From an uncultured Candidatus Saccharibacteria bacterium (lineage in GTDB: Bacteria; Patescibacteriota; Saccharimonadia; CAILAD01; GCA-016700035): a DNA stretch of 53,862 nt. Below the pieces are notes generated by a model. The model did no database searches and was not told the origin of the DNA. It saw only the letters and a list, made by a program, of their open reading frames with translations. A program made the translations under genes and the position numbers. Each line of letters begins with the position of its first letter. Position 1 is the stretch's first letter. This document shows positions 1-53,862 of the stretch, one piece after another. The DNA lies in assembly GCA_964432055.1 (NCBI GenBank), contig CAYSMD010000002.1:1-53862 (forward strand), in the 5' to 3' direction.

Positions 1-927
1 GTGCGAAATATTGTCGTGATTCACGTAAATAATCAGTATGTGCGCCGTGGCGAGATAATTGCCAAAGAGCTCATCGCGAGTACCGACATTACGGAGACCG
101 TGCGAGAAAAAGGCGAGATGACGCGAGAGCATATGGCGCAAGCGCTTGCCACCGCACAGAGCTCTAGTATGCCGGATCCTGATCCAGCGCTGGCTAAGCT
201 CGGCTCGAAAAAAGCTTGGCTGCCGATTTATGAGAACATTGTCGGAGTCGAAGCTCCTGCCGAAGAGGAAAATGTGCAGCCGAAAATTAATCGCGATGCT
301 ATTAGGGAATTTATAAGTGGGCTCGAGTATCCTCTGTATTTTCTCGACTACGAGACGATGTCGGCCGTGGTGCCGTACTTTGACGGTCACCGCCCGTACC
401 AGCAGGTGCCATTTCAGTATTCGCTGCACATTCTGGAGTCGCCAGATGCAGAGCTAGTCCAGAAGGAATATTTGCACCGTGAGAACTCAGATCCATCCCG
501 GCCACTCACTGAGCAGCTGCTACAAGACATTGGCGACAAGGGCTCGGTCATCGTGTGGTTTGAAGACTTTGAAAAGTCCCGCAACAGTGAGCTGGGCGAT
601 ATGCTGCCTGAGTATAAAGAGGCGATGGAGGCGATTAATGATCGCGTGGTAGACCTCATCGTGCCATTCAGGCAGAAATGGTATGATGATCCGCGCTTTC
701 ACGGCAGTGCGAGCATTAAGAACGTCTTGCCGGTGCTGTGCCCGCATCTGTCATACAAAGAACTCGGCATCCAGGAGGGTGGCTCGGCGCAGCGGCTCTG
801 GATGGAAGCAGTCCTCGATGAAAAGCGCGCCGAGCAAAAAGAGCAGATTCTCAATGATCTCATCGAGTACTGCAAGCTCGATACGCTGGCGATGGTCGAG
901 ATATATAATGTACTAAAGGGGCTCTAG
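1..927 (+). CDS. DUF2779-type protein, C-terminal RNase-H-fold exonuclease-like part (5' end truncated by window edge)
   Basis: The ORF is open from nt 1. YPLYFLDYETMSAVVPYFDGHRPYQQVPFQYSLH and the C-terminal EYCKLDTLAMVEIY fit the DUF2779 / DnaQ-like DxE...YxxxD pattern as I recall it. Confidence 0.7.
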   Translation: MRNIVVIHVNNQYVRRGEIIAKELIASTDITETVREKGEMTREHMAQALATAQSSSMPDPDPALAKLGSKKAWLPIYENIVGVEAPAEEENVQPKINRDAIREFISGLEYPLYFLDYETMSAVVPYFDGHRPYQQVPFQYSLHILESPDAELVQKEYLHRENSDPSRPLTEQLLQDIGDKGSVIVWFEDFEKSRNSELGDMLPEYKEAMEAINDRVVDLIVPFRQKWYDDPRFHGSASIKNVLPVLCPHLSYKELGIQEGGSAQRLWMEAVLDEKRAEQKEQILNDLIEYCKLDTLAMVEIYNVLKGL

Positions 928-1329
928 ATGGTCGGTCATTATACAGCCAAAAAATTAACCGAGGCGATCCTCAAAGATATCGACTTTGATGATGTTGTGT
1001 ACGCTGAATATGCTTCACTTGGCGCAATGGGTAACTCCGGAGGCGTCACGATGTATGCTCGTCAGGATGATAAGATGATTCGCTATCGGACAAACATTCG
1101 AGAAGATGAAGCTACGTTTGTCGCCTTCGATAAAGCAATTGGGCGTAACAAGGATAAATTCTTGAATTATTACGGTGGCGCGGGTAACTATGTTTTCATA
1201 CATAAGCGGTCAAACATCATAGAAGACGATGTGCAAGAGTGCTTTTTAATCATTGATGGACAAAACGAATTCCGAATAGATAGTACATGCCGTGGTGTAT
1301 TTTTGAGTGTTTCGGCTAGAATGAAATGA
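928..1329 (+). CDS. hypothetical protein (133 aa)
   Basis: The ATG abuts the upstream stop (TAGATG at 925-930). It is co-directional with its neighbours. No motif recognised. Confidence 0.45.
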   Translation: MVGHYTAKKLTEAILKDIDFDDVVYAEYASLGAMGNSGGVTMYARQDDKMIRYRTNIREDEATFVAFDKAIGRNKDKFLNYYGGAGNYVFIHKRSNIIEDDVQECFLIIDGQNEFRIDSTCRGVFLSVSARMK

Positions 1330-1345
1330 GAAGTAAGGCTATAAG

Positions 1346-1756
1346 ATGCTAGATATTTCCGAGATTAATACTTCCTTTGGCGGTGGACGTGAGCCCAAAG
1401 ACGAGCATCTGATCGACTTATTGATGAAGGCTTACAAAGGTGAAATTTTGTGTCGCAAAGCCATTGTTCCGATGGAGTTAATACAGCCATTTTCTGATTA
1501 TCTACCTGCGGCGAACGAGGCCTATGAAAAGTATTTTGCCGAGAGGTATAAGGCGATGGATCCACCGCAGCTATTCGTCTATGAAAAAGATGGTAAGTTT
1601 ATTATGAGCGATGACTACTATGCGTATTATTTGTACAAAGCAGTGAATGCCCCTCTCGCGCTTTGTACTGTGATTGGGGATACGACAATTACCGACAATG
1701 TTAAATACGGGGACCCATTTCAGTTGCCTCCTCCTACCGCCGAGGTAATTGAGTAG
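1346..1756 (+). CDS. hypothetical protein (136 aa), possibly a degenerate ParB/Srx-like fold
   Basis: PQLFVYEKDGKFIMSDDYYAYYLYKAVNAPLALCTVIG loosely resembles the ParB N-domain pattern (v..dG.y.lidG.hR..A....g...i.a.v) but lacks the GxxR/H residues. This is a tentative reading. Confidence 0.45.
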   Translation: MLDISEINTSFGGGREPKDEHLIDLLMKAYKGEILCRKAIVPMELIQPFSDYLPAANEAYEKYFAERYKAMDPPQLFVYEKDGKFIMSDDYYAYYLYKAVNAPLALCTVIGDTTITDNVKYGDPFQLPPPTAEVIE

Positions 1757-1759
1757 GCC

Positions 1760-2299
1760 ATGAGTGGTATAGTTCTTGAAGTAAAACAAGGCGACATTAC
1801 AGAGCTTGCAGTAGATGCCATTGTAAATGCCGCAAATTCAACACTCCTTGGTGGTGGTGGCGTGGATGGCGCCATTCATCGAGCCGCCGGGCCACAGTTG
1901 GTCGAATTTTGTCGTACACTCAACGGCTGTAGTGTAGGAGAAGCAAAAATTACACCAGGCTTTGACTTGCCGGCACGCTATGTCATACATACCGTAGGCC
2001 CTATCTATGGCGAAGAAGGCGGGCGAGAAGATGAGTTGCTGTACTCATGCTATCGCAACTCAATCTTGCTTGCTCATCAGAATAGACTGAAGACTATCGC
2101 AATACCCGCCATCTCTGCGGGAGCTTACGGTTTTCCGCTCGAAGATGTTGCATCAATTGGTATTCGCGCAGCTTTCGAGGCACTCAAAGACATTCCCTAC
2201 GGAGCAATAGAGAAGGTGATATTCGTTACTTTTTCAAATGAAGCTACAGAATTGTTCGACGCATCAATGGTGGGTTTTACCGGTGACGAGCTTGACTAA
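1760..2299 (+). CDS. Macro domain protein (MacroD/YmdB-type ADP-ribose or O-acetyl-ADP-ribose hydrolase)
   Basis: [35 protein letters not shown] ... YVIHTVGP ... [14 protein letters not shown] is the classical macrodomain signature. The ATG lies 4 nt after the upstream stop. Confidence 0.9.
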
Positions 2300-3230
2300 C
2301 AGCTCCCAATTTTCGAACTGGACTTTGCCAACTACTGACCTCTTGACGTCAACGGCATCTTTCAAAGCTCCTCATGGTAGACCTTTTGTATCGCTGGAAA
2401 AAATTCTCAGCACCGAAGAGCTTACGCGGACGTCGATACCAATTGGCGTAGACGCCGACGGTGAACTTTGGATGCATGACCTCTCAGGATCAGCGGGAAT
2501 CCTTGTTGCGGGCATCACCGCTTCTGGTAAATCGGTATTTCTTGATACGACTTTAGTAAGTTTGCTATACCATAACACACCAGATGAGATGGGATTTATT
2601 CTTATTGACGCAAAGCGATGTCAGTTTGCTAATTTTAAAGATATTCCACACCTGCTTGCGCCAATAATTTATGATGTGCCCCAAACCATGGCGGTTTTGC
2701 GCTGGGTAATCAAAGAATTAGAGCGTAGATATCAGATTTTGGCCAAAAGTAACTGTCGCAATATCGAACAGTATACGATGCATGGCAATTTGCGTGATAT
2801 GCCACGTATCGTGCTGCTGCTTGATGAATGCTCTGATCTCATGGTCTTAGCAGGGGATGAAGCTGAATCGCTCATTGTGCGGATTGGTCAGCTTTCTCGA
2901 GCCGTTGGAATAAGTCTCATCATGACTACCTCACGCCCTAGTAGTGAAGTCCTCAGGCATATCATCCGCGCGAATTACCCTGATCGGCTGGCGTTTACGA
3001 CAGCATCTAGGGTGGATTCAGAAAACATCTTAGAGGCACCGGGCGCGGAGAAGTTACTTGGAAAAGGCGACGCACTCTATATGGGACAGGATGAAGAGGG
3101 ATTTCAGCATGTTCAAGCGCCTTACATCGAGCAAGATGATATTGTGAAGGTTACAAAGTTCATTAGAGGCCAAGCTCGGCCAAGCTATAACCCTTCTCTA
3201 CATATCCGCCTGATGGTTGAAGATAGCTAA
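2238..3230 (+). CDS. FtsK/SpoIIIE-family ATPase, motor beta-domain only (no TM region, alpha or gamma domain); start uncertain
   Basis: Walker A is AGITASGKS (2508-2534) and Walker B is [49 protein letters not shown] matches the FtsK beta-domain. The listed ATG overlaps the Macro gene by 62 nt. In-frame alternative starts are GTG 2283 and TTG 2325. Confidence 0.85.
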
Positions 3231-3232
3231 GA

Positions 3233-3307
3233 ATGAACATCTGCATCGATATTGACGGAGTGCTGTTTGCGAATGAGCACAATGCAGCAAACTACGCGCA
3301 TAAGTAA
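3233..3307 (+). pseudogene. 24-codon remnant of a HAD-superfamily phosphatase/nucleotidase N-terminus
   Basis: ATG-initiated MNICIDIDGVLFANEHNAANYAHK* carries HAD motif I (DxDGVL) and then stops. msrA starts 37 nt later. Confidence 0.35.
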
Positions 3308-3343
3308 TTTGCTGATATTATTGAGTTGAACAGGGAGCATACA

Positions 3344-3865
3344 ATGAAAGTAATTCTAGGCGGTGGGTGTTTTTGGTGCTTGGAGGCTGCCTATCAGATG
3401 GTGCGTGGTGTTGAGCGGGTGCACTCTGGCTATGCGGGTGGCGACACGCCGAACCCGAGCTACGAAGCAGTTGTGCAGGGCGACACTGGTCATGCTGAGG
3501 TTGTGGAGATAGATTTTGACGAAGCACTGGTCTCGCTAGAGAATATTTTGAATATTTTTTGGACAGTGCATGATCCAACCTCTTTAAATCGCCAGGGTGC
3601 GGACGTCGGAACGCAGTATCGGTCGGTAATTTTTTATGCCGATGAAGAACAAAAACAGGCTGCCGAAGCGTCACTCAAAGCAGCTCAGAAATTATGGGAT
3701 AAGCCGATTGTGACCAGCATTGAGCCATTGGACACGTTTTATCCGGCCGAAGACTATCACAAAGATTACTTTAAAAATCATCCTGAACAGGCGTATTGCC
3801 AAATAGTGATAAATCCTAAGCTCGCCAAGCTGCGTAAACTCCACCACGACTTGCTCAAAGGGTAA
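3344..3865 (+). CDS. msrA: peptide-methionine (S)-S-oxide reductase
   Basis: GGGCFWCLEAAY active-site motif plus GHAEVVEIDFD and HDPTSLNRQG. ATG 3344 is preceded by GGGAG (3333-3337). Confidence 0.95.
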   Translation: MKVILGGGCFWCLEAAYQMVRGVERVHSGYAGGDTPNPSYEAVVQGDTGHAEVVEIDFDEALVSLENILNIFWTVHDPTSLNRQGADVGTQYRSVIFYADEEQKQAAEASLKAAQKLWDKPIVTSIEPLDTFYPAEDYHKDYFKNHPEQAYCQIVINPKLAKLRKLHHDLLKG

Positions 3866-3888
3866 AAACCCCACATATTTCTTAGACT

Positions 3889-4938
3889 TTAATCAGTAGA
3901 TTTAGCCTGAATACGCTTAGCCACTACACCAATTTCTTTGGACATATCTTTACGGGCCACTACGATACCGTTTGGCGTATTGACGACGACGATGTTATCA
4001 AGCCCAATGACGGCGAGCGGTTTGTCTTCGTGATTTTCGATAAATGAATTTTCGACGCCATCTATTTCGATGCGATCACCTAAGCTATGGTTGCCGGCCT
4101 CATCACTAATGGCGGCCTTATGAAGATCGGCGTACGAGCCTAAATCCATCCAATCGAAAGCCGCTGGCACAACCAAGAGATCGGGGACTTTTTCAATCAG
4201 CGCATAATCAATGGCAATATCTTCAAGTGCTAAGTAGGCTGCTTCGTAGTCGTCTGGGCTCTTGGCCTCTTTGAGCGTCGTGAAGCCGGTATGCAGTTCG
4301 GGTGAGTTTTGCTGCATGGCCTCATGAAATGCTTGAGGGGTAGCGACAAAATACCCGCAGTTCCAGAGATAATTACCGCTTTGAATGTAGCTTTGGGCAG
4401 TATCAAAATCTGGCTTTTCGTGAAACGCCGCTACGTTATAGACGAAGCGTTCATCATTATGAATATCACCTTTTTCGATATAGCCAAAGCCAATCGAAGG
4501 TTGGTCTGGCTCAATGCCGATGAGTACAATGCGGTCGGTTTCTTGCGCGATGTCTTCAGCGATCTTAAAGGAATGACTAAAGCCTTTTGTATCGCGGACA
4601 AAGTGATCGGCATGGATAAAGGCGATAGGTTCATTAGCGTCAGTATGCCGAGCGATTCGTTCCAGACCGGCAATAATGCAGCTAGCCGTACCGCGACGAG
4701 CTGGTTCGATGACTATCTGCTCTGCATTGAGCTCAGGGAGTTGTTCGGCAACGTGGCGTGAATGACTGGCATCAGTTATGACATATACTTGTGAACTTAT
4801 TTTTTTTACGCGGCTATAGGTATTTTGCAGAAGAGACTTTGTATCACCATTTACCTTGAGGAGGTGCTTGGGGTAGTTATTTGTAGAGAGTGGCCAAAGC
4901 CGAGTCCCAGAGCCTCCAGCAATAATTACGCTAATCAT
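3889..4938 (-). CDS. mannose-1-phosphate guanylyltransferase-type sugar nucleotidyltransferase (349 aa, no cupin/PMI domain)
   Basis: MISVIIAGGSGTRLWPLS is the N-terminal G-loop, with WNCGYFV further in. Start chosen at the Met preceding the G-loop (4938), not the longest ORF start (5124). Confidence 0.85.
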   Translation of the reverse strand: MISVIIAGGSGTRLWPLSTNNYPKHLLKVNGDTKSLLQNTYSRVKKISSQVYVITDASHSRHVAEQLPELNAEQIVIEPARRGTASCIIAGLERIARHTDANEPIAFIHADHFVRDTKGFSHSFKIAEDIAQETDRIVLIGIEPDQPSIGFGYIEKGDIHNDERFVYNVAAFHEKPDFDTAQSYIQSGNYLWNCGYFVATPQAFHEAMQQNSPELHTGFTTLKEAKSPDDYEAAYLALEDIAIDYALIEKVPDLLVVPAAFDWMDLGSYADLHKAAISDEAGNHSLGDRIEIDGVENSFIENHEDKPLAVIGLDNIVVVNTPNGIVVARKDMSKEIGVVAKRIQAKSTD

Positions 4939-5106
4939 AGAAGTGATTGTAGCAAAGTTTGATTCCAGGTGCGAAATAGGGGATGAGACCCAGCGCCAGA
5001 AGAGACAGGTCGTTAATAGTAGTGAATAACGCGTCGTGCCCGTTTGCGGCTGGACTGACTTAAGCTGTATATTAAATCTAGATAAGCAACAGTGAGGGAA
5101 ACAAAA

Positions 5107-6846
5107 ATGTCTATCACGCGACAACCGAAGAACCTGCTCGCCAGCTGGAAGAATATCACGCCAGGTACTGACGTCTTAGCTGGAATTACGATAGCTGCCC
5201 TGGCAATCCCTCAAGCCATGGCTTACTCGCAGCTCGTGGGAGTGCCCGTGAACGTTGGGCTGTTTACGGCGGTTGCTGCTATGCTCATTTATGCACTATT
5301 TACGTCTTCACGTCGGGTAATTGTGGGGCCAGACGCAACCATGGCGATTATGGCTGGCGCGGCAATTGCGCCGCTTGTGAACGGCAATATTGTCGTGGCG
5401 AGTTTTTTCTCAGCGATTCTGGCGCTTTTTGTCGGCGGCCTACAACTCATTGGTTCGGGCTTTGGTCTACACTATCTCGCGACCTTTTTATCTCGCCCGA
5501 TTTTGCTTGGTTATTTAGCTGGCGTATCGCTAGTGCTAATCTTTGATCAGATCCCGAAGATGCTGGGTATTGCAGCCGGCGGTGAGAATGTATGGAAAAA
5601 CATTGTCGCAATTGTCTCGAACCTCTCTTCCATCCATCTGCCGACGGTAATTCTGAGCTGCATATTGCTTGCTGTGGGAGTTTTAATGATTCGCTATCTT
5701 AAGTCTGTACCGATCGCGATTGTGCTGTTGATTGGCTCTACGATTGCTTCAGCGGCACTAGGTTTTGCTGATATGGGTATCGCTACGGTTGGTCCGATTC
5801 CGAGCGGATGGCCACAAATTACCGTTCCAACCAACTTTGACTGGAGTAGTCTGTATCTGTTGGTGTGGCCGGCGGCGGCGATTGCGCTGATTTCGTACGC
5901 GGATTCGGTAGCGATTGCGCGGTCGGTGGCATCGAAAAACCGAGAGGAAGTTTCGAGTCAAACCGAACTCAAAAGTATTGGCGTGGCTAACCTTGCGGTT
6001 GTGCCGGTGGGAGGTATGCCAATTTCGGCCAGTGTGTCTCGTACCTTGGTAAACGATAACATTGGTGCGTCATCTCAATGGTCGCAAATCTTTGGCGCCA
6101 TCATTATTGCTGCCGCCATTTGGCTGCTCTCGCCGTTTTTGCAATATATTCCGAAGGCGGCGCTTGCTATCATCATTATTCTGTCGGCGTATAAGATCTT
6201 TGACTTGGATGAGCTCGATGCAATCTGGCGCGGGTGGCATACCGAGGCATTGCTCGCGATTGCAACGCTGCTAGGTGTGGCTATATTAGGCATTTTGCCC
6301 GGTATAGGCTTGGCTATTGTGCTCGCAATTATTAACCTCGTTCGTACACACGCCTTTCCTCACGACGCCACACTCGGCGTTACAAAAGACGGGCTGACTT
6401 TCCGCGACACCTCTCGGCCACCAAAAACTTTTGACACTCCAGGCCTGATCATTTACCGCTTTGACGCCCCTTTGTTTTTCGGGAATGCCGATTATTTTCA
6501 TGACCGAGTAATACATTTCATTAACCAGAGTCCCGATCGGGTCCGTTGGCTCCTAATAGACGCCGAAGCGATTTCGAGCATTGATTCGACTGGGGCAAAA
6601 ATGCTCAAGAGCCTCATTTTCGAGCTCGAAGATCTGGGAATTATCGTGGCGACCGCTCGTGTGAAAGGTCCAATTCGAGACACCTTGCGACGGACTGGCT
6701 TGGGCGCCCGTTTGGAAAATCGGCCCCGGTTTGCTTCAATTGGTAAAGCTTACGGCGCGTATTGTGAACGATATAATATTGATCCGCTCAAGGATGTGAT
6801 TGATGTCGATGTGCCTGCTCCAAAGAAAAAGCTATCGAAAAGATGA
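5107..6846 (+). CDS. SulP-family anion (sulfate) permease with C-terminal STAS domain
   Basis: The multi-TM body carries AIPQAMAYSQLVGVP. The C-terminal IIYRFDAPLFFGNADYF...IDSTGAKML is STAS-like. ATG 5107 follows GAGGGA. Confidence 0.9.
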   Translation: MSITRQPKNLLASWKNITPGTDVLAGITIAALAIPQAMAYSQLVGVPVNVGLFTAVAAMLIYALFTSSRRVIVGPDATMAIMAGAAIAPLVNGNIVVASFFSAILALFVGGLQLIGSGFGLHYLATFLSRPILLGYLAGVSLVLIFDQIPKMLGIAAGGENVWKNIVAIVSNLSSIHLPTVILSCILLAVGVLMIRYLKSVPIAIVLLIGSTIASAALGFADMGIATVGPIPSGWPQITVPTNFDWSSLYLLVWPAAAIALISYADSVAIARSVASKNREEVSSQTELKSIGVANLAVVPVGGMPISASVSRTLVNDNIGASSQWSQIFGAIIIAAAIWLLSPFLQYIPKAALAIIIILSAYKIFDLDELDAIWRGWHTEALLAIATLLGVAILGILPGIGLAIVLAIINLVRTHAFPHDATLGVTKDGLTFRDTSRPPKTFDTPGLIIYRFDAPLFFGNADYFHDRVIHFINQSPDRVRWLLIDAEAISSIDSTGAKMLKSLIFELEDLGIIVATARVKGPIRDTLRRTGLGARLENRPRFASIGKAYGAYCERYNIDPLKDVIDVDVPAPKKKLSKR

Positions 6847-6903
6847 AGACTGATCGCTACATGGTGCGCAGCTGTTGGTTGCACTTGATTATGAGTGTGA
6901 ATA

Positions 6904-7455
6904 ATGACGAATAAAACGAGTAGAAAACAGCTACACGTTTACGTTGTGCAGCTCTTTCCGCCGGCTCGGCAACTGTTGATTAATTTCGAGCTTCCTAGTA
7001 AACATTCATCCAAGCTATCTCAACTGCGCCGTCATAAGGGACTCGAGAGAGCTATATTGCGCCCAGATTTAGCTGGGAGTAGCGAAGCGATGACGACAAA
7101 GGCTATGAAAGAATATTGCTCAAATCTCATAGCTGAGCTCTTGGACGCGGGCTACGAACCAATTGCTGGTGGCGCCTTACATGATCATTGTTGGCGAACC
7201 TACGTCATACACGTCGACTCACCTGATAGTAATTCGCTCTACGTCGGGCAGACACATTATCCGGTTGAGATTCGCTTCAAGCAGCACCAGTACGGGATCA
7301 GAAGTGCGCGAATATTTCATAAGCATTCGCCTCACTCTTTGGCGTATGAATTATTTGATGGCGGAACCTATGATAATCAAGCTGCGGCCATTGCGGCTGA
7401 ACAAGCCTTGGCAGATAGTCTGAGAAAGAAGGGATTTGCCGTAAAGAGCAGTTAG
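6904..7455 (+). CDS. GIY-YIG (YhbQ/UPF0213-like) nuclease-domain protein; start uncertain (alternative ATG 7090 with GGGAG upstream)
   Basis: WRTYVIHVDSPDSNSLYVGQTHYPVEIRFKQHQYG ... AAEQAL fits the GIY..YIG..R..H...E spacing. Confidence 0.6.
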   Translation: MTNKTSRKQLHVYVVQLFPPARQLLINFELPSKHSSKLSQLRRHKGLERAILRPDLAGSSEAMTTKAMKEYCSNLIAELLDAGYEPIAGGALHDHCWRTYVIHVDSPDSNSLYVGQTHYPVEIRFKQHQYGIRSARIFHKHSPHSLAYELFDGGTYDNQAAAIAAEQALADSLRKKGFAVKSS

Positions 7456-7464
7456 TCTGTTATT

Positions 7465-7489
7465 GTCACCCTTAGAGCTGAAGGGTGAT
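7465..7489 (+). terminator. hairpin downstream of the GIY-YIG gene (weak intrinsic terminator candidate)
   Basis: GTCACCCTT-agagctg-AAGGGTGAT gives an 8 bp stem plus one G-U pair. It is followed by a moderately T-rich tail. Confidence 0.4.
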
Positions 7490-7564
7490 GCTCTATTCAT
7501 CCATGAAAGTCTGCGCTGCAATCCGATCGCTAGTGCAAAAACCTCGCCCCAAGATTCCAGATTA

Positions 7565-7580
7565 TGTGAGATAATTCACA
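7565..7580. promoter_or_regulatory. perfect CRP-type palindrome TGTGA-GATAAT-TCACA
   Basis: Read directly from the sequence. It lies in the 182-nt gap upstream of the 7638-13635 co-directional genes. Confidence 0.5.
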
Positions 7581-7637
7581 GATACGCCCTGAGGGGATAG
7601 GTAGTATTGAAGTATACAAATTAACGAAAGGGACCAT

Positions 7638-7925
7638 TTGAAAAAGATTTTGCTCGTTTCTCAACTCATGAAATATTTTGGAAAGAACAGTCCGCAGCTT
7701 AAGAAGGCTGGTATTGTGGCTGCAGTGTTAGTGGCTGCATTGTTTGGTCTAGCCGCAGTACTGGTGGTTGCAGTGATCGCGCTGCTATTCCAAGTATTTT
7801 CTAATACGAGTATCTCTCTCGACGTTAATCAACTCGTTCAGCAATTTAACACCTGGGTGGGTAGTCTCTTTGGCGCCGGTCAGGACGCACTGGAAAATGC
7901 TCCTGTACAAATTCAAGTAAACTAG
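7638..7925 (+). CDS. small single-pass membrane protein (TTG 7638 or ATG 7668 start)
   Basis: Contains the hydrophobic helix GIVAAVLVAALFGLAAVLVVAVIALLF. No recognised family. Confidence 0.5.
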   Translation: MKKILLVSQLMKYFGKNSPQLKKAGIVAAVLVAALFGLAAVLVVAVIALLFQVFSNTSISLDVNQLVQQFNTWVGSLFGAGQDALENAPVQIQVN

Positions 7926-8026
7926 CCCTCGATCGTGCCGGCCCTCCGCCACCGTCTGCTACCAGGCGCCCAATAAATCATCATTTTCTCTTCAATACCA
8001 CGCCCAAAGGCTGATATAATGCCCTT

Positions 8027-9187
8027 ATGGTTATAAAGGGCCGTAGGTCAGGAGCTGTACGTATTGGTCGTTTGATTTCACGTCACCGATGGTGGATTAT
8101 CGGTATCGCTCTCCTCATTGCAGGAGTGCTTTTCCTTATTCCTGATCGAGCAAACCCGTTTGCAAAAAGTAGCCCCGGCACCGAGTGGACCGTCGTGGTG
8201 GTTGCCGGGCAATCAAATGCCGAAGGCAGCAACTCATTTGTCTCAAACATGCCAAATGGCGAGAAGCTTGGTGATCACCCGGCTGATGACGCCTCATATA
8301 TATGGTGGCGCGCAGCCGACGGCGCCGGCCCCTCTGATGCAACTGCTTTCTTTCAGGCCCTGACGAATCCTGGCTACAATCCGGCTGGCTGGATTAGCTC
8401 TGAAAGCACTGATCCAAATATGGAAGGACTCGTCAAAATCAGCGACCTTGATCAACCGGCACCAGTTGGTCAAAAAGGACTGTTTGGCCCCGAAGTTGGC
8501 ATCGTTCGCGAACTTTATGATCAGGGCAGGAGAAACATCATCGTACTCAAGGTTTCGTATGGCTTCCAGGCTTTAGCTCTAGCAAATAGTCAATTTGTCC
8601 CGTACGACTGGTATCCAGATATTCCCGGCCAGCCACAGCGCAATAAATCCTACACGAATCTCACACAAGCTTATGGAGAATTGAAAAACTTCATCGCTAG
8701 TCGCGGAGACACACATAAAGTCTCTGGGATATTCTGGCTGCAAGGTGAAACAGATACCCTTGATTCTGGCTACACTGCAGCTTATGAGACCAATCTTGAC
8801 CTACTCGTCAATCGTCTCAAGACTGATCTCGAACTCGCACCGGGTGGCCATGTGGTATTACGTAAGTTTAATTTCCGTAACTGTCTCGATAATGCCTACC
8901 CAGCGGTAGGTAACTACTGCGGCTTTGGCTATGCGCTCGGGCTTGAGAATGCTTCGATCAATTCGATCCTGAACTTCATTACGATCAACGCGATCCAGTC
9001 TATTCCTTTGAACGCGAGTCGTGTGCGCACCGTACGCGAATCTATCCAAGATATTGCTGATAAATATGACTGGGTCGATGCTGTTGAGACAGATGATCGA
9101 CAATTCGGTAATGATTTTATCCACCTAAGCGAGCGTGGACAGCTTGATGTTGGCCGTCGAATGGTTCAAATGTATGAGGTACCCTAA
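8027..9187 (+). CDS. membrane-anchored SGNH/DUF303 (sialate O-acetylesterase-like) carbohydrate esterase
   Basis: N-terminal TM helix. VVVVAGQSNAEGSN (GQSN block), FWLQGETD and NDFIHLSERGQ match the DUF303/CE6-like catalytic blocks as I recall them. Confidence 0.75.
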   Translation: MVIKGRRSGAVRIGRLISRHRWWIIGIALLIAGVLFLIPDRANPFAKSSPGTEWTVVVVAGQSNAEGSNSFVSNMPNGEKLGDHPADDASYIWWRAADGAGPSDATAFFQALTNPGYNPAGWISSESTDPNMEGLVKISDLDQPAPVGQKGLFGPEVGIVRELYDQGRRNIIVLKVSYGFQALALANSQFVPYDWYPDIPGQPQRNKSYTNLTQAYGELKNFIASRGDTHKVSGIFWLQGETDTLDSGYTAAYETNLDLLVNRLKTDLELAPGGHVVLRKFNFRNCLDNAYPAVGNYCGFGYALGLENASINSILNFITINAIQSIPLNASRVRTVRESIQDIADKYDWVDAVETDDRQFGNDFIHLSERGQLDVGRRMVQMYEVP

Positions 9188-12100
9188 TGCAACCAGTTAG
9201 TCAGAAAATTTCCCCACTCGCGCGCGTCAAAGCGTTCTTTCATAACTTAGTACGTATCATCGCGGTACAGCCTAAGGGCTTGCTGGTAGTTGGCGTGCTA
9301 TTGGCTGTGGTGGCCGCATTCGTACTGGGCGCACTACAACTCTCAGACTTTTCTCTGAAGCCCAAGAAGACGACTGTTGCTGCGGTAAGTCCAATTATCT
9401 CTGTGAAAGACGAAACTGGTGTGGCTGAGCAGACAGTCCCAGCGGACACGCTGAAGTGGCAGAAACAGATCGAGCTCACTCCGGCTACAGCTGAGGCCAC
9501 AGCGGAAGTTTTTGAGAAAATTCTTCCCGGCCAAGACTATAAGGTAGGCAGCCTGCAGCTCCCGCCGGGCTGGAAGGCCCAGTGGTCGACGAGCCAGGTG
9601 AGCGACCCGGCACAGGCGACCTACAGTGATACGGAGCCAGGCAGTGGCGTGACATTCGTTCGCATCTACACCGATAAAGTCACGACGACGCAGCCAGTTT
9701 CGCAGGCTGGTCTCACGCAGCCACTCGATCAGTCGGCGATTGCCAGTCCCTCCGGCGCGCTGACCGTAGCGGCAGTGGAGTTTAATGATAAAGTATTCAC
9801 GATTTATCGATCGGTGGACGTGTCTGACGGCGTCAATGACAGTCAGAATATGACAATTGGCTGTCTGGATCTCACGACGTATGAAACGTGTACGGGCGCT
9901 GGTGTGACGTATCCGACGTATATGTCCTCGAGCTCAGGTACTTTACTGGGAGAGGCTGGCTCACCGAAGGACATTAGCACGCCGATGGCTCTCAAGTATG
10001 CCCTTGACGATGGTGCGTATGGCAATGAAGGCAGGCTCTACATTCCGGCCCAAAAAGCCAATGAATATGGAGTTAACTGCGTAGACTTGGCGACCGAACA
10101 AAACTGCGGCTTTACGGCTTTTGGTAGCTCAGCGGCACCAAATCAAAGTACTGACCGAAATCCGTCTCGCATTACTGGCTTCGCACAGAGCGGCAGCAAG
10201 CTCTATGGTCATGCCACGACCAACGACGGCGATGGCGTCGTGAATGACGACTATATGCAGATCACATGCTTTGACATGCAGACCGACGCCCAGTGTGCTG
10301 GTTATACCGGTGCAGTAAACTCAGTAATCCCAAGTTATTACATTAATGAACACTACAATGAGTTCTACACACCCGGCCAGAACATCATTGAGGGTGATAA
10401 GTATTATTTTCTCTTAAACTATGATCAAGGCAACCAGTGGATCAACAACTTGCAGGGACAAAATTACACGCAGACTTTGTTCGGCAACCGGCTTGTCTGC
10501 TACGACGTGTCGACACAGGCGACGTGTACGGGCTGGCCGACAGCCAATCCAGAATACCGGGCGTGCGTCTGGGAAGTTGGCTACTATGGGTTCCAATGCT
10601 ATCAAAGGCAGCAAACTGTATATGGTTCGTTTATCTCGGAAGATATCGCGCAGGCGATCGCCCCAAATCAGCTCTTTTTAGCCAAGGATAATCAAGGCAA
10701 TACGACTGCTATCTGTGTCGTAGCCGGGCTCTATAATGGTGTTGACCCTGGGGTAATCTGTCGAGACAAATCGACTGGTGCCCCACTGCAAGGCGCCGTA
10801 CCCCCGGGCTTCATGCCTCTTCAGTGGCTCAATATTCCTTGGAGTCCTGGCTTCGCCTCAACCCAGCTCACGGACAATAGCACGAATACCGACCGCATTT
10901 ATTCATCCTTCCGGCTTCCAGCCAACAGCATATGGGGTGGTAGGCAAAAGGCAGCGTTGGTGTGCTATGACTGGAAGACGCAAGCTCCATGTGACGGTTT
11001 TCGATACCCGCATTATTGGTACGAGATAGACCAAGCCGATAGTGCTGATGTTGGCTATTTTCAAGATCATAACTGCATGATTGGAGTGAGTGAATACAAT
11101 TATCTCTGGTCATTTGATCGCGACACTGGTGAAACCCCATGCCGCAAAACCACAAACCAAGTTGACATCAAGCCGGCTCTGAGTACGCCGAGTGCATTTT
11201 GTGATGGATTGTCGCGCAATAATCTTTCTTGGGCAAAACTGCAGCTCAACAGCGTAAATCTCTACGACTTTGAATACGTTGATATTACGATCAAGGGTAA
11301 GAATGGGGTGGTCGTAGGTAGCTTCAATGAGGTAAATATTAAGGATATTGAGAGTATCGACTTATCGGGGGTGCCGTACTCGGGTAACACAGACGAGCTG
11401 CAGGTAGAGGTGAAAACGACTGTATGGAATACAACTCCTTGGGCAGAGAATGCTGGGCCAAATGAGGATCAGCGCAACTTACCACTCGTTACGGTTGTTC
11501 TCAATGGAGACCCAGCTCAATACTGTTACCAGACCATCGTTGATGACCGCTGTAACATCGAGTCGGTGAGCACGCTGAGCGATATTACGATTACCAGCGA
11601 GGGAACTACGAATGAGCTGACTGAAAATACGAGTCAAGAGGTGTATCAGGAGCCTGCCGAAAAATGCGTGCGCAAGCTCAACCTCAGCTCTTCGGCGAAT
11701 AAATCGACTGTGACGGCGAATGAGTTAGTGACGTATACCGTGGATGTGGGTAATGAGGCGAATCCAGATCCGCAAAGCCTTGGGGATGTAGCTGATGCTA
11801 GAATTGAGACCACAATTCCTGGCGGAGCAACCTTGGAGTCCGCAACTGGCGGCTACACGGTAGAGGGAAATAAGATCATTTGGGCAAATGAAACCATTGA
11901 AGCTCTTGGCACTACACAGAAAACGATTACCGTACGCATCCCAACCTTAGCGAGTCGGTCACCCCTGCCGTGGCTGATTGGTCGAGCGGAAGCGGCCGGC
12001 CCACTCGCATTCCAAACGAGCGTATTTTACACAGACAGTACCGAAGCTCAGGCAACCACTACTAGTAGCGTAGTCGTAAACTATGTCGCCCCAAGCGCAC

Positions 12101-13635
12101 CACCGCCAACTAGTACGATTACTCCTAGCACAACACCAACGCCAAGCGAAACCCCGACCCCAAGCCCATCTGAATCACCATCTGAGTCGCCAAGTCCAGA
12201 AGCTAGTGTGAGCCAGTCAACTCCGCCAAGCAGTGGCCCGAGTGGTGGCTCCGGTGGTGGTGCAACTCGACGATCCGTACAGCCGGAAAATACTTCTTCA
12301 ACGTTCCTTTCCGAGATCCTGCCAGAATCAGTTGTCAGTCAAATCCGTCTGGTACCTGAAAATACAGCTCGTACTGTGCCGTTCGTACTGATCACGATCC
12401 TGTTCTTTATTGCGGTCTTCTATGCCCGCCAGGCATGGCTTGAGCTGCGCAATATGCAGCGGCTCGATGTGATCGTCAAGCGATACCAGGCTACACAAGA
12501 AGCCAATAAGAACTTCGTTGCACTCACGAGTCACTATCTCAACACACCGGTCAATATCTTGCAGGCCTCCACGGAGCTCCTCAAGAGCCAAAAGACCGTC
12601 AGCGAAGAAACTCTCTCCAAGCTCAAACTTGCCGTAGACAACTTAGCGCAGGACGTGAAAGATCTGGTCTCGGGTAGCCAGGAATTCAGCCAGCATGTCG
12701 CGCAAAGCAACGCAGAGGTTTCGAAGCTCAACATGGGGCGGCTCATGCGCAACTTGCATGTTTTGATTCCGATCGGTGTGGCGGCACTGACACTTGCGAT
12801 CGTGAACTTGCTCTTCACGCAAACAGATCGCTATGACCTCAGTGGGCTCATGCTCCTCGGCCAAAGCCTCGCGTTCATCCTCGCTATACTTGGTATAGTC
12901 GGTGCGTATCGCTCATATCTACGCAACCGCGCCACCAAAGACACGATTCAGCACCAAATTAAGCTCGAGGGAGACCTGCTCAAACGACGTGAAGAATTCA
13001 TCATCAAGAGCTACGACCAGCTGAACGCGGACTTTGGCTTCGTCCAGCAGTATGGTTCTGAAATTCCGGCAAAGAGTCCAAGTAAGAAGACGTTCGATAA
13101 CGGCCTGGCGATGCTCTCCGCGGTACTCAGTAAATTCCATGCCCTCATCAACTTCTCCAAGCCGCTCGAGAAGCTCCCAGCCGCCATATCGGTAGCGCCG
13201 GCGTTCGAAAAAGCCTTGCGAGATCTCAAGCCGCAGATTGATGCGAAGCAGCTGACGGTAAAGAATAACATTCCAGCGAACCTAACTGTCTCACTCACGA
13301 CCGACGCACTCACACAGCTCACGATGTCGGTAATTGATAACGCAGTGAAGTTCAGTAAGCAAAATGGCTCGATCCAGATTAGTACCTCGCAGCGATCTGG
13401 CAAAATCATGCTGCATATCAAAGATGATGGTATAGGGATCCCTAAGGCTAAGCTTGACCAGCTGATGACACCATTCTCGCGAGCCACTGATGTCCTGAAA
13501 TTTGACTACGAGGGAATTGGCCTGAATCTCTACCTCAATAAAGTGGTCACAGAGCAGTATGGTGGATCAATCAAGCTTCGCTCGAATCAGGGTAAGGGTA
13601 CTGAAGTAACCATCACGCTACCAGCACATCAGTAG
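9187..13635 (+). CDS. giant (1482 aa) surface protein fused to a histidine-kinase core
   Basis: The ATG overlaps the upstream stop (TAATG). Layout: N-terminal TM, paired-Cys repeats (aa 226-652), an Ig/DUF11-like segment, a P/S/T linker, a TM helix, H-box FVALTSHYLNTPV, two more TM helices, then HATPase_c (DNAVKFS, DDGIGI, GIGLNLY, GKGTEVTI). Confidence 0.85.
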   Translation: MQPVSQKISPLARVKAFFHNLVRIIAVQPKGLLVVGVLLAVVAAFVLGALQLSDFSLKPKKTTVAAVSPIISVKDETGVAEQTVPADTLKWQKQIELTPATAEATAEVFEKILPGQDYKVGSLQLPPGWKAQWSTSQVSDPAQATYSDTEPGSGVTFVRIYTDKVTTTQPVSQAGLTQPLDQSAIASPSGALTVAAVEFNDKVFTIYRSVDVSDGVNDSQNMTIGCLDLTTYETCTGAGVTYPTYMSSSSGTLLGEAGSPKDISTPMALKYALDDGAYGNEGRLYIPAQKANEYGVNCVDLATEQNCGFTAFGSSAAPNQSTDRNPSRITGFAQSGSKLYGHATTNDGDGVVNDDYMQITCFDMQTDAQCAGYTGAVNSVIPSYYINEHYNEFYTPGQNIIEGDKYYFLLNYDQGNQWINNLQGQNYTQTLFGNRLVCYDVSTQATCTGWPTANPEYRACVWEVGYYGFQCYQRQQTVYGSFISEDIAQAIAPNQLFLAKDNQGNTTAICVVAGLYNGVDPGVICRDKSTGAPLQGAVPPGFMPLQWLNIPWSPGFASTQLTDNSTNTDRIYSSFRLPANSIWGGRQKAALVCYDWKTQAPCDGFRYPHYWYEIDQADSADVGYFQDHNCMIGVSEYNYLWSFDRDTGETPCRKTTNQVDIKPALSTPSAFCDGLSRNNLSWAKLQLNSVNLYDFEYVDITIKGKNGVVVGSFNEVNIKDIESIDLSGVPYSGNTDELQVEVKTTVWNTTPWAENAGPNEDQRNLPLVTVVLNGDPAQYCYQTIVDDRCNIESVSTLSDITITSEGTTNELTENTSQEVYQEPAEKCVRKLNLSSSANKSTVTANELVTYTVDVGNEANPDPQSLGDVADARIETTIPGGATLESATGGYTVEGNKIIWANETIEALGTTQKTITVRIPTLASRSPLPWLIGRAEAAGPLAFQTSVFYTDSTEAQATTTSSVVVNYVAPSAPPPTSTITPSTTPTPSETPTPSPSESPSESPSPEASVSQSTPPSSGPSGGSGGGATRRSVQPENTSSTFLSEILPESVVSQIRLVPENTARTVPFVLITILFFIAVFYARQAWLELRNMQRLDVIVKRYQATQEANKNFVALTSHYLNTPVNILQASTELLKSQKTVSEETLSKLKLAVDNLAQDVKDLVSGSQEFSQHVAQSNAEVSKLNMGRLMRNLHVLIPIGVAALTLAIVNLLFTQTDRYDLSGLMLLGQSLAFILAILGIVGAYRSYLRNRATKDTIQHQIKLEGDLLKRREEFIIKSYDQLNADFGFVQQYGSEIPAKSPSKKTFDNGLAMLSAVLSKFHALINFSKPLEKLPAAISVAPAFEKALRDLKPQIDAKQLTVKNNIPANLTVSLTTDALTQLTMSVIDNAVKFSKQNGSIQISTSQRSGKIMLHIKDDGIGIPKAKLDQLMTPFSRATDVLKFDYEGIGLNLYLNKVVTEQYGGSIKLRSNQGKGTEVTITLPAHQ

Positions 13636-13641
13636 AATACT

Positions 13642-14301
13642 CTAAACGTCAGTTAGTTCACGCAGCTTTGAGAGGTTAATCTCGAAGCCAGATTGACGAT
13701 TTCGAAAGAGGCCATTGCGAGCTGGCTTCAACACACCAGCCTTGGTGAGCTGGCGTATCTGAACTGTCATAGTCTCACGAGTAGTGCCAACCATGCTGGC
13801 GAGCTGGGCGTGCGACAGTGGGAAGGGAAGCGTGATAATGCCTTCACTTGTTTCGGTGCCAAAGCGCTGCACAAGCAGAGCAAGGTAGTTGACCAGCTTC
13901 ATATCGGCCTTAGCCTGGAGGATGTTGTCGAGTGTCTGCGCTAATTCGTCATTACGCGTCATGACATAGCGCACCAGGTCAATCAGGGCAGGGGGATTAC
14001 CGGTGATGAGTTTTTCGAGCTGGTCGGCCGATACCACCTGAACTTTTCCATCGGTCATTGCTTCGTAATAGTAGCGGTGAGTAGCCTCTTGGAAGAGGGC
14101 AGCTTCAAGATTCATGACATCACCAGGACCCAGAATAGCGATGAGTTTCTCGTCGCCATCGTCGGCAATCGTGTACGTTTTAATAAACCCATCCGTCAGG
14201 TAGTAGACTTCGGCTCCAACTTCATCTTGATGAAGTAAGACATCACCCTTTGTAAAGGCTTCGGCTTTGTACTGCATAAAGAACTTCCTGAGCTGTTTCA
14301 T
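13642..14301 (-). CDS. Crp/Fnr-family transcriptional regulator
   Basis: A cNMP-binding-like beta-roll (FTKGDVLLHQDEVGAEVYYLTDGFIK) with a C-terminal HTH (SHAQLASMVGTTRETMTVQIRQL). Start chosen at MKQLRKFF. Confidence 0.85.
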   Translation of the reverse strand: MKQLRKFFMQYKAEAFTKGDVLLHQDEVGAEVYYLTDGFIKTYTIADDGDEKLIAILGPGDVMNLEAALFQEATHRYYYEAMTDGKVQVVSADQLEKLITGNPPALIDLVRYVMTRNDELAQTLDNILQAKADMKLVNYLALLVQRFGTETSEGIITLPFPLSHAQLASMVGTTRETMTVQIRQLTKAGVLKPARNGLFRNRQSGFEINLSKLRELTDV

Positions 14302-14361
14302 ACGTATAAGTATAGCAAGTCGGGTAGCATGGCACGAAAGAAAGCCGTACAATAAGAGTCT

Positions 14362-16149
14362 ATGCGTGACATTTGGAAAATTATTCGATACTCTTCAGAG
14401 CTCCGTCTTTACTACATTGCAATCGCTATCTTCGTCGTCATTTTGGCACTTCTGAACCTGGTAATCCCTTTTCTTACTAAGCAACTTGTCGATCTCATTA
14501 CTGCGCAGAGCAATGGGCAGACAGTCAATTTCCAGGATGCGCTCTTGCCACTGAGCCTCATGCTCGTTGCCGGTATTATCACCGCCGGGCTTTCAAATAT
14601 TAATGGCTATCTGGGTGACCGCATGAGCGTGAAGCTCAATAGCTTGCTCAGTCAACGCTACTACCAGCACCTCATGCGCTTGCCGATCGCCTACTATGAC
14701 TCCGAGCAGACCGGTAAGATTACTTCTCGACTCGAGCGATCAATCTCGAGCCTTTCACAGCTCATGAATGCGCTTGCGAATAACTTTGTACAGTTTTTCC
14801 TAACAACACTTATTACGCTCATTGCGATTGCGATTTATTCATGGCCTGTGGCACTGCTGCTCACGGTGATTTTCCCGACCTATATCTGGATCACTCATCT
14901 CTCGAGTAAGGCCTGGCAGAAGAAGCAGGGGAAGATCAATCAGACTCTTGATACAGCCAACGGTCGGTTTGTAGAGTCAATAGGTCAGATTCGGGTTGTC
15001 AAATCATTTGTTCGTGAAGAGGGTGAGCTGGCCGACTTTCGCAAACGTCGCAAACGGATAGAGGATGTCTCGCGAGATCAGTCGGTGGAGTGGCATAAAT
15101 ACGATGCAGTCCGTCGTCTTGTGCTTGGCGTTGTGTTCTTCGCGATCTTCGCCGTGATTGTCTGGCAGGCCCTCCAGGGGATGTATAGCGTTGGTACCGC
15201 CGTACTGCTCATCACGCTCGCGAACCAGGCGCAATTCCCGCTGTTTGGCACGAGCTTTATCATCGAGGGCATCCAGCGCGCTCAGGCAGATAGCCATGAT
15301 TACTTTAAGATCATGGAAAAGGAGCCAACCATCGTAGATGTGGAGGGTGCTCGCTCGCTGAAGATCAAGGGCGGAGAGGTGCACTTCTCACACGTGACCT
15401 TTGGCTATGAGAACGGCGGCACTGTGTTAAGTGACGTAAGCTTCACCATACCAGCACATAGCAAGGTCGCTCTAGTTGGTGAGTCGGGTGAAGGAAAGTC
15501 GACAATTGCAAATCTGATCGTGCGCTTCTATGAAGCAACCGGCGGCATGATTACGATCGATGATACGCCAATTAGCACCGTTACTCAGAAGTCGCTCCGG
15601 CAGAATATTGGTATCGTATTTCAGGATCCGGCACTGTTTTCAGGGACGATCGAAGATAATATCGCGTATGGGATCGGCCGCAAATACACGCAAAAAGAGC
15701 TCCAAACCGCAGCGAAGATGGCAAACGCAGCCGACTTTATCGCCAGGCTGTCCAAGGGCTATGCCACTGAAGTAGGTGAGCGCGGCGTGAAGCTTTCGGG
15801 AGGCCAGAAACAGCGAATTATCATTGCCCGGGCTCTTTTGAAGAACCCGCCAATTCTCATCCTGGACGAAGCCACAAGCTCACTTGACGCAAAGGCCGAG
15901 TCGCAGGTACAGGAGGCCTTAGAGCGCCTCATGAAGGGTCGTACGACGATCATTATCGCGCACCGACTCTCGACGATTGCGCATGTTGACCAGATCATTG
16001 GAATTCGCGGTGGCAATGTTGCAGAACAGGGAACGCCTGATGAGCTCGCCACAAAGCGGGGCGGCATCTATGCCGAGCTTTTACAGTTACAGACTGCATC
16101 AGCACCGACCGCCAAGAAGAAACTCAAAGAATTTGATATCTCGGCGTAG
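14362..16149 (+). CDS. ABC exporter, fused permease/ATPase (MsbA/multidrug type)
   Basis: Six-TM domain followed by GESGEGKST (Walker A), LSGGQKQR (signature), ILILDEATSSLD (Walker B) and the H-loop IAHRLST. Confidence 0.95.
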   Translation: MRDIWKIIRYSSELRLYYIAIAIFVVILALLNLVIPFLTKQLVDLITAQSNGQTVNFQDALLPLSLMLVAGIITAGLSNINGYLGDRMSVKLNSLLSQRYYQHLMRLPIAYYDSEQTGKITSRLERSISSLSQLMNALANNFVQFFLTTLITLIAIAIYSWPVALLLTVIFPTYIWITHLSSKAWQKKQGKINQTLDTANGRFVESIGQIRVVKSFVREEGELADFRKRRKRIEDVSRDQSVEWHKYDAVRRLVLGVVFFAIFAVIVWQALQGMYSVGTAVLLITLANQAQFPLFGTSFIIEGIQRAQADSHDYFKIMEKEPTIVDVEGARSLKIKGGEVHFSHVTFGYENGGTVLSDVSFTIPAHSKVALVGESGEGKSTIANLIVRFYEATGGMITIDDTPISTVTQKSLRQNIGIVFQDPALFSGTIEDNIAYGIGRKYTQKELQTAAKMANAADFIARLSKGYATEVGERGVKLSGGQKQRIIIARALLKNPPILILDEATSSLDAKAESQVQEALERLMKGRTTIIIAHRLSTIAHVDQIIGIRGGNVAEQGTPDELATKRGGIYAELLQLQTASAPTAKKKLKEFDISA

Positions 16150-16244
16150 CGCCCTTCACGCATAAGCACTTTGCATTGCTTAGTAGAACGCCTTACAATA
16201 ACAGCAGTTCGAACAATATTCATTAGAGGAGTTATCATACAGCT

Positions 16245-16745
16245 ATGGCAGCTAAATCAAAGTCAACATCGGCAAAGTCAACAGATCTGATCGCGCAATT
16301 GGAGCCGTATTTCACCAAGCAAGCGCCATTTCAAATCCCAGCAAATGGCCGTAAGCTCATCGTCCAGTTTTTGCCTTGGGTCACCTTAATTGTCGGAGTT
16401 CTAGCCGTCCTTGGTCTCCTCAGTTTGCTTGCGCTACTAACTGGACTCAGCGCATTAACCATGGGGGCAGTTGGCGTAGTTGCGGCAGTTAGCCCAATGC
16501 TGTGGCTGCCAGTCATTGCACTTGGTGCTCAAGCAGTTGTTAGCTTCATGGCATTTCCACTGCTGCAAAAACGTTCACTCCGCGGCTGGACACTGCTCTT
16601 CTGGGTAGATGTAATCTACTTTGCATACAACGTTCTGAATGCTATCGCACAGCCTAGCTATATTGTGGGTAGCTTACTCGGAGCGGTACTTGGCATAGTG
16701 ATTGGTCTATATGTTCTATTCCAAGTGAAGACTTACTATAAGTAG
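16245..16745 (+). CDS. polytopic membrane protein, unknown function
   Basis: Four or more hydrophobic helices. A good terminator follows. Confidence 0.6.
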   Translation: MAAKSKSTSAKSTDLIAQLEPYFTKQAPFQIPANGRKLIVQFLPWVTLIVGVLAVLGLLSLLALLTGLSALTMGAVGVVAAVSPMLWLPVIALGAQAVVSFMAFPLLQKRSLRGWTLLFWVDVIYFAYNVLNAIAQPSYIVGSLLGAVLGIVIGLYVLFQVKTYYK

Positions 16746-16766
16746 TACATAAGGAAGTGTTAAGCG

Positions 16767-16797
16767 AAATGCCTCGTGACAGCGGGGCATTTTGGTG
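16767..16797 (+). terminator. intrinsic terminator
   Basis: AAATGCCTC-gtgacagc-GGGGCATTT (9-bp stem including one G-U) is followed by TGGTGTT; the stem's TTT plus this tail gives a TTTTGGTGTT run. Confidence 0.6.
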
Positions 16798-16813
16798 TTA
16801 GGATAATGCGGTT

Positions 16814-17878
16814 ATGAAGAAAGTGCTGTCCACTCATCACGGCGACGTTACGCTACCGGCCTTTTTCCCGGACGCCACTCGTGCAACCATCAAGTCCGTT
16901 GATACGCTTGCTGTCCTAGCCACACAGACCCCCGGTATGGTCATGAATACCTACCACTTGGCAAACCTAGGCCTTGTCGATATTATCGCGGAGCAGGGCG
17001 GCCTACATGCGTTTACAGGCTGGACGCGGCCGATCATTACCGACTCGGGTGGCTTTCAGGCGATGAGCTTGGTACGAGAGTTTAATACTGGCGGAAAATT
17101 TACTGAAGACGGAGTGATCTTCCAGGATGCAGCTGGGAACCGGCTAGAGCTCACGCCCGAAACATGCATTGATTATCAGCTGAAGCTCGGTAGTGACATC
17201 ATCATGATTCTTGATGACTGCACGAAGCCAGACATGCCGCTCGCCGAGCAGCTCAAGAGCGTGGAGCGGACGGTTCGATGGGCAAAGCGAGCACGAGTGC
17301 ACTTTGATAAGGTCGCACAAAGCCTCGATAAGAAACCGATGATATTCGGTATCGTTCAGGGTGGAGCGGACCGAGAACTGCGCCGCAAGTGCGCCACCGA
17401 ACTCGCTAAACTCAGCTTCGATGGCTATGCGTATGGTGGCTTTCCCATTAATGAAAAGAGCGAGTTACAAACTGAGACGCTCCAAGCGGTCGTCGATGAT
17501 ACGCCGCCAGATGCTATCAAGTACGCGATGGGCGTCGGCACCCCCGATCAAATCGTGAAGTGCGTTGAGATGGGCTACGACCTCTTTGATGTAGTCATTC
17601 CAACTCGTGAGGCTCGCCACCGCAAGCTCTATGTGTGGAATGATAGGCCAGAAGAACTCAACCTACATCAGCCTTTTCACACAACAATTACGATGAAAAA
17701 TTTATCTCTTCAGCATCAAGCCGGCCCAATTGATGCCCACTGCGACTGCGAGACCTGCCAAAATTACTCGGCTGGATATGTCCACGCGATGTTTCGCGCC
17801 AACTCAGCTGTCGCCGAGCGCATGGCGAGCATCCACAACTTGCGTTTTTATGCGAAGCTTATGGAGCTACTTGCTTAA
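16814..17878 (+). CDS. tgt: tRNA-guanine transglycosylase (queuine tRNA-ribosyltransferase)
   Basis: TDSGGFQ motif, GIVQGG, and the zinc site CDCETCQNYSAGYVHAMF. Confidence 0.9.
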   Translation: MKKVLSTHHGDVTLPAFFPDATRATIKSVDTLAVLATQTPGMVMNTYHLANLGLVDIIAEQGGLHAFTGWTRPIITDSGGFQAMSLVREFNTGGKFTEDGVIFQDAAGNRLELTPETCIDYQLKLGSDIIMILDDCTKPDMPLAEQLKSVERTVRWAKRARVHFDKVAQSLDKKPMIFGIVQGGADRELRRKCATELAKLSFDGYAYGGFPINEKSELQTETLQAVVDDTPPDAIKYAMGVGTPDQIVKCVEMGYDLFDVVIPTREARHRKLYVWNDRPEELNLHQPFHTTITMKNLSLQHQAGPIDAHCDCETCQNYSAGYVHAMFRANSAVAERMASIHNLRFYAKLMELLA

Positions 17879-18226
17879 TATTCGCTCCTTCTTATTCAAG
17901 AATGTAAATACAGTCATACAAAATAGAATAACTAACGAAATATTCAGAAATAATGCGAATAAATTTAGCCGGTACGCTTCACTACAAATATAGACAACAG
18001 AATAGACGAAAGGGATACCTTTAGCCTCAGCACCAATTGCCTGACAACCAAGCGCTAAGCTCGGCTCTTGAGATGCTTCTTTCCAGCCAAATGGCAACGT
18101 AATAGCCTGCGCGCCGGCAGCCTGCTCCGCTCCAAGCATCGGGTCAGGAGATTCCCAAAATAACGTTAGGGGAATCAATATAAAAAACAAAACCGTAGCT
18201 ACAATAATCGCAATATTCCTGCGCAT
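17867..18226 (-). CDS. hypothetical membrane protein (119 aa)
   Basis: N- and C-terminal hydrophobic helices. It overlaps the tgt 3' end by 12 nt (convergent). Weak call. Confidence 0.4.
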   Translation of the reverse strand: MRRNIAIIVATVLFFILIPLTLFWESPDPMLGAEQAAGAQAITLPFGWKEASQEPSLALGCQAIGAEAKGIPFVYSVVYICSEAYRLNLFALFLNISLVILFCMTVFTFLNKKERILSK

Positions 18227-18264
18227 ACTACAAATTCTAGCTTAATCAGTATATCGAAGCTAGT

Positions 18265-19287
18265 TCAGCTCTCCCATTTCTGGGGCAGGCGCAGATCAAT
18301 CCCTTCTAAAGGCTCCTCTGGTGATTCATCTATGCAGGCGCGAAAGTCTACCTCAAGCTGCTTGGCGTCAAAGTTCGTACCAATAAACACCATACGGGTC
18401 GCGTGGTCTTCGTCCTGACTCCAATTATCCCAGTAGAGCTCTGAGCGAGTGCCTACCAGCTGAAATACATACTTACGAGAATGACCTTTTGTACCGAGGT
18501 CAATAAATCCCTTTGCGCGGTAGACTGACTTTGGAATCTTGTTATTCACAAACTCCTGAAACTTCATCGGATGAAGTGGCTTATCAAGACTAATTGAGAG
18601 GTGTGAAAACTGATCGTGCAAGTGGCTATGCTCACCATCATGGTCGTGGTCGTGATCATGCGCTTCGGCTTCATCCCAAGTGCGATCTGGGTCAGTGAGC
18701 AGGCGAATATCAACCTGCGCCTTTACAGCTTCGAAGACGCGGGCACGTGGGTTTGTCAGCTCCACCAGCTGTCGAATTTCGCTGATTCGATCTTCACTCA
18801 CGACATCGGTCTTGTTGATGATGACGAAGTCGGTAAACTCTATCTGGTCGGCAGCATTTTTGTGCTTCTTAGCGTTCTCCATTACATGCTCGGCATCAAT
18901 GAGAGTGACGATCGCATCGAGTCGAACACCGATCCCGATCATATCGCGTAGGTTCAGCGCGAGATCACGCGGCTCAGCCAGCCCAGATGCCTCGATGACG
19001 ATCAAATCAATGTCACTGCCTTTGTAGGCAAATTGTGCGATAGCTTCTTGGAGGTCGAGTGTTTCAAGTGAGCAGCAAATGCAGCCGTTACTTAGCTCGA
19101 GCTTCGTATCGGTTTGTCCCGCGACGAGCTCGGAATCAATATTGATCGCACCGAAGTCATTCACCACCACACCAATCTTGAGCCCATGTGGCTCGCGCAG
19201 CAGGTGATTTACAAACGTCGTCTTGCCACTCCCAAGGAAGCCGGTGACGGCGAGGATGGGGATTTTTTTAGTGTGGTGAGTGGTCAT
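18265..19287 (-). CDS. CobW/G3E-family GTPase metallochaperone with His-rich insert
   Basis: P-loop GFLGSGKTT, CXCC motif GCICCS, and His/Asp run EAHDHDHDHDGEHSHLHD. Confidence 0.9.
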   Translation of the reverse strand: MTTHHTKKIPILAVTGFLGSGKTTFVNHLLREPHGLKIGVVVNDFGAINIDSELVAGQTDTKLELSNGCICCSLETLDLQEAIAQFAYKGSDIDLIVIEASGLAEPRDLALNLRDMIGIGVRLDAIVTLIDAEHVMENAKKHKNAADQIEFTDFVIINKTDVVSEDRISEIRQLVELTNPRARVFEAVKAQVDIRLLTDPDRTWDEAEAHDHDHDHDGEHSHLHDQFSHLSISLDKPLHPMKFQEFVNNKIPKSVYRAKGFIDLGTKGHSRKYVFQLVGTRSELYWDNWSQDEDHATRMVFIGTNFDAKQLEVDFRACIDESPEEPLEGIDLRLPQKWES

Positions 19288-19323
19288 GAGTTAGATACCT
19301 CTTATGCTACAATATATCTGAAT

Positions 19324-21024
19324 ATGGAGTCGAAAGCTGCCGTCCGTCAGTCCCGTACCAGCGTCGTCGATCAATCGACGTTTCGTGCGATTGTCCGTAT
19401 CTGCGCTCTGGCTGACGTAATCGGCATTATTGCCGTAGTCGTGCTCTATAATTATTCGCAAAGCCTGCGAGTTTCACTAGCTTATTCTATCGCACTGATA
19501 GCCTTGCTGACCATCGGCCTGATTTACAACCTATTCTTTTGGCGTCGCGTAAATCGTAAGCGGCCACTCGTTGCCATACAGTTCGCGATTCTGCCGCTTA
19601 CGCTGTCTATCATCATCGCGACCTTTTTTACCGGCGGTTTGAATTCGCCGTGGTACCCAATGTGGTACGTGGCGATTCTCTGTAGCGGCATGACGGGTAC
19701 GCTTTCGGTGACGCACACAGCCGGGCTCACATTCATCCTGTATCTGCTGAGCTTTCATCTGTCTCAGCGATCTGATGTAGTTACGATGGGCACTCCGATA
19801 CAGGCCTTGTCGACAGTTATTGCCATCATTGCTGCATATATCATCGGTCGCGGCATGGATCGCATGGTAAAGACGATGCAGGTTGCCGAAAGCCTCACCA
19901 AGCAGCTCGATGGATCCGAACTAAAGCAACAGCTGATGCTCGGCGCAATCGCCGATTCAGTTGTTGCCGTCGACCGCGATAGGAAAGTCGTGATTTTTAA
20001 TAATGCCGCCCAGAAAGTCACCGGCTGGGATGACACCAGTGCCAAAGGTATTTACTATAATCTCATCTTCAAGCTACATGACCAAAACGACGCCGAGCTC
20101 ACCCCGCAAACTGACCCATTTATGCAGGTTATGGCAGCAAGCCAGTCGTTGACGACGGATAGCTACTATATGCTCGATAAGAATAATCGCAAAATCGCGT
20201 TTTCGATTGCAATTGCGCCAACTCTAGATGCGCATGGTGAGGTTAATGGTGCAATTGGAATATTCCACGACATATCCGACCAAAAAGCCCTCGCGCGGGA
20301 GCGCAACGAGTTTATCTCCACTGCCAGCCATGAAATGCGCACCCCAGTAGCTGCGATCGAAGGCTATCTTTCTATGGCTATGAACCCACAGCTGGCGACA
20401 ATTGACCCACGTGCCAAGAGCTTTGTTGACAAGGCCCACGAGGCGAGCCTACATCTTGGAAAGTTATTCCGCGATCTCTTATCGGTCACCAAGATTGAAG
20501 ATCATCGCCTGACCATTAAGGTGGCCCAATTTAATCTGACAGACCTCTTGCACAACGTAATTAACGAAATGGACATCATCGCCCGCAACAAGACCATTAC
20601 TATCGAAAGTCCATTTGCCGCCACAGCTGAAGGTGCTGCAAAGGTTCTGGTGCCAGCCTACTACGTTAAAGCTGATCCCGACCGAATTCGTGAAGTTCTC
20701 AATAACCTTATTGATAATGCGATTAAATATAGCCAGCCAAGCGGTAAAGTGCAGGTGGTCATTACTGCCGATCAGCATTTCGCACAAGTCCGCATCAGTG
20801 ACAGCGGTATCGGAATTTCGCCAGAAGACCAAAAGCATCTCTTTCAGAAATTCTACCGGGTTAATAATAGCTTCACTCGAGAAGTTGGCGGTACCGGCCT
20901 TGGCTTATACATAGCTCGGAACCTCATTGAACTCTTTGGTGGCAAGATCTGGCTTGAGTCGGAGGAAGGCAAAGGGTCGAGTTTTTATTTCACACTGCCA
21001 ATAGATCTAACCCCTCATCAATAG
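19324..21024 (+). CDS. sensor histidine kinase (polytopic N-terminus, PAS, HisKA, HATPase_c)
   Basis: H-box FISTASHEMRTPV, N-box NLIDNAIKYS, G1 DSGIGI, G2 GTGLGLYI. Start set at ATG 19324 because the longest ORF start (19114) runs antisense through the CobW gene. Confidence 0.9.
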   Translation: MESKAAVRQSRTSVVDQSTFRAIVRICALADVIGIIAVVVLYNYSQSLRVSLAYSIALIALLTIGLIYNLFFWRRVNRKRPLVAIQFAILPLTLSIIIATFFTGGLNSPWYPMWYVAILCSGMTGTLSVTHTAGLTFILYLLSFHLSQRSDVVTMGTPIQALSTVIAIIAAYIIGRGMDRMVKTMQVAESLTKQLDGSELKQQLMLGAIADSVVAVDRDRKVVIFNNAAQKVTGWDDTSAKGIYYNLIFKLHDQNDAELTPQTDPFMQVMAASQSLTTDSYYMLDKNNRKIAFSIAIAPTLDAHGEVNGAIGIFHDISDQKALARERNEFISTASHEMRTPVAAIEGYLSMAMNPQLATIDPRAKSFVDKAHEASLHLGKLFRDLLSVTKIEDHRLTIKVAQFNLTDLLHNVINEMDIIARNKTITIESPFAATAEGAAKVLVPAYYVKADPDRIREVLNNLIDNAIKYSQPSGKVQVVITADQHFAQVRISDSGIGISPEDQKHLFQKFYRVNNSFTREVGGTGLGLYIARNLIELFGGKIWLESEEGKGSSFYFTLPIDLTPHQ

Positions 21025-21104
21025 CTCAAGGGTTGCGCCGAGACCATGATCTGACCTAGAATAAGCGTAAGTAATTTTCTTTTTGAAAGGATTGTGGCCC
21101 CTAT

Positions 21105-21533
21105 ATGACAAAAATTCTCCTCGTCGAAGACGATGTAAATCTACGCGACATATATTTTGCGCGCTTCCAGGCTGATAACTATGAACTAGCCGTTGCATCG
21201 AATGGCGAAGAAGCGTTAGCGATTGCCGTAAAAGAAAAACCTGACCTCATTTTGCTCGATGTCATGATGCCGCGCATATCCGGATTTGATGTTCTCGATA
21301 TCTTGCGATCTACTCCGGAAACCAAAAGCACCAAAGTGATTATGATGACTGCGTTGTCAGAGCAGACCGATAAGGATCGCGGTAAGGCGCTCGGAGTTGA
21401 TGAATACCTGGTCAAGAGCCAGGTAACACTCGAAGATGTTGTTGCAACCGTCAAGAAAGTCCTCGGATCGAGCGCTCAGGCCTCTCCAAAGCCGGAGCAA
21501 CCAACGACTCCTCCCACCCCAGCCGCTCAATAG
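21105..21533 (+). CDS. stand-alone response-regulator receiver with Pro/Thr-rich tail (no output domain)
   Basis: LLVEDD, the phospho-acceptor context LILLDVMMP, MMTAL and YLVKS are all present. The tail is PKPEQPTTPPTPAAQ. Confidence 0.9.
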   Translation: MTKILLVEDDVNLRDIYFARFQADNYELAVASNGEEALAIAVKEKPDLILLDVMMPRISGFDVLDILRSTPETKSTKVIMMTALSEQTDKDRGKALGVDEYLVKSQVTLEDVVATVKKVLGSSAQASPKPEQPTTPPTPAAQ

Positions 21534-21574
21534 ATCTAACGTAATCTTTCGCTATCTGGTAAAATAGTGTCATT

Positions 21575-22891
21575 ATGCCTACACGTACACTTATTCGGGA
21601 ACTGCCCCAACACATAGATACAACTGTTACTATCCAGGGCTGGCTTCATAAGCGCCGGTTGCTCGGTGGTTTGAATTTTTTCGTATTGCGAGATCGTAGT
21701 GGCATTGCCCAATTTCTCGTAGAGGATAAGGACGAAGTCGAAAAGCTCAGAGGCCTGCAGGTTGGAACGGTGTTAACCGTCGAGGGCAGGGTGATCTCCG
21801 ATGAACGGGCTCCAGGCGGAGTAGAGGTTCATGATCCTAAGCTCGACATCATCGTGCCGGTCACAGAAGAGCCAATTATTGAAATTGACAAACCAATTAG
21901 TCATAAGCCAGAACACCTCGAAACTTTGTTCGATAATCGCGTCGTCTCACTTCGTAACCTCCAAGAGCAAAAGATTTTTCGTGTCAGGGCAGGCGTAAAT
22001 GCTGCGATTCGGCAGTATCTCACCGAGCAGGAGTTTGTTGAAATACAAACGCCAAAATTGCTTGCCGAAGCTACTGAAGGGGGTGCCGAAGTCTTTAAGC
22101 TCGATTATTTTGGTAAAGAAGCCACCCTCGCCCAAAGCCCCCAGTTTTATAAACAAATCATGGTTGGCGTGTTTGAGCGTGTGTTTGAGATTGGGCCGGC
22201 GTATCGAGCTGAGCCCTCAGCAACTACCCGCCACGTCTCTGAGGTTACTATGCTTGATATCGAGATTGGCTTCATCGAAACTCATGATGATGTACTCAAT
22301 GCCATCCAGGACATGACGTATGCCGTACTGAACACTATCTACGAAACCTATTCGACCGAGCTCAAGAGTCTGAATGCGCCCGAGCTGAAGCTGCAAAAAC
22401 AGTTCCCGCGCTACACCGTTGCCGAGGTACACGAACTCTACACGAAGGCCGGTAACGACAGCACCATCGGCGAGAAGGATTTGCGACCAGACGAAGAGCG
22501 CTGGATTTGCGACTACGCAAAAAAGCACGAAGGCTGCGAAGCGGTGTTTGTCACCAATATGCCCATCGAGACTCACAAGTTTTATCAAATGATAAATCCA
22601 GACGATCCTCAGACCGTGCTGTCTGCAGATTTGCTATATCGTGGCGTCGAAATCGCTACCTGTCCAATGCGAGAACATCGCTACAAGCAGCTTATTGCCC
22701 AGATGAAGGACAAGGGACTCGATCCACAAGCTGCCGGATTCCATCACTATCTCACAGCTTTTGAGTTTGGCTTACCGCCCCACGGAGGCTGTGGCTTTGG
22801 CATTGATCGCTTCGTCGAGAAGATTATTGGTCTCGCAAATGTCAAAGAAGCTATTCTGTTTCCTCGTGACATCAACCGACTTGCGCCATAG
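21575..22891 (+). CDS. aspS: aspartyl-tRNA synthetase, archaeal/eukaryotic-type (438 aa)
   Basis: OB-fold GWLHKRRLLGGLNFFVLRDRSG, LAQSPQFYKQ, FEIGPAYRAE...TRH, GGCGFGIDR. Confidence 0.9.
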   Translation: MPTRTLIRELPQHIDTTVTIQGWLHKRRLLGGLNFFVLRDRSGIAQFLVEDKDEVEKLRGLQVGTVLTVEGRVISDERAPGGVEVHDPKLDIIVPVTEEPIIEIDKPISHKPEHLETLFDNRVVSLRNLQEQKIFRVRAGVNAAIRQYLTEQEFVEIQTPKLLAEATEGGAEVFKLDYFGKEATLAQSPQFYKQIMVGVFERVFEIGPAYRAEPSATTRHVSEVTMLDIEIGFIETHDDVLNAIQDMTYAVLNTIYETYSTELKSLNAPELKLQKQFPRYTVAEVHELYTKAGNDSTIGEKDLRPDEERWICDYAKKHEGCEAVFVTNMPIETHKFYQMINPDDPQTVLSADLLYRGVEIATCPMREHRYKQLIAQMKDKGLDPQAAGFHHYLTAFEFGLPPHGGCGFGIDRFVEKIIGLANVKEAILFPRDINRLAP

Positions 22892-22939
22892 CCCCGATAT
22901 CTTCGCGACCGCAGTTTCGCAATCAGCTATAATAGAACT

Positions 22940-23629
22940 ATGACACGTGCTGATTCTTTTATCGTTGCTCTACCAGATTTCGAGGGTCCGCTCGATCTAC
23001 TGCTTAACCTTATCGAAAGAAGAGAGCTGGAAGTCACAGCACTATCTATCGGAAAGGTCACTGGTGACTATCTAGCTGCACTCACAACACTTGGCGATGT
23101 CCGGTCCGAAGAGCTGCGTTGGTTTGTAGACATTGGTAGTCGTCTGGTCGACTATAAGACGCGAGCGTTACGCAGTGAGCAGCTCTCTGGCGAAAGTGAA
23201 GACAGCCTGGAAGACCTAACATCTCAGGTAGCGCGCTACCAGGCCTGGCGAGACGTGGCGCAAACCCTGTCTGGACAAATCGGCGCCCCGCTCGAGAGAC
23301 GTACTGCAAGCGTTGCGAGCCAGCAACACTTACAGCCACCAGCCAATCTAACGTTTGATAATCTATTGCGCGCCTGGAAACGAGCTCATGCGCCAAAGCC
23401 GGTTACCATCACTCGAAAACATTCTGTGCACGTCACGCGAGCTCAGCTCCAGCAAACTATGCAGAAGCTTTTGCAAAACGTTGGTGTGAAAACGAATCTT
23501 CACAAACATTTTGCCGCACCAAGCAGGAGAGAGCGGGCATTGAGTTTACTCGCCATGCTGGAACTCATCAAGGAAGATCTTGTGGAGCTATTTTTCGAGG
23601 AGAACGCTGCATATGTCAAAGCCGTCTAG
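22940..23629 (+). CDS. scpA: segregation and condensation protein A
   Basis: FEGPLDLLLNLIERRELEVTALSIGKVTGDYL. Confidence 0.9.
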   Translation: MTRADSFIVALPDFEGPLDLLLNLIERRELEVTALSIGKVTGDYLAALTTLGDVRSEELRWFVDIGSRLVDYKTRALRSEQLSGESEDSLEDLTSQVARYQAWRDVAQTLSGQIGAPLERRTASVASQQHLQPPANLTFDNLLRAWKRAHAPKPVTITRKHSVHVTRAQLQQTMQKLLQNVGVKTNLHKHFAAPSRRERALSLLAMLELIKEDLVELFFEENAAYVKAV

Positions 23630-24137
23630 TCACCAAACAGCTCGTCTCGAAGCATTACTGTTTGCGAGTCCCGAACCACTACCTGCTGCAAAGCTCGCTA
23701 CGCTTATGGATATCAGTGAGGAAGAAATTCTGCGCTCCATTACCGCGCTCAAGGCAGATCTCAAGCAGCGTGGGATCGGTGTCGTTGAGGCTCGAGATGG
23801 CTTCGAACTCGCAGTTCAGCCGGCCTATCGTAGTGATGCAGCAACCCTCACTCACATGCCCGCCCCCAATCTCTCCCAATCTAGCTTGGAAGTACTGACG
23901 ATCATCGCGTATGAGGGGCCAGTGGCTAAGTCGGTTATTGATGATATTCGCGGTACGCCAAGCGATAATAGTCTCCGCGCGCTTATGAGTCGAGATCTTG
24001 TGCTGCAGATCTCTGAACGAGAGTCTGATGACGTCCTGAAGTATGAGCCAACGAGCTTCGCCTGGAGATGCCTAGGGATACATGGTCGCAGCGAACTGCC
24101 ACCAAAGCCGAAGGAGACTCGCGATGCGTCTGAATAA
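23613..24137 (+). CDS. scpB: segregation and condensation protein B
   Basis: ARLEALLFASPEPLPAAKLATLMDISEEE. ATG 23613 overlaps the scpA stop. Confidence 0.9.
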   Translation: MSKPSSHQTARLEALLFASPEPLPAAKLATLMDISEEEILRSITALKADLKQRGIGVVEARDGFELAVQPAYRSDAATLTHMPAPNLSQSSLEVLTIIAYEGPVAKSVIDDIRGTPSDNSLRALMSRDLVLQISERESDDVLKYEPTSFAWRCLGIHGRSELPPKPKETRDASE

Positions 24138-24798
24138 ATGGCTCGTGCTCGCCGGAGCAGCTACTGGGCGCAGACAGGCGGATGACTTGATTCGCAACCG
24201 TCGCATCGAGGTCAATGGTGCCCCTGCAGGACTTGGAACACAAATAGAAACACCCGATCAGGTTACTATCGACGGAAAGCCACTATCTATTCAACCAGCA
24301 AAAACGCACATCATACTGCTTCATAAGCCAGTTGGCGTCATATCTTCGCATCGTCAGCAAGGCAAGGCGCGCATCGTGTTTGATTATCTTCCAAAAGAGT
24401 ATCATACGGATATCATTATTGGGCGTCTTGATAAAGAAAGTGAGGGGCTCGTACTTCTCACCAACAACGGTCAACTCGCCCATGAACTCATGCATCCCTC
24501 GCATGCTGTTGAGCGTCGCTATCTCGTTCGCACGAAACGAGAAATAAGCCCGGAAGACCAAAAACAGCTGCTCAATGGCATAGAACTGGACGATGGTCTG
24601 AGTAAGTTTAAGAGCTGTGAACTTGCTGGGCCTCAGGCTCTAGATATTCGTCTCGAGGAAGGCCGGAATCGCCAAATTAGAAGGACTCTAGCCGCACTCC
24701 GACATCAGGTAACCGAACTCATACGAGTCAGTCATGGCGCGTATGATCTTACGGGCCTCAAAGCGGGCGAGTGGCGACTAGAGGAGCTCAGAGCATGA
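24124..24798 (+). CDS. pseudouridine synthase, RsuA/RluB family (S4 domain plus catalytic domain)
   Basis: MRLNKWLVLAGAATGRRQADDLI (S4) and GRLDKESEGLVLLTNNG (catalytic Asp motif). Confidence 0.9.
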   Translation: MRLNKWLVLAGAATGRRQADDLIRNRRIEVNGAPAGLGTQIETPDQVTIDGKPLSIQPAKTHIILLHKPVGVISSHRQQGKARIVFDYLPKEYHTDIIIGRLDKESEGLVLLTNNGQLAHELMHPSHAVERRYLVRTKREISPEDQKQLLNGIELDDGLSKFKSCELAGPQALDIRLEEGRNRQIRRTLAALRHQVTELIRVSHGAYDLTGLKAGEWRLEELRA

Positions 24799-25670
24799 AC
24801 GTACTGAACTCGGCCCTGGTTTCGATTGGCGTACTTTTTTGGCAGCTAGTCCTACCATTTCAACCCACAGAAAGCTTGCCGGCTGTCGACGTCGGACAGT
24901 ACGTACCCGTCATTCAGAGTGAAGCAGAGCCGACCTTGGCCGTAGGTGCAAAAGCAGCACTCGTTGAGGACGCGAATACTCGCGCGCAACTGTATGCAAA
25001 AAACGCAGATCAATCTCTCCCTATCGCCAGCCTGACCAAGCTCATGACCGCATATATTATCACCCGTGACAAATCACCCGATGACATCGTTGTGATACCC
25101 GATGAAGTCAAGACGGTGCAGGGGGGTGAAAATGCCACCATTAGCCTCCAGGCAGGAGACCGTGTAAAAATGCGAGATCTTCTGCAGGCGGCGCTCATAC
25201 CTTCCGCCAATGATGCTGCCGTAGCGCTCGCCGTCTGGCATAGTGGCTCGGTAGAAAATTTTGTGACTGAGATGAACCGAACTGCCCAGCAGCTCAAACT
25301 GGACTCATCGAAGTTTACCAATCCAACCGGGCTTGATCCAAATGGCAGCCAAGCCTCCGCGAAGGACCTTGCTTTGCTCACGCACTTTGCTCTAGCAAGC
25401 CCCCTCATAGAACAATATGTATCACGTGCCTCGGGTGGATTTCGCTCAGAAACCGGAAGGCCATACGCATTCGTGAGCACCAACCAACTTTTGAGTCAAA
25501 AAGGGGTAAAAGGGGTGAAGACCGGCTACACACTGTCCGCCGGACAATGCTTAATCACACTAACCGAGATTGATGGCCGGCGCGTCATAACCGTCGTCCT
25601 AGCTAGTCCAGACCGTTTCTCTGAGAGCAGAAGTATGATAAACTGGGGAACTGGTCTTGACTATGAATAA
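24795..25670 (+). CDS. D-alanyl-D-alanine carboxypeptidase (S11 low-MW PBP)
   Basis: SxxK (ASLTK), SxN (PSAND) and KTG (KTGYT). Its ATG overlaps the upstream stop (ATGA). Confidence 0.85.
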   Translation: MNVLNSALVSIGVLFWQLVLPFQPTESLPAVDVGQYVPVIQSEAEPTLAVGAKAALVEDANTRAQLYAKNADQSLPIASLTKLMTAYIITRDKSPDDIVVIPDEVKTVQGGENATISLQAGDRVKMRDLLQAALIPSANDAAVALAVWHSGSVENFVTEMNRTAQQLKLDSSKFTNPTGLDPNGSQASAKDLALLTHFALASPLIEQYVSRASGGFRSETGRPYAFVSTNQLLSQKGVKGVKTGYTLSAGQCLITLTEIDGRRVITVVLASPDRFSESRSMINWGTGLDYE

Positions 25671-27012
25671 GAAATCTTTTCCAATATTTGCACTCGTCGG
25701 CATTCCGAACGTCGGAAAATCCAGCCTCCTCAACCGGCTGGTGGGTTCGCGTGCGGCAATTATTCATGATGAAGCACACACAACGCGCGATATTACGCGC
25801 CATGAAGTCACCTGGGGTGATAAGCGTTTGTACATCCAAGATACGCCTGGATTCGGAAAGTCAGGGGATATTCTTACGCAAGCTGCCCAAGAGCAGCTCA
25901 AGGCATCACTTGCCAATGCGAGCGCAATTGGCTTTGTCATTGATAGCACACAAGAACACATTACTGAAGCCGAGAAACAGCTCGCCAGGATCGTTCGCCA
26001 GCTTGGCAAGCCAACTATTCTGCTCTATAACAAGATTGATAAAGACTACGGCGAACTCAGTCATTTCCGCGGTCTGGGACTAACTAATGAGCTGGAAATC
26101 TCGGCTCACCATGGACTCGGTGTTGAGGAGCTACAAAACTGGGTTTCTGCGCAAGTAGCCGATAATATCGAGGCTATAGACCTCGAGGCCCCCCGTCAAT
26201 TGCGCGTCGCGATTCTGGGCCGACCAAACGTCGGGAAATCGAGCTTACTGAACAAGCTCACCGGAGAGACGAGTGCGATTGTCAGTGAGATAGCTGGAAC
26301 GACCCGTGACCCGATCTCAACGGCCTTCGAATTTAATGGTCGTGAGCTCCTCATTACAGATACCGCCGGCCTGCGTCGTCCTGGAAAGATTGGTCGCTCA
26401 ATCGAATACTTCTCACTAACCCGGACTCGCCAGGTGGTTGATGCAGCGGATGTATGTATACTCATTATCGACGCTACCGAGCCCGCCACATCGCAAGATC
26501 AGCGCATTGCAGGTATCGTTCGCGAGGCCGGCAAAGGGCTCGTCTTGGTCGTCAATAAGATTGATGCGCTCGATGAAGATGAGCGGGCAAATAACCGTCT
26601 AGAAAAACGATTGGCCCGTGAATTTGAATTTGTATGGTGGGCGCCTTACGTACTCATCTCTGCCGAAACTGGTAGGCACATCGATAAGCTCCTCGAGCAA
26701 GTTGTGTTGGTCGCAGATCGAGTAAATCAAAAGTTTCGGACTACCGAGATAAATAATGTGTTGCAGAAAGCGATTATTAATAAGCCGCCAGCTGGGCTGC
26801 ATAATTTGCGGCCAAAGATTAATTATGCCACCCAAACCAGTGTGAACCCGCTGGAAATTACGCTCTACGGGACGCATCCCGAAAGCATCCATTTCAGCTA
26901 TCGACGGTATTTGGAAAATCAGCTCAGGGGCAGCTTTGATTTGCAGGGCGCACCAATAAAGCTTATCTTTAAGAGTAAGTATGGAAACAGCGTCACACCC
27001 GCCGAAGACTAG
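25663..27012 (+). CDS. der: ribosome-associated GTPase Der/EngA (two G domains plus KH-like)
   Basis: GIPNVGKSSLLNRL and GRPNVGKSSLLNKL P-loops, with DTPG and DTAG motifs. Confidence 0.95.
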   Translation: MNKKSFPIFALVGIPNVGKSSLLNRLVGSRAAIIHDEAHTTRDITRHEVTWGDKRLYIQDTPGFGKSGDILTQAAQEQLKASLANASAIGFVIDSTQEHITEAEKQLARIVRQLGKPTILLYNKIDKDYGELSHFRGLGLTNELEISAHHGLGVEELQNWVSAQVADNIEAIDLEAPRQLRVAILGRPNVGKSSLLNKLTGETSAIVSEIAGTTRDPISTAFEFNGRELLITDTAGLRRPGKIGRSIEYFSLTRTRQVVDAADVCILIIDATEPATSQDQRIAGIVREAGKGLVLVVNKIDALDEDERANNRLEKRLAREFEFVWWAPYVLISAETGRHIDKLLEQVVLVADRVNQKFRTTEINNVLQKAIINKPPAGLHNLRPKINYATQTSVNPLEITLYGTHPESIHFSYRRYLENQLRGSFDLQGAPIKLIFKSKYGNSVTPAED

Positions 27013-27538
27013 GCCCATCCTCATTGTCGGGCTCGGTAATCCCGGCAAACTCTACATTCATAATCGCCACAATGTTGGCTTTCAAGTCATTGATGCGCTT
27101 GCGCACACCATCAGCGCTACCTGGCAAGATAAGCCCGCGTGGTGCGGTGAGGTTGCGCAGGTCGGTTCTGGCGTCTATCTACTCAAGCCGACTACCTTTA
27201 TGAACGACTCAGGACGAGCAGTTCAGTCAGTGATGTCGTATTTTGATATTCCTGCCGAGCACGTGTTTCTCATCTATGACGATCGTGATTTGCCATTTGG
27301 CACAACGCGTTTGACCAAGGGTTTTCGCACTGGCGCCAGGCACAACGGCGTGAAATCAGTTGCTCACCACATTGGCAGAAACTTTCAGCGCTATCGCTTT
27401 GGAGTAGGGAATGAGCTCATGCGCCACCGCGCTATGCATGATTTTGTACTCGATGACTTCAGTGCATTAGAGAAAACTCGCCTGAAACATTATATTGAAG
27501 CAGCTGTTCAGACACTGCGATCTGATCTGCAGCTATAA
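26981..27538 (+). CDS. pth: peptidyl-tRNA hydrolase
   Basis: LIVGLGNPGKLYIHNRHNVGF, MNDSG, HNG. Confidence 0.9.
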   Translation: METASHPPKTRPILIVGLGNPGKLYIHNRHNVGFQVIDALAHTISATWQDKPAWCGEVAQVGSGVYLLKPTTFMNDSGRAVQSVMSYFDIPAEHVFLIYDDRDLPFGTTRLTKGFRTGARHNGVKSVAHHIGRNFQRYRFGVGNELMRHRAMHDFVLDDFSALEKTRLKHYIEAAVQTLRSDLQL

Positions 27539-27725
27539 TCGACTAATAGTGCATCATGCTCATGCTCGCTTTTTGTTCGCTTTTGATCTAGAATTCCTAT
27601 GTATATAAATGAAAAGACCACACCAGTAAAAAACCAATGTGGACTTCTCATATACCCCTTCCATACCACCAAGGAGGATTTTGCGGCCGTCGGTAAATAT
27701 TCTATACAGCCGTGGCTATGAAAGG

Positions 27726-27800
27726 GAGCGATCTGCTAACGCGGATTAACCTAAAGGAGGGTGAGTTTTAGGATATGGCCCCGCAATTAGCAGATCGCTC
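27726..27800. repeat. 75-nt imperfect hairpin closed by a perfect 14-bp inverted repeat
   Basis: GAGCGATCTGCTAA (27726-27739) pairs with TTAGCAGATCGCTC (27787-27800). Interior pairings are GCGG/CCGC and CCTAAA/TTTAGG. The apical loop reads GGAGGGTGAGT. Confidence 0.6.
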
Positions 27801-27941
27801 GCTTCCAGATATAATCAGGAGGGAATCAGGTTGTTTTGGTACGCGAGTATCTTATCACTTATGTTTGTATTTGTCAATACTAATACACAGATGAAATCCA
27901 ACTTTATCAAAATCGGTACACTTTAGGCAAGCACTACTACT

Positions 27942-28805
27942 ATGCAAACTATTACTATAAAGCACAACAGTTATCCAGTCTTACTCAAAGACATTCACAA
28001 GCCACCGTCTGAATTGCAGGTTGCGGGCACACTCGTGACAGATAGGCCTACTGTTGCAATTGTTGGTTCTCGTAAGCCAACGGAATATGGAGAAATGATC
28101 GCGTATCGATTATCTGCCGATCTAGCGCGCGCTGGCTTCATTATTGTAAGTGGGCTCGCATATGGCATTGATGCCATTGTCCATAGAGCAGCCCTAGAGG
28201 CGGGAGGTATCACATGGGCTGTACTCGGTAGTGGGCTCGACAAGCTCTACCCCGCACGCCACGCATCTCTAGCTCGTGAAATCATTCGGGAAGGAGGTGC
28301 GGTCATATCTGAGTACCCCGCGGGTACACCGCCCCTCAAGCATCATTTCCCAGCCCGGAATAGAATTATCGCTGGCATATCACTCGCAACCATCGTACCA
28401 GAAGCCAATGCCAAGTCTGGATCCCTGATTACAGCCCAGCTTGCACTCGAGGAGAATCGGCTGGTCGGCGCCGTGCCTGGACCGATTACGAGCGAGCGGT
28501 CCGTAGGGCCACATGCCCTGCTGAAGCAGGGGGCTCTACTCGTCACTTCCGCAGGTGACATCTGCCAAGCACTTGAATACGATAGCTCGACTACGTTTGT
28601 GCATGGTAAGCAGCTTAACACGACTCAGCTTAGCGCACAGGCCACCCTGATCGTTGAAGCATTAAGTAGTCAGGCTCTTGATACGGAGAGTCTCGCCGAA
28701 ACGACGGGGATTCCGATCTCTGAGCTGCTTGCAACCCTGACATTACTCGAACTCAATAATCACATACGATCGATAGGCGCAAATAGCTGGATGTATGTAG
28801 GCTGA
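27942..28805 (+). CDS. dprA: DNA-processing protein DprA/Smf
   Basis: VAIVGSRKPTEYG and SGLAYGIDAIVHRAAL (Rossmann-like DprA core). Confidence 0.9.
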   Translation: MQTITIKHNSYPVLLKDIHKPPSELQVAGTLVTDRPTVAIVGSRKPTEYGEMIAYRLSADLARAGFIIVSGLAYGIDAIVHRAALEAGGITWAVLGSGLDKLYPARHASLAREIIREGGAVISEYPAGTPPLKHHFPARNRIIAGISLATIVPEANAKSGSLITAQLALEENRLVGAVPGPITSERSVGPHALLKQGALLVTSAGDICQALEYDSSTTFVHGKQLNTTQLSAQATLIVEALSSQALDTESLAETTGIPISELLATLTLLELNNHIRSIGANSWMYVG

Positions 28806-28890
28806 GATTTGACAAGATAGAGAGCACACCCGTACAATCGGCGAGCCCGTCAAATTCTGTGTATCGATTTGCCAGGTAGACAATTTTTTT

Positions 28891-30879
28891 ATGACAAAGA
28901 AAAGCACAAGCAAAACCGTCGTCATCGTTGAAAGTCCTGCTAAGGGCAAGACGATTGAATCATACTTAGGCACCGGCTATAAGGTCGTGGCCAGCCTCGG
29001 GCATGTCCGCGATTTGCCTAAGTCCAAACTTGGGATCGATATTGAACACGATTATGAACCTCAGTACATGGTGCCGCGTGGTAGCGCCGCAAAGATTAAG
29101 ACCCTGAAAAAGGCGGTTGAAAATGCCGACCGTATCCTGCTCGCAACCGACCTTGACCGCGAAGGAGAGGCGATCGCTTGGCACTTAGCACATATTCTAG
29201 AGCCGAAGCCAACACAAGAGATGAAGCGTATCACTTTTGCTGAAATCACAAAATCAGCAATCACCGAGGCTGTGGCACATCCCCGAGAAATCAATCAAAA
29301 CCTCGTTGATGCTCAGCAGGCTCGCCGCGTACTTGACCGCCTGGTTGGTTACTCTCTCTCACCAATCTTATGGAAGAAAGTCCGCTATGGGCTTTCAGCC
29401 GGTCGCGTGCAGTCAGTTGCACTAAAATTCATTACCGATCGCGAGAAAGAGATTCTTGCCTTCAAGTCCGAGGAGTATTGGTCGATTGAAGCCGATCTGA
29501 GCGGGAAAGCCGGGGAACTTACCGCCAAGCTATTCTCAGTAAAAGAAGAAAAGCTCACAATTACCGACGAGAAGACCGCGACAACGTTGGCGGAGCAGCT
29601 AAAGTCGGATAGCTATGTCGTAGCTGAGGTTGAGCAAAAACCTGTCCGCCGCTCGCCTCAAGCCCCATTTACTACCAGTACGCTGCAGCAAGATGCCTAC
29701 CGACGGCTTGGCTTTGGCGCCCGTCGCACGATGCGTGCCGCTCAGAGCCTGTATGAAGCAGGACATATCTCTTACATGCGTACTGACTCAGTCACGCTCT
29801 CTGAACAAGCCCTCACCAGCATCCGTAGCTACATCAAGGATGCACTGGGAGACGCCTATCTACCTGCGCAGCCAAAAATCTACAAAACGAAGTCTCGCGG
29901 GGCACAGGAAGCCCACGAAGCTATCCGTCCAACTGACGCCCAGCATACTCCGGATTCGCTCTCGCTTACCGGCGATGAAGCGAGACTTTATGGTCTTATC
30001 TGGCAAAGGACAGTCGCCAGCCAGATAAATCAGGCGGAGTTTCAGCAAACCAGGATTGATATTCTCGCTGAATCTACGCAGGCGATCTTACGAGCCAGTG
30101 GCCGCACACTGGTTTTTGATGGCTATACTAGGGTCTACCCGATGCGCAATAGCGATGATTCGCCACTACTCCCACCGGTTAAGCCCAGGGAGGAGCTCTC
30201 GCTCAAGGAACTTCGCCCAGAACAGCACTTCACCCAGCCGCCAGCTCGCTATAGTGAGGCTACGCTCGTGAAGAAGCTTGAAGAAGCCGGCATTGGACGG
30301 CCAAGTACATATGCGCCAACTATCGCTACACTCATGTCGCGCGGCTATGTCACGAGCGAGGAGAAGCGCTTGATTCCTCAACCGGTCGGCATGATCGTAT
30401 CAGATCTGCTCGCCGAACACTTTGACTTCGTGACAGATCCAGAATTTACGGCAAAAATGGAAGACCAACTTGACGCCATCGCCGAAGGTGAGACTACCTG
30501 GAAACCCGTTATTCGGAGCTACTACGAACCACTAGCTGAGCTCATTCGCGAGAAGGAAGAAAAGATTCCTCGCAGCCCAGTTCCAGTGATTGAGACCGAT
30601 GAAAAATGTGAACTGTGCGGCAAGATGATGGTTATCAAATCAGGTCGTTTTGGGCAATTTATGGCCTGCTCGGGCTGGCCGGACTGCAAGAATACCAAAC
30701 CGATCCTTAAGAAAACCGGCGTCGAATGCCCACAATGTAAAGAAGGCGAGCTGATAGAGCGTAAGACGAAGAAGGGTCGTCGCTTCTGGGGCTGTAGCCG
30801 TTACCCAGATTGTGACTATGCCACCTGGACAAAGCCAAAGAATCCCAACGAACCAGACTCTTCAGAAGCAGAAGTATAG
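28891..30879 (+). CDS. topA: DNA topoisomerase I with C-terminal zinc ribbons
   Basis: TOPRIM VVIVESPAKGKTI and DLDREGEAI, active-site region SYMRTDS, and C-terminal CELCG...C..PDC / CPQC...C..PDC. Confidence 0.95.
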   Translation: MTKKSTSKTVVIVESPAKGKTIESYLGTGYKVVASLGHVRDLPKSKLGIDIEHDYEPQYMVPRGSAAKIKTLKKAVENADRILLATDLDREGEAIAWHLAHILEPKPTQEMKRITFAEITKSAITEAVAHPREINQNLVDAQQARRVLDRLVGYSLSPILWKKVRYGLSAGRVQSVALKFITDREKEILAFKSEEYWSIEADLSGKAGELTAKLFSVKEEKLTITDEKTATTLAEQLKSDSYVVAEVEQKPVRRSPQAPFTTSTLQQDAYRRLGFGARRTMRAAQSLYEAGHISYMRTDSVTLSEQALTSIRSYIKDALGDAYLPAQPKIYKTKSRGAQEAHEAIRPTDAQHTPDSLSLTGDEARLYGLIWQRTVASQINQAEFQQTRIDILAESTQAILRASGRTLVFDGYTRVYPMRNSDDSPLLPPVKPREELSLKELRPEQHFTQPPARYSEATLVKKLEEAGIGRPSTYAPTIATLMSRGYVTSEEKRLIPQPVGMIVSDLLAEHFDFVTDPEFTAKMEDQLDAIAEGETTWKPVIRSYYEPLAELIREKEEKIPRSPVPVIETDEKCELCGKMMVIKSGRFGQFMACSGWPDCKNTKPILKKTGVECPQCKEGELIERKTKKGRRFWGCSRYPDCDYATWTKPKNPNEPDSSEAEV

Positions 30880-30998
30880 ACCATAAGCTCTTTGACGGTC
30901 TGTCAAAAAAGTCATTCTGTATCCATTGACCTAATAAAATACTGATGATATAATAGTTCTCAACCACAAAGTATAGGTTAAGAGGGTGAGGAGAAACT

Positions 30999-32090
30999 AT
31001 GTCTACAGAAACCGTTACAGATAACCAACTGACAGACGTCCGACCTCTCGTTGAATCACTGATTGACGAGAGTTTAGCTGTACTTAAGAAAGACCGCGAT
31101 CGCGAAGTCGTCATTAAGCGCCATGGCCTCAAGCAGCACCAGCCACATACGCTCGAACAGATTGGCTCTGAGCTCGGTATTACTCGTGAACGCGTTCGTC
31201 AGATTGAGAAAGCCGCGTTTAGCCGCATCCGCGAACAGGCTGAACATGACCACGAACTCCATGGTGCAATTGTCGCGCAGCTCGATACTGCAGGCGGCAT
31301 CTTGCAGCTCGCTCGTCTCCTGGATACACTTTCACTCTCAAGCAACGAAGAGGCGAACGTGACATATCTCGTTCGTGTGATGCCAGACATCGAATTGATC
31401 GAGCATAATGACGAACTCTATCCAGTCGTGACACTTCTCGATCCATACTCAAAAGATGTTGTTATGAGCCTCCATCGTGACTTGCAGTCCGCTGCGAAAA
31501 ATTATGGTAAGCCACTCAAATTTGATAAGCTTGTCGCCGTCGTTGATGGCCCACACTCGCGTGTAGCTCTCGAAGAACTTGCGCAAGCATCGAAGCTCCT
31601 CACACAGCTTGATGGACACTGGGGTCTGGTTGCTTGGCCAGAGGTTAATCCACGCAGTATCCGCGATAAAACCTATCTAGTCCTCAAGAAGGCTGGACGC
31701 CCGATGCACTTCACGGAGATTGCCGACAAGATTGGCAAGCTCGCAGCTAATCCAAAGCAGGTTACTACTCAGGCGGTACATAACGAACTTATTAAAGACC
31801 CACGATTTGTACTGATCGGTCGCGGCATCTATGCACTCGCTGAATGGGGCTACCAAGCTGGTACCGTCTCCGATATTATCGAGCAGATTCTTCGAGAAGA
31901 GAGCCCACTCTCTCGCGAAGAGATCATTAAGCGTGTACTGGCTCGTCGGCAGGTAAAGGTGGCTACAATCGCACTCAATCTCCAAGAGAAGCCTCAGTTT
32001 GAGCGCGTGAGCAAAGGGATGTACCGCTTACAAGACGGGTTTGTGTCTCAGCCGCGTAAGCGACGTGGACGACCACCAAAGAGCGCGTAA
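30999..32090 (+). CDS. DNA-binding protein: N-terminal sigma-70 region-4-like HTH, C-terminal HARE-HTH-like domain, terminal AT-hook
   Basis: TLEQIGSELGITRERVRQIEKAAFSRIR (region 4), MHFTEIADKIGKL...IGRGIYALAEWGY (RpoE-delta/HARE-HTH-like), and RKRRGRPPKS. Strong SD GGGTGAGGAG upstream. Confidence 0.75.
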   Translation: MSTETVTDNQLTDVRPLVESLIDESLAVLKKDRDREVVIKRHGLKQHQPHTLEQIGSELGITRERVRQIEKAAFSRIREQAEHDHELHGAIVAQLDTAGGILQLARLLDTLSLSSNEEANVTYLVRVMPDIELIEHNDELYPVVTLLDPYSKDVVMSLHRDLQSAAKNYGKPLKFDKLVAVVDGPHSRVALEELAQASKLLTQLDGHWGLVAWPEVNPRSIRDKTYLVLKKAGRPMHFTEIADKIGKLAANPKQVTTQAVHNELIKDPRFVLIGRGIYALAEWGYQAGTVSDIIEQILREESPLSREEIIKRVLARRQVKVATIALNLQEKPQFERVSKGMYRLQDGFVSQPRKRRGRPPKSA

Positions 32091-32172
32091 CGTGTATGGC
32101 GAGCTTCTTACAGAACTTATGGGCTCACAGATAAAACAAATCCTTCTCAATAGAGTACAATAGAAGACGAAC

Positions 32173-34890
32173 ATGGAAGCATTATTCTCAGTTATCGGCG
32201 CCATCTTTTCGATTATCGGCATCGCACTTTTTCAATACTGGGGCTGGACGCTTATTGCGGCCTACCTCATCTGGCAGATTTGGCAAAATAAACGTCGAGT
32301 AAGTTTCGTGCAAAACACGGAGCACACCATGATGCAGATCATCGTGCCGAAGAATAACGATAAGAAGGAGCTCTCCGCCGAGCAGCTCTTTGCCAGCCTA
32401 CACGGCATATTACGTACGAAAGGAGAGATAGAGAAAGATGGAGTGCTCCAGGAGCACATCAGCTTTGAAATCGTCTCTGAGAAAAACATCATTAATTTCT
32501 ACGTCTGGGTACCTACACACCTCAAGGACTACGTAGAGAGCCAAATCTATGCCCAGTACCCAACCGTGCAAATCATGACCGAGGTCGAAGATTATGCCAC
32601 CGCCGATATCGGTGAACAATTGTCTGTCATTAGCGAGATCAAGACCACCAAAGAGTCTATCTACCCGATTAAAACCTTCGCAACCTTCGAAGTTGATCCA
32701 CTTGCCGGTATCACCACGGTGCTCGCTCAGCTCAATGCCGATGAGCAGATCTGGGTACAATACCTGATGCGACCAGTCGATGACTCGTGGCATTCAAAAT
32801 CGCTGTCATATGTAGCTGAAAGCAAGGGCGGTAAACGCCCAAGTATGTTTGATAACTGGCAGGAGCGCCTCTTCCTGCTGCCACTCGAACTCATCTTGCG
32901 ATTCTTCCAGGCACTCGTTGCGCCACCGATTCGTGAAGAGAAGAAGGAAGAAAAGAAAGAACCATCGCCGGGTCAAACCACGGTGAACTCCGCAGTCGAA
33001 GCAAAAGCTGAGAAAATCGGCTATGAAGTAAAAATCCGCGTGGCCTACATTGGCGATACGGCAGATCTTGCCAAGCAGCGCCTGCAGGCCCTCTATGGTG
33101 GCTTTAAGCAATTTAATACCATCAACCTCAACGGCTTGATTGGCGGTGGCTATGACACCTCCTCAGACGCACTCCAAGAATACCGAGCGCGCTACTTTGA
33201 AGGAGCTGGCTTCATCCTGAACGTTGAAGAACTGGCTAGCCTCTATCACTTACCGCACACCAGCGTTGAAACCCCAAATATTGCCTGGACAACCACCAAA
33301 GTAGGGGAGCCGCCCACAAACCTCCCCACACTCGTTAATACGCCGCAGGAAGAACTATCGCTCATTGGTACGACGACATTTCGCAATACCCATGTCAAGT
33401 TCGGCATGAAGCGAACCGATCGAGAACGACATCTCTATATTATTGGTAAGTCTGGCTCAGGTAAGTCGTACGCCCTGCTTTTGCTCGCCCTCTCAGATAT
33501 CTATCATAATCAAGGTTTCGCCATCGTGGACCCACACGGCGACTTTGCTCAGGATTCACTCCGATATATCCCAGAGCACCGACTCAAAGATGTCGTCTAT
33601 TTCAACCCATCAGATTTTGATAATCCTATTTCGTTCAATCCGATGGAAAATGATGACCCGAACATGCGCGCCTCGATTGCCTCAGAGATTATCGGCGTTC
33701 TCAAAAAAATGTTTGCCGACTCATGGGGACCACGACTTGAGCACATTTTGCGCTATACGCTGCTAGCTCTCATCGAAACTCCAGAATCTAACCTGATGGG
33801 AATCACACGCATGCTCACGGATAAAGCCTTCCGTAAGTCAATCGTCGATCAAATTTCTGACGTGACAGTTAAGTCATTCTGGGTGAATGAATTTGCAGCC
33901 TGGAACGACAAGTTTGCCACTGAAGCAGTTGCGCCGATCCTCAACAAGGTTGGGGCTTTTACCGCAAACCCACTTATTCGTAATGTTATCGGGCAGGAAC
34001 GGTCGAGCTTCGACATTCGTCAACTGATGGACGAAGGCAAGATTCTTATCTGCGATCTGTCGCGCGGCCGGCTCGGTGAAGACAATGCCGCAACCTTAGG
34101 TGCACTTTTGATTACCAAGATTCAGCTTGCCGCCATGAGCCGGGCGAATATCCCCCTCAATGAACGACGACCATTCTACCTCTACGTCGACGAATTCCAA
34201 AACTTTGCTACTGATTCATTTGCCGTCATCCTCTCCGAAGCACGTAAGTATGGGCTCTACCTCACGGTTGCCAACCAGTACGTTGCTCAGATGGCACCAG
34301 AGGTACGCGACGCCGTCTTTGGTAACGTCGGATCAATGATTACCTTCCGTGTTGGAGCCGACGACGCCACCGCTCTGCAGCGGTATTTTGAGCCAATCTT
34401 CGAATCTGGTGACCTGCAGAACCTCTCGAAGCAGCATATCTATGTGACAATGTCGATTGATGGTGAGACGAGTATTCCATTCTCAGGAAAAACTCTCCGC
34501 GTGCCAGATCCAGAAAATGACATATCTCAGCGCATTATCGAGCACTCACGTAGCCTCTATAACGTCCAGAGAGGGACCGTGGAAGCTCGTATCGCTTCAT
34601 GGAGTGGGCTGGGTGAAAAAACCGAAACCCCCGCGCAGGGAGCAGGGGAGAGTAATGCTGATAGAGTAGCCCGAATCCCTCAGCCGGCACATCTTGAGAC
34701 CCGAGCAACGCCGGCAGTTTCGGGAGCTCAACCAAAGAATTATTCTGAACTCATGAAGCAATCCGGGCAGCAACGACAGGCATCGAATTCCGATCGACCC
34801 GACCGAAGCCAACAAGCTGGTAGCTCGAACTCATCACGCAATCGCAACCGCAATCGAAAGCGTCGCCCTAACCCATCAAGCAATAGCTAG
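32173..34890 (+). CDS. membrane-anchored FtsK-HerA-superfamily ATPase resembling type IV coupling proteins (TraD/VirD4/DUF87-like)
   Basis: N-terminal TM helix, about 400 aa of unassigned sequence, Walker A IIGKSGSGKS (about 33445), Walker B FYLYVDEFQNF (about 34174), SEARKYGLYLTVANQ, and a basic low-complexity tail. Confidence 0.8.
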   Translation: MEALFSVIGAIFSIIGIALFQYWGWTLIAAYLIWQIWQNKRRVSFVQNTEHTMMQIIVPKNNDKKELSAEQLFASLHGILRTKGEIEKDGVLQEHISFEIVSEKNIINFYVWVPTHLKDYVESQIYAQYPTVQIMTEVEDYATADIGEQLSVISEIKTTKESIYPIKTFATFEVDPLAGITTVLAQLNADEQIWVQYLMRPVDDSWHSKSLSYVAESKGGKRPSMFDNWQERLFLLPLELILRFFQALVAPPIREEKKEEKKEPSPGQTTVNSAVEAKAEKIGYEVKIRVAYIGDTADLAKQRLQALYGGFKQFNTINLNGLIGGGYDTSSDALQEYRARYFEGAGFILNVEELASLYHLPHTSVETPNIAWTTTKVGEPPTNLPTLVNTPQEELSLIGTTTFRNTHVKFGMKRTDRERHLYIIGKSGSGKSYALLLLALSDIYHNQGFAIVDPHGDFAQDSLRYIPEHRLKDVVYFNPSDFDNPISFNPMENDDPNMRASIASEIIGVLKKMFADSWGPRLEHILRYTLLALIETPESNLMGITRMLTDKAFRKSIVDQISDVTVKSFWVNEFAAWNDKFATEAVAPILNKVGAFTANPLIRNVIGQERSSFDIRQLMDEGKILICDLSRGRLGEDNAATLGALLITKIQLAAMSRANIPLNERRPFYLYVDEFQNFATDSFAVILSEARKYGLYLTVANQYVAQMAPEVRDAVFGNVGSMITFRVGADDATALQRYFEPIFESGDLQNLSKQHIYVTMSIDGETSIPFSGKTLRVPDPENDISQRIIEHSRSLYNVQRGTVEARIASWSGLGEKTETPAQGAGESNADRVARIPQPAHLETRATPAVSGAQPKNYSELMKQSGQQRQASNSDRPDRSQQAGSSNSSRNRNRNRKRRPNPSSNS

Positions 34891-35711
34891 CATGGCAATA
34901 AGGCTATACATCATGCATTCTTGGAGAGCTGCATGATAATATAGATAATGTCGCACAATTTTTAGCCCGCACTACATTCATATTTCGTCATCTAAGTATC
35001 CATCTAATACCCTAGCCATACGTAGCAGGTCACTTCCAGAGGAATAGGGCCATGCTCATTAAACTGGTTAGGCTTAGCTGAGGCCTTAGGCATCTAGGCC
35101 TTATGGGAACATAAATAGTTCATAATATATTGTTTTAGCATAGAAATGTTAATACATACAGAATTCGTGACGATAATTAGCAGATAATCCTAACCGCCAC
35201 GCGCATGCACCGGCAGTATAGAAATATTTGAGTCAAATGTATGAGATAGAGTTATAGTACGCATCAACTCTTCATGGAATATTGTATGTCGCACAATGTA
35301 TATTTTGCGACGTGATCCCAGAATTGATTTATTCGTACTCAATAGCTCAGCTAGAGTTAAGCTTCACATTCATCTGGTAAAAATGGACCGCTTGAGCTTT
35401 GTTTAGCGCTTACCACCCTGTCTTTCTCCTTATTCGATACACTAGTATCAACTAAAGAATATCTGGCACAGCTACAAGTTAGCTAACATCTAGGCCGCAA
35501 ATATTTGTGACAAGTAAATGTTGCAAATCTTGAATTCTGCATAAATTCATAACATGTGATGGCAACTCAGCATCATGCCCTGTGTCCACCCCATAGACGA
35601 CTGTATCCGAAGCTGCATCGTAGGCTAGCTTGTTAAGACACGAATCCCCTACGGGCCTGCGTATGTGAAACAAAACCGTTTCACAGGAATGTTGCGAAAT
35701 ATTGACAATTT

Positions 35712-36542
35712 CTATTTATAGTATGTTTTACCTACTACTCTAACATCAACGTATTCAACTACTGCCTTTCCGGAGCTCTTAGCAGTGGCTCTCGTTGCTT
35801 CATACGCTGCTAGCTGCTCCCCTGCTCCGCGCGTCGTAGCCATTCGAATGTACGTGCCGTCTATCAGTCGAACAATAATCTCTTGAGTAGTCTCACCTAT
35901 CTCAACCTGTACAACTGATATGTTTTTCGTTGCTGACTCCCGATAGAGTTCACTCACAAACCGTGCAAACTCTCGGTCAGCTACCCTGTCGCCGATTTTT
36001 GGTTCAAGCTGTACTGTATCGATCACCTTACCGTATTTCATATCTTCTTCTTTGGCTACTCTCAATACCCTGCCGTCGTCACCGATGAGCCAGCTCGACC
36101 CTCCCGACTGCCAGACCATCGCCGGCTCTGACTCCTGCATTTGGACGCGTACTTCTAGTAACAGTGTTCGGTTTATGTTCACTTTACGGAGTGTAGGGTG
36201 TTTGTCTTGCAGATACTGCTCAAAAGTATCAGGCTGCAAGAAAAGGACATTGCGCTGGGTAGGACGCTCTTCGAGATAACTTGCAAGATCCTCCTCAAGA
36301 GTTGCCTTGCTGAGAGGCTGATTCTTATCGATGGATATACCCCGAACACTGAGCCATCCCGAAAAGAAAACTACCCACACAAGTGCAGCAACCCCGCCAA
36401 TGAAGAGCATCCGATGTAACATCGTTCGCCATGGAAGCTGTCGTTTTGGAGTAGACTCTTCGGCAGCCGAGACTGAAACCGCGCCACGTCTGACCACCCG
36501 GCGTGGCCCTGATTCATTCACGCGTACATCCTCACGCTCCAT
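35712..36542 (-). CDS. ftsQ: cell-division protein FtsQ/DivIB-like (TM plus POTRA)
   Basis: A single TM helix is followed by SVRGISIDKNQPLSKATLEEDL...VRVQMQESEPAMVWQSGGSSWLIGDDGRVL. It sits in the dcw cluster, and its ATG overlaps the murG stop (TAATG). Confidence 0.8.
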   Translation of the reverse strand: MEREDVRVNESGPRRVVRRGAVSVSAAEESTPKRQLPWRTMLHRMLFIGGVAALVWVVFFSGWLSVRGISIDKNQPLSKATLEEDLASYLEERPTQRNVLFLQPDTFEQYLQDKHPTLRKVNINRTLLLEVRVQMQESEPAMVWQSGGSSWLIGDDGRVLRVAKEEDMKYGKVIDTVQLEPKIGDRVADREFARFVSELYRESATKNISVVQVEIGETTQEIIVRLIDGTYIRMATTRGAGEQLAAYEATRATAKSSGKAVVEYVDVRVVGKTYYK

Positions 36543-37705
36543 TAGTTATCCCGATCCTTATGCTCAGCTACGTCGATAAGTAGTGCTGCGAGCTTACGAT
36601 TCGCGTCGGGTTCTGCAAACCTACGGATAGATTGAGACAAATATTTTTGATCGGCGACTGACTCTACCAGAGCCTCAAGACGAGCCCGGAATCGACGCGG
36701 TGTCAGCTCATTCTGTGATAAAACTCTGGCCGCACCCAGCTTAGCTACGAATTCGGCATTTTTTACCTGATGATTATTCGCCGATGAAGGCAGTGGGATC
36801 AAGAGCGTTGGCTTGCGTAGCAATGCTAGTTCCGCAAGGACGTTCGCCCCACATCGACTAACTACCACATCTGCCAAAGCATACGCATCTGCGAGCTCGT
36901 CTTTGAGAAATTCGTGCGGAGAATAGTGATCCCGCACATCTTTTGGCAAACGCTGACGCTGGTAGAATGCAGCATCGATATGCCGCGATCCAACTTGATG
37001 AATAATATTCATGCCCGGAAGTAATTTTACTAACGCCTGGAACACGATTTCGTTGACGGCCTGCGCTCCTGACGAACCGCCTATAATAAGAACTGTGGGC
37101 TTCGCTGAACGAAGGCCAAACTCCCGACGAGCACGGCGGCGATCGCCCTTTGTGATTTCGTGCCGAACTGGGTTGCCGACATGAACGAGCTGTGCTGCTG
37201 ACTTCAGGCCGGTATATGCCTCAACCGGAAAACCCGTACCAATCGCTTGCGCCCGACTTGCGAGCAGCCGATTCGTTAATCCCATCACAACATCTGACTC
37301 ATGCAACACGAGTGGTATGCCGAGCCGACGAGCTGCAAAGCCCACTGGTAAGCCAACAAAACCACCTTTGACAAATACAACATCTGGCTGCAAGTCCTTG
37401 AGCAACCGGCGGGCATCGCTCAAGCCTCGACTAAATCGCCAAGCATCACGAGTGTTGAGTCCTAATGTCTTAAAGTCTAAGAGCTCACGAACGGCACCTC
37501 GTCCGTAGCGACGAAATTTTCCACTCCGGATAGCATGGTAGCGCAAACCCTGGGCTTCAACTAAATCACGCTCTAGGTTGCCTCCCGAGCCAATAAAATC
37601 GATGGTCAATGCACGCTTATCGAACTGCTTTGTGAGTTCCGCGCACAGGGCCAAAACCGGTGTGACGTGACCGCCGGTCCCGCCGCCCGATACGACTATC
37701 CGCAT
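36542..37705 (-). CDS. murG: UDP-N-acetylglucosamine-lipid I transferase
   Basis: MRIVVSGGGTGGHVTP G-loop, IGGSSGAQ, ANNHQ..NA. Confidence 0.95.
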   Translation of the reverse strand: MRIVVSGGGTGGHVTPVLALCAELTKQFDKRALTIDFIGSGGNLERDLVEAQGLRYHAIRSGKFRRYGRGAVRELLDFKTLGLNTRDAWRFSRGLSDARRLLKDLQPDVVFVKGGFVGLPVGFAARRLGIPLVLHESDVVMGLTNRLLASRAQAIGTGFPVEAYTGLKSAAQLVHVGNPVRHEITKGDRRRARREFGLRSAKPTVLIIGGSSGAQAVNEIVFQALVKLLPGMNIIHQVGSRHIDAAFYQRQRLPKDVRDHYSPHEFLKDELADAYALADVVVSRCGANVLAELALLRKPTLLIPLPSSANNHQVKNAEFVAKLGAARVLSQNELTPRRFRARLEALVESVADQKYLSQSIRRFAEPDANRKLAALLIDVAEHKDRDN

Positions 37706-38873
37706 AGGCTTGCTCCCTTTCTGTATAACGTGAGATGTTCTGCAAAATCCCAATTGCCACCATGGTTGCTAAGAGGCTTGTACCTCCATAGCTGATAAAT
37801 GGCAATGGAATACCAGTAAGAGGGATCAGATTCAACATGGCAGTAATATTAATCATCGCCTGAACAACTAGCCAAACTGTTATCCCAGTTGCAACCATGC
37901 GACCAAATCGATCTGGTGCGAACCGGGCTATCCGTAAGCCGCGCCAGCCGATCAGGCCGAATATTGCTACGACGAGTGTAGTCCCCCACAAACCAAACTG
38001 CTCGCCAATAATGGCGAAGACCGAGTCATTAGTTGCTTCGGGGAGGTATCCATACGACTGTAGGCTATTCCCAAGACCACGCCCGATCACTCCCCCACTA
38101 CCGAGTGCGATAAGGGCTTGATTGATATGATAGTCCGCTCCCGTCACATCATCCTTATGATTAAAGAAGGTTGCCAAACGCGCCATGCGGTACGGAAAGA
38201 GGATGATTGTCATGGCTCCTGCAGCGATCATCGCGCCTAGTCCAGCCCCGAACAGCCAGACTGGCGCATCGCTTACGAGGAGAATGGCGAGAGCGAGCGA
38301 GATAATGACAACACCAGTACCAAGATCACGCTGGAGCACCACTACTAATACCAATGTCACCGCGAGGATGAGCAGAAAAGGAATGAGACCCTCTTTAATC
38401 GACCTGAGCTCACTGCGCCGTGACTCGAGCCAAACCGCAAGGTATAAAACAAGCGAAAGTTTGAGGAATTCAGCAGGTTGAAAACTAAACGATCCGAGTC
38501 GGATCCAACGACTTGCTCCATTCACATTAAGTGATAAGCCAGGAACAAACACTAACATCATTAGTATGAGCGACACGATGAGCATCGGCAGAGCCCATTT
38601 GCGCCAGTGGGCATACGGTATACGGGAAGCTATCACCCAACCTACTAAACCAAGTCCAAGACTAACCACTTGATTGAAGAAAAACGTGTTTCGGTCGCTC
38701 GCGCCGCCAGTGATATTGAAGTTCACAATCGAGCCAGTAGAATAAATAACGATCATACCGATACCTATCAGAGATAATACAAGCAAACCAAGAAAATAAT
38801 CAGGCCGGTGATGCGGACGCTGACGAATGGCGCTGACTGTCGCTCGCAGATCAGCCACGGGCGATGAGACCAA
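37617..38873 (-). CDS. ftsW: SEDS-family peptidoglycan glycosyltransferase FtsW/RodA
   Basis: About 10 TM helices, with FQPAEFLKL and GIPLPFISYGGTSL. Confidence 0.9.
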   Translation of the reverse strand: MVSSPVADLRATVSAIRQRPHHRPDYFLGLLVLSLIGIGMIVIYSTGSIVNFNITGGASDRNTFFFNQVVSLGLGLVGWVIASRIPYAHWRKWALPMLIVSLILMMLVFVPGLSLNVNGASRWIRLGSFSFQPAEFLKLSLVLYLAVWLESRRSELRSIKEGLIPFLLILAVTLVLVVVLQRDLGTGVVIISLALAILLVSDAPVWLFGAGLGAMIAAGAMTIILFPYRMARLATFFNHKDDVTGADYHINQALIALGSGGVIGRGLGNSLQSYGYLPEATNDSVFAIIGEQFGLWGTTLVVAIFGLIGWRGLRIARFAPDRFGRMVATGITVWLVVQAMINITAMLNLIPLTGIPLPFISYGGTSLLATMVAIGILQNISRYTEREQAYADSRIGRRDRRSRHTGFGPVRGTHKAVR

Positions 38874-39876
38874 TTAACAAGCCCACTACCCCCATTATCG
38901 CGCCAATTACCCACATGCGCATGGTAACTTTAGTTTCAGGCCAGCCAATAGCCTCTAGATGATGATGCAAAGGGGCTGAACGGAAAATTTTGCGGCCAAA
39001 TATCTTTTTCGAAAAGATCTGAATCGCACTCGAACCAGCCTCGAGAACGAAAACCATGCCTATAATTGGCAAGACAAATACTGAGTCTGTCAGCATGGCG
39101 ATTACACCGAGTGTAGCTCCGAGCGCCGTGGAGCCAACCTGGCCCATAAAGAACCTGGCAGGATAAATATTAAACCAAGTATAAGCGAGCACCGCACCAA
39201 CCACGGTTGCACAGAATGCTGCGAGCAGATAGAGGCCTGAAAAGAAGGCAATCACCGCATATGAACCATAAGCAATAGTGAGCAATCCCCCAGCTAGCCC
39301 ATCAAGGCCATCGGTGATCGAAACAGACTTAGCGGTTGAGAAAACAACGATAATAAACAGTGGAATATAGAGCCAACCAATCGAGAAATCACCAACGGCT
39401 GGAACATGCAGAACATCATAGCCAAGCTTGGCAAAAAACCACCATGCACATGCAGCTGACAGCCCAATGAGAGCGAGGGCCTGCGTCTTGGCAGTTAAGC
39501 CACCACTTTTATTTGAAAAACCAAGGATATTTGAGAGATCATCAATAAGACCTAAGCCACCAAATAGGATGAGAGCCACGAGTGGTAGCAGAGTTTCGGC
39601 GCGATTAAGGTTGAAGAGGAGCGTAATAAGCGCCACCGAAATCAAGACAATTGACCCAGCCATTGTTGGGATATGACGCTTGTGCTTTTCGGCGTGTAAT
39701 TTAGCGAAGACCTTAGCCTTCTCGCCAGTTACAGCAGTCGCCCTCTGCTTACGCCACCACTGATACCGAAATGCCAATGCTGTAAAGATTGGCGTAACCA
39801 GCATCGCGAGTATAAAACCAGCCGCTGCAAAGCCGAGTACTGGCAAAAGTTGATTGGTCATGGCGTCAAATTGCAT
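38851..39876 (-). CDS. mraY: phospho-N-acetylmuramoyl-pentapeptide transferase
   Basis: PTMAG, ITDGLDGLAGG, LHHHLE. Confidence 0.95.
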   Translation of the reverse strand: MQFDAMTNQLLPVLGFAAAGFILAMLVTPIFTALAFRYQWWRKQRATAVTGEKAKVFAKLHAEKHKRHIPTMAGSIVLISVALITLLFNLNRAETLLPLVALILFGGLGLIDDLSNILGFSNKSGGLTAKTQALALIGLSAACAWWFFAKLGYDVLHVPAVGDFSIGWLYIPLFIIVVFSTAKSVSITDGLDGLAGGLLTIAYGSYAVIAFFSGLYLLAAFCATVVGAVLAYTWFNIYPARFFMGQVGSTALGATLGVIAMLTDSVFVLPIIGMVFVLEAGSSAIQIFSKKIFGRKIFRSAPLHHHLEAIGWPETKVTMRMWVIGAIMGVVGLLIGLIARG

Positions 39877-39915
39877 ATCTGTTTCCTTGCTTGTTTCTTG
39901 GTTTCATTATAGCAT

Positions 39916-41691
39916 TTAGCGGCTGTTTGGCGGTACTTGATAGTAGCTTAAGAGCTGTTTGGTAATTTCTGCGAAAGCCGGCACCGCGCTGCGCTCTGCA
40001 TAGGTGTTGGTTTGCGGATAATCGACTCGCACCAGCATGATAAATTTCGGGTCTTCGACAGGTGCAAAGCCAATAAAACTCCCAATGTTCTTATTTTCTT
40101 CATAGCCCTGTCCATTCGCCTTTGGTACCTGGGCCGTTCCGGTCTTACCGGCGATACGATAACCAGGCATTCGGGTGAGATATCCTGAACCACCTTCAAC
40201 AACCTTGACCATCATTTCTTTCACGGCAGTAGCATTAGCTTCTGACATTAAGCGCTCTTCGCTCGGCTTGCGATCTATTGTTTCGAGCTCACCATTGGGC
40301 TTGAGTTTCTTAGCTACTAAATATGGCTGAACTTTCGTGCCGCCATTTGCAATTGATGCAACTGCTGTCACCATCTGCAAGCTCGTTGTTGCGATTCCCT
40401 GCCCAAACGTCATGTTTGCGTAATCAATATCTGCGGCCTTCGGATCTTTGACTCGCCCTCTGGCCTCACCCGCGAGCTCAATACCAGTCTTTTCACCGAA
40501 GCCAAATTTCTGAATACCCTGATAGAGCACTTCTTTGCCGGCCCTGGTAATTTCCGAGGGATTTCCTCCTAAAAGTCGTAGTATGTAGACCATGCCGGTA
40601 TTTATCGAGTTTTTTATCACTAGGCTCATGTCGACATTACCAAAACTTTTGTTGTCGGCATTGCGAATTGTATATTCGCCAATTGTTACCGAACCAGAAT
40701 CGTTAAACGTTGTATCTGGCCGAACCTTGCCGCTCTCAAGACCAATCGACATCGTGAGCGGCTTAAAGCCCGATCCAGGCTCAAACTGACTCGATACGGC
40801 ACTGTTAATAAAGCTGGCGTAGTTATCTTTGCCGACCGAACTATAGTTATTGGGATCATAGTCAGGAGCGTTCACCATGGCTTTCACCGCCCCGGTGTAC
40901 GGATCCATAATAATCACGCTGCCGGAAGCCGCCTTATTATCGTCTAGAGCTTTCTTCAAGGCTTTTTCGGCCACGCCCTGGAGATATCGGTCAATTGTTA
41001 ATACATAGCTCGTGCCATTCTTTGGTTCTTCGATAATATTGTCTTGTGTCGAGATAGGCACACCAGAACTATCGGTAATCGCCTTGAGCATACCTGCCTT
41101 ACCCGAGAGGTCGGCATTAAGGTATTCCTCAATTCCATACTGACCCTTCCCATCACTGTTCACATAGCCAGTTAGGTGGCCAAGCAGGGCGCCTTCCGGG
41201 TACGCCCGATAGTCTCTATCTCGCAAGACGACGCCGCGTAGCTTGAGCCCCGCAATCCTCTTGGCCTGCTCGCGATCAATCTGTTGCTTGAGTTCAATAT
41301 AGCGATTATTTCCCGAGAATGTCAGCTGCTCGCGTAGTTTGGATTCGTCTGCCTCAATAATTGGTGCGAGTTGTTCGGCGGCCTCTTCTGGCTTCTCGAT
41401 CAGTTTTGGATCAGCATACAGATATTTGAGCGAATTATTGAGAGCAACCGGGTAGAGCTCTCCGTTGTCTTCCAGATAAAGCTCGCCTCGTTTCGCTGGT
41501 ATTTCAAATTGCCTGGATTGCTGAGCGACTGCCTTCGCCTGATAGAACTGCTGCCTAACAGCCTGCAAATACACCAACCGGCCAAAAATAATTATCAGAG
41601 GTATAGCCAAAACCCCCGCCAAAACATAGAGACGGGTTGAGCTCATGGTTGCTGTATTTGTCAGGCGAGACTGCCGTGACTGACGAAACAA
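39916..41691 (-). CDS. ftsI: class B penicillin-binding protein (FtsI-type transpeptidase)
   Basis: N-terminal TM and dimerisation domain, with SGFKP (SxxK), SIN (SxN) and KTGTA. Confidence 0.9.
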   Translation of the reverse strand: MFRQSRQSRLTNTATMSSTRLYVLAGVLAIPLIIIFGRLVYLQAVRQQFYQAKAVAQQSRQFEIPAKRGELYLEDNGELYPVALNNSLKYLYADPKLIEKPEEAAEQLAPIIEADESKLREQLTFSGNNRYIELKQQIDREQAKRIAGLKLRGVVLRDRDYRAYPEGALLGHLTGYVNSDGKGQYGIEEYLNADLSGKAGMLKAITDSSGVPISTQDNIIEEPKNGTSYVLTIDRYLQGVAEKALKKALDDNKAASGSVIIMDPYTGAVKAMVNAPDYDPNNYSSVGKDNYASFINSAVSSQFEPGSGFKPLTMSIGLESGKVRPDTTFNDSGSVTIGEYTIRNADNKSFGNVDMSLVIKNSINTGMVYILRLLGGNPSEITRAGKEVLYQGIQKFGFGEKTGIELAGEARGRVKDPKAADIDYANMTFGQGIATTSLQMVTAVASIANGGTKVQPYLVAKKLKPNGELETIDRKPSEERLMSEANATAVKEMMVKVVEGGSGYLTRMPGYRIAGKTGTAQVPKANGQGYEENKNIGSFIGFAPVEDPKFIMLVRVDYPQTNTYAERSAVPAFAEITKQLLSYYQVPPNSR

Positions 41692-41713
41692 ATCCCCTCC
41701 TTAAACCAAAGCG

Positions 41714-42121
41714 TTAGCGCTGAGCGTAGGTCACATTACCAACTGGCGCCATAGCAGACGCAACCTGCGAGTTTCGAGCCTCGGCGATTGACTGCAATCG
41801 CGCCGCATCAATGCGTAGCTGCTCTTTTTCGGCCTGAAGCGCTGTGCGCTTAGCCTCCAGCGTAGACACACGGTAGTTAAGCGTGGAAGCCTTTGAGACC
41901 TGATTTAAGTATAACAGGGATAGGAGCACCACGAGCGCAATAAGCATAAAAGAAACCGATATTGGCCCAGCCTGAACTGCTGTCTCAACTCGTGTCAGGT
42001 TTTGGTTGCGAATAAGTCGCGATTGGCGAGCTTGTGGGTACATACGTGCGAACTCCGTGTCTGTTTTAATTTCTGTGTGTGTTTGTTTTTGTTTTTTTTG
42101 GTTGCGAAAGGTAAACGCCAA
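41714..42121 (-). CDS. ftsL: FtsL-like division protein (TM plus coiled coil); likely true start ATG 42043
   Basis: Placed between rsmH and the PBP gene. It has one TM helix and then a heptad-like RVSTLEAKRTALQAEKEQLRIDAARL. ATG 42043 has GGAG 9 nt upstream, whereas the listed start is a TTG. Confidence 0.6.
   Translation of the reverse strand: MAFTFRNQKKQKQTHTEIKTDTEFARMYPQARQSRLIRNQNLTRVETAVQAGPISVSFMLIALVVLLSLLYLNQVSKASTLNYRVSTLEAKRTALQAEKEQLRIDAARLQSIAEARNSQVASAMAPVGNVTYAQR
42078..42091. repeat. copy 1 of 14-mer TGTGTTTGTTTTTG (minus-strand CAAAAACAAACACA) upstream of ftsL ATG 42043
   Basis: Exact match to 43195-43208. Confidence 0.6.
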
Positions 42122-42243
42122 AGACCAGAGCTAGATACTAGCCCTGGTATTGGTAATTACTTGATAACGCGTACTTTGAGCTTGGTTGCCCGAGGGCTCA
42201 TGTTGCGGACTGATACGGTCATATTTGGACCATCCTTTTTGTA

Positions 42244-43155
42244 TTATTTTTTCTTTTCGACGGCTCGGAGCTTTGCACTCCGGGCGCGTGGGTTGTAATC
42301 AAGTTCTGAAGGAGCCGCCGTGAGGGGCTTTTTGGTGAGCAAGCGGTAATTGGATTCCTGTAATGCTTGTCCTGTAATAGTATCGCATATATCGCGAGCC
42401 ATGTCACGCATTTTTTGCTTGATTTTTCGGTCTTCTAGCGAATGAAATGAAATCACTGCGAATCGACCACCTGGCGCCAGCTTGTGCGACCCTATTTCTA
42501 GAAGCGTATCGAGAGCCGTGAGCTCTTGATTAAGAGCAATACGCAGTGCCTGGAAGGTACGAGTTGCCGGATCGATGCGCCCCGGCTTTCCAACTGACTG
42601 CCCCCGAATAGCCTGCGCTAGATCCACGGTAGTCTGTAAGCTGCCTGCATCCCGCGCCACTATGATAGCGCGAGCAATTTGCCGGGAACGTCGCTCTTCT
42701 CCAAAACGCCAGATTATATCTGCGAGCTCTACTTCATCGATGTCGGCTAGGAACTCTTGCAAACTGACTCCAGAATCAGTATTCATGCGCATATCAAGCG
42801 GCCCTTCTGCACGAAAAGAAAAGCCTCGAGCCGGATCGTCTAGTTGGAGACTGCTCACCCCTAAGTCAGCCAAAATCATATCTGCCGGAGGGAGCGTATC
42901 CAAATCAAGATCAGCGAAGTTCTGATGGAACACCTGAACCCGAGCGTCATCTCGAAACCGTTCTCGAAGTGATGAGACCGCAGCTGGATCTTGATCAATT
43001 AAAATCGCCCTACCCGCCTCACCGATTCGCTCGAGTACTGCTGCTGCATGCCCGCCAAAGCCTGCCGTGACATCAATGTAGGTTTCGCCTGGCTGCGGGT
43101 CTAAAACTTCGAGGACGGTATTCAAGAGTACTGGAGTATGGGGTGAAGTGTTCAC
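42244..43155 (-). CDS. rsmH: 16S rRNA (cytosine1402-N4)-methyltransferase
   Basis: HTPVLL, DVTAGFGGH, DLGVSSLQLD, SFHSLEDR. Confidence 0.95.
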   Translation of the reverse strand: MNTSPHTPVLLNTVLEVLDPQPGETYIDVTAGFGGHAAAVLERIGEAGRAILIDQDPAAVSSLRERFRDDARVQVFHQNFADLDLDTLPPADMILADLGVSSLQLDDPARGFSFRAEGPLDMRMNTDSGVSLQEFLADIDEVELADIIWRFGEERRSRQIARAIIVARDAGSLQTTVDLAQAIRGQSVGKPGRIDPATRTFQALRIALNQELTALDTLLEIGSHKLAPGGRFAVISFHSLEDRKIKQKMRDMARDICDTITGQALQESNYRLLTKKPLTAAPSELDYNPRARSAKLRAVEKKK

Positions 43156-43194
43156 CCTCCAAGGTTACCTATTTAGCAGCCAACTGTCTATTTT

Positions 43195-43208
43195 TGTGTT
43201 TGTTTTTG
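43195..43208. repeat. copy 2 of 14-mer TGTGTTTGTTTTTG, 39 nt upstream of the rsmH start
   Basis: Exact match to 42078-42091. Confidence 0.6.
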
Positions 43209-43288
43209 AAAAAGTGTGAGGTGGTTTTTGCTACGAGTAGTAGCGATGTGTGGCAAGGACCATTTTTGAGTAAAAATGAGTCCTTGGC

Positions 43289-43304
43289 GTACAGAATTCT
43301 GTAC
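43289..43304. promoter_or_regulatory. perfect 16-bp palindrome GTACAGAATTCTGTAC in the dcw leader region
   Basis: Read directly. It is flanked by two GTGAGGTGG copies (43216-43224 and 43329-43337). Confidence 0.35.
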
Positions 43305-43681
43305 TAGTTTCAAAAGAGTTGAAAGTTTGTGAGGTGGAGTTTTCTTCGATAGAAAAATGTGCACGCTTCTATTTGGATACGCCAAAGCAACGGGGGCGCT
43401 GCTGACTGCCAAATAGCTAATCTGGAGTTTTCATACTGTATTGGTTTTTATGTTTATTTCAAAGTTCTGATTTGATGATCTCAAATCCCATCATTTACAA
43501 TCGGCCAAGTCCAGGACAGACTGATGCCAAATGACGATTTTCGAGTAAGGTACGAGTTCTATTTCTTGACCCACAGGATCCCACTACCATCACTATAGTA
43601 CCGCCTATGCTTAACGTCAATGTTTCTAACATAAGAATTTTGACGTTATCCACAACTTTCTGCATAATAGGCACCAAGACT

Positions 43682-44200
43682 ATGCCTCGACATAAAAAAC
43701 ATCGTAATCACTTTATCCTTTCATCGAACTACGTACGCTCAAGTTTCTTTGGCATCGAAGATAGCCTCGTATCTACAACTGGGCTCATCGCTGGCCTCTC
43801 TGTGGGGACCACGGACACCAAGTTCATCTTGCTAGCTGGCTTCGTTGCTGTAGCCGTTGAAGCAGTCTCTATGGCGGCCGGAGAATTTCTCTCTGAAGAA
43901 ACTGAGCAGGATTTGTCGCGCCGAAAGCGTCGTAGTAGCCCAGTCATAGGTGGGATAATTATGCTGATTTCATATTTCTTGGCTGGCATGATACCGATCC
44001 TGCCAATCATCCTCTTCCCCCCGAGCTACGCCATCTACGTTTCAATGGCTGCAGCCCTAGCTGGCCTCTTCTGCCTCGGACTTGTAAAAGGTACACTCAC
44101 GCGAAAAGGCGTGCTTAGGAGTGGGCTTCAGGTGTTTTTCGTGGGCGGAATCGCCGCAGCGATCGGCGTTGTCGTCGGAATCGTATTCCGCGGAGTCTAA
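43682..44200 (+). CDS. VIT1/CCC1-family (iron/manganese transporter-like) membrane protein
   Basis: FFGIEDSLVSTTGLIAGLSVG and AAGEFLSEETE, plus C-terminal TM helices. Confidence 0.75.
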   Translation: MPRHKKHRNHFILSSNYVRSSFFGIEDSLVSTTGLIAGLSVGTTDTKFILLAGFVAVAVEAVSMAAGEFLSEETEQDLSRRKRRSSPVIGGIIMLISYFLAGMIPILPIILFPPSYAIYVSMAAALAGLFCLGLVKGTLTRKGVLRSGLQVFFVGGIAAAIGVVVGIVFRGV

Positions 44201-45570
44201 CTTTTTAGGTGGGTGTCTAAGTAGGACTTGAGCTCACTAATCTTAATGCGCTCCTGCGACATCGTGTCTCGATCTCGTACGGTTACCGACTGATCATCAA
44301 GTGAATCAAAGTCAACCGTTACGCAATATGGAGTACCGATTTCATCTTGGCGTCGATAGCGACGGCCAATCGACTGAGTCTCATCATATTCAACGCGGTA
44401 GTTACCGGCGACACTCGCAAATACCTCATGAGCAAGCTTCGAAAGCTCCGGCTTCTTCGAGAGTGGGAGGATAGCAACTTTAACAGGGGCAATTTCTTTG
44501 GTGAATTTTAAAACCACACGAGTTTCGTCACCCACCTGCTCTTCGTGATAAGCATCACATAGTACTGCTAGGGCAATCCTGCCTAAACCAAATGTCGGTT
44601 CGATAACATACGGAATAAGGTGCTGCTTCGTTTCTTCATCAAAATACGAAAGCTCTTTTCCTGAAAATTTGGCGTGCTGGCTCAAATCGTAATTCGTGCG
44701 ATTCGCGATTCCAGTAATTTCCTTAGTGCCAAACGGAAAATCAAACTCGAGATCAACGGTGCGGTCAGAATAGTGCGCTCGACCATCGACTGGGTGCTCA
44801 TATTCATGCACATGCTCGGCACGGACACCAATGCTTGCAAGCCAAGCCTTCTGCGTCTTCAGCCAGTCCTCAAAGTGCTGAGGTGCCTCGTCAGGCCTGC
44901 AGAAATACTCGAACTCCATGATCTCAAGCTCACGAACACGAAATATGAACTCACCCGGGGTGAGCTCATTACGGAAGCTTTTCCCGATTTGGGCAATCCC
45001 AAATGGCAACCGCTGTCGAGATGTATCGAGAACATTTTTGAAGTTGGTAAAGATACCGCCAGCAGTCTCGGGCCGCAAATACGTCGTCGCAGCCTCTTCT
45101 TCAACCGCCCCAACCTTCGTTGTAAACATCAAGTTAAACATTCGCGGCTCAGTGAGCTCATTGCCATCCGGACTCTTCTTGCCAGCCAAAGCAGCTTTGA
45201 GCTTCTCAAGGTCTGTCGTGTCGATACCCGCCAAGTGATCAGCTCGATAACGCTTCTTCGTCACTTTATCATCAACCATTGGGTCGACAAATTCTTCAAC
45301 GTGCCCACTCGCCTTCCAGAGCGTCGGATTCTGAATGATCGCCGAATCAAGCCCGACCATATCGGGTCGGCGATAGACAAACTCACGCCACCAACTCGCC
45401 TTGATATTATTAACGAGCTCTACACCAAGCGGACCATAATCCCAAAAGCCAGCTAAACCGCCGTAGATTTCGCTGGCTTGAAAGACAAACCCACGTCGCT
45501 TCGCAAAACCTGTGAGCTCTTCTAAAGAAAGTTGTGGCTGGGATTCTGGCTGAGTCATACTGTCGGACAT
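44197..45570 (-). CDS. glyQS: glycyl-tRNA synthetase (alpha2 dimeric type)
   Basis: KRRGFVFQASEIYGGLAGFWDYGPLG, FRNE, and the C-terminal anticodon-binding domain. Confidence 0.95.
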   Translation of the reverse strand: MSDSMTQPESQPQLSLEELTGFAKRRGFVFQASEIYGGLAGFWDYGPLGVELVNNIKASWWREFVYRRPDMVGLDSAIIQNPTLWKASGHVEEFVDPMVDDKVTKKRYRADHLAGIDTTDLEKLKAALAGKKSPDGNELTEPRMFNLMFTTKVGAVEEEAATTYLRPETAGGIFTNFKNVLDTSRQRLPFGIAQIGKSFRNELTPGEFIFRVRELEIMEFEYFCRPDEAPQHFEDWLKTQKAWLASIGVRAEHVHEYEHPVDGRAHYSDRTVDLEFDFPFGTKEITGIANRTNYDLSQHAKFSGKELSYFDEETKQHLIPYVIEPTFGLGRIALAVLCDAYHEEQVGDETRVVLKFTKEIAPVKVAILPLSKKPELSKLAHEVFASVAGNYRVEYDETQSIGRRYRRQDEIGTPYCVTVDFDSLDDQSVTVRDRDTMSQERIKISELKSYLDTHLKS

Positions 45571-45600
45571 TATATCAGATATGACAGCGTTTTTTTAGCC

Positions 45601-46302
45601 CTAGGATAGTGTCTGCGAGCGGAGTCGAGGGACTCCTGTTTGGTAGTGCCAGAAATGCTGGATAACTGGCTTGAGTTCAAGAAACGCTTCGTCAGCACCG
45701 GTGATGCGCAAGATCTGCTCGAGCGGAGACGAAGAGCATACTCGCCACAGCTTCCGCGCGGACGCCGAGACTACTTCTCCAGTCTCTAATCCAAACCGAC
45801 CATCTGGCACATTCAAACGCAGGGCGTCGCTCGAAGCTGGAAATTCGGGCGACAAGCCGGCAAGCACCAGATAGTGCGCCAGTGAAGCCACCCAGATGCG
45901 GACAATCTGACCAGGATTCGCCGGATGATCCAAGCCTCGCAACGCAGTAATCAGCCAGTCATACCAGGTCGGTTCGGCCGACGCATCGACGAAACAACGA
46001 TCAGTTAATTCCAATAGAGATTGTGCGCAGACGAGCGCATCATAATCATCCATGATTCCTTGGTAGCTCTCCTGCAAGCGAGCTCCTGTTACCACTGATA
46101 CCGACCTCCCGACAACGCACTCGACACGAATCGTGCTCAGCGGCTCCAGAGCACCAGCCAGCTTCGCACCGGCTCGTCGAACACCTTTCGCTCGCACCCA
46201 CAGACCACCTTGCTCGCGCGAAAAAATGCGAATCAGTCGGTCTGCCTCACCTACTTCTCGCCTCACCAACACAACTGCGTGAAGCGTCGAAGTCTGGCTC
46301 AT
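45601..46302 (-). CDS. recO: DNA repair protein RecO
   Basis: LHAVVLVRREVGEADRLIRIFSREQGGLWVRAKGVRR is the OB-fold N-terminus typical of RecO. Confidence 0.85.
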   Translation of the reverse strand: MSQTSTLHAVVLVRREVGEADRLIRIFSREQGGLWVRAKGVRRAGAKLAGALEPLSTIRVECVVGRSVSVVTGARLQESYQGIMDDYDALVCAQSLLELTDRCFVDASAEPTWYDWLITALRGLDHPANPGQIVRIWVASLAHYLVLAGLSPEFPASSDALRLNVPDGRFGLETGEVVSASARKLWRVCSSSPLEQILRITGADEAFLELKPVIQHFWHYQTGVPRLRSQTLS

Positions 46303-46700
46303 GCGGCGGCTCCGACTAAGTCGGCTACCACCCGCACTACTTCCTCAGGTGTCGTTCGTTGCTTCACAATATATGCCCCTACACCCAGCGACTCTTGCAG
46401 ACTGTGATACAGGCCAACATCTGCCGCTTCAACTACAGTAAGAAATAGCACCGGAGTTTTGTGAGTCGAAGTGAGTGCTCGCAGATCCTTCACGAGTTTT
46501 AAGCCGTTCTTGCCCGGAAGCAGCACTTCACTCACGATACCATCAATGTCTTGGTCTTTGACAACCGCTAAAGCCTCTCGTGCATCCTGCGCGTACACAA
46601 CCTGCGCTCCTGCTTGACTCAGGTAGCGACCATATACCTCTGCAAAAACTCGATCTTCATCGACTAGTAAAAGTGTAAACCCATCCAACATAGCCTTCAT
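46299..46700 (-). CDS. stand-alone receiver-domain protein with Glu at the phospho-acceptor position
   Basis: LLLVDEDR acidic pocket. DGIVSEVLLPGKNG aligns with the canonical DlvllDi.mPg.dG, which places E58 (codon 46527-46529, GAA) where Asp is expected. T (LFLTV) and K (YIVKQ) are retained. The stop overlaps the recO start (ATGA). Confidence 0.8.
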   Translation of the reverse strand: MKAMLDGFTLLLVDEDRVFAEVYGRYLSQAGAQVVYAQDAREALAVVKDQDIDGIVSEVLLPGKNGLKLVKDLRALTSTHKTPVLFLTVVEAADVGLYHSLQESLGVGAYIVKQRTTPEEVVRVVADLVGAAA

Positions 46701-46706
46701 TGTAAC

Positions 46707-47330
46707 TTACGCGGGTCCAAAAGGCAGATGCAGCTGGCGACCGAGCCGGAAGTGCACATAATATGATCCCGACTTGTTGCGCAACTTCAGCTCAGCACGC
46801 TCGAGCTGCTCACCGAGCACAAAACCCTGAAGCGCTTCTTCAGAAACACTACGGATCACTGCCGCTAGTCGATTGTATCGACTAGCAAACCACAGTTGCT
46901 GAGCCCATCCACTCGAATCAAGCTTCATAATCAACTCCCCTTGACGTTGACGATAGCTCACTTTGAGTGAAGCGTTCGGGTCCAGAGATGTCATGATCGC
47001 CTGCAGAAGCTCGAGCTGCCGTAACTCATCACCTACTACGCGGGGCAGCCTCAACTTTCTATCAACTGCTGTCTTAGGTCGCTCAGTCAGCCAAGAGCTA
47101 ATACGCTGCGAGCTGTGAGACTGCATTAACTGAACATCTTGCATATCAATAAGTAAATCTTGCAGCTGCTGCATGATCAACGCATATCGCTGATAACTAA
47201 CCGCAGCACGCGTAATCAGCTGCGGATCCCGAGTTGCAATTGCGGCTTCGAGCGCCGCATATCGGCTACGTAATTGTGCGGAGACATATCCAAGTAGAGC
47301 GCGCCAATGTCGGCGGTCTTCACCATCCAT
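46707..47330 (-). CDS. sensor-less histidine-kinase-like protein with degenerate ATP-binding motifs (tentative)
   Basis: N-terminal RRHWRALLGYVSAQL resembles an H-box. VVGDELRQLELLQAIMTSLDPNASLKV, LDSSGW and QGFVLGEQL...GSYYVHFRL follow the order of the N, G1 and G2 blocks, but the key Asn and Gly residues are lost. Confidence 0.45.
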   Translation of the reverse strand: MDGEDRRHWRALLGYVSAQLRSRYAALEAAIATRDPQLITRAAVSYQRYALIMQQLQDLLIDMQDVQLMQSHSSQRISSWLTERPKTAVDRKLRLPRVVGDELRQLELLQAIMTSLDPNASLKVSYRQRQGELIMKLDSSGWAQQLWFASRYNRLAAVIRSVSEEALQGFVLGEQLERAELKLRNKSGSYYVHFRLGRQLHLPFGPA

Positions 47331-47398
47331 GTAGCCAGCTTACCGATCCCCGCACAGCCCCGCAAGCATGGACTACTATGAAAACTCTTAGCGGAGTC

Positions 47399-48166
47399 CT
47401 AAGGGAGAATGACAGAGTTGAGGATATTACGATAAGCCTCAATGAGCGTGGTATTCGAGTTGTCATCAGTCTGGAAGATGAGCGTCTTATCTAAATATTC
47501 AACGAGAACGAGGGTACCTTCTTTGTCGCGACGATCGAACTTGCCGGTATAGCGAACCGCATCACGATCTGAAATCTTTATATCTTCTCCAGCCGTAACG
47601 CCATTACGCTTTTCTTTTGCTTGTTTGTCATACGAGTCTCTAACCTTCGAGTAGAGCTCGTCTTTGACGGTAAGCCGAAAAGCCTGTTCTTTCGCTAGGG
47701 TGTCGACCTTGTCGGGATGCGCAATCATGATCAAGACATCTTTTCCAGACTTATTTGTAGAGATGCTAAAGCTTTTGGGAATTTGCATCGAGAAACCGCC
47801 CAACTCCTTTGGGGCAGTATAGCCTCGAGTATCACTGAGTCCCTGCCGCGTCGCCTCTTCGGCATCTTTGGCTTTTTGCTCCTCTGATCCTTCCGTATAC
47901 CCTTGGTCGAACTGCTGCTTATTCGCGGCTGTGGCTTGGCCGTACACTACAGCAAAGCCGATGGCGACAAGCACCGCTATCGCCAGTGCACCCATGGTAA
48001 TAAACCAAAGAACTCGAGTACGTTTGTACTTCTCCTCAGTCGTTTTGAGGTTCATGGCAGTTTTCTGCTGCTCGACAGCGGCCACGCCAGAGCCAAAGCC
48101 AGCGGGCGGTGTACTGCCGCTGGAAGGCTCGGTGGGCTTAGGCTGCTGTGGTGTAATCGGTGGCAT
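47399..48166 (-). CDS. membrane-anchored extracytoplasmic protein, unknown function
   Basis: Pro-rich N-terminus, one TM helix (VLWFITMGALAIAVLVAIGFAVVYG), and a roughly 170-aa alpha/beta-looking ectodomain. Confidence 0.55.
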   Translation of the reverse strand: MPPITPQQPKPTEPSSGSTPPAGFGSGVAAVEQQKTAMNLKTTEEKYKRTRVLWFITMGALAIAVLVAIGFAVVYGQATAANKQQFDQGYTEGSEEQKAKDAEEATRQGLSDTRGYTAPKELGGFSMQIPKSFSISTNKSGKDVLIMIAHPDKVDTLAKEQAFRLTVKDELYSKVRDSYDKQAKEKRNGVTAGEDIKISDRDAVRYTGKFDRRDKEGTLVLVEYLDKTLIFQTDDNSNTTLIEAYRNILNSVILP

Positions 48167-48203
48167 CTTCTACTTGGATAACGCTTATGGTAGCTATTGT
48201 ACC

Positions 48204-48734
48204 CTATTTTGCCGTCAAGAGCTGCTCGCCTGGATGCCAATCAATTGGACAAAGACCGCCAGTCTGGAGGGCCTGGACTACTCGGAGGGTTTCGGTGACC
48301 GAACGGCCAACATTTCCATCTGAAACCACAAAGTAACGGATCTTCTGGTCTGGATCAATGACGAAAAGTCCTCGTTCGGCTTCTCCACCCTCTTCATTCA
48401 AAACTTCGTAGGCCTTTGATAGCCGATGAGCAGGATCTTCGGCAATGGCGTATTCAACGTCCTTTAGGTCACGCTCGAACCATGCCTTGTGGCTCTGGAT
48501 CGTATCCGTCGAAGCAGCTAGAACTTCGCAGTTCGCCTTTTGAAAGTCTGCATAGTGCTTTTGAAAGCCTTCGATCTCAGTCGGGCAAACGAAGGTAAAA
48601 TCACGTGGGTAGAAAAAGAGCACCAGCCATTTGCCGGCGTAGTTCTTCAGACTGACTTCACGATAGTCTCCTTCGACACCTTTTTGGTAAGCGGCAGCCG
48701 TAAAATCTGGCGCCTGTTCGTTGAGCTTCAACAT
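48204..48734 (-). CDS. typical 2-Cys peroxiredoxin (AhpC/Prx1 type)
   Basis: FFYPRDFTFVCPTEI (peroxidatic Cys) and the C-terminal GGLCPIDW (resolving Cys). Confidence 0.95.
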   Translation of the reverse strand: MLKLNEQAPDFTAAAYQKGVEGDYREVSLKNYAGKWLVLFFYPRDFTFVCPTEIEGFQKHYADFQKANCEVLAASTDTIQSHKAWFERDLKDVEYAIAEDPAHRLSKAYEVLNEEGGEAERGLFVIDPDQKIRYFVVSDGNVGRSVTETLRVVQALQTGGLCPIDWHPGEQLLTAK

Positions 48735-48775
48735 ATATTTTTCCTCCTTATAAAGAAATTAACTGTGTGTACTAG

Positions 48776-49378
48776 CTACTTGGTAAACTTATCAACCGCC
48801 CACTGAGGGATACGCTCGTTGACTGCCTGCCAATTCACAAGCTTCATAAATTGTGAGACATAATCCTTGCGAGCCGTTGCGTAATCGAGAAAATAGGCGT
48901 GCTCATACACATCAAGCACCAAAAGTGCCCCTGTGTTCCAGACACCCCCTTGATTATGAGCATCACAAATGTAATTCTCAAGCCGCTGATTGTCAAAATC
49001 CCAGGCTAGCACCACCCAGCCCCTTGATGCGAGTCCGAGTGCTGCAAAATCCTCTGCCCATGCAGCAACACTCCCCCACTGCGCTTCGATGAGCTGCTGA
49101 ATTGCGCCTTCACACGACTGCTCCTCTGACGACATGTTTTCAAAGTAGGCTTCATGAAGCTTAATTGCATTGAGGGCAAATACTTTTTCAATATTTATCT
49201 CGCGGATCTCGGCATAGGTTCCGTTCGCACCCTCTGTAGCGGCATCCTTGGCGAGGACTCGCAATTCATTGTACTTTTTCACATAACCTTCATAGAGCTT
49301 GTAGTGCTCCGTAAGTTGTCGCTCGGTGATTCCTGGCAGTTCTTTGTATTGTAATGGCTTGGCCGTTAATTCTGACAT
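48776..49378 (-). CDS. Fe/Mn superoxide dismutase
   Basis: HYKLYEGYV, and DVYEHAYFLDY matching the D-x-W-E-H-A-Y-Y motif. Confidence 0.95.
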   Translation of the reverse strand: MSELTAKPLQYKELPGITERQLTEHYKLYEGYVKKYNELRVLAKDAATEGANGTYAEIREINIEKVFALNAIKLHEAYFENMSSEEQSCEGAIQQLIEAQWGSVAAWAEDFAALGLASRGWVVLAWDFDNQRLENYICDAHNQGGVWNTGALLVLDVYEHAYFLDYATARKDYVSQFMKLVNWQAVNERIPQWAVDKFTK

Positions 49379-49430
49379 ACAACTCCTTGTCTCGGTATTA
49401 TCTCGAAAGAAACCTATTGATTCGTATTAC

Positions 49431-49937
49431 TTATCTTATTTTACCTAAGTCTTCGGGCTCATACAAAAACGCGTTACTTGTAGCTCGGCTTGGCTTAATT
49501 CCCGGAAATTCAAACATATAGGACACCACCCGAGCCTCTGAGCTCATTTCCATTTGTAACTTGCGACGCATTTTCGGCATGTGATGACTGATCAGGAACA
49601 TATAGATCACATCATAGCGACTCATTGACACTGACCAATAGCTACGCAGATAGACATGGGCTCTTGCCCCGAACGGCAGCATCCGAATTTTAGCGATCAA
49701 CCACATAATCGGGTTTACTTCATAGCCGGTCACATGGGCGCCACGCCGCGCCGCCGCGACAAGCACCTTACCGTCTCCACAGCCAAGATCAACGAACTTC
49801 GTTCGCTTCGTAACGCCAGCTAGATCCAAGATGTCATCAAGATCGCGTCGAAAAGCCGGAACCCAAGGTGCACCTAGAAATGCTCCTAAGCCAAAGCTCA
49901 AGATCACAAAACTTGCTATTAGCCAGTAGACGTTCAC
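49431..49937 (-). CDS. class I SAM-dependent methyltransferase with N-terminal TM helix
   Basis: FVDLGCGDGKVLVAAARRGAHVTGYEVNP (motifs I and II). Confidence 0.8.
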   Translation of the reverse strand: MNVYWLIASFVILSFGLGAFLGAPWVPAFRRDLDDILDLAGVTKRTKFVDLGCGDGKVLVAAARRGAHVTGYEVNPIMWLIAKIRMLPFGARAHVYLRSYWSVSMSRYDVIYMFLISHHMPKMRRKLQMEMSSEARVVSYMFEFPGIKPSRATSNAFLYEPEDLGKIR

Positions 49938-49955
49938 GAAGCTCGGCAGATCGAC

Positions 49956-50378
49956 CTAGTCGTTGGCGTGTTCGGCAGCTTCGGCCGCATCGGCTTCTGC
50001 CTTTGTCTTATGAATGGTGCCAGGTGCGTGCTCAGCCGGACTATAGAGTGAATATACTTTCAAATCACTATCACCCTTATTGACGACGTTATGCCACGTA
50101 CCAGCCGGAATCAATGCTGCATGATCTGGCTGCAGCTCGGCGGTTTCACTAACTTCTTCCTGAGTTGCACCGGTGAGGAGCTGGGCGGCCCCGGCCTCAA
50201 CGCGCAAAAACTGATCGACATCGTGGTGTACTTCTAGGCCAATTTCACTCCCTGCTGGAATCGACATTACTGTGAGCTGAGTGTGAGTACCAGTCCAAAG
50301 TGTGGTACGAAAGTTCTGGTTATTCATCGTCTCTTCCTCCATATTGAGGACGTAGACTTGCTTATCATGTTCGGTCAT
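49956..50378 (-). CDS. cupin-domain protein (140 aa)
   Basis: GLEVHHDVDQFLRVEAG...IPAGTWHNVVN (cupin motifs 1 and 2). ATG 50378 has AGGAG upstream. The longer listed ORF runs antisense through tRNA-Trp. Confidence 0.8.
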   Translation of the reverse strand: MTEHDKQVYVLNMEEETMNNQNFRTTLWTGTHTQLTVMSIPAGSEIGLEVHHDVDQFLRVEAGAAQLLTGATQEEVSETAELQPDHAALIPAGTWHNVVNKGDSDLKVYSLYSPAEHAPGTIHKTKAEADAAEAAEHAND

Positions 50379-50483
50379 TTGTAAAACTCCTTTCGCTTCA
50401 CTACCCATTATACCCCTTCCTCCTATCGAATGCAGGCCGTTCCTGGTATAATTAACGCTTGTTTTATAGAATAACAAGCACCG

Positions 50484-50560
50484 AGGGGTGTAGCTCAGTT
50501 GGCTAGAGCGTTGGTCTCCAAAACCAAAGGCCGCGGGTTCGAATCCTGCCACCCCTGCCA
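50484..50560 (+). tRNA. tRNA-Trp (anticodon CCA), CCA end encoded
   Basis: Hand-folded cloverleaf: acceptor AGGGGTG/CACCCCT, D arm GCTC-AGTTGGCTA-GAGC, anticodon arm TTGGT-CTCCAAA-ACCAA, T arm GCGGG-TTCGAAT-CCTGC, then G-CCA. Confidence 0.9.
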
Positions 50561-50638
50561 AATCATCGTCGGATGGTTTTTTTATTACCTTTTTACAAGC
50601 ATGCATCTCCCAAACCCGGTATAATACCAATACTAGTT

Positions 50639-52312
50639 ATGCTCGAAGATCACCAAGTAACCCCGCCAGAGCAACGAGACTTTTCAGGTTCAGGTCTGCT
50701 GCTCGTGCTGGCCATTTCGGCTGCGGTAGTTTTCGATTTCTTTCAGAGTCGTACGTTTACCTCAAGCGTACTCCTCGCGGCCTCGGTAATCCTGGCGCCA
50801 ATCATCCTCTCCGCTTCACACCTTCACCCCGCCTTAAAGCTCGATAAGCACCGAGCACTCATGCTCACGCTCTATCACATAGCCGTGGCAGCACTCGTTA
50901 TCTTCGTAGTCGAGACTCTCTCACCGTATTTGATCGTCTGGGTGATCATCGCTTACCTCAGTGAGTACTACTACCAAGTCCGCGGTGTCGCAATTAGTCT
51001 CGGACTACTCGCCGTAACGATGATCGCGGGTATCTGGCACCAAAATCCGCAGATCACCGTAGAGACGCTGGCCATCGCTCTCGTGTGGTACGTTCTGCTC
51101 TCGACGATTATCCTTATGCTCAGCCGTATTATGCTCGGAAATCGAGAGCAGCGCCGTGATTTATCAAAGAAAATTCTCCACGCTGAGTATGAGCATGAAC
51201 GTATGGTAAATCTTATTAACAGTATGTCCGAGGCAGTGCTCGCCGTTGATGATAAGGGCGTAATTAGTGTCTTCAATGCAGCCGCACTCGACTTGCTCGA
51301 CACAAATGTTGAAATAGCCGGCCAAAATATCAAGCACCTACTCAAGCTCTATGACGCAAACAAGCAGCCAGTCGACCCAATGGCTCTGGCGGCGCAAACA
51401 CGCTACCTAGCTCGACGCTCAGACCTCATACTCCACTTCACTGAAGACGATGCAATTTGCCTCGAGATCGATATTAGTCGCACTGCGCTCAGCTATGCGC
51501 TAGACCAAAAGGCTGGATTTACCTTCATCTTGCGAGACATTACCGAGCAGAAAAGTCTCGATGAGCAGAAGAACATCTTTATCTCTCAGGTGAGCCATGA
51601 GCTTCGCACGCCAATCACCGTCGCCGAAGCAAATATCTCCATGGCACAGCTACTCTTTGCAAAACCAGGCGCTCAGCAAGCCGAGATTGGTACAGCACTC
51701 GATAAGGCTCATCGCCAGGTGATATTCCTCGCCGAGATGGTGAATGACCTCTCGACTCTATCTCGTGCCGAGCGAACTGATAAGCCTATGGAAATAGAAA
51801 CATTTAACGTCGCAGAACTACTACACGAGCTTGGCTCAGAATTTGCCCCACGAGCTGCCGAGAAACACCTGGAATTTAAGGTGATTGCTCCCAACAGTCT
51901 CCCAAAGCTGACCACTTCGCGGCTATACCTTACGGAAATTCTCCAGAACCTTATGACGAACGCGATTAAATACACTCAAGCCGGTCGCGTCACTGTTCAG
52001 GCAACAGTAAAGGATCGCAATGAGCTCATCATTCTCGTAGCCGACACAGGAATCGGCATCGCCAAATCTGAGCAGGACAAGGTCTTTGACAAGTTCTGGC
52101 GCTCTGAGGATCCACTCACGCGGCAAACAAACGGGACTGGCCTGGGGCTTTATATCACCAACCAACTCGCCCGCCGTATCGGTGCTTCTATCGATATGGA
52201 AAGTGAGCTCAAAAAAGGCTCCGTATTCTCCCTGAAGTTACCAATTGTAGCTAATAAACAAGTCGATCAAGAAAAAGTCGTTAAGAATGAAGTCGAAAAT
52301 CTACTAGATTAA
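50639..52312 (+). CDS. sensor histidine kinase (polytopic N-terminus, PAS, HisKA, HATPase_c)
   Basis: H-box FISQVSHELRTPIT, N-box NLMTNAIKYT, G1 DTGIGI, G2 GTGLGLYI. It has the same architecture as the 19324 kinase. Confidence 0.9.
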   Translation: MLEDHQVTPPEQRDFSGSGLLLVLAISAAVVFDFFQSRTFTSSVLLAASVILAPIILSASHLHPALKLDKHRALMLTLYHIAVAALVIFVVETLSPYLIVWVIIAYLSEYYYQVRGVAISLGLLAVTMIAGIWHQNPQITVETLAIALVWYVLLSTIILMLSRIMLGNREQRRDLSKKILHAEYEHERMVNLINSMSEAVLAVDDKGVISVFNAAALDLLDTNVEIAGQNIKHLLKLYDANKQPVDPMALAAQTRYLARRSDLILHFTEDDAICLEIDISRTALSYALDQKAGFTFILRDITEQKSLDEQKNIFISQVSHELRTPITVAEANISMAQLLFAKPGAQQAEIGTALDKAHRQVIFLAEMVNDLSTLSRAERTDKPMEIETFNVAELLHELGSEFAPRAAEKHLEFKVIAPNSLPKLTTSRLYLTEILQNLMTNAIKYTQAGRVTVQATVKDRNELIILVADTGIGIAKSEQDKVFDKFWRSEDPLTRQTNGTGLGLYITNQLARRIGASIDMESELKKGSVFSLKLPIVANKQVDQEKVVKNEVENLLD

Positions 52313-52313
52313 G

Positions 52314-53030
52314 CTATTTCTGCTTAGGTCTTACGAGTAGCGTAGCGAGTAAAAATAGCGCAACCAACACGATGCCCACGAGCATCTGTAATGATTGCGT
52401 CGGGTTAATCGCTCCATATTCGGAAGGGCTGGCCAACGGCACTACGCAAAACGCTGCTCCAACGAGTGTGAAGCCTAACGCCACAATCCGCAGACGCCAT
52501 TTGACTTGCAGATCTTGAGTCCTATTTGATTGACGCAGAAAAGCGTAAGCGAGAAATAGCATGGCTGCATATTCCACAGCTACAAGCACAATAAATGGCG
52601 TACTTACATAGTTGTAGAGTATCAGTACTCCATTCTGCTCAATAAGTTTTGTTGGCTGCCCTGTCAAATCACGAAACGAAATAATCGTAGCCGCAATCGC
52701 AATAATACCGGCCAATGTAACAACAACGCCTCGCCAAAATGGCTTTTTTGAGAAATAGACATGCGCTACGGCTACCCATAGCCAAAATAGCCCTATCTGC
52801 TCAGCGGTAGCTGCAAAGAGACCATATATATTTAGCTGACTACTCTCGGCTGTCCATAAAGTAGGATAAGCAGATAGAAATGTAGTGAGTATATAAAAGA
52901 TTGTTGCGATGCCTAAATAGAGACTGGTTTGATTGCGAGTCTTTCGATATGAACGCATGCTCATATACAAGAAGACAACTAATACTGGCGTGGCGACAAA
53001 TGCGTGGATATAGTTTTGTGGAATATTCAT
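52314..53030 (-). CDS. polytopic (about 7 TM) membrane protein, paralog of the next gene
   Basis: The hydrophobic pattern and LFWLWVAVAHVYF are shared with the neighbour's LFILWVAVARVYL. Confidence 0.6.
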   Translation of the reverse strand: MNIPQNYIHAFVATPVLVVFLYMSMRSYRKTRNQTSLYLGIATIFYILTTFLSAYPTLWTAESSQLNIYGLFAATAEQIGLFWLWVAVAHVYFSKKPFWRGVVVTLAGIIAIAATIISFRDLTGQPTKLIEQNGVLILYNYVSTPFIVLVAVEYAAMLFLAYAFLRQSNRTQDLQVKWRLRIVALGFTLVGAAFCVVPLASPSEYGAINPTQSLQMLVGIVLVALFLLATLLVRPKQK

Positions 53031-53770
53031 GATAGTTTCGTCTTGCGTCGCGATAAATAAATAGTGGCACCAATAAATAATCCCGTCATGATCATACTAA
53101 AGGCGACAAGCACCGAAGTCGACATATCTATGGTGCCTGAACCGAAAAATGGTCTTGATACGTATATTCCACCGATTGCAAGAAAGCCGATTGCAAATGC
53201 GCGCAACCGTATTTTTTGAGCACGGTTCGTGAGTTGCAGCGATTGGCTCCAAAAGCGTGCCGCGAGGAATAACAGACTGGCGTATTGGATAGCAGATACG
53301 ACCTGATAGCCCATCGATACCACGTAATTGATCGACCATGCTCCATTGACATAGGTTAATGTCACGGGATTTGCGAGATTCACCTGTGCGGTGATCGCAA
53401 TCCCGACAAGCACAACCATGGCATCGGCGATAACCACCAGTATGCGTGCCCATCGCAGCCGCGGCAAATACACCCTCGCCACAGCCACCCACAAGATAAA
53501 CAAAGCGATAAACTGCAATGCATCACCGACGATGGTACTTATCGTCAGTACATTACTATCGGTCGTCAGAAGCGGCGGCAATGCATACACCGTAAAGCAT
53601 GCCAGCCACGTTATGGCACTCAGTCCAAAGAGTCGATTCAGTGAATTCCCGCTCGTGTCTCGGACAGCAAAGCTCCGCAATGCCACTACTAGAAAGAATG
53701 GCCAGCCTATATACCAATGAATTGCATTCAGCGGAAGACGCATCTGCAAGTCATTATACCACTTATGCAA
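53027..53770 (-). CDS. polytopic (about 7 TM) membrane protein, paralog of the previous gene (TTG 53770 or ATG 53743 start)
   Basis: Overlaps the downstream paralog by 4 nt. Shared motifs as noted for that gene. Confidence 0.6.
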   Translation of the reverse strand: MHKWYNDLQMRLPLNAIHWYIGWPFFLVVALRSFAVRDTSGNSLNRLFGLSAITWLACFTVYALPPLLTTDSNVLTISTIVGDALQFIALFILWVAVARVYLPRLRWARILVVIADAMVVLVGIAITAQVNLANPVTLTYVNGAWSINYVVSMGYQVVSAIQYASLLFLAARFWSQSLQLTNRAQKIRLRAFAIGFLAIGGIYVSRPFFGSGTIDMSTSVLVAFSMIMTGLFIGATIYLSRRKTKLS

Positions 53771-53775
53771 AGAAC

Positions 53776-53802
53776 AAAAAAAACACCCTTTTAGAAAGAG
53801 TG
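53776..53802 (-). terminator. intrinsic terminator downstream of tRNA-Thr
   Basis: The minus strand reads CACTCTTT-cta-AAAGGGTG followed by TTTTTTTTG. Confidence 0.55.
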
Positions 53803-53807
53803 TACTA

Positions 53808-53862
53808 TGGAGCCCGCGAGAGGACTTGAACCCCCAACCTACGGTTTACAAAACCGTTGCTC
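53808..53862 (-). tRNA. tRNA-Thr (anticodon UGU), 3' 55 nt only (5' part beyond window edge)
   Basis: The reverse complement gives anticodon arm ACGGT-TTTGTAA-ACCGT, T arm GGGGG-TTCAAGT-CCTCT, acceptor 3' strand CGCGGGC, then T-CCA. Confidence 0.8.

Follow-up and report, generated by a model that had tools for sequence, protein, structure and literature searches.

The gene at 9187..13635 of the window raises the question of whether a chain that carries both an adhesin-sized extracytoplasmic part and a histidine-kinase core is a working sensor kinase, and of what such a sensor might respond to; the window is the whole stretch of DNA analysed here, 53,862 nucleotides from an uncultured Candidatus Saccharibacteria bacterium, and features lie on its forward strand unless stated otherwise. 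Translation and homologue alignment give one frame of 1,482 aa with an ATG start and no internal stop, as an initial sequence-only reading had described; also as described, the ATG overlaps the stop of an esterase gene (TAATG, 9185-9189), and a GAGG is found 8 nt 5' of it. There is only a negligible chance that a chimeric contig or sequencing error has merged separate genes for a surface protein and a kinase: the unusual size of the frame is the sole point in favour of such an artefact of assembly or gene calling, and a chimera is practically refuted because full-length, colinear homologues (90, 70, 50 and 35% identity) occur in independent ENA, Logan, JGI and NCBI assemblies, while 133 of the 157 family proteins checked hold a Met start, an N-terminal part, the signalling module and a CA-sized tail in a single chain. 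All features of the layout first proposed (TM helices, ectodomain, Pro/Ser/Thr linker, H-box and HATPase_c) are present. We consider it fairly probable that the gene product works as a sensor histidine kinase with four TM helices, the His being on a first DHp hairpin (DHp1) and the CA domain on a pseudo-DHp (DHp2); its ligand, oligomeric state and phosphorylation route we infer from the features set out below.

A signalling module with a duplicated DHp hairpin

The module begins outside the membrane with a conserved juxtamembrane segment (aa 1040-1061; 12304..12369), which is covered by profile A4; where the ectodomains are unrelated, family members still match this profile from position ~2, and 85% retain P1057. 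It is followed by TM2 (aa 1062-1083; 12370..12435; P1065 kept in 93%), placed by hydropathy and predicted by AF2 to run as one helix into DHp1 (aa 1084-1181; 12436..12729). This helical hairpin scores 20.9 bits with Pfam HisKA, below the threshold of 26.9; its profile aligns to residues 10-75 of Thermotoga maritima HK853 (18.9 bits, E 0.005) and AF2 builds it as two helices (H19-96 and H101-142 in model numbering). Its H-box, LTSHYLNTP (FVALTSHYLNTP), contains His1116 (codon 12532-12534), the proposed phospho-acceptor, and a His is found here in 154 of 155 relatives. TM3 and TM4 (aa 1187-1212 and 1218-1242; 12745..12912; hydropathy and AF2) then form a hairpin whose outside loop is short. P1195 recurs in 93%, and each of the two helices retains a buried polar residue (N1207 and Q1226 in the window protein): among 156 relatives, 88% have N or D at position 1207 and 95% have Q, E or H at position 1226. 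This conservation argues that the hairpin is functional.

The region after TM4 contains a second hairpin, DHp2 (aa 1243-1323; 12913..13155), and the CA (HATPase_c) domain (aa 1335-1482; 13189..13632). Residues 7-247 of HK853, covering both its DHp and CA domains, align to this region of the family profile. DHp1 and DHp2 align to each other in register (hhalign probability 83.5%, E 8e-6), with H1116 opposite D1277 (nt 13015-13017); this column holds a His in only 3 of 157 sequences, and the conservation of DHp2 is chiefly at core hydrophobic positions. Its neighbour matches HATPase_c (PF02518) at aa 1373-1481 with 77 bits (E 2e-21; cut-off 26.4) and displays the N (DNAVKFS), G1 (DDGIGI), F (PFSR) and G2 (GIGLNL) boxes. 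Of 27 aligned members, 26 conserve the N, G1 and G2 boxes; the Pro-Phe of the F-box is nearly invariant in homologues. In the AF2 model of aa 1040-1482 (pLDDT 78.8, pTM 0.58), DHp2 and CA together retrieve HK853, ZraS, KinB and YycG with Foldseek (TM-score per target 0.55-0.72). The profile score, the HK853 alignment and these fold matches bear out the expectation of a C-terminal kinase fold. The order first read from the translation (H-box, two TM helices, HATPase_c) also stands, but what it implies had been overlooked, namely that phospho-acceptor and catalytic domain are separated and that a His-less DHp lies between them.

Like the class I HisKA kinases represented by HK853 (PDB 2c2a, 3dge), the window protein has a CA domain with all ATP-binding boxes, hairpins homologous to the HK853 DHp and an H-box with the core x-S-H-x-L-x-T-P. 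Unlike in HK853, TM3, TM4 and DHp2 come between the CA domain and the DHp that bears the His, which departs from the contiguity typical of class I; a Tyr follows the His instead of Glu/Asp, and HAMP or PAS linkers are lacking. Separation of the His from a His-less dimerisation domain adjoining CA is the architecture of CheA (class II), where the latter domain is likewise DHp-like. This resemblance is functional only. CheA carries its His on a soluble HPt four-helix bundle with a flexible tether, whereas the His domain of the window kinase is a DHp paralogue with a membrane anchor at either end; the protein has neither P2 nor CheW-like domains, Pfam finds no HPt or CheW match on it, and the CheA matches in profile comparison are confined to the CA domain.

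In the mechanism that we propose, the CA domain, on its pseudo-DHp2 scaffold, would phosphorylate His1116 of the neighbouring DHp1. The two hairpins would stand side by side, being of about equal length and forced together by a TM3-TM4 loop of 7 residues (AF2); His1116 and D1277 are 33 and 35 residues below TM2 and TM4, respectively. These helix lengths suggest that DHp1 packs against DHp2 and that CA can reach His1116. A more specific version of this explanation, which does not contradict it and which we regard as possible rather than likely, is that DHp1 and DHp2 form an intramolecular four-helix bundle, a single-chain pseudo-dimer with one His and one CA domain, so that a monomer would carry out an obligate 'trans-like' phosphorylation within its own chain. 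Homologous and equally long hairpins, the equal depth of the His and its counterpart and the short loop tying the hairpins together are all consistent with it; core-only conservation is what would be expected of a packing partner, and the loss of the His from exactly one copy fits a division of labour. However, an eight-helix homodimer accounts for the same observations, direct-coupling analysis of 153 sequences yielded gap artefacts only, and the pTM of the model given above also speaks against so definite a bundle.

The module is not confined to this gene. At E<=1e-3, 1e-10 and 1e-30 its profile retrieves representatives of 738, 540 and 156 clusters, respectively, and each of the best 150 matches covers most of the CA-less profile, mostly as one stretch. 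Neither Pfam nor NCBIfam includes this kinase architecture among its named families. As judged from these comparisons, the kinase belongs to a large undescribed family in which the His sits on a duplicated helical domain, two membrane helices away from CA. The family appears to be centred on Saccharibacteria: of 16 genome loci with the module, 14 bear a Saccharibacteria, Saccharimonadales or Saccharimonadota label, and the remaining two read 'uncultured Pseudomonadales' (L004) and 'bacterium' (L012). This is no one-off fusion: the cytoplasmic module occurs in hundreds of clusters that carry many different giant ectodomains; the ectodomains to which it is fused range from ~70 to 4,000 aa and many are unrelated, propeller and Ig types among them.

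The ectodomain and its co-encoded esterase

The N-terminus of the kinase is a predicted N-in signal anchor, TM1 (aa 30-52; 9274..9342), with a hydropathy peak of 3.0 and five basic residues within aa 1-30. The other hydropathy peaks are at aa 1060-1083, 1187-1213 and 1216-1245, and basic residues, read from the translation, flank the proposed cytoplasmic sides of the membrane segments. The protein is predicted to span the membrane four times, with ~1,000 residues outside the cytoplasm. This ectodomain has nothing above threshold in Pfam. It starts with a beta domain (aa 85-215; 9439..9831; LKWQKQI..PPGWKAQ..STS), without a Pfam match, for which AF2 predicts strands and which is kept in all propeller-type homologues. 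The following region (aa 216-660; 9832..11166) is a candidate Cys-stapled beta-propeller. It holds 16 of the 20 cysteines of the kinase, as eight consecutive pairs within aa 226-652: five are canonical C-x-D-x6-C hairpins (226/235, 298/307, 361/370, 438/447 and 593/602) and three are of other spacing (460/471, 510/525 and 630/652), all invariant or almost so among 10-13 homologues. The sequence-only reading had counted seven paired-Cys repeats, which fits a seven-blade count, but there are eight pairs, 460/471 being the extra one. Pfam has nothing that matches aa 216-660, even at E<=1; no site for ligand binding was recognised, and the propeller lacks a sequence relative of known function.

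The AF2 model of the ectodomain is all-beta, and integrin alpha chains rank top in Foldseek (E 6e-13, ~880 aligned columns), at an identity of 8-10% and TM-scores of ~0.2. As in integrin alpha subunits, a propeller head is followed by beta-sandwich legs (aa 661-967; 11167..12087; AF2 strands colinear with the integrin alpha legs) and a TM helix; unlike in integrins, no FG-GAP repeats were detected. The model therefore suggests that the ectodomain folds like an integrin alpha chain, with a Cys-stapled propeller and then Ig-like legs, which is a likeness of architecture and not a demonstration of homology. The conserved Cys pairs and the all-beta model with these matches speak for a location outside the cell. 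Within the legs, the Ig/DUF11-like segment noticed earlier is a real match (aa 831-919; 11677-11943), but it falls below threshold in the window protein (PF01345; 19.3 and 17.5 bits, gathering score 24.6); scores reach 28 bits in relatives, some of which pass. A Pro/Ser/Thr-rich, low-complexity linker of 60 residues (aa 968-1027; 12088..12267) joins the folded ectodomain to TM2. It varies in length across homologues or is replaced by extra inserted sequence, the L007 protein having Big_7 there.

Propeller, Ig/CLIPPER stalk and linker uphold the description of this ectodomain as adhesin-like in style. CLIPPER (DUF11) fibrillar adhesins share with it a DUF11-like Ig domain, a Pro/Ser/Thr-rich linker and a large surface-exposed beta-rich region, whereas the window protein has a single, sub-threshold DUF11-like domain, lacks both tandem stalk repeats and a sorting signal, is TM-anchored and ends in a kinase. 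The accompanying claim that such ectodomains are normally not found on kinases was overstated, as the Bacteroides hybrid two-component sensors carry very large propeller ectodomains. These sensors, whose ectodomains bind glycans, resemble the window protein in having a huge propeller and Ig-like sensor (Reg_prop and Y_Y_Y in BT4663 and BT4673) outside the membrane on a histidine kinase, and BT4673 (3va6) is among the ectodomain fold matches, although weakly. They differ in that the window protein ends at CA, with no fused receiver or AraC output, in their cytoplasmic core and in belonging to an unrelated phylum; Reg_prop (PF07494) and Y_Y_Y (PF07495) give no Pfam match on the window protein at E<=0.1.

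The gene immediately upstream (8027..9187) matches PF03629 with 51 bits (cut-off 24.8). Its orthologues conserve the GQSNA, QGETD and DFIHL (DxxHL) motifs and an N-terminal TM anchor, and it is predicted to encode a membrane-anchored extracytoplasmic SASA/DUF303 (SGNH-type) carbohydrate acetyl-esterase. The esterase-kinase pairing extends to related genomes: an esterase lies directly upstream of the kinase in all 13 loci with the propeller-type ectodomain, within otherwise unrelated flanks, and is absent next to the DUF285-type family member. It is plausible that the two proteins share an extracellular substrate, since the pairing holds in every one of these loci. That the kinase gene is directly preceded by, and conserved together with, a gene whose product is extracytoplasmic is reminiscent of LuxP-LuxQ and TorT-TorS, sensor kinases with a co-encoded extracytoplasmic partner; here, however, the putative partner would be an enzyme, a membrane-anchored SASA acetyl-esterase, and not a solute-binding protein.

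The kinase may be a contact or surface-glycan sensor. The ectodomain would bind a polymer on a host or environmental surface, the likeliest candidate being an O-acetylated glycan on which the co-translated, membrane-anchored esterase acts, and the signal would pass through the juxtamembrane segment to TM2 and on to the polar TM3/TM4 pair. The flexible linker counts against rigid, piston-type transmission from the propeller. This flexibility, which a rigid conformational change cannot cross, also favours a different input, which we consider possible though less likely: the ectodomain would grip a host surface, and pull or clustering would be conveyed through the linker to the juxtamembrane segment and TM2. 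Cultured Saccharibacteria are epibionts, the architecture is integrin alpha-like, the CLIPPER/DUF11 stalk domain is of a type that load-bearing fibrillar adhesins contain, and the occurrence of the same module on many unrelated propeller and Ig ectodomains suggests that the input is probably generic (pull or clustering) and not ligand-specific. Against this, the strict coupling of the propeller ectodomain type to the esterase speaks for a chemical substrate, and in ~31 of 133 family members the module is preceded by fewer than 300 residues, too few for an adhesin. In addition, the Asn of the CLIPPER isopeptide pair seems to be absent from the clade of the window protein: of the Lys, Asp and Asn triad, as inspected by eye only, the last-strand 'DN' of distant homologues is missing.

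Proposed phosphorylation of His1116 and candidate response regulators

Directly after the His, 146 of 155 relatives (94%) have a Tyr and 6 a His; none has an acidic residue. In HisKA kinases an acidic residue normally stands at this position and acts in autophosphorylation, so its replacement by Tyr may mean that catalysis is different or weak. This substitution, together with the absence of a His from the CA-attached DHp, could even indicate that His1116 is not autophosphorylated at all, DHp1 serving as a relay or phosphatase surface for other kinases, of which the PAS kinase at 19114-21024 is an example, or the whole chain being mainly an adhesin whose tail is regulatory and non-catalytic. 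The Thr at H+4, part of the phosphatase motif of HisKA kinases, is kept in 95%, and at least one family member, P0012, persists in a degenerate form, having lost the H-box and the ATP-binding boxes while keeping the ectodomain and probably the esterase. Nevertheless, we find this explanation unlikely, as it is difficult to account for the near-complete conservation of the ATP-binding boxes and of the His unless His1116 is phosphorylated in an ATP-dependent manner. The loss of the kinase motifs from P0012, with retention of its ectodomain, suggests that the outer part may also have a role independent of the kinase.

In the mechanism that we favour, the phosphoryl group would then move on to a response regulator whose gene lies elsewhere and which probably consists of a receiver alone. 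The absence of an adjacent response regulator, remarked on at the outset, is confirmed: Pfam detects no receiver domain within 7 kb of the kinase in the window. No adjacent response regulator is present in loci L018, L020 and L021 either; receiver-only genes adjoin family kinases in 3 of 13 loci (L001, L023 and L007). The window encodes two receiver-only response regulators that are candidate partners. One (46299..46700, reverse strand; 133 aa; PF00072, 54.2 bits) is an orphan. The other, the nearest to the kinase (21105..21533; 142 aa; PF00072, 80.9 bits), adjoins another kinase, the canonical PAS kinase mentioned above, and is the window gene most like the kinase-adjacent receiver-only genes of L001 and L007 (32-39% identity).

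The kinase gene and its product

The gene at 9187-13635 (+) is a single ATG-initiated open reading frame of 1482 codons. Its start codon and the TAA of the preceding gene overlap (TAATG, 9185-9189), with GAGG 8 nt 5' of the ATG; when the surroundings of the operon were scanned for promoters and terminators, sites were no more numerous than in shuffled sequence. An assembly chimera or a frameshift within this frame is excluded for practical purposes by colinear full-length relatives at 90, 70, 50 and 35% identity, which come from independent assemblies. Hydropathy analysis identifies four membrane-length segments (TM1 to TM4, aa 30-52, 1060-1083, 1187-1213 and 1216-1245); basic clusters precede TM1 and follow TM2 and TM4, and the short TM3-TM4 loop is slightly acidic. 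This pattern fits a predicted topology with the N-terminus inside, aa 53-1061 outside, and both aa 1084-1186 and aa 1243-1482 inside. In Pfam, only HATPase_c scores above threshold (aa 1373-1481, 77 bits), HisKA (aa 1107-1160, 20.9 bits) and DUF11 (aa 831-919, 19.3 bits) remaining below it, and the NCBIfam models that match are generic kinase models, far under their cut-offs. The features listed in the sequence-only reading, which had described an adhesin-sized ectodomain fused to a histidine-kinase core, were all recovered by the ORF, hydropathy, cysteine and Pfam analyses. That observation is confirmed, and its interpretation is partly supported, a role as contact or surface-glycan sensor being putative; all functional statements made here are in silico.

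A duplicated DHp hairpin split by the membrane

A profile of the C-terminal signalling module (aa 1040-1482), built from 11 family members and compared with all PDB sequences, aligned the Thermotoga maritima kinase HK853 at two places. HK853 residues 7-247, which comprise the whole DHp and ATP-binding (CA) domains, align to the region after TM4, where no conserved family residue stands opposite the histidine of the HK853 motif ISHELRTP; residues 10-75 align more weakly (18.9 bits) between TM2 and TM3, where LTSHYLNTP pairs with ISHELRTPL. From these two separate alignments, the module therefore has two DHp-like hairpins, a His-bearing DHp1 between TM2 and TM3 and a His-less DHp2 between TM4 and the CA domain. 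When profiles of the two hairpins, each cut 32 residues before the histidine or its equivalent, were compared by hhalign, they aligned in register (probability 83.5%, E 8e-6), with His1116 opposite Asp1277. Judged by these profiles, the arrangement is an internal duplication. Some members still read AAHELQS (locus L010) or AHTL (locus L014) in DHp2, and an ordinary DHp is therefore the origin of this hairpin.

The AF2 model of the module (pLDDT 78.8, pTM 0.58) predicts TM2 and DHp1 alpha-1 as a single continuous helix (aa 1058-1135), followed by a return helix (aa 1140-1181), TM3 (aa 1190-1212), a 7-residue loop, a second continuous helix made of TM4 and DHp2 alpha-1 (aa 1220-1290), DHp2 alpha-2 (aa 1298-1323) and an alpha/beta CA domain. 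In Foldseek, the DHp2 and CA part of this model matches HK853, ZraS, KinB, YycG and DivL, which, together with the HATPase_c match, bears out the earlier assignment of the C-terminus to a kinase fold.

Conservation was assessed over 160 aligned hits, with about 155-157 residues per column. The DHp1 histidine is present in 154 of 155 relatives, within the H-box logo [FY][LIV]x[LI]x[ST]-H-Y-L-[NR]-T-P; in the window kinase the box reads H-Y-L-N-T-P (aa 1116-1121, nt 12532-12549). The Thr at H+4 is kept in 95% of relatives, and the residue at H+1 is Tyr in 146/155 and acidic in none (0/155). In HisKA kinases, the Glu or Asp that directly follows the phospho-acceptor histidine is the usual catalytic acid, and HY instead of HE would remove it. 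The equivalent column of DHp2 holds His in only 3 of 157 sequences, and beyond Glu (-16) and Arg (-9) this hairpin conserves core hydrophobic positions only. The N, G1 and G2 boxes of the CA domain are intact in 26 of 27 aligned members. The membrane hairpin is itself conserved: P1195 is kept in 93% of the family, TM3 has N or D at position 1207 in 88%, and TM4 has Q, E or H at position 1226 in 95%. The conserved proline and polar residues rule out TM3 and TM4 as a passive spacer.

The exception among the aligned CA domains is the 1486-aa homologue P0012, which has lost its H-box (LASRIISLI) and its N and G1 boxes while retaining the ectodomain, all TM segments and probably also the esterase; this suggests that a loss of kinase activity need not entail loss of the outer part.

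Size and distribution of the family

A motif scan over one genome per species found the motifs of the window protein in 17 loci. The C-terminal 440-residue module is present in 16 of them, 14 of which are labelled Candidatus Saccharibacteria, Saccharimonadales or Saccharimonadota; the remaining two are a short contig labelled Pseudomonadales (L004) and one labelled simply bacterium (L012). The seventeenth locus, from a Chitinophagaceae, matches through the generic kinase core only. These labels, together with the named relatives of the neighbouring esterase, point to Saccharibacteria as the probable source of the window. When a CA-less profile spanning TM2 to DHp2 (aa 1051-1335) was scored against 1.84 billion cluster representatives, thresholds of E<=1e-3, 1e-10 and 1e-30 retained 738, 540 and 156 proteins, respectively; the 150 best hits all cover most of the 284 positions, mostly as one stretch.

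Among the 133 family proteins that look complete, 113 start with a TM-like segment. N-terminal to the module they have a median of 1052 aa (range 71-3996), and 75 of them more than 1000 aa; C-terminal to it the median is 164 residues, which is the size of a CA domain. Pfam scans of eight proteins from related loci and 22 diverse representatives identified propellers (NHL, SBBP, RCC1 or Kelch), Ig-like domains (fn3, Big_7, TIG, PKD, He_PIG) and DUF285 repeats in the ectodomains. The module is, as far as these domain matches indicate, a portable signalling cassette that is mostly fused to surface domains of a propeller plus Ig stalk type. HisKA reaches E<=1e-4 in only two of the 22 diverse representatives; annotation of genomes consequently shows HATPase_c alone at present and does not reveal the family.

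Two further observations concern individual loci. The L004 contig (CAZQBH010000053.1, 7.7 kb), binned under uncultured Pseudomonadales, has a family kinase gene. In its module the predicted protein is 54% identical to the window kinase and also close to L003, which is from a Saccharibacteria MAG; the binning of the contig is probably wrong. L003 and L005 both come from the Saccharibacteria MAG CAYVVS01, which thus has at least two module paralogues, one cut by a contig end and the other, of 2653 aa, bearing NHL propellers together with fn3 domains; single genomes can therefore hold several such receptors.

The ectodomain of the window kinase

The window kinase has 20 cysteines, 16 of which lie within aa 226-652 as eight consecutive pairs; five of the eight pairs are C-x-D-x6-C hairpins, and the pairs are conserved in all 12 homologues with the same ectodomain. 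An AF2 model of aa 56-968, built with 10 sequences (pLDDT 71.7, pTM 0.54), is all-beta, and integrin alpha chains occupy the first 21 places among its PDB fold matches in Foldseek (E 6e-13 to about 2e-9). These alignments, most of which span at least 850 colinear columns, have TM-scores of about 0.2 and 8-10% identity, and we read the modelled resemblance as the same architecture, a propeller head followed by beta-sandwich legs, homology not being demonstrated. Other fold matches include alpha-2-macroglobulins and the Bacteroides hybrid sensor BT4673. The ectodomain sequence profile had no significant match in the PDB, aa 216-660 had none in Pfam at E<=1, and three ectodomain pieces searched against Pfam at the same threshold gave the weak DUF11 match alone; the predicted propeller is new at the sequence level.

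The folded part is connected by a Pro/Ser/Thr linker of 60 residues to a conserved juxtamembrane segment (aa 1040-1061), which is part of the family-wide module. So flexible a linker speaks against a rigid piston and in favour of clustering, pull, or sensing at the level of the juxtamembrane segment and TM helices.

The DUF11 family has been renamed CLIPPER, a CnaA-like stalk domain of fibrillar adhesins that often carries an isopeptide bond (bioRxiv 10.1101/2025.04.25.650565). In the DUF11/CLIPPER-like region of the window kinase (aa 830-960, nt 11674-12066), inspection by eye points to candidate isopeptide residues in distant homologues, namely ADK (first strand) and DN (last strand); the window clade has ANK and lacks DN.

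The esterase partner

The upstream gene (8027-9187, +) encodes a predicted SASA/DUF303 esterase with an N-terminal TM anchor and the motifs GQSNA, QGETD and DFIHL; its named relatives are also Saccharibacteria. The pairing noticed in the window is kept in related genomes: an esterase orthologue lies directly upstream of the kinase in 13 of the 13 loci that have this ectodomain type and available upstream DNA (the window, L001, L002, L006, L007, L011, L013, L018, L020, L021, L023, L024 and L025), overlapping it or separated by at most 14 nt in every case, and the other flanking genes vary between loci. Three of these loci (L023, L024 and L025) were found from the esterase side, and their downstream genes are intact family kinases. 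A DUF285-type family member is not preceded by an esterase gene, and the esterase therefore goes with this ectodomain and not with the kinase cassette. It is plausible that esterase and ectodomain share an extracellular substrate, for which the pairing is the best evidence.

Receiver genes and output

As had been noted, no response regulator adjoins the window kinase, and neighbouring genes encode no receiver domain. Elsewhere in the window, a canonical PAS-HisKA-HATPase_c kinase (19114-21024, +) is followed by a receiver-only protein of 142 aa with a Pro/Thr-rich tail (21105-21533, +), the two forming an ordinary two-component pair. An orphan receiver-only response regulator of 133 aa (46299-46700, -; PF00072, 54 bits) has no kinase gene nearby. 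Among the paired loci, receiver-only genes adjoin the esterase-kinase pair in three: as three tandem genes divergent from the pair in L001 (6318-7582, -) and likewise in L023 (5064-6278, -), and as a single convergent gene just downstream of it in L007 (15791-16165). None was found within 8-10 kb of the pair in L018, L020 and L021. From this gene context, a receiver-only protein is at most a reasonable guess for the kinase partner.

The stop of the orphan receiver gene overlaps the start of recO (45601-46302, -). The TTG start listed for the canonical kinase at 19114 overlaps a CobW-like gene on the opposite strand (18265-19287), and the true start therefore probably lies later.

Proposed mechanism and comparison with known systems

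In textbook histidine kinases, the phospho-acceptor histidine is carried by a dimerisation hairpin joined directly to the ATP-binding domain, a geometry used to explain cis and trans phosphorylation and signal transmission. The window protein is a predicted histidine kinase by its CA domain and H-box, but it lacks two defining features of the HisKA class, a His-bearing DHp contiguous with the CA domain and an acidic residue after the histidine. We propose that the CA domain, mounted on the pseudo-hairpin DHp2, would phosphorylate His1116 on DHp1. In the AF2 model, His1116 lies 33 residues below TM2 and Asp1277 35 residues below TM4, and the two hairpins are about equal in length, a modelled geometry that allows such a transfer. 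Because the TM3-TM4 loop has only 7 residues, DHp1 alpha-2 and DHp2 alpha-1 are forced to be neighbours. The two hairpins may form an intramolecular four-helix bundle, which would make this a single-chain kinase, or they may pack within a dimeric eight-helix assembly; in a mean-field direct-coupling analysis of 153 family sequences for DHp1-DHp2 contacts, the top pairs were all gap or terminus artefacts.

The likeness to CheA is functional, the histidine residing on a domain of its own and the dimerisation domain next to CA having none, although the window kinase is outside the CheA class. Its ectodomain resembles those of integrin alpha chains and Bacteroides hybrid sensors without membership in either family; for the latter, membership is rejected since Reg_prop, Y_Y_Y and receiver domains are all absent. 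The partner-gene logic recalls LuxPQ and TorTS, where the partner is a binding protein, whereas here it is a predicted esterase. Literature searches in open-access papers, on Saccharibacteria or Patescibacteria kinases and on tandem, pseudo or second DHp domains, turned up no account of the architecture. The family, its duplicated, membrane-split phospho-acceptor core and its conserved esterase coupling appear to be undescribed.

In this family the hairpin has been duplicated, a membrane hairpin with buried polar residues splits the copies, and only the distal copy carries the histidine. Such a natural experiment could show how far a kinase depends on the canonical geometry; the family also provides a possible path towards a single-chain kinase and a counterpart of the CheA solution that is anchored in the membrane. 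Saccharibacteria have reduced genomes and live on other bacteria. The family kinases are among their few signalling proteins; with adhesin-like ectodomains that can reach about 4,000 residues and one subfamily locked to a surface esterase, they are concrete and testable candidates for host-surface sensing.

A more far-reaching reading, which we regard as rather unlikely when taken as a whole, is that these proteins form a receptor-kinase class of the Saccharibacteria's own, single-chain and integrin-like. The propeller and Ig stalk would engage the host surface, with the esterase, in this subfamily, removing O-acetyl groups beforehand or at the same time; pull or clustering would pass via the juxtamembrane segment and a polar four-TM bundle to the intramolecular DHp1/DHp2 pseudo-dimer, where the single CA domain would phosphorylate the single histidine; and receiver-only proteins would signal to non-transcriptional targets, for instance the attachment or pilus machinery. 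If true, the histidine kinase would be monomeric, gated by mechanical force, and specialized for contact with the host in an episymbiosis.

Other genes in the window

A Crp/Fnr-type regulator (13642-14352, -) is divergent from an MsbA-like ABC exporter (14362-16149, +), and their listed starts, only 9 nt apart, leave no room for two promoters; one of the starts is probably mis-set, or the arrangement is unusual. Oxidative-stress genes at 48204-49378 (-) and 3326-3865 (+) encode an AhpC/TSA peroxiredoxin, an Fe/Mn superoxide dismutase and MsrA, a notable set for a reduced genome.
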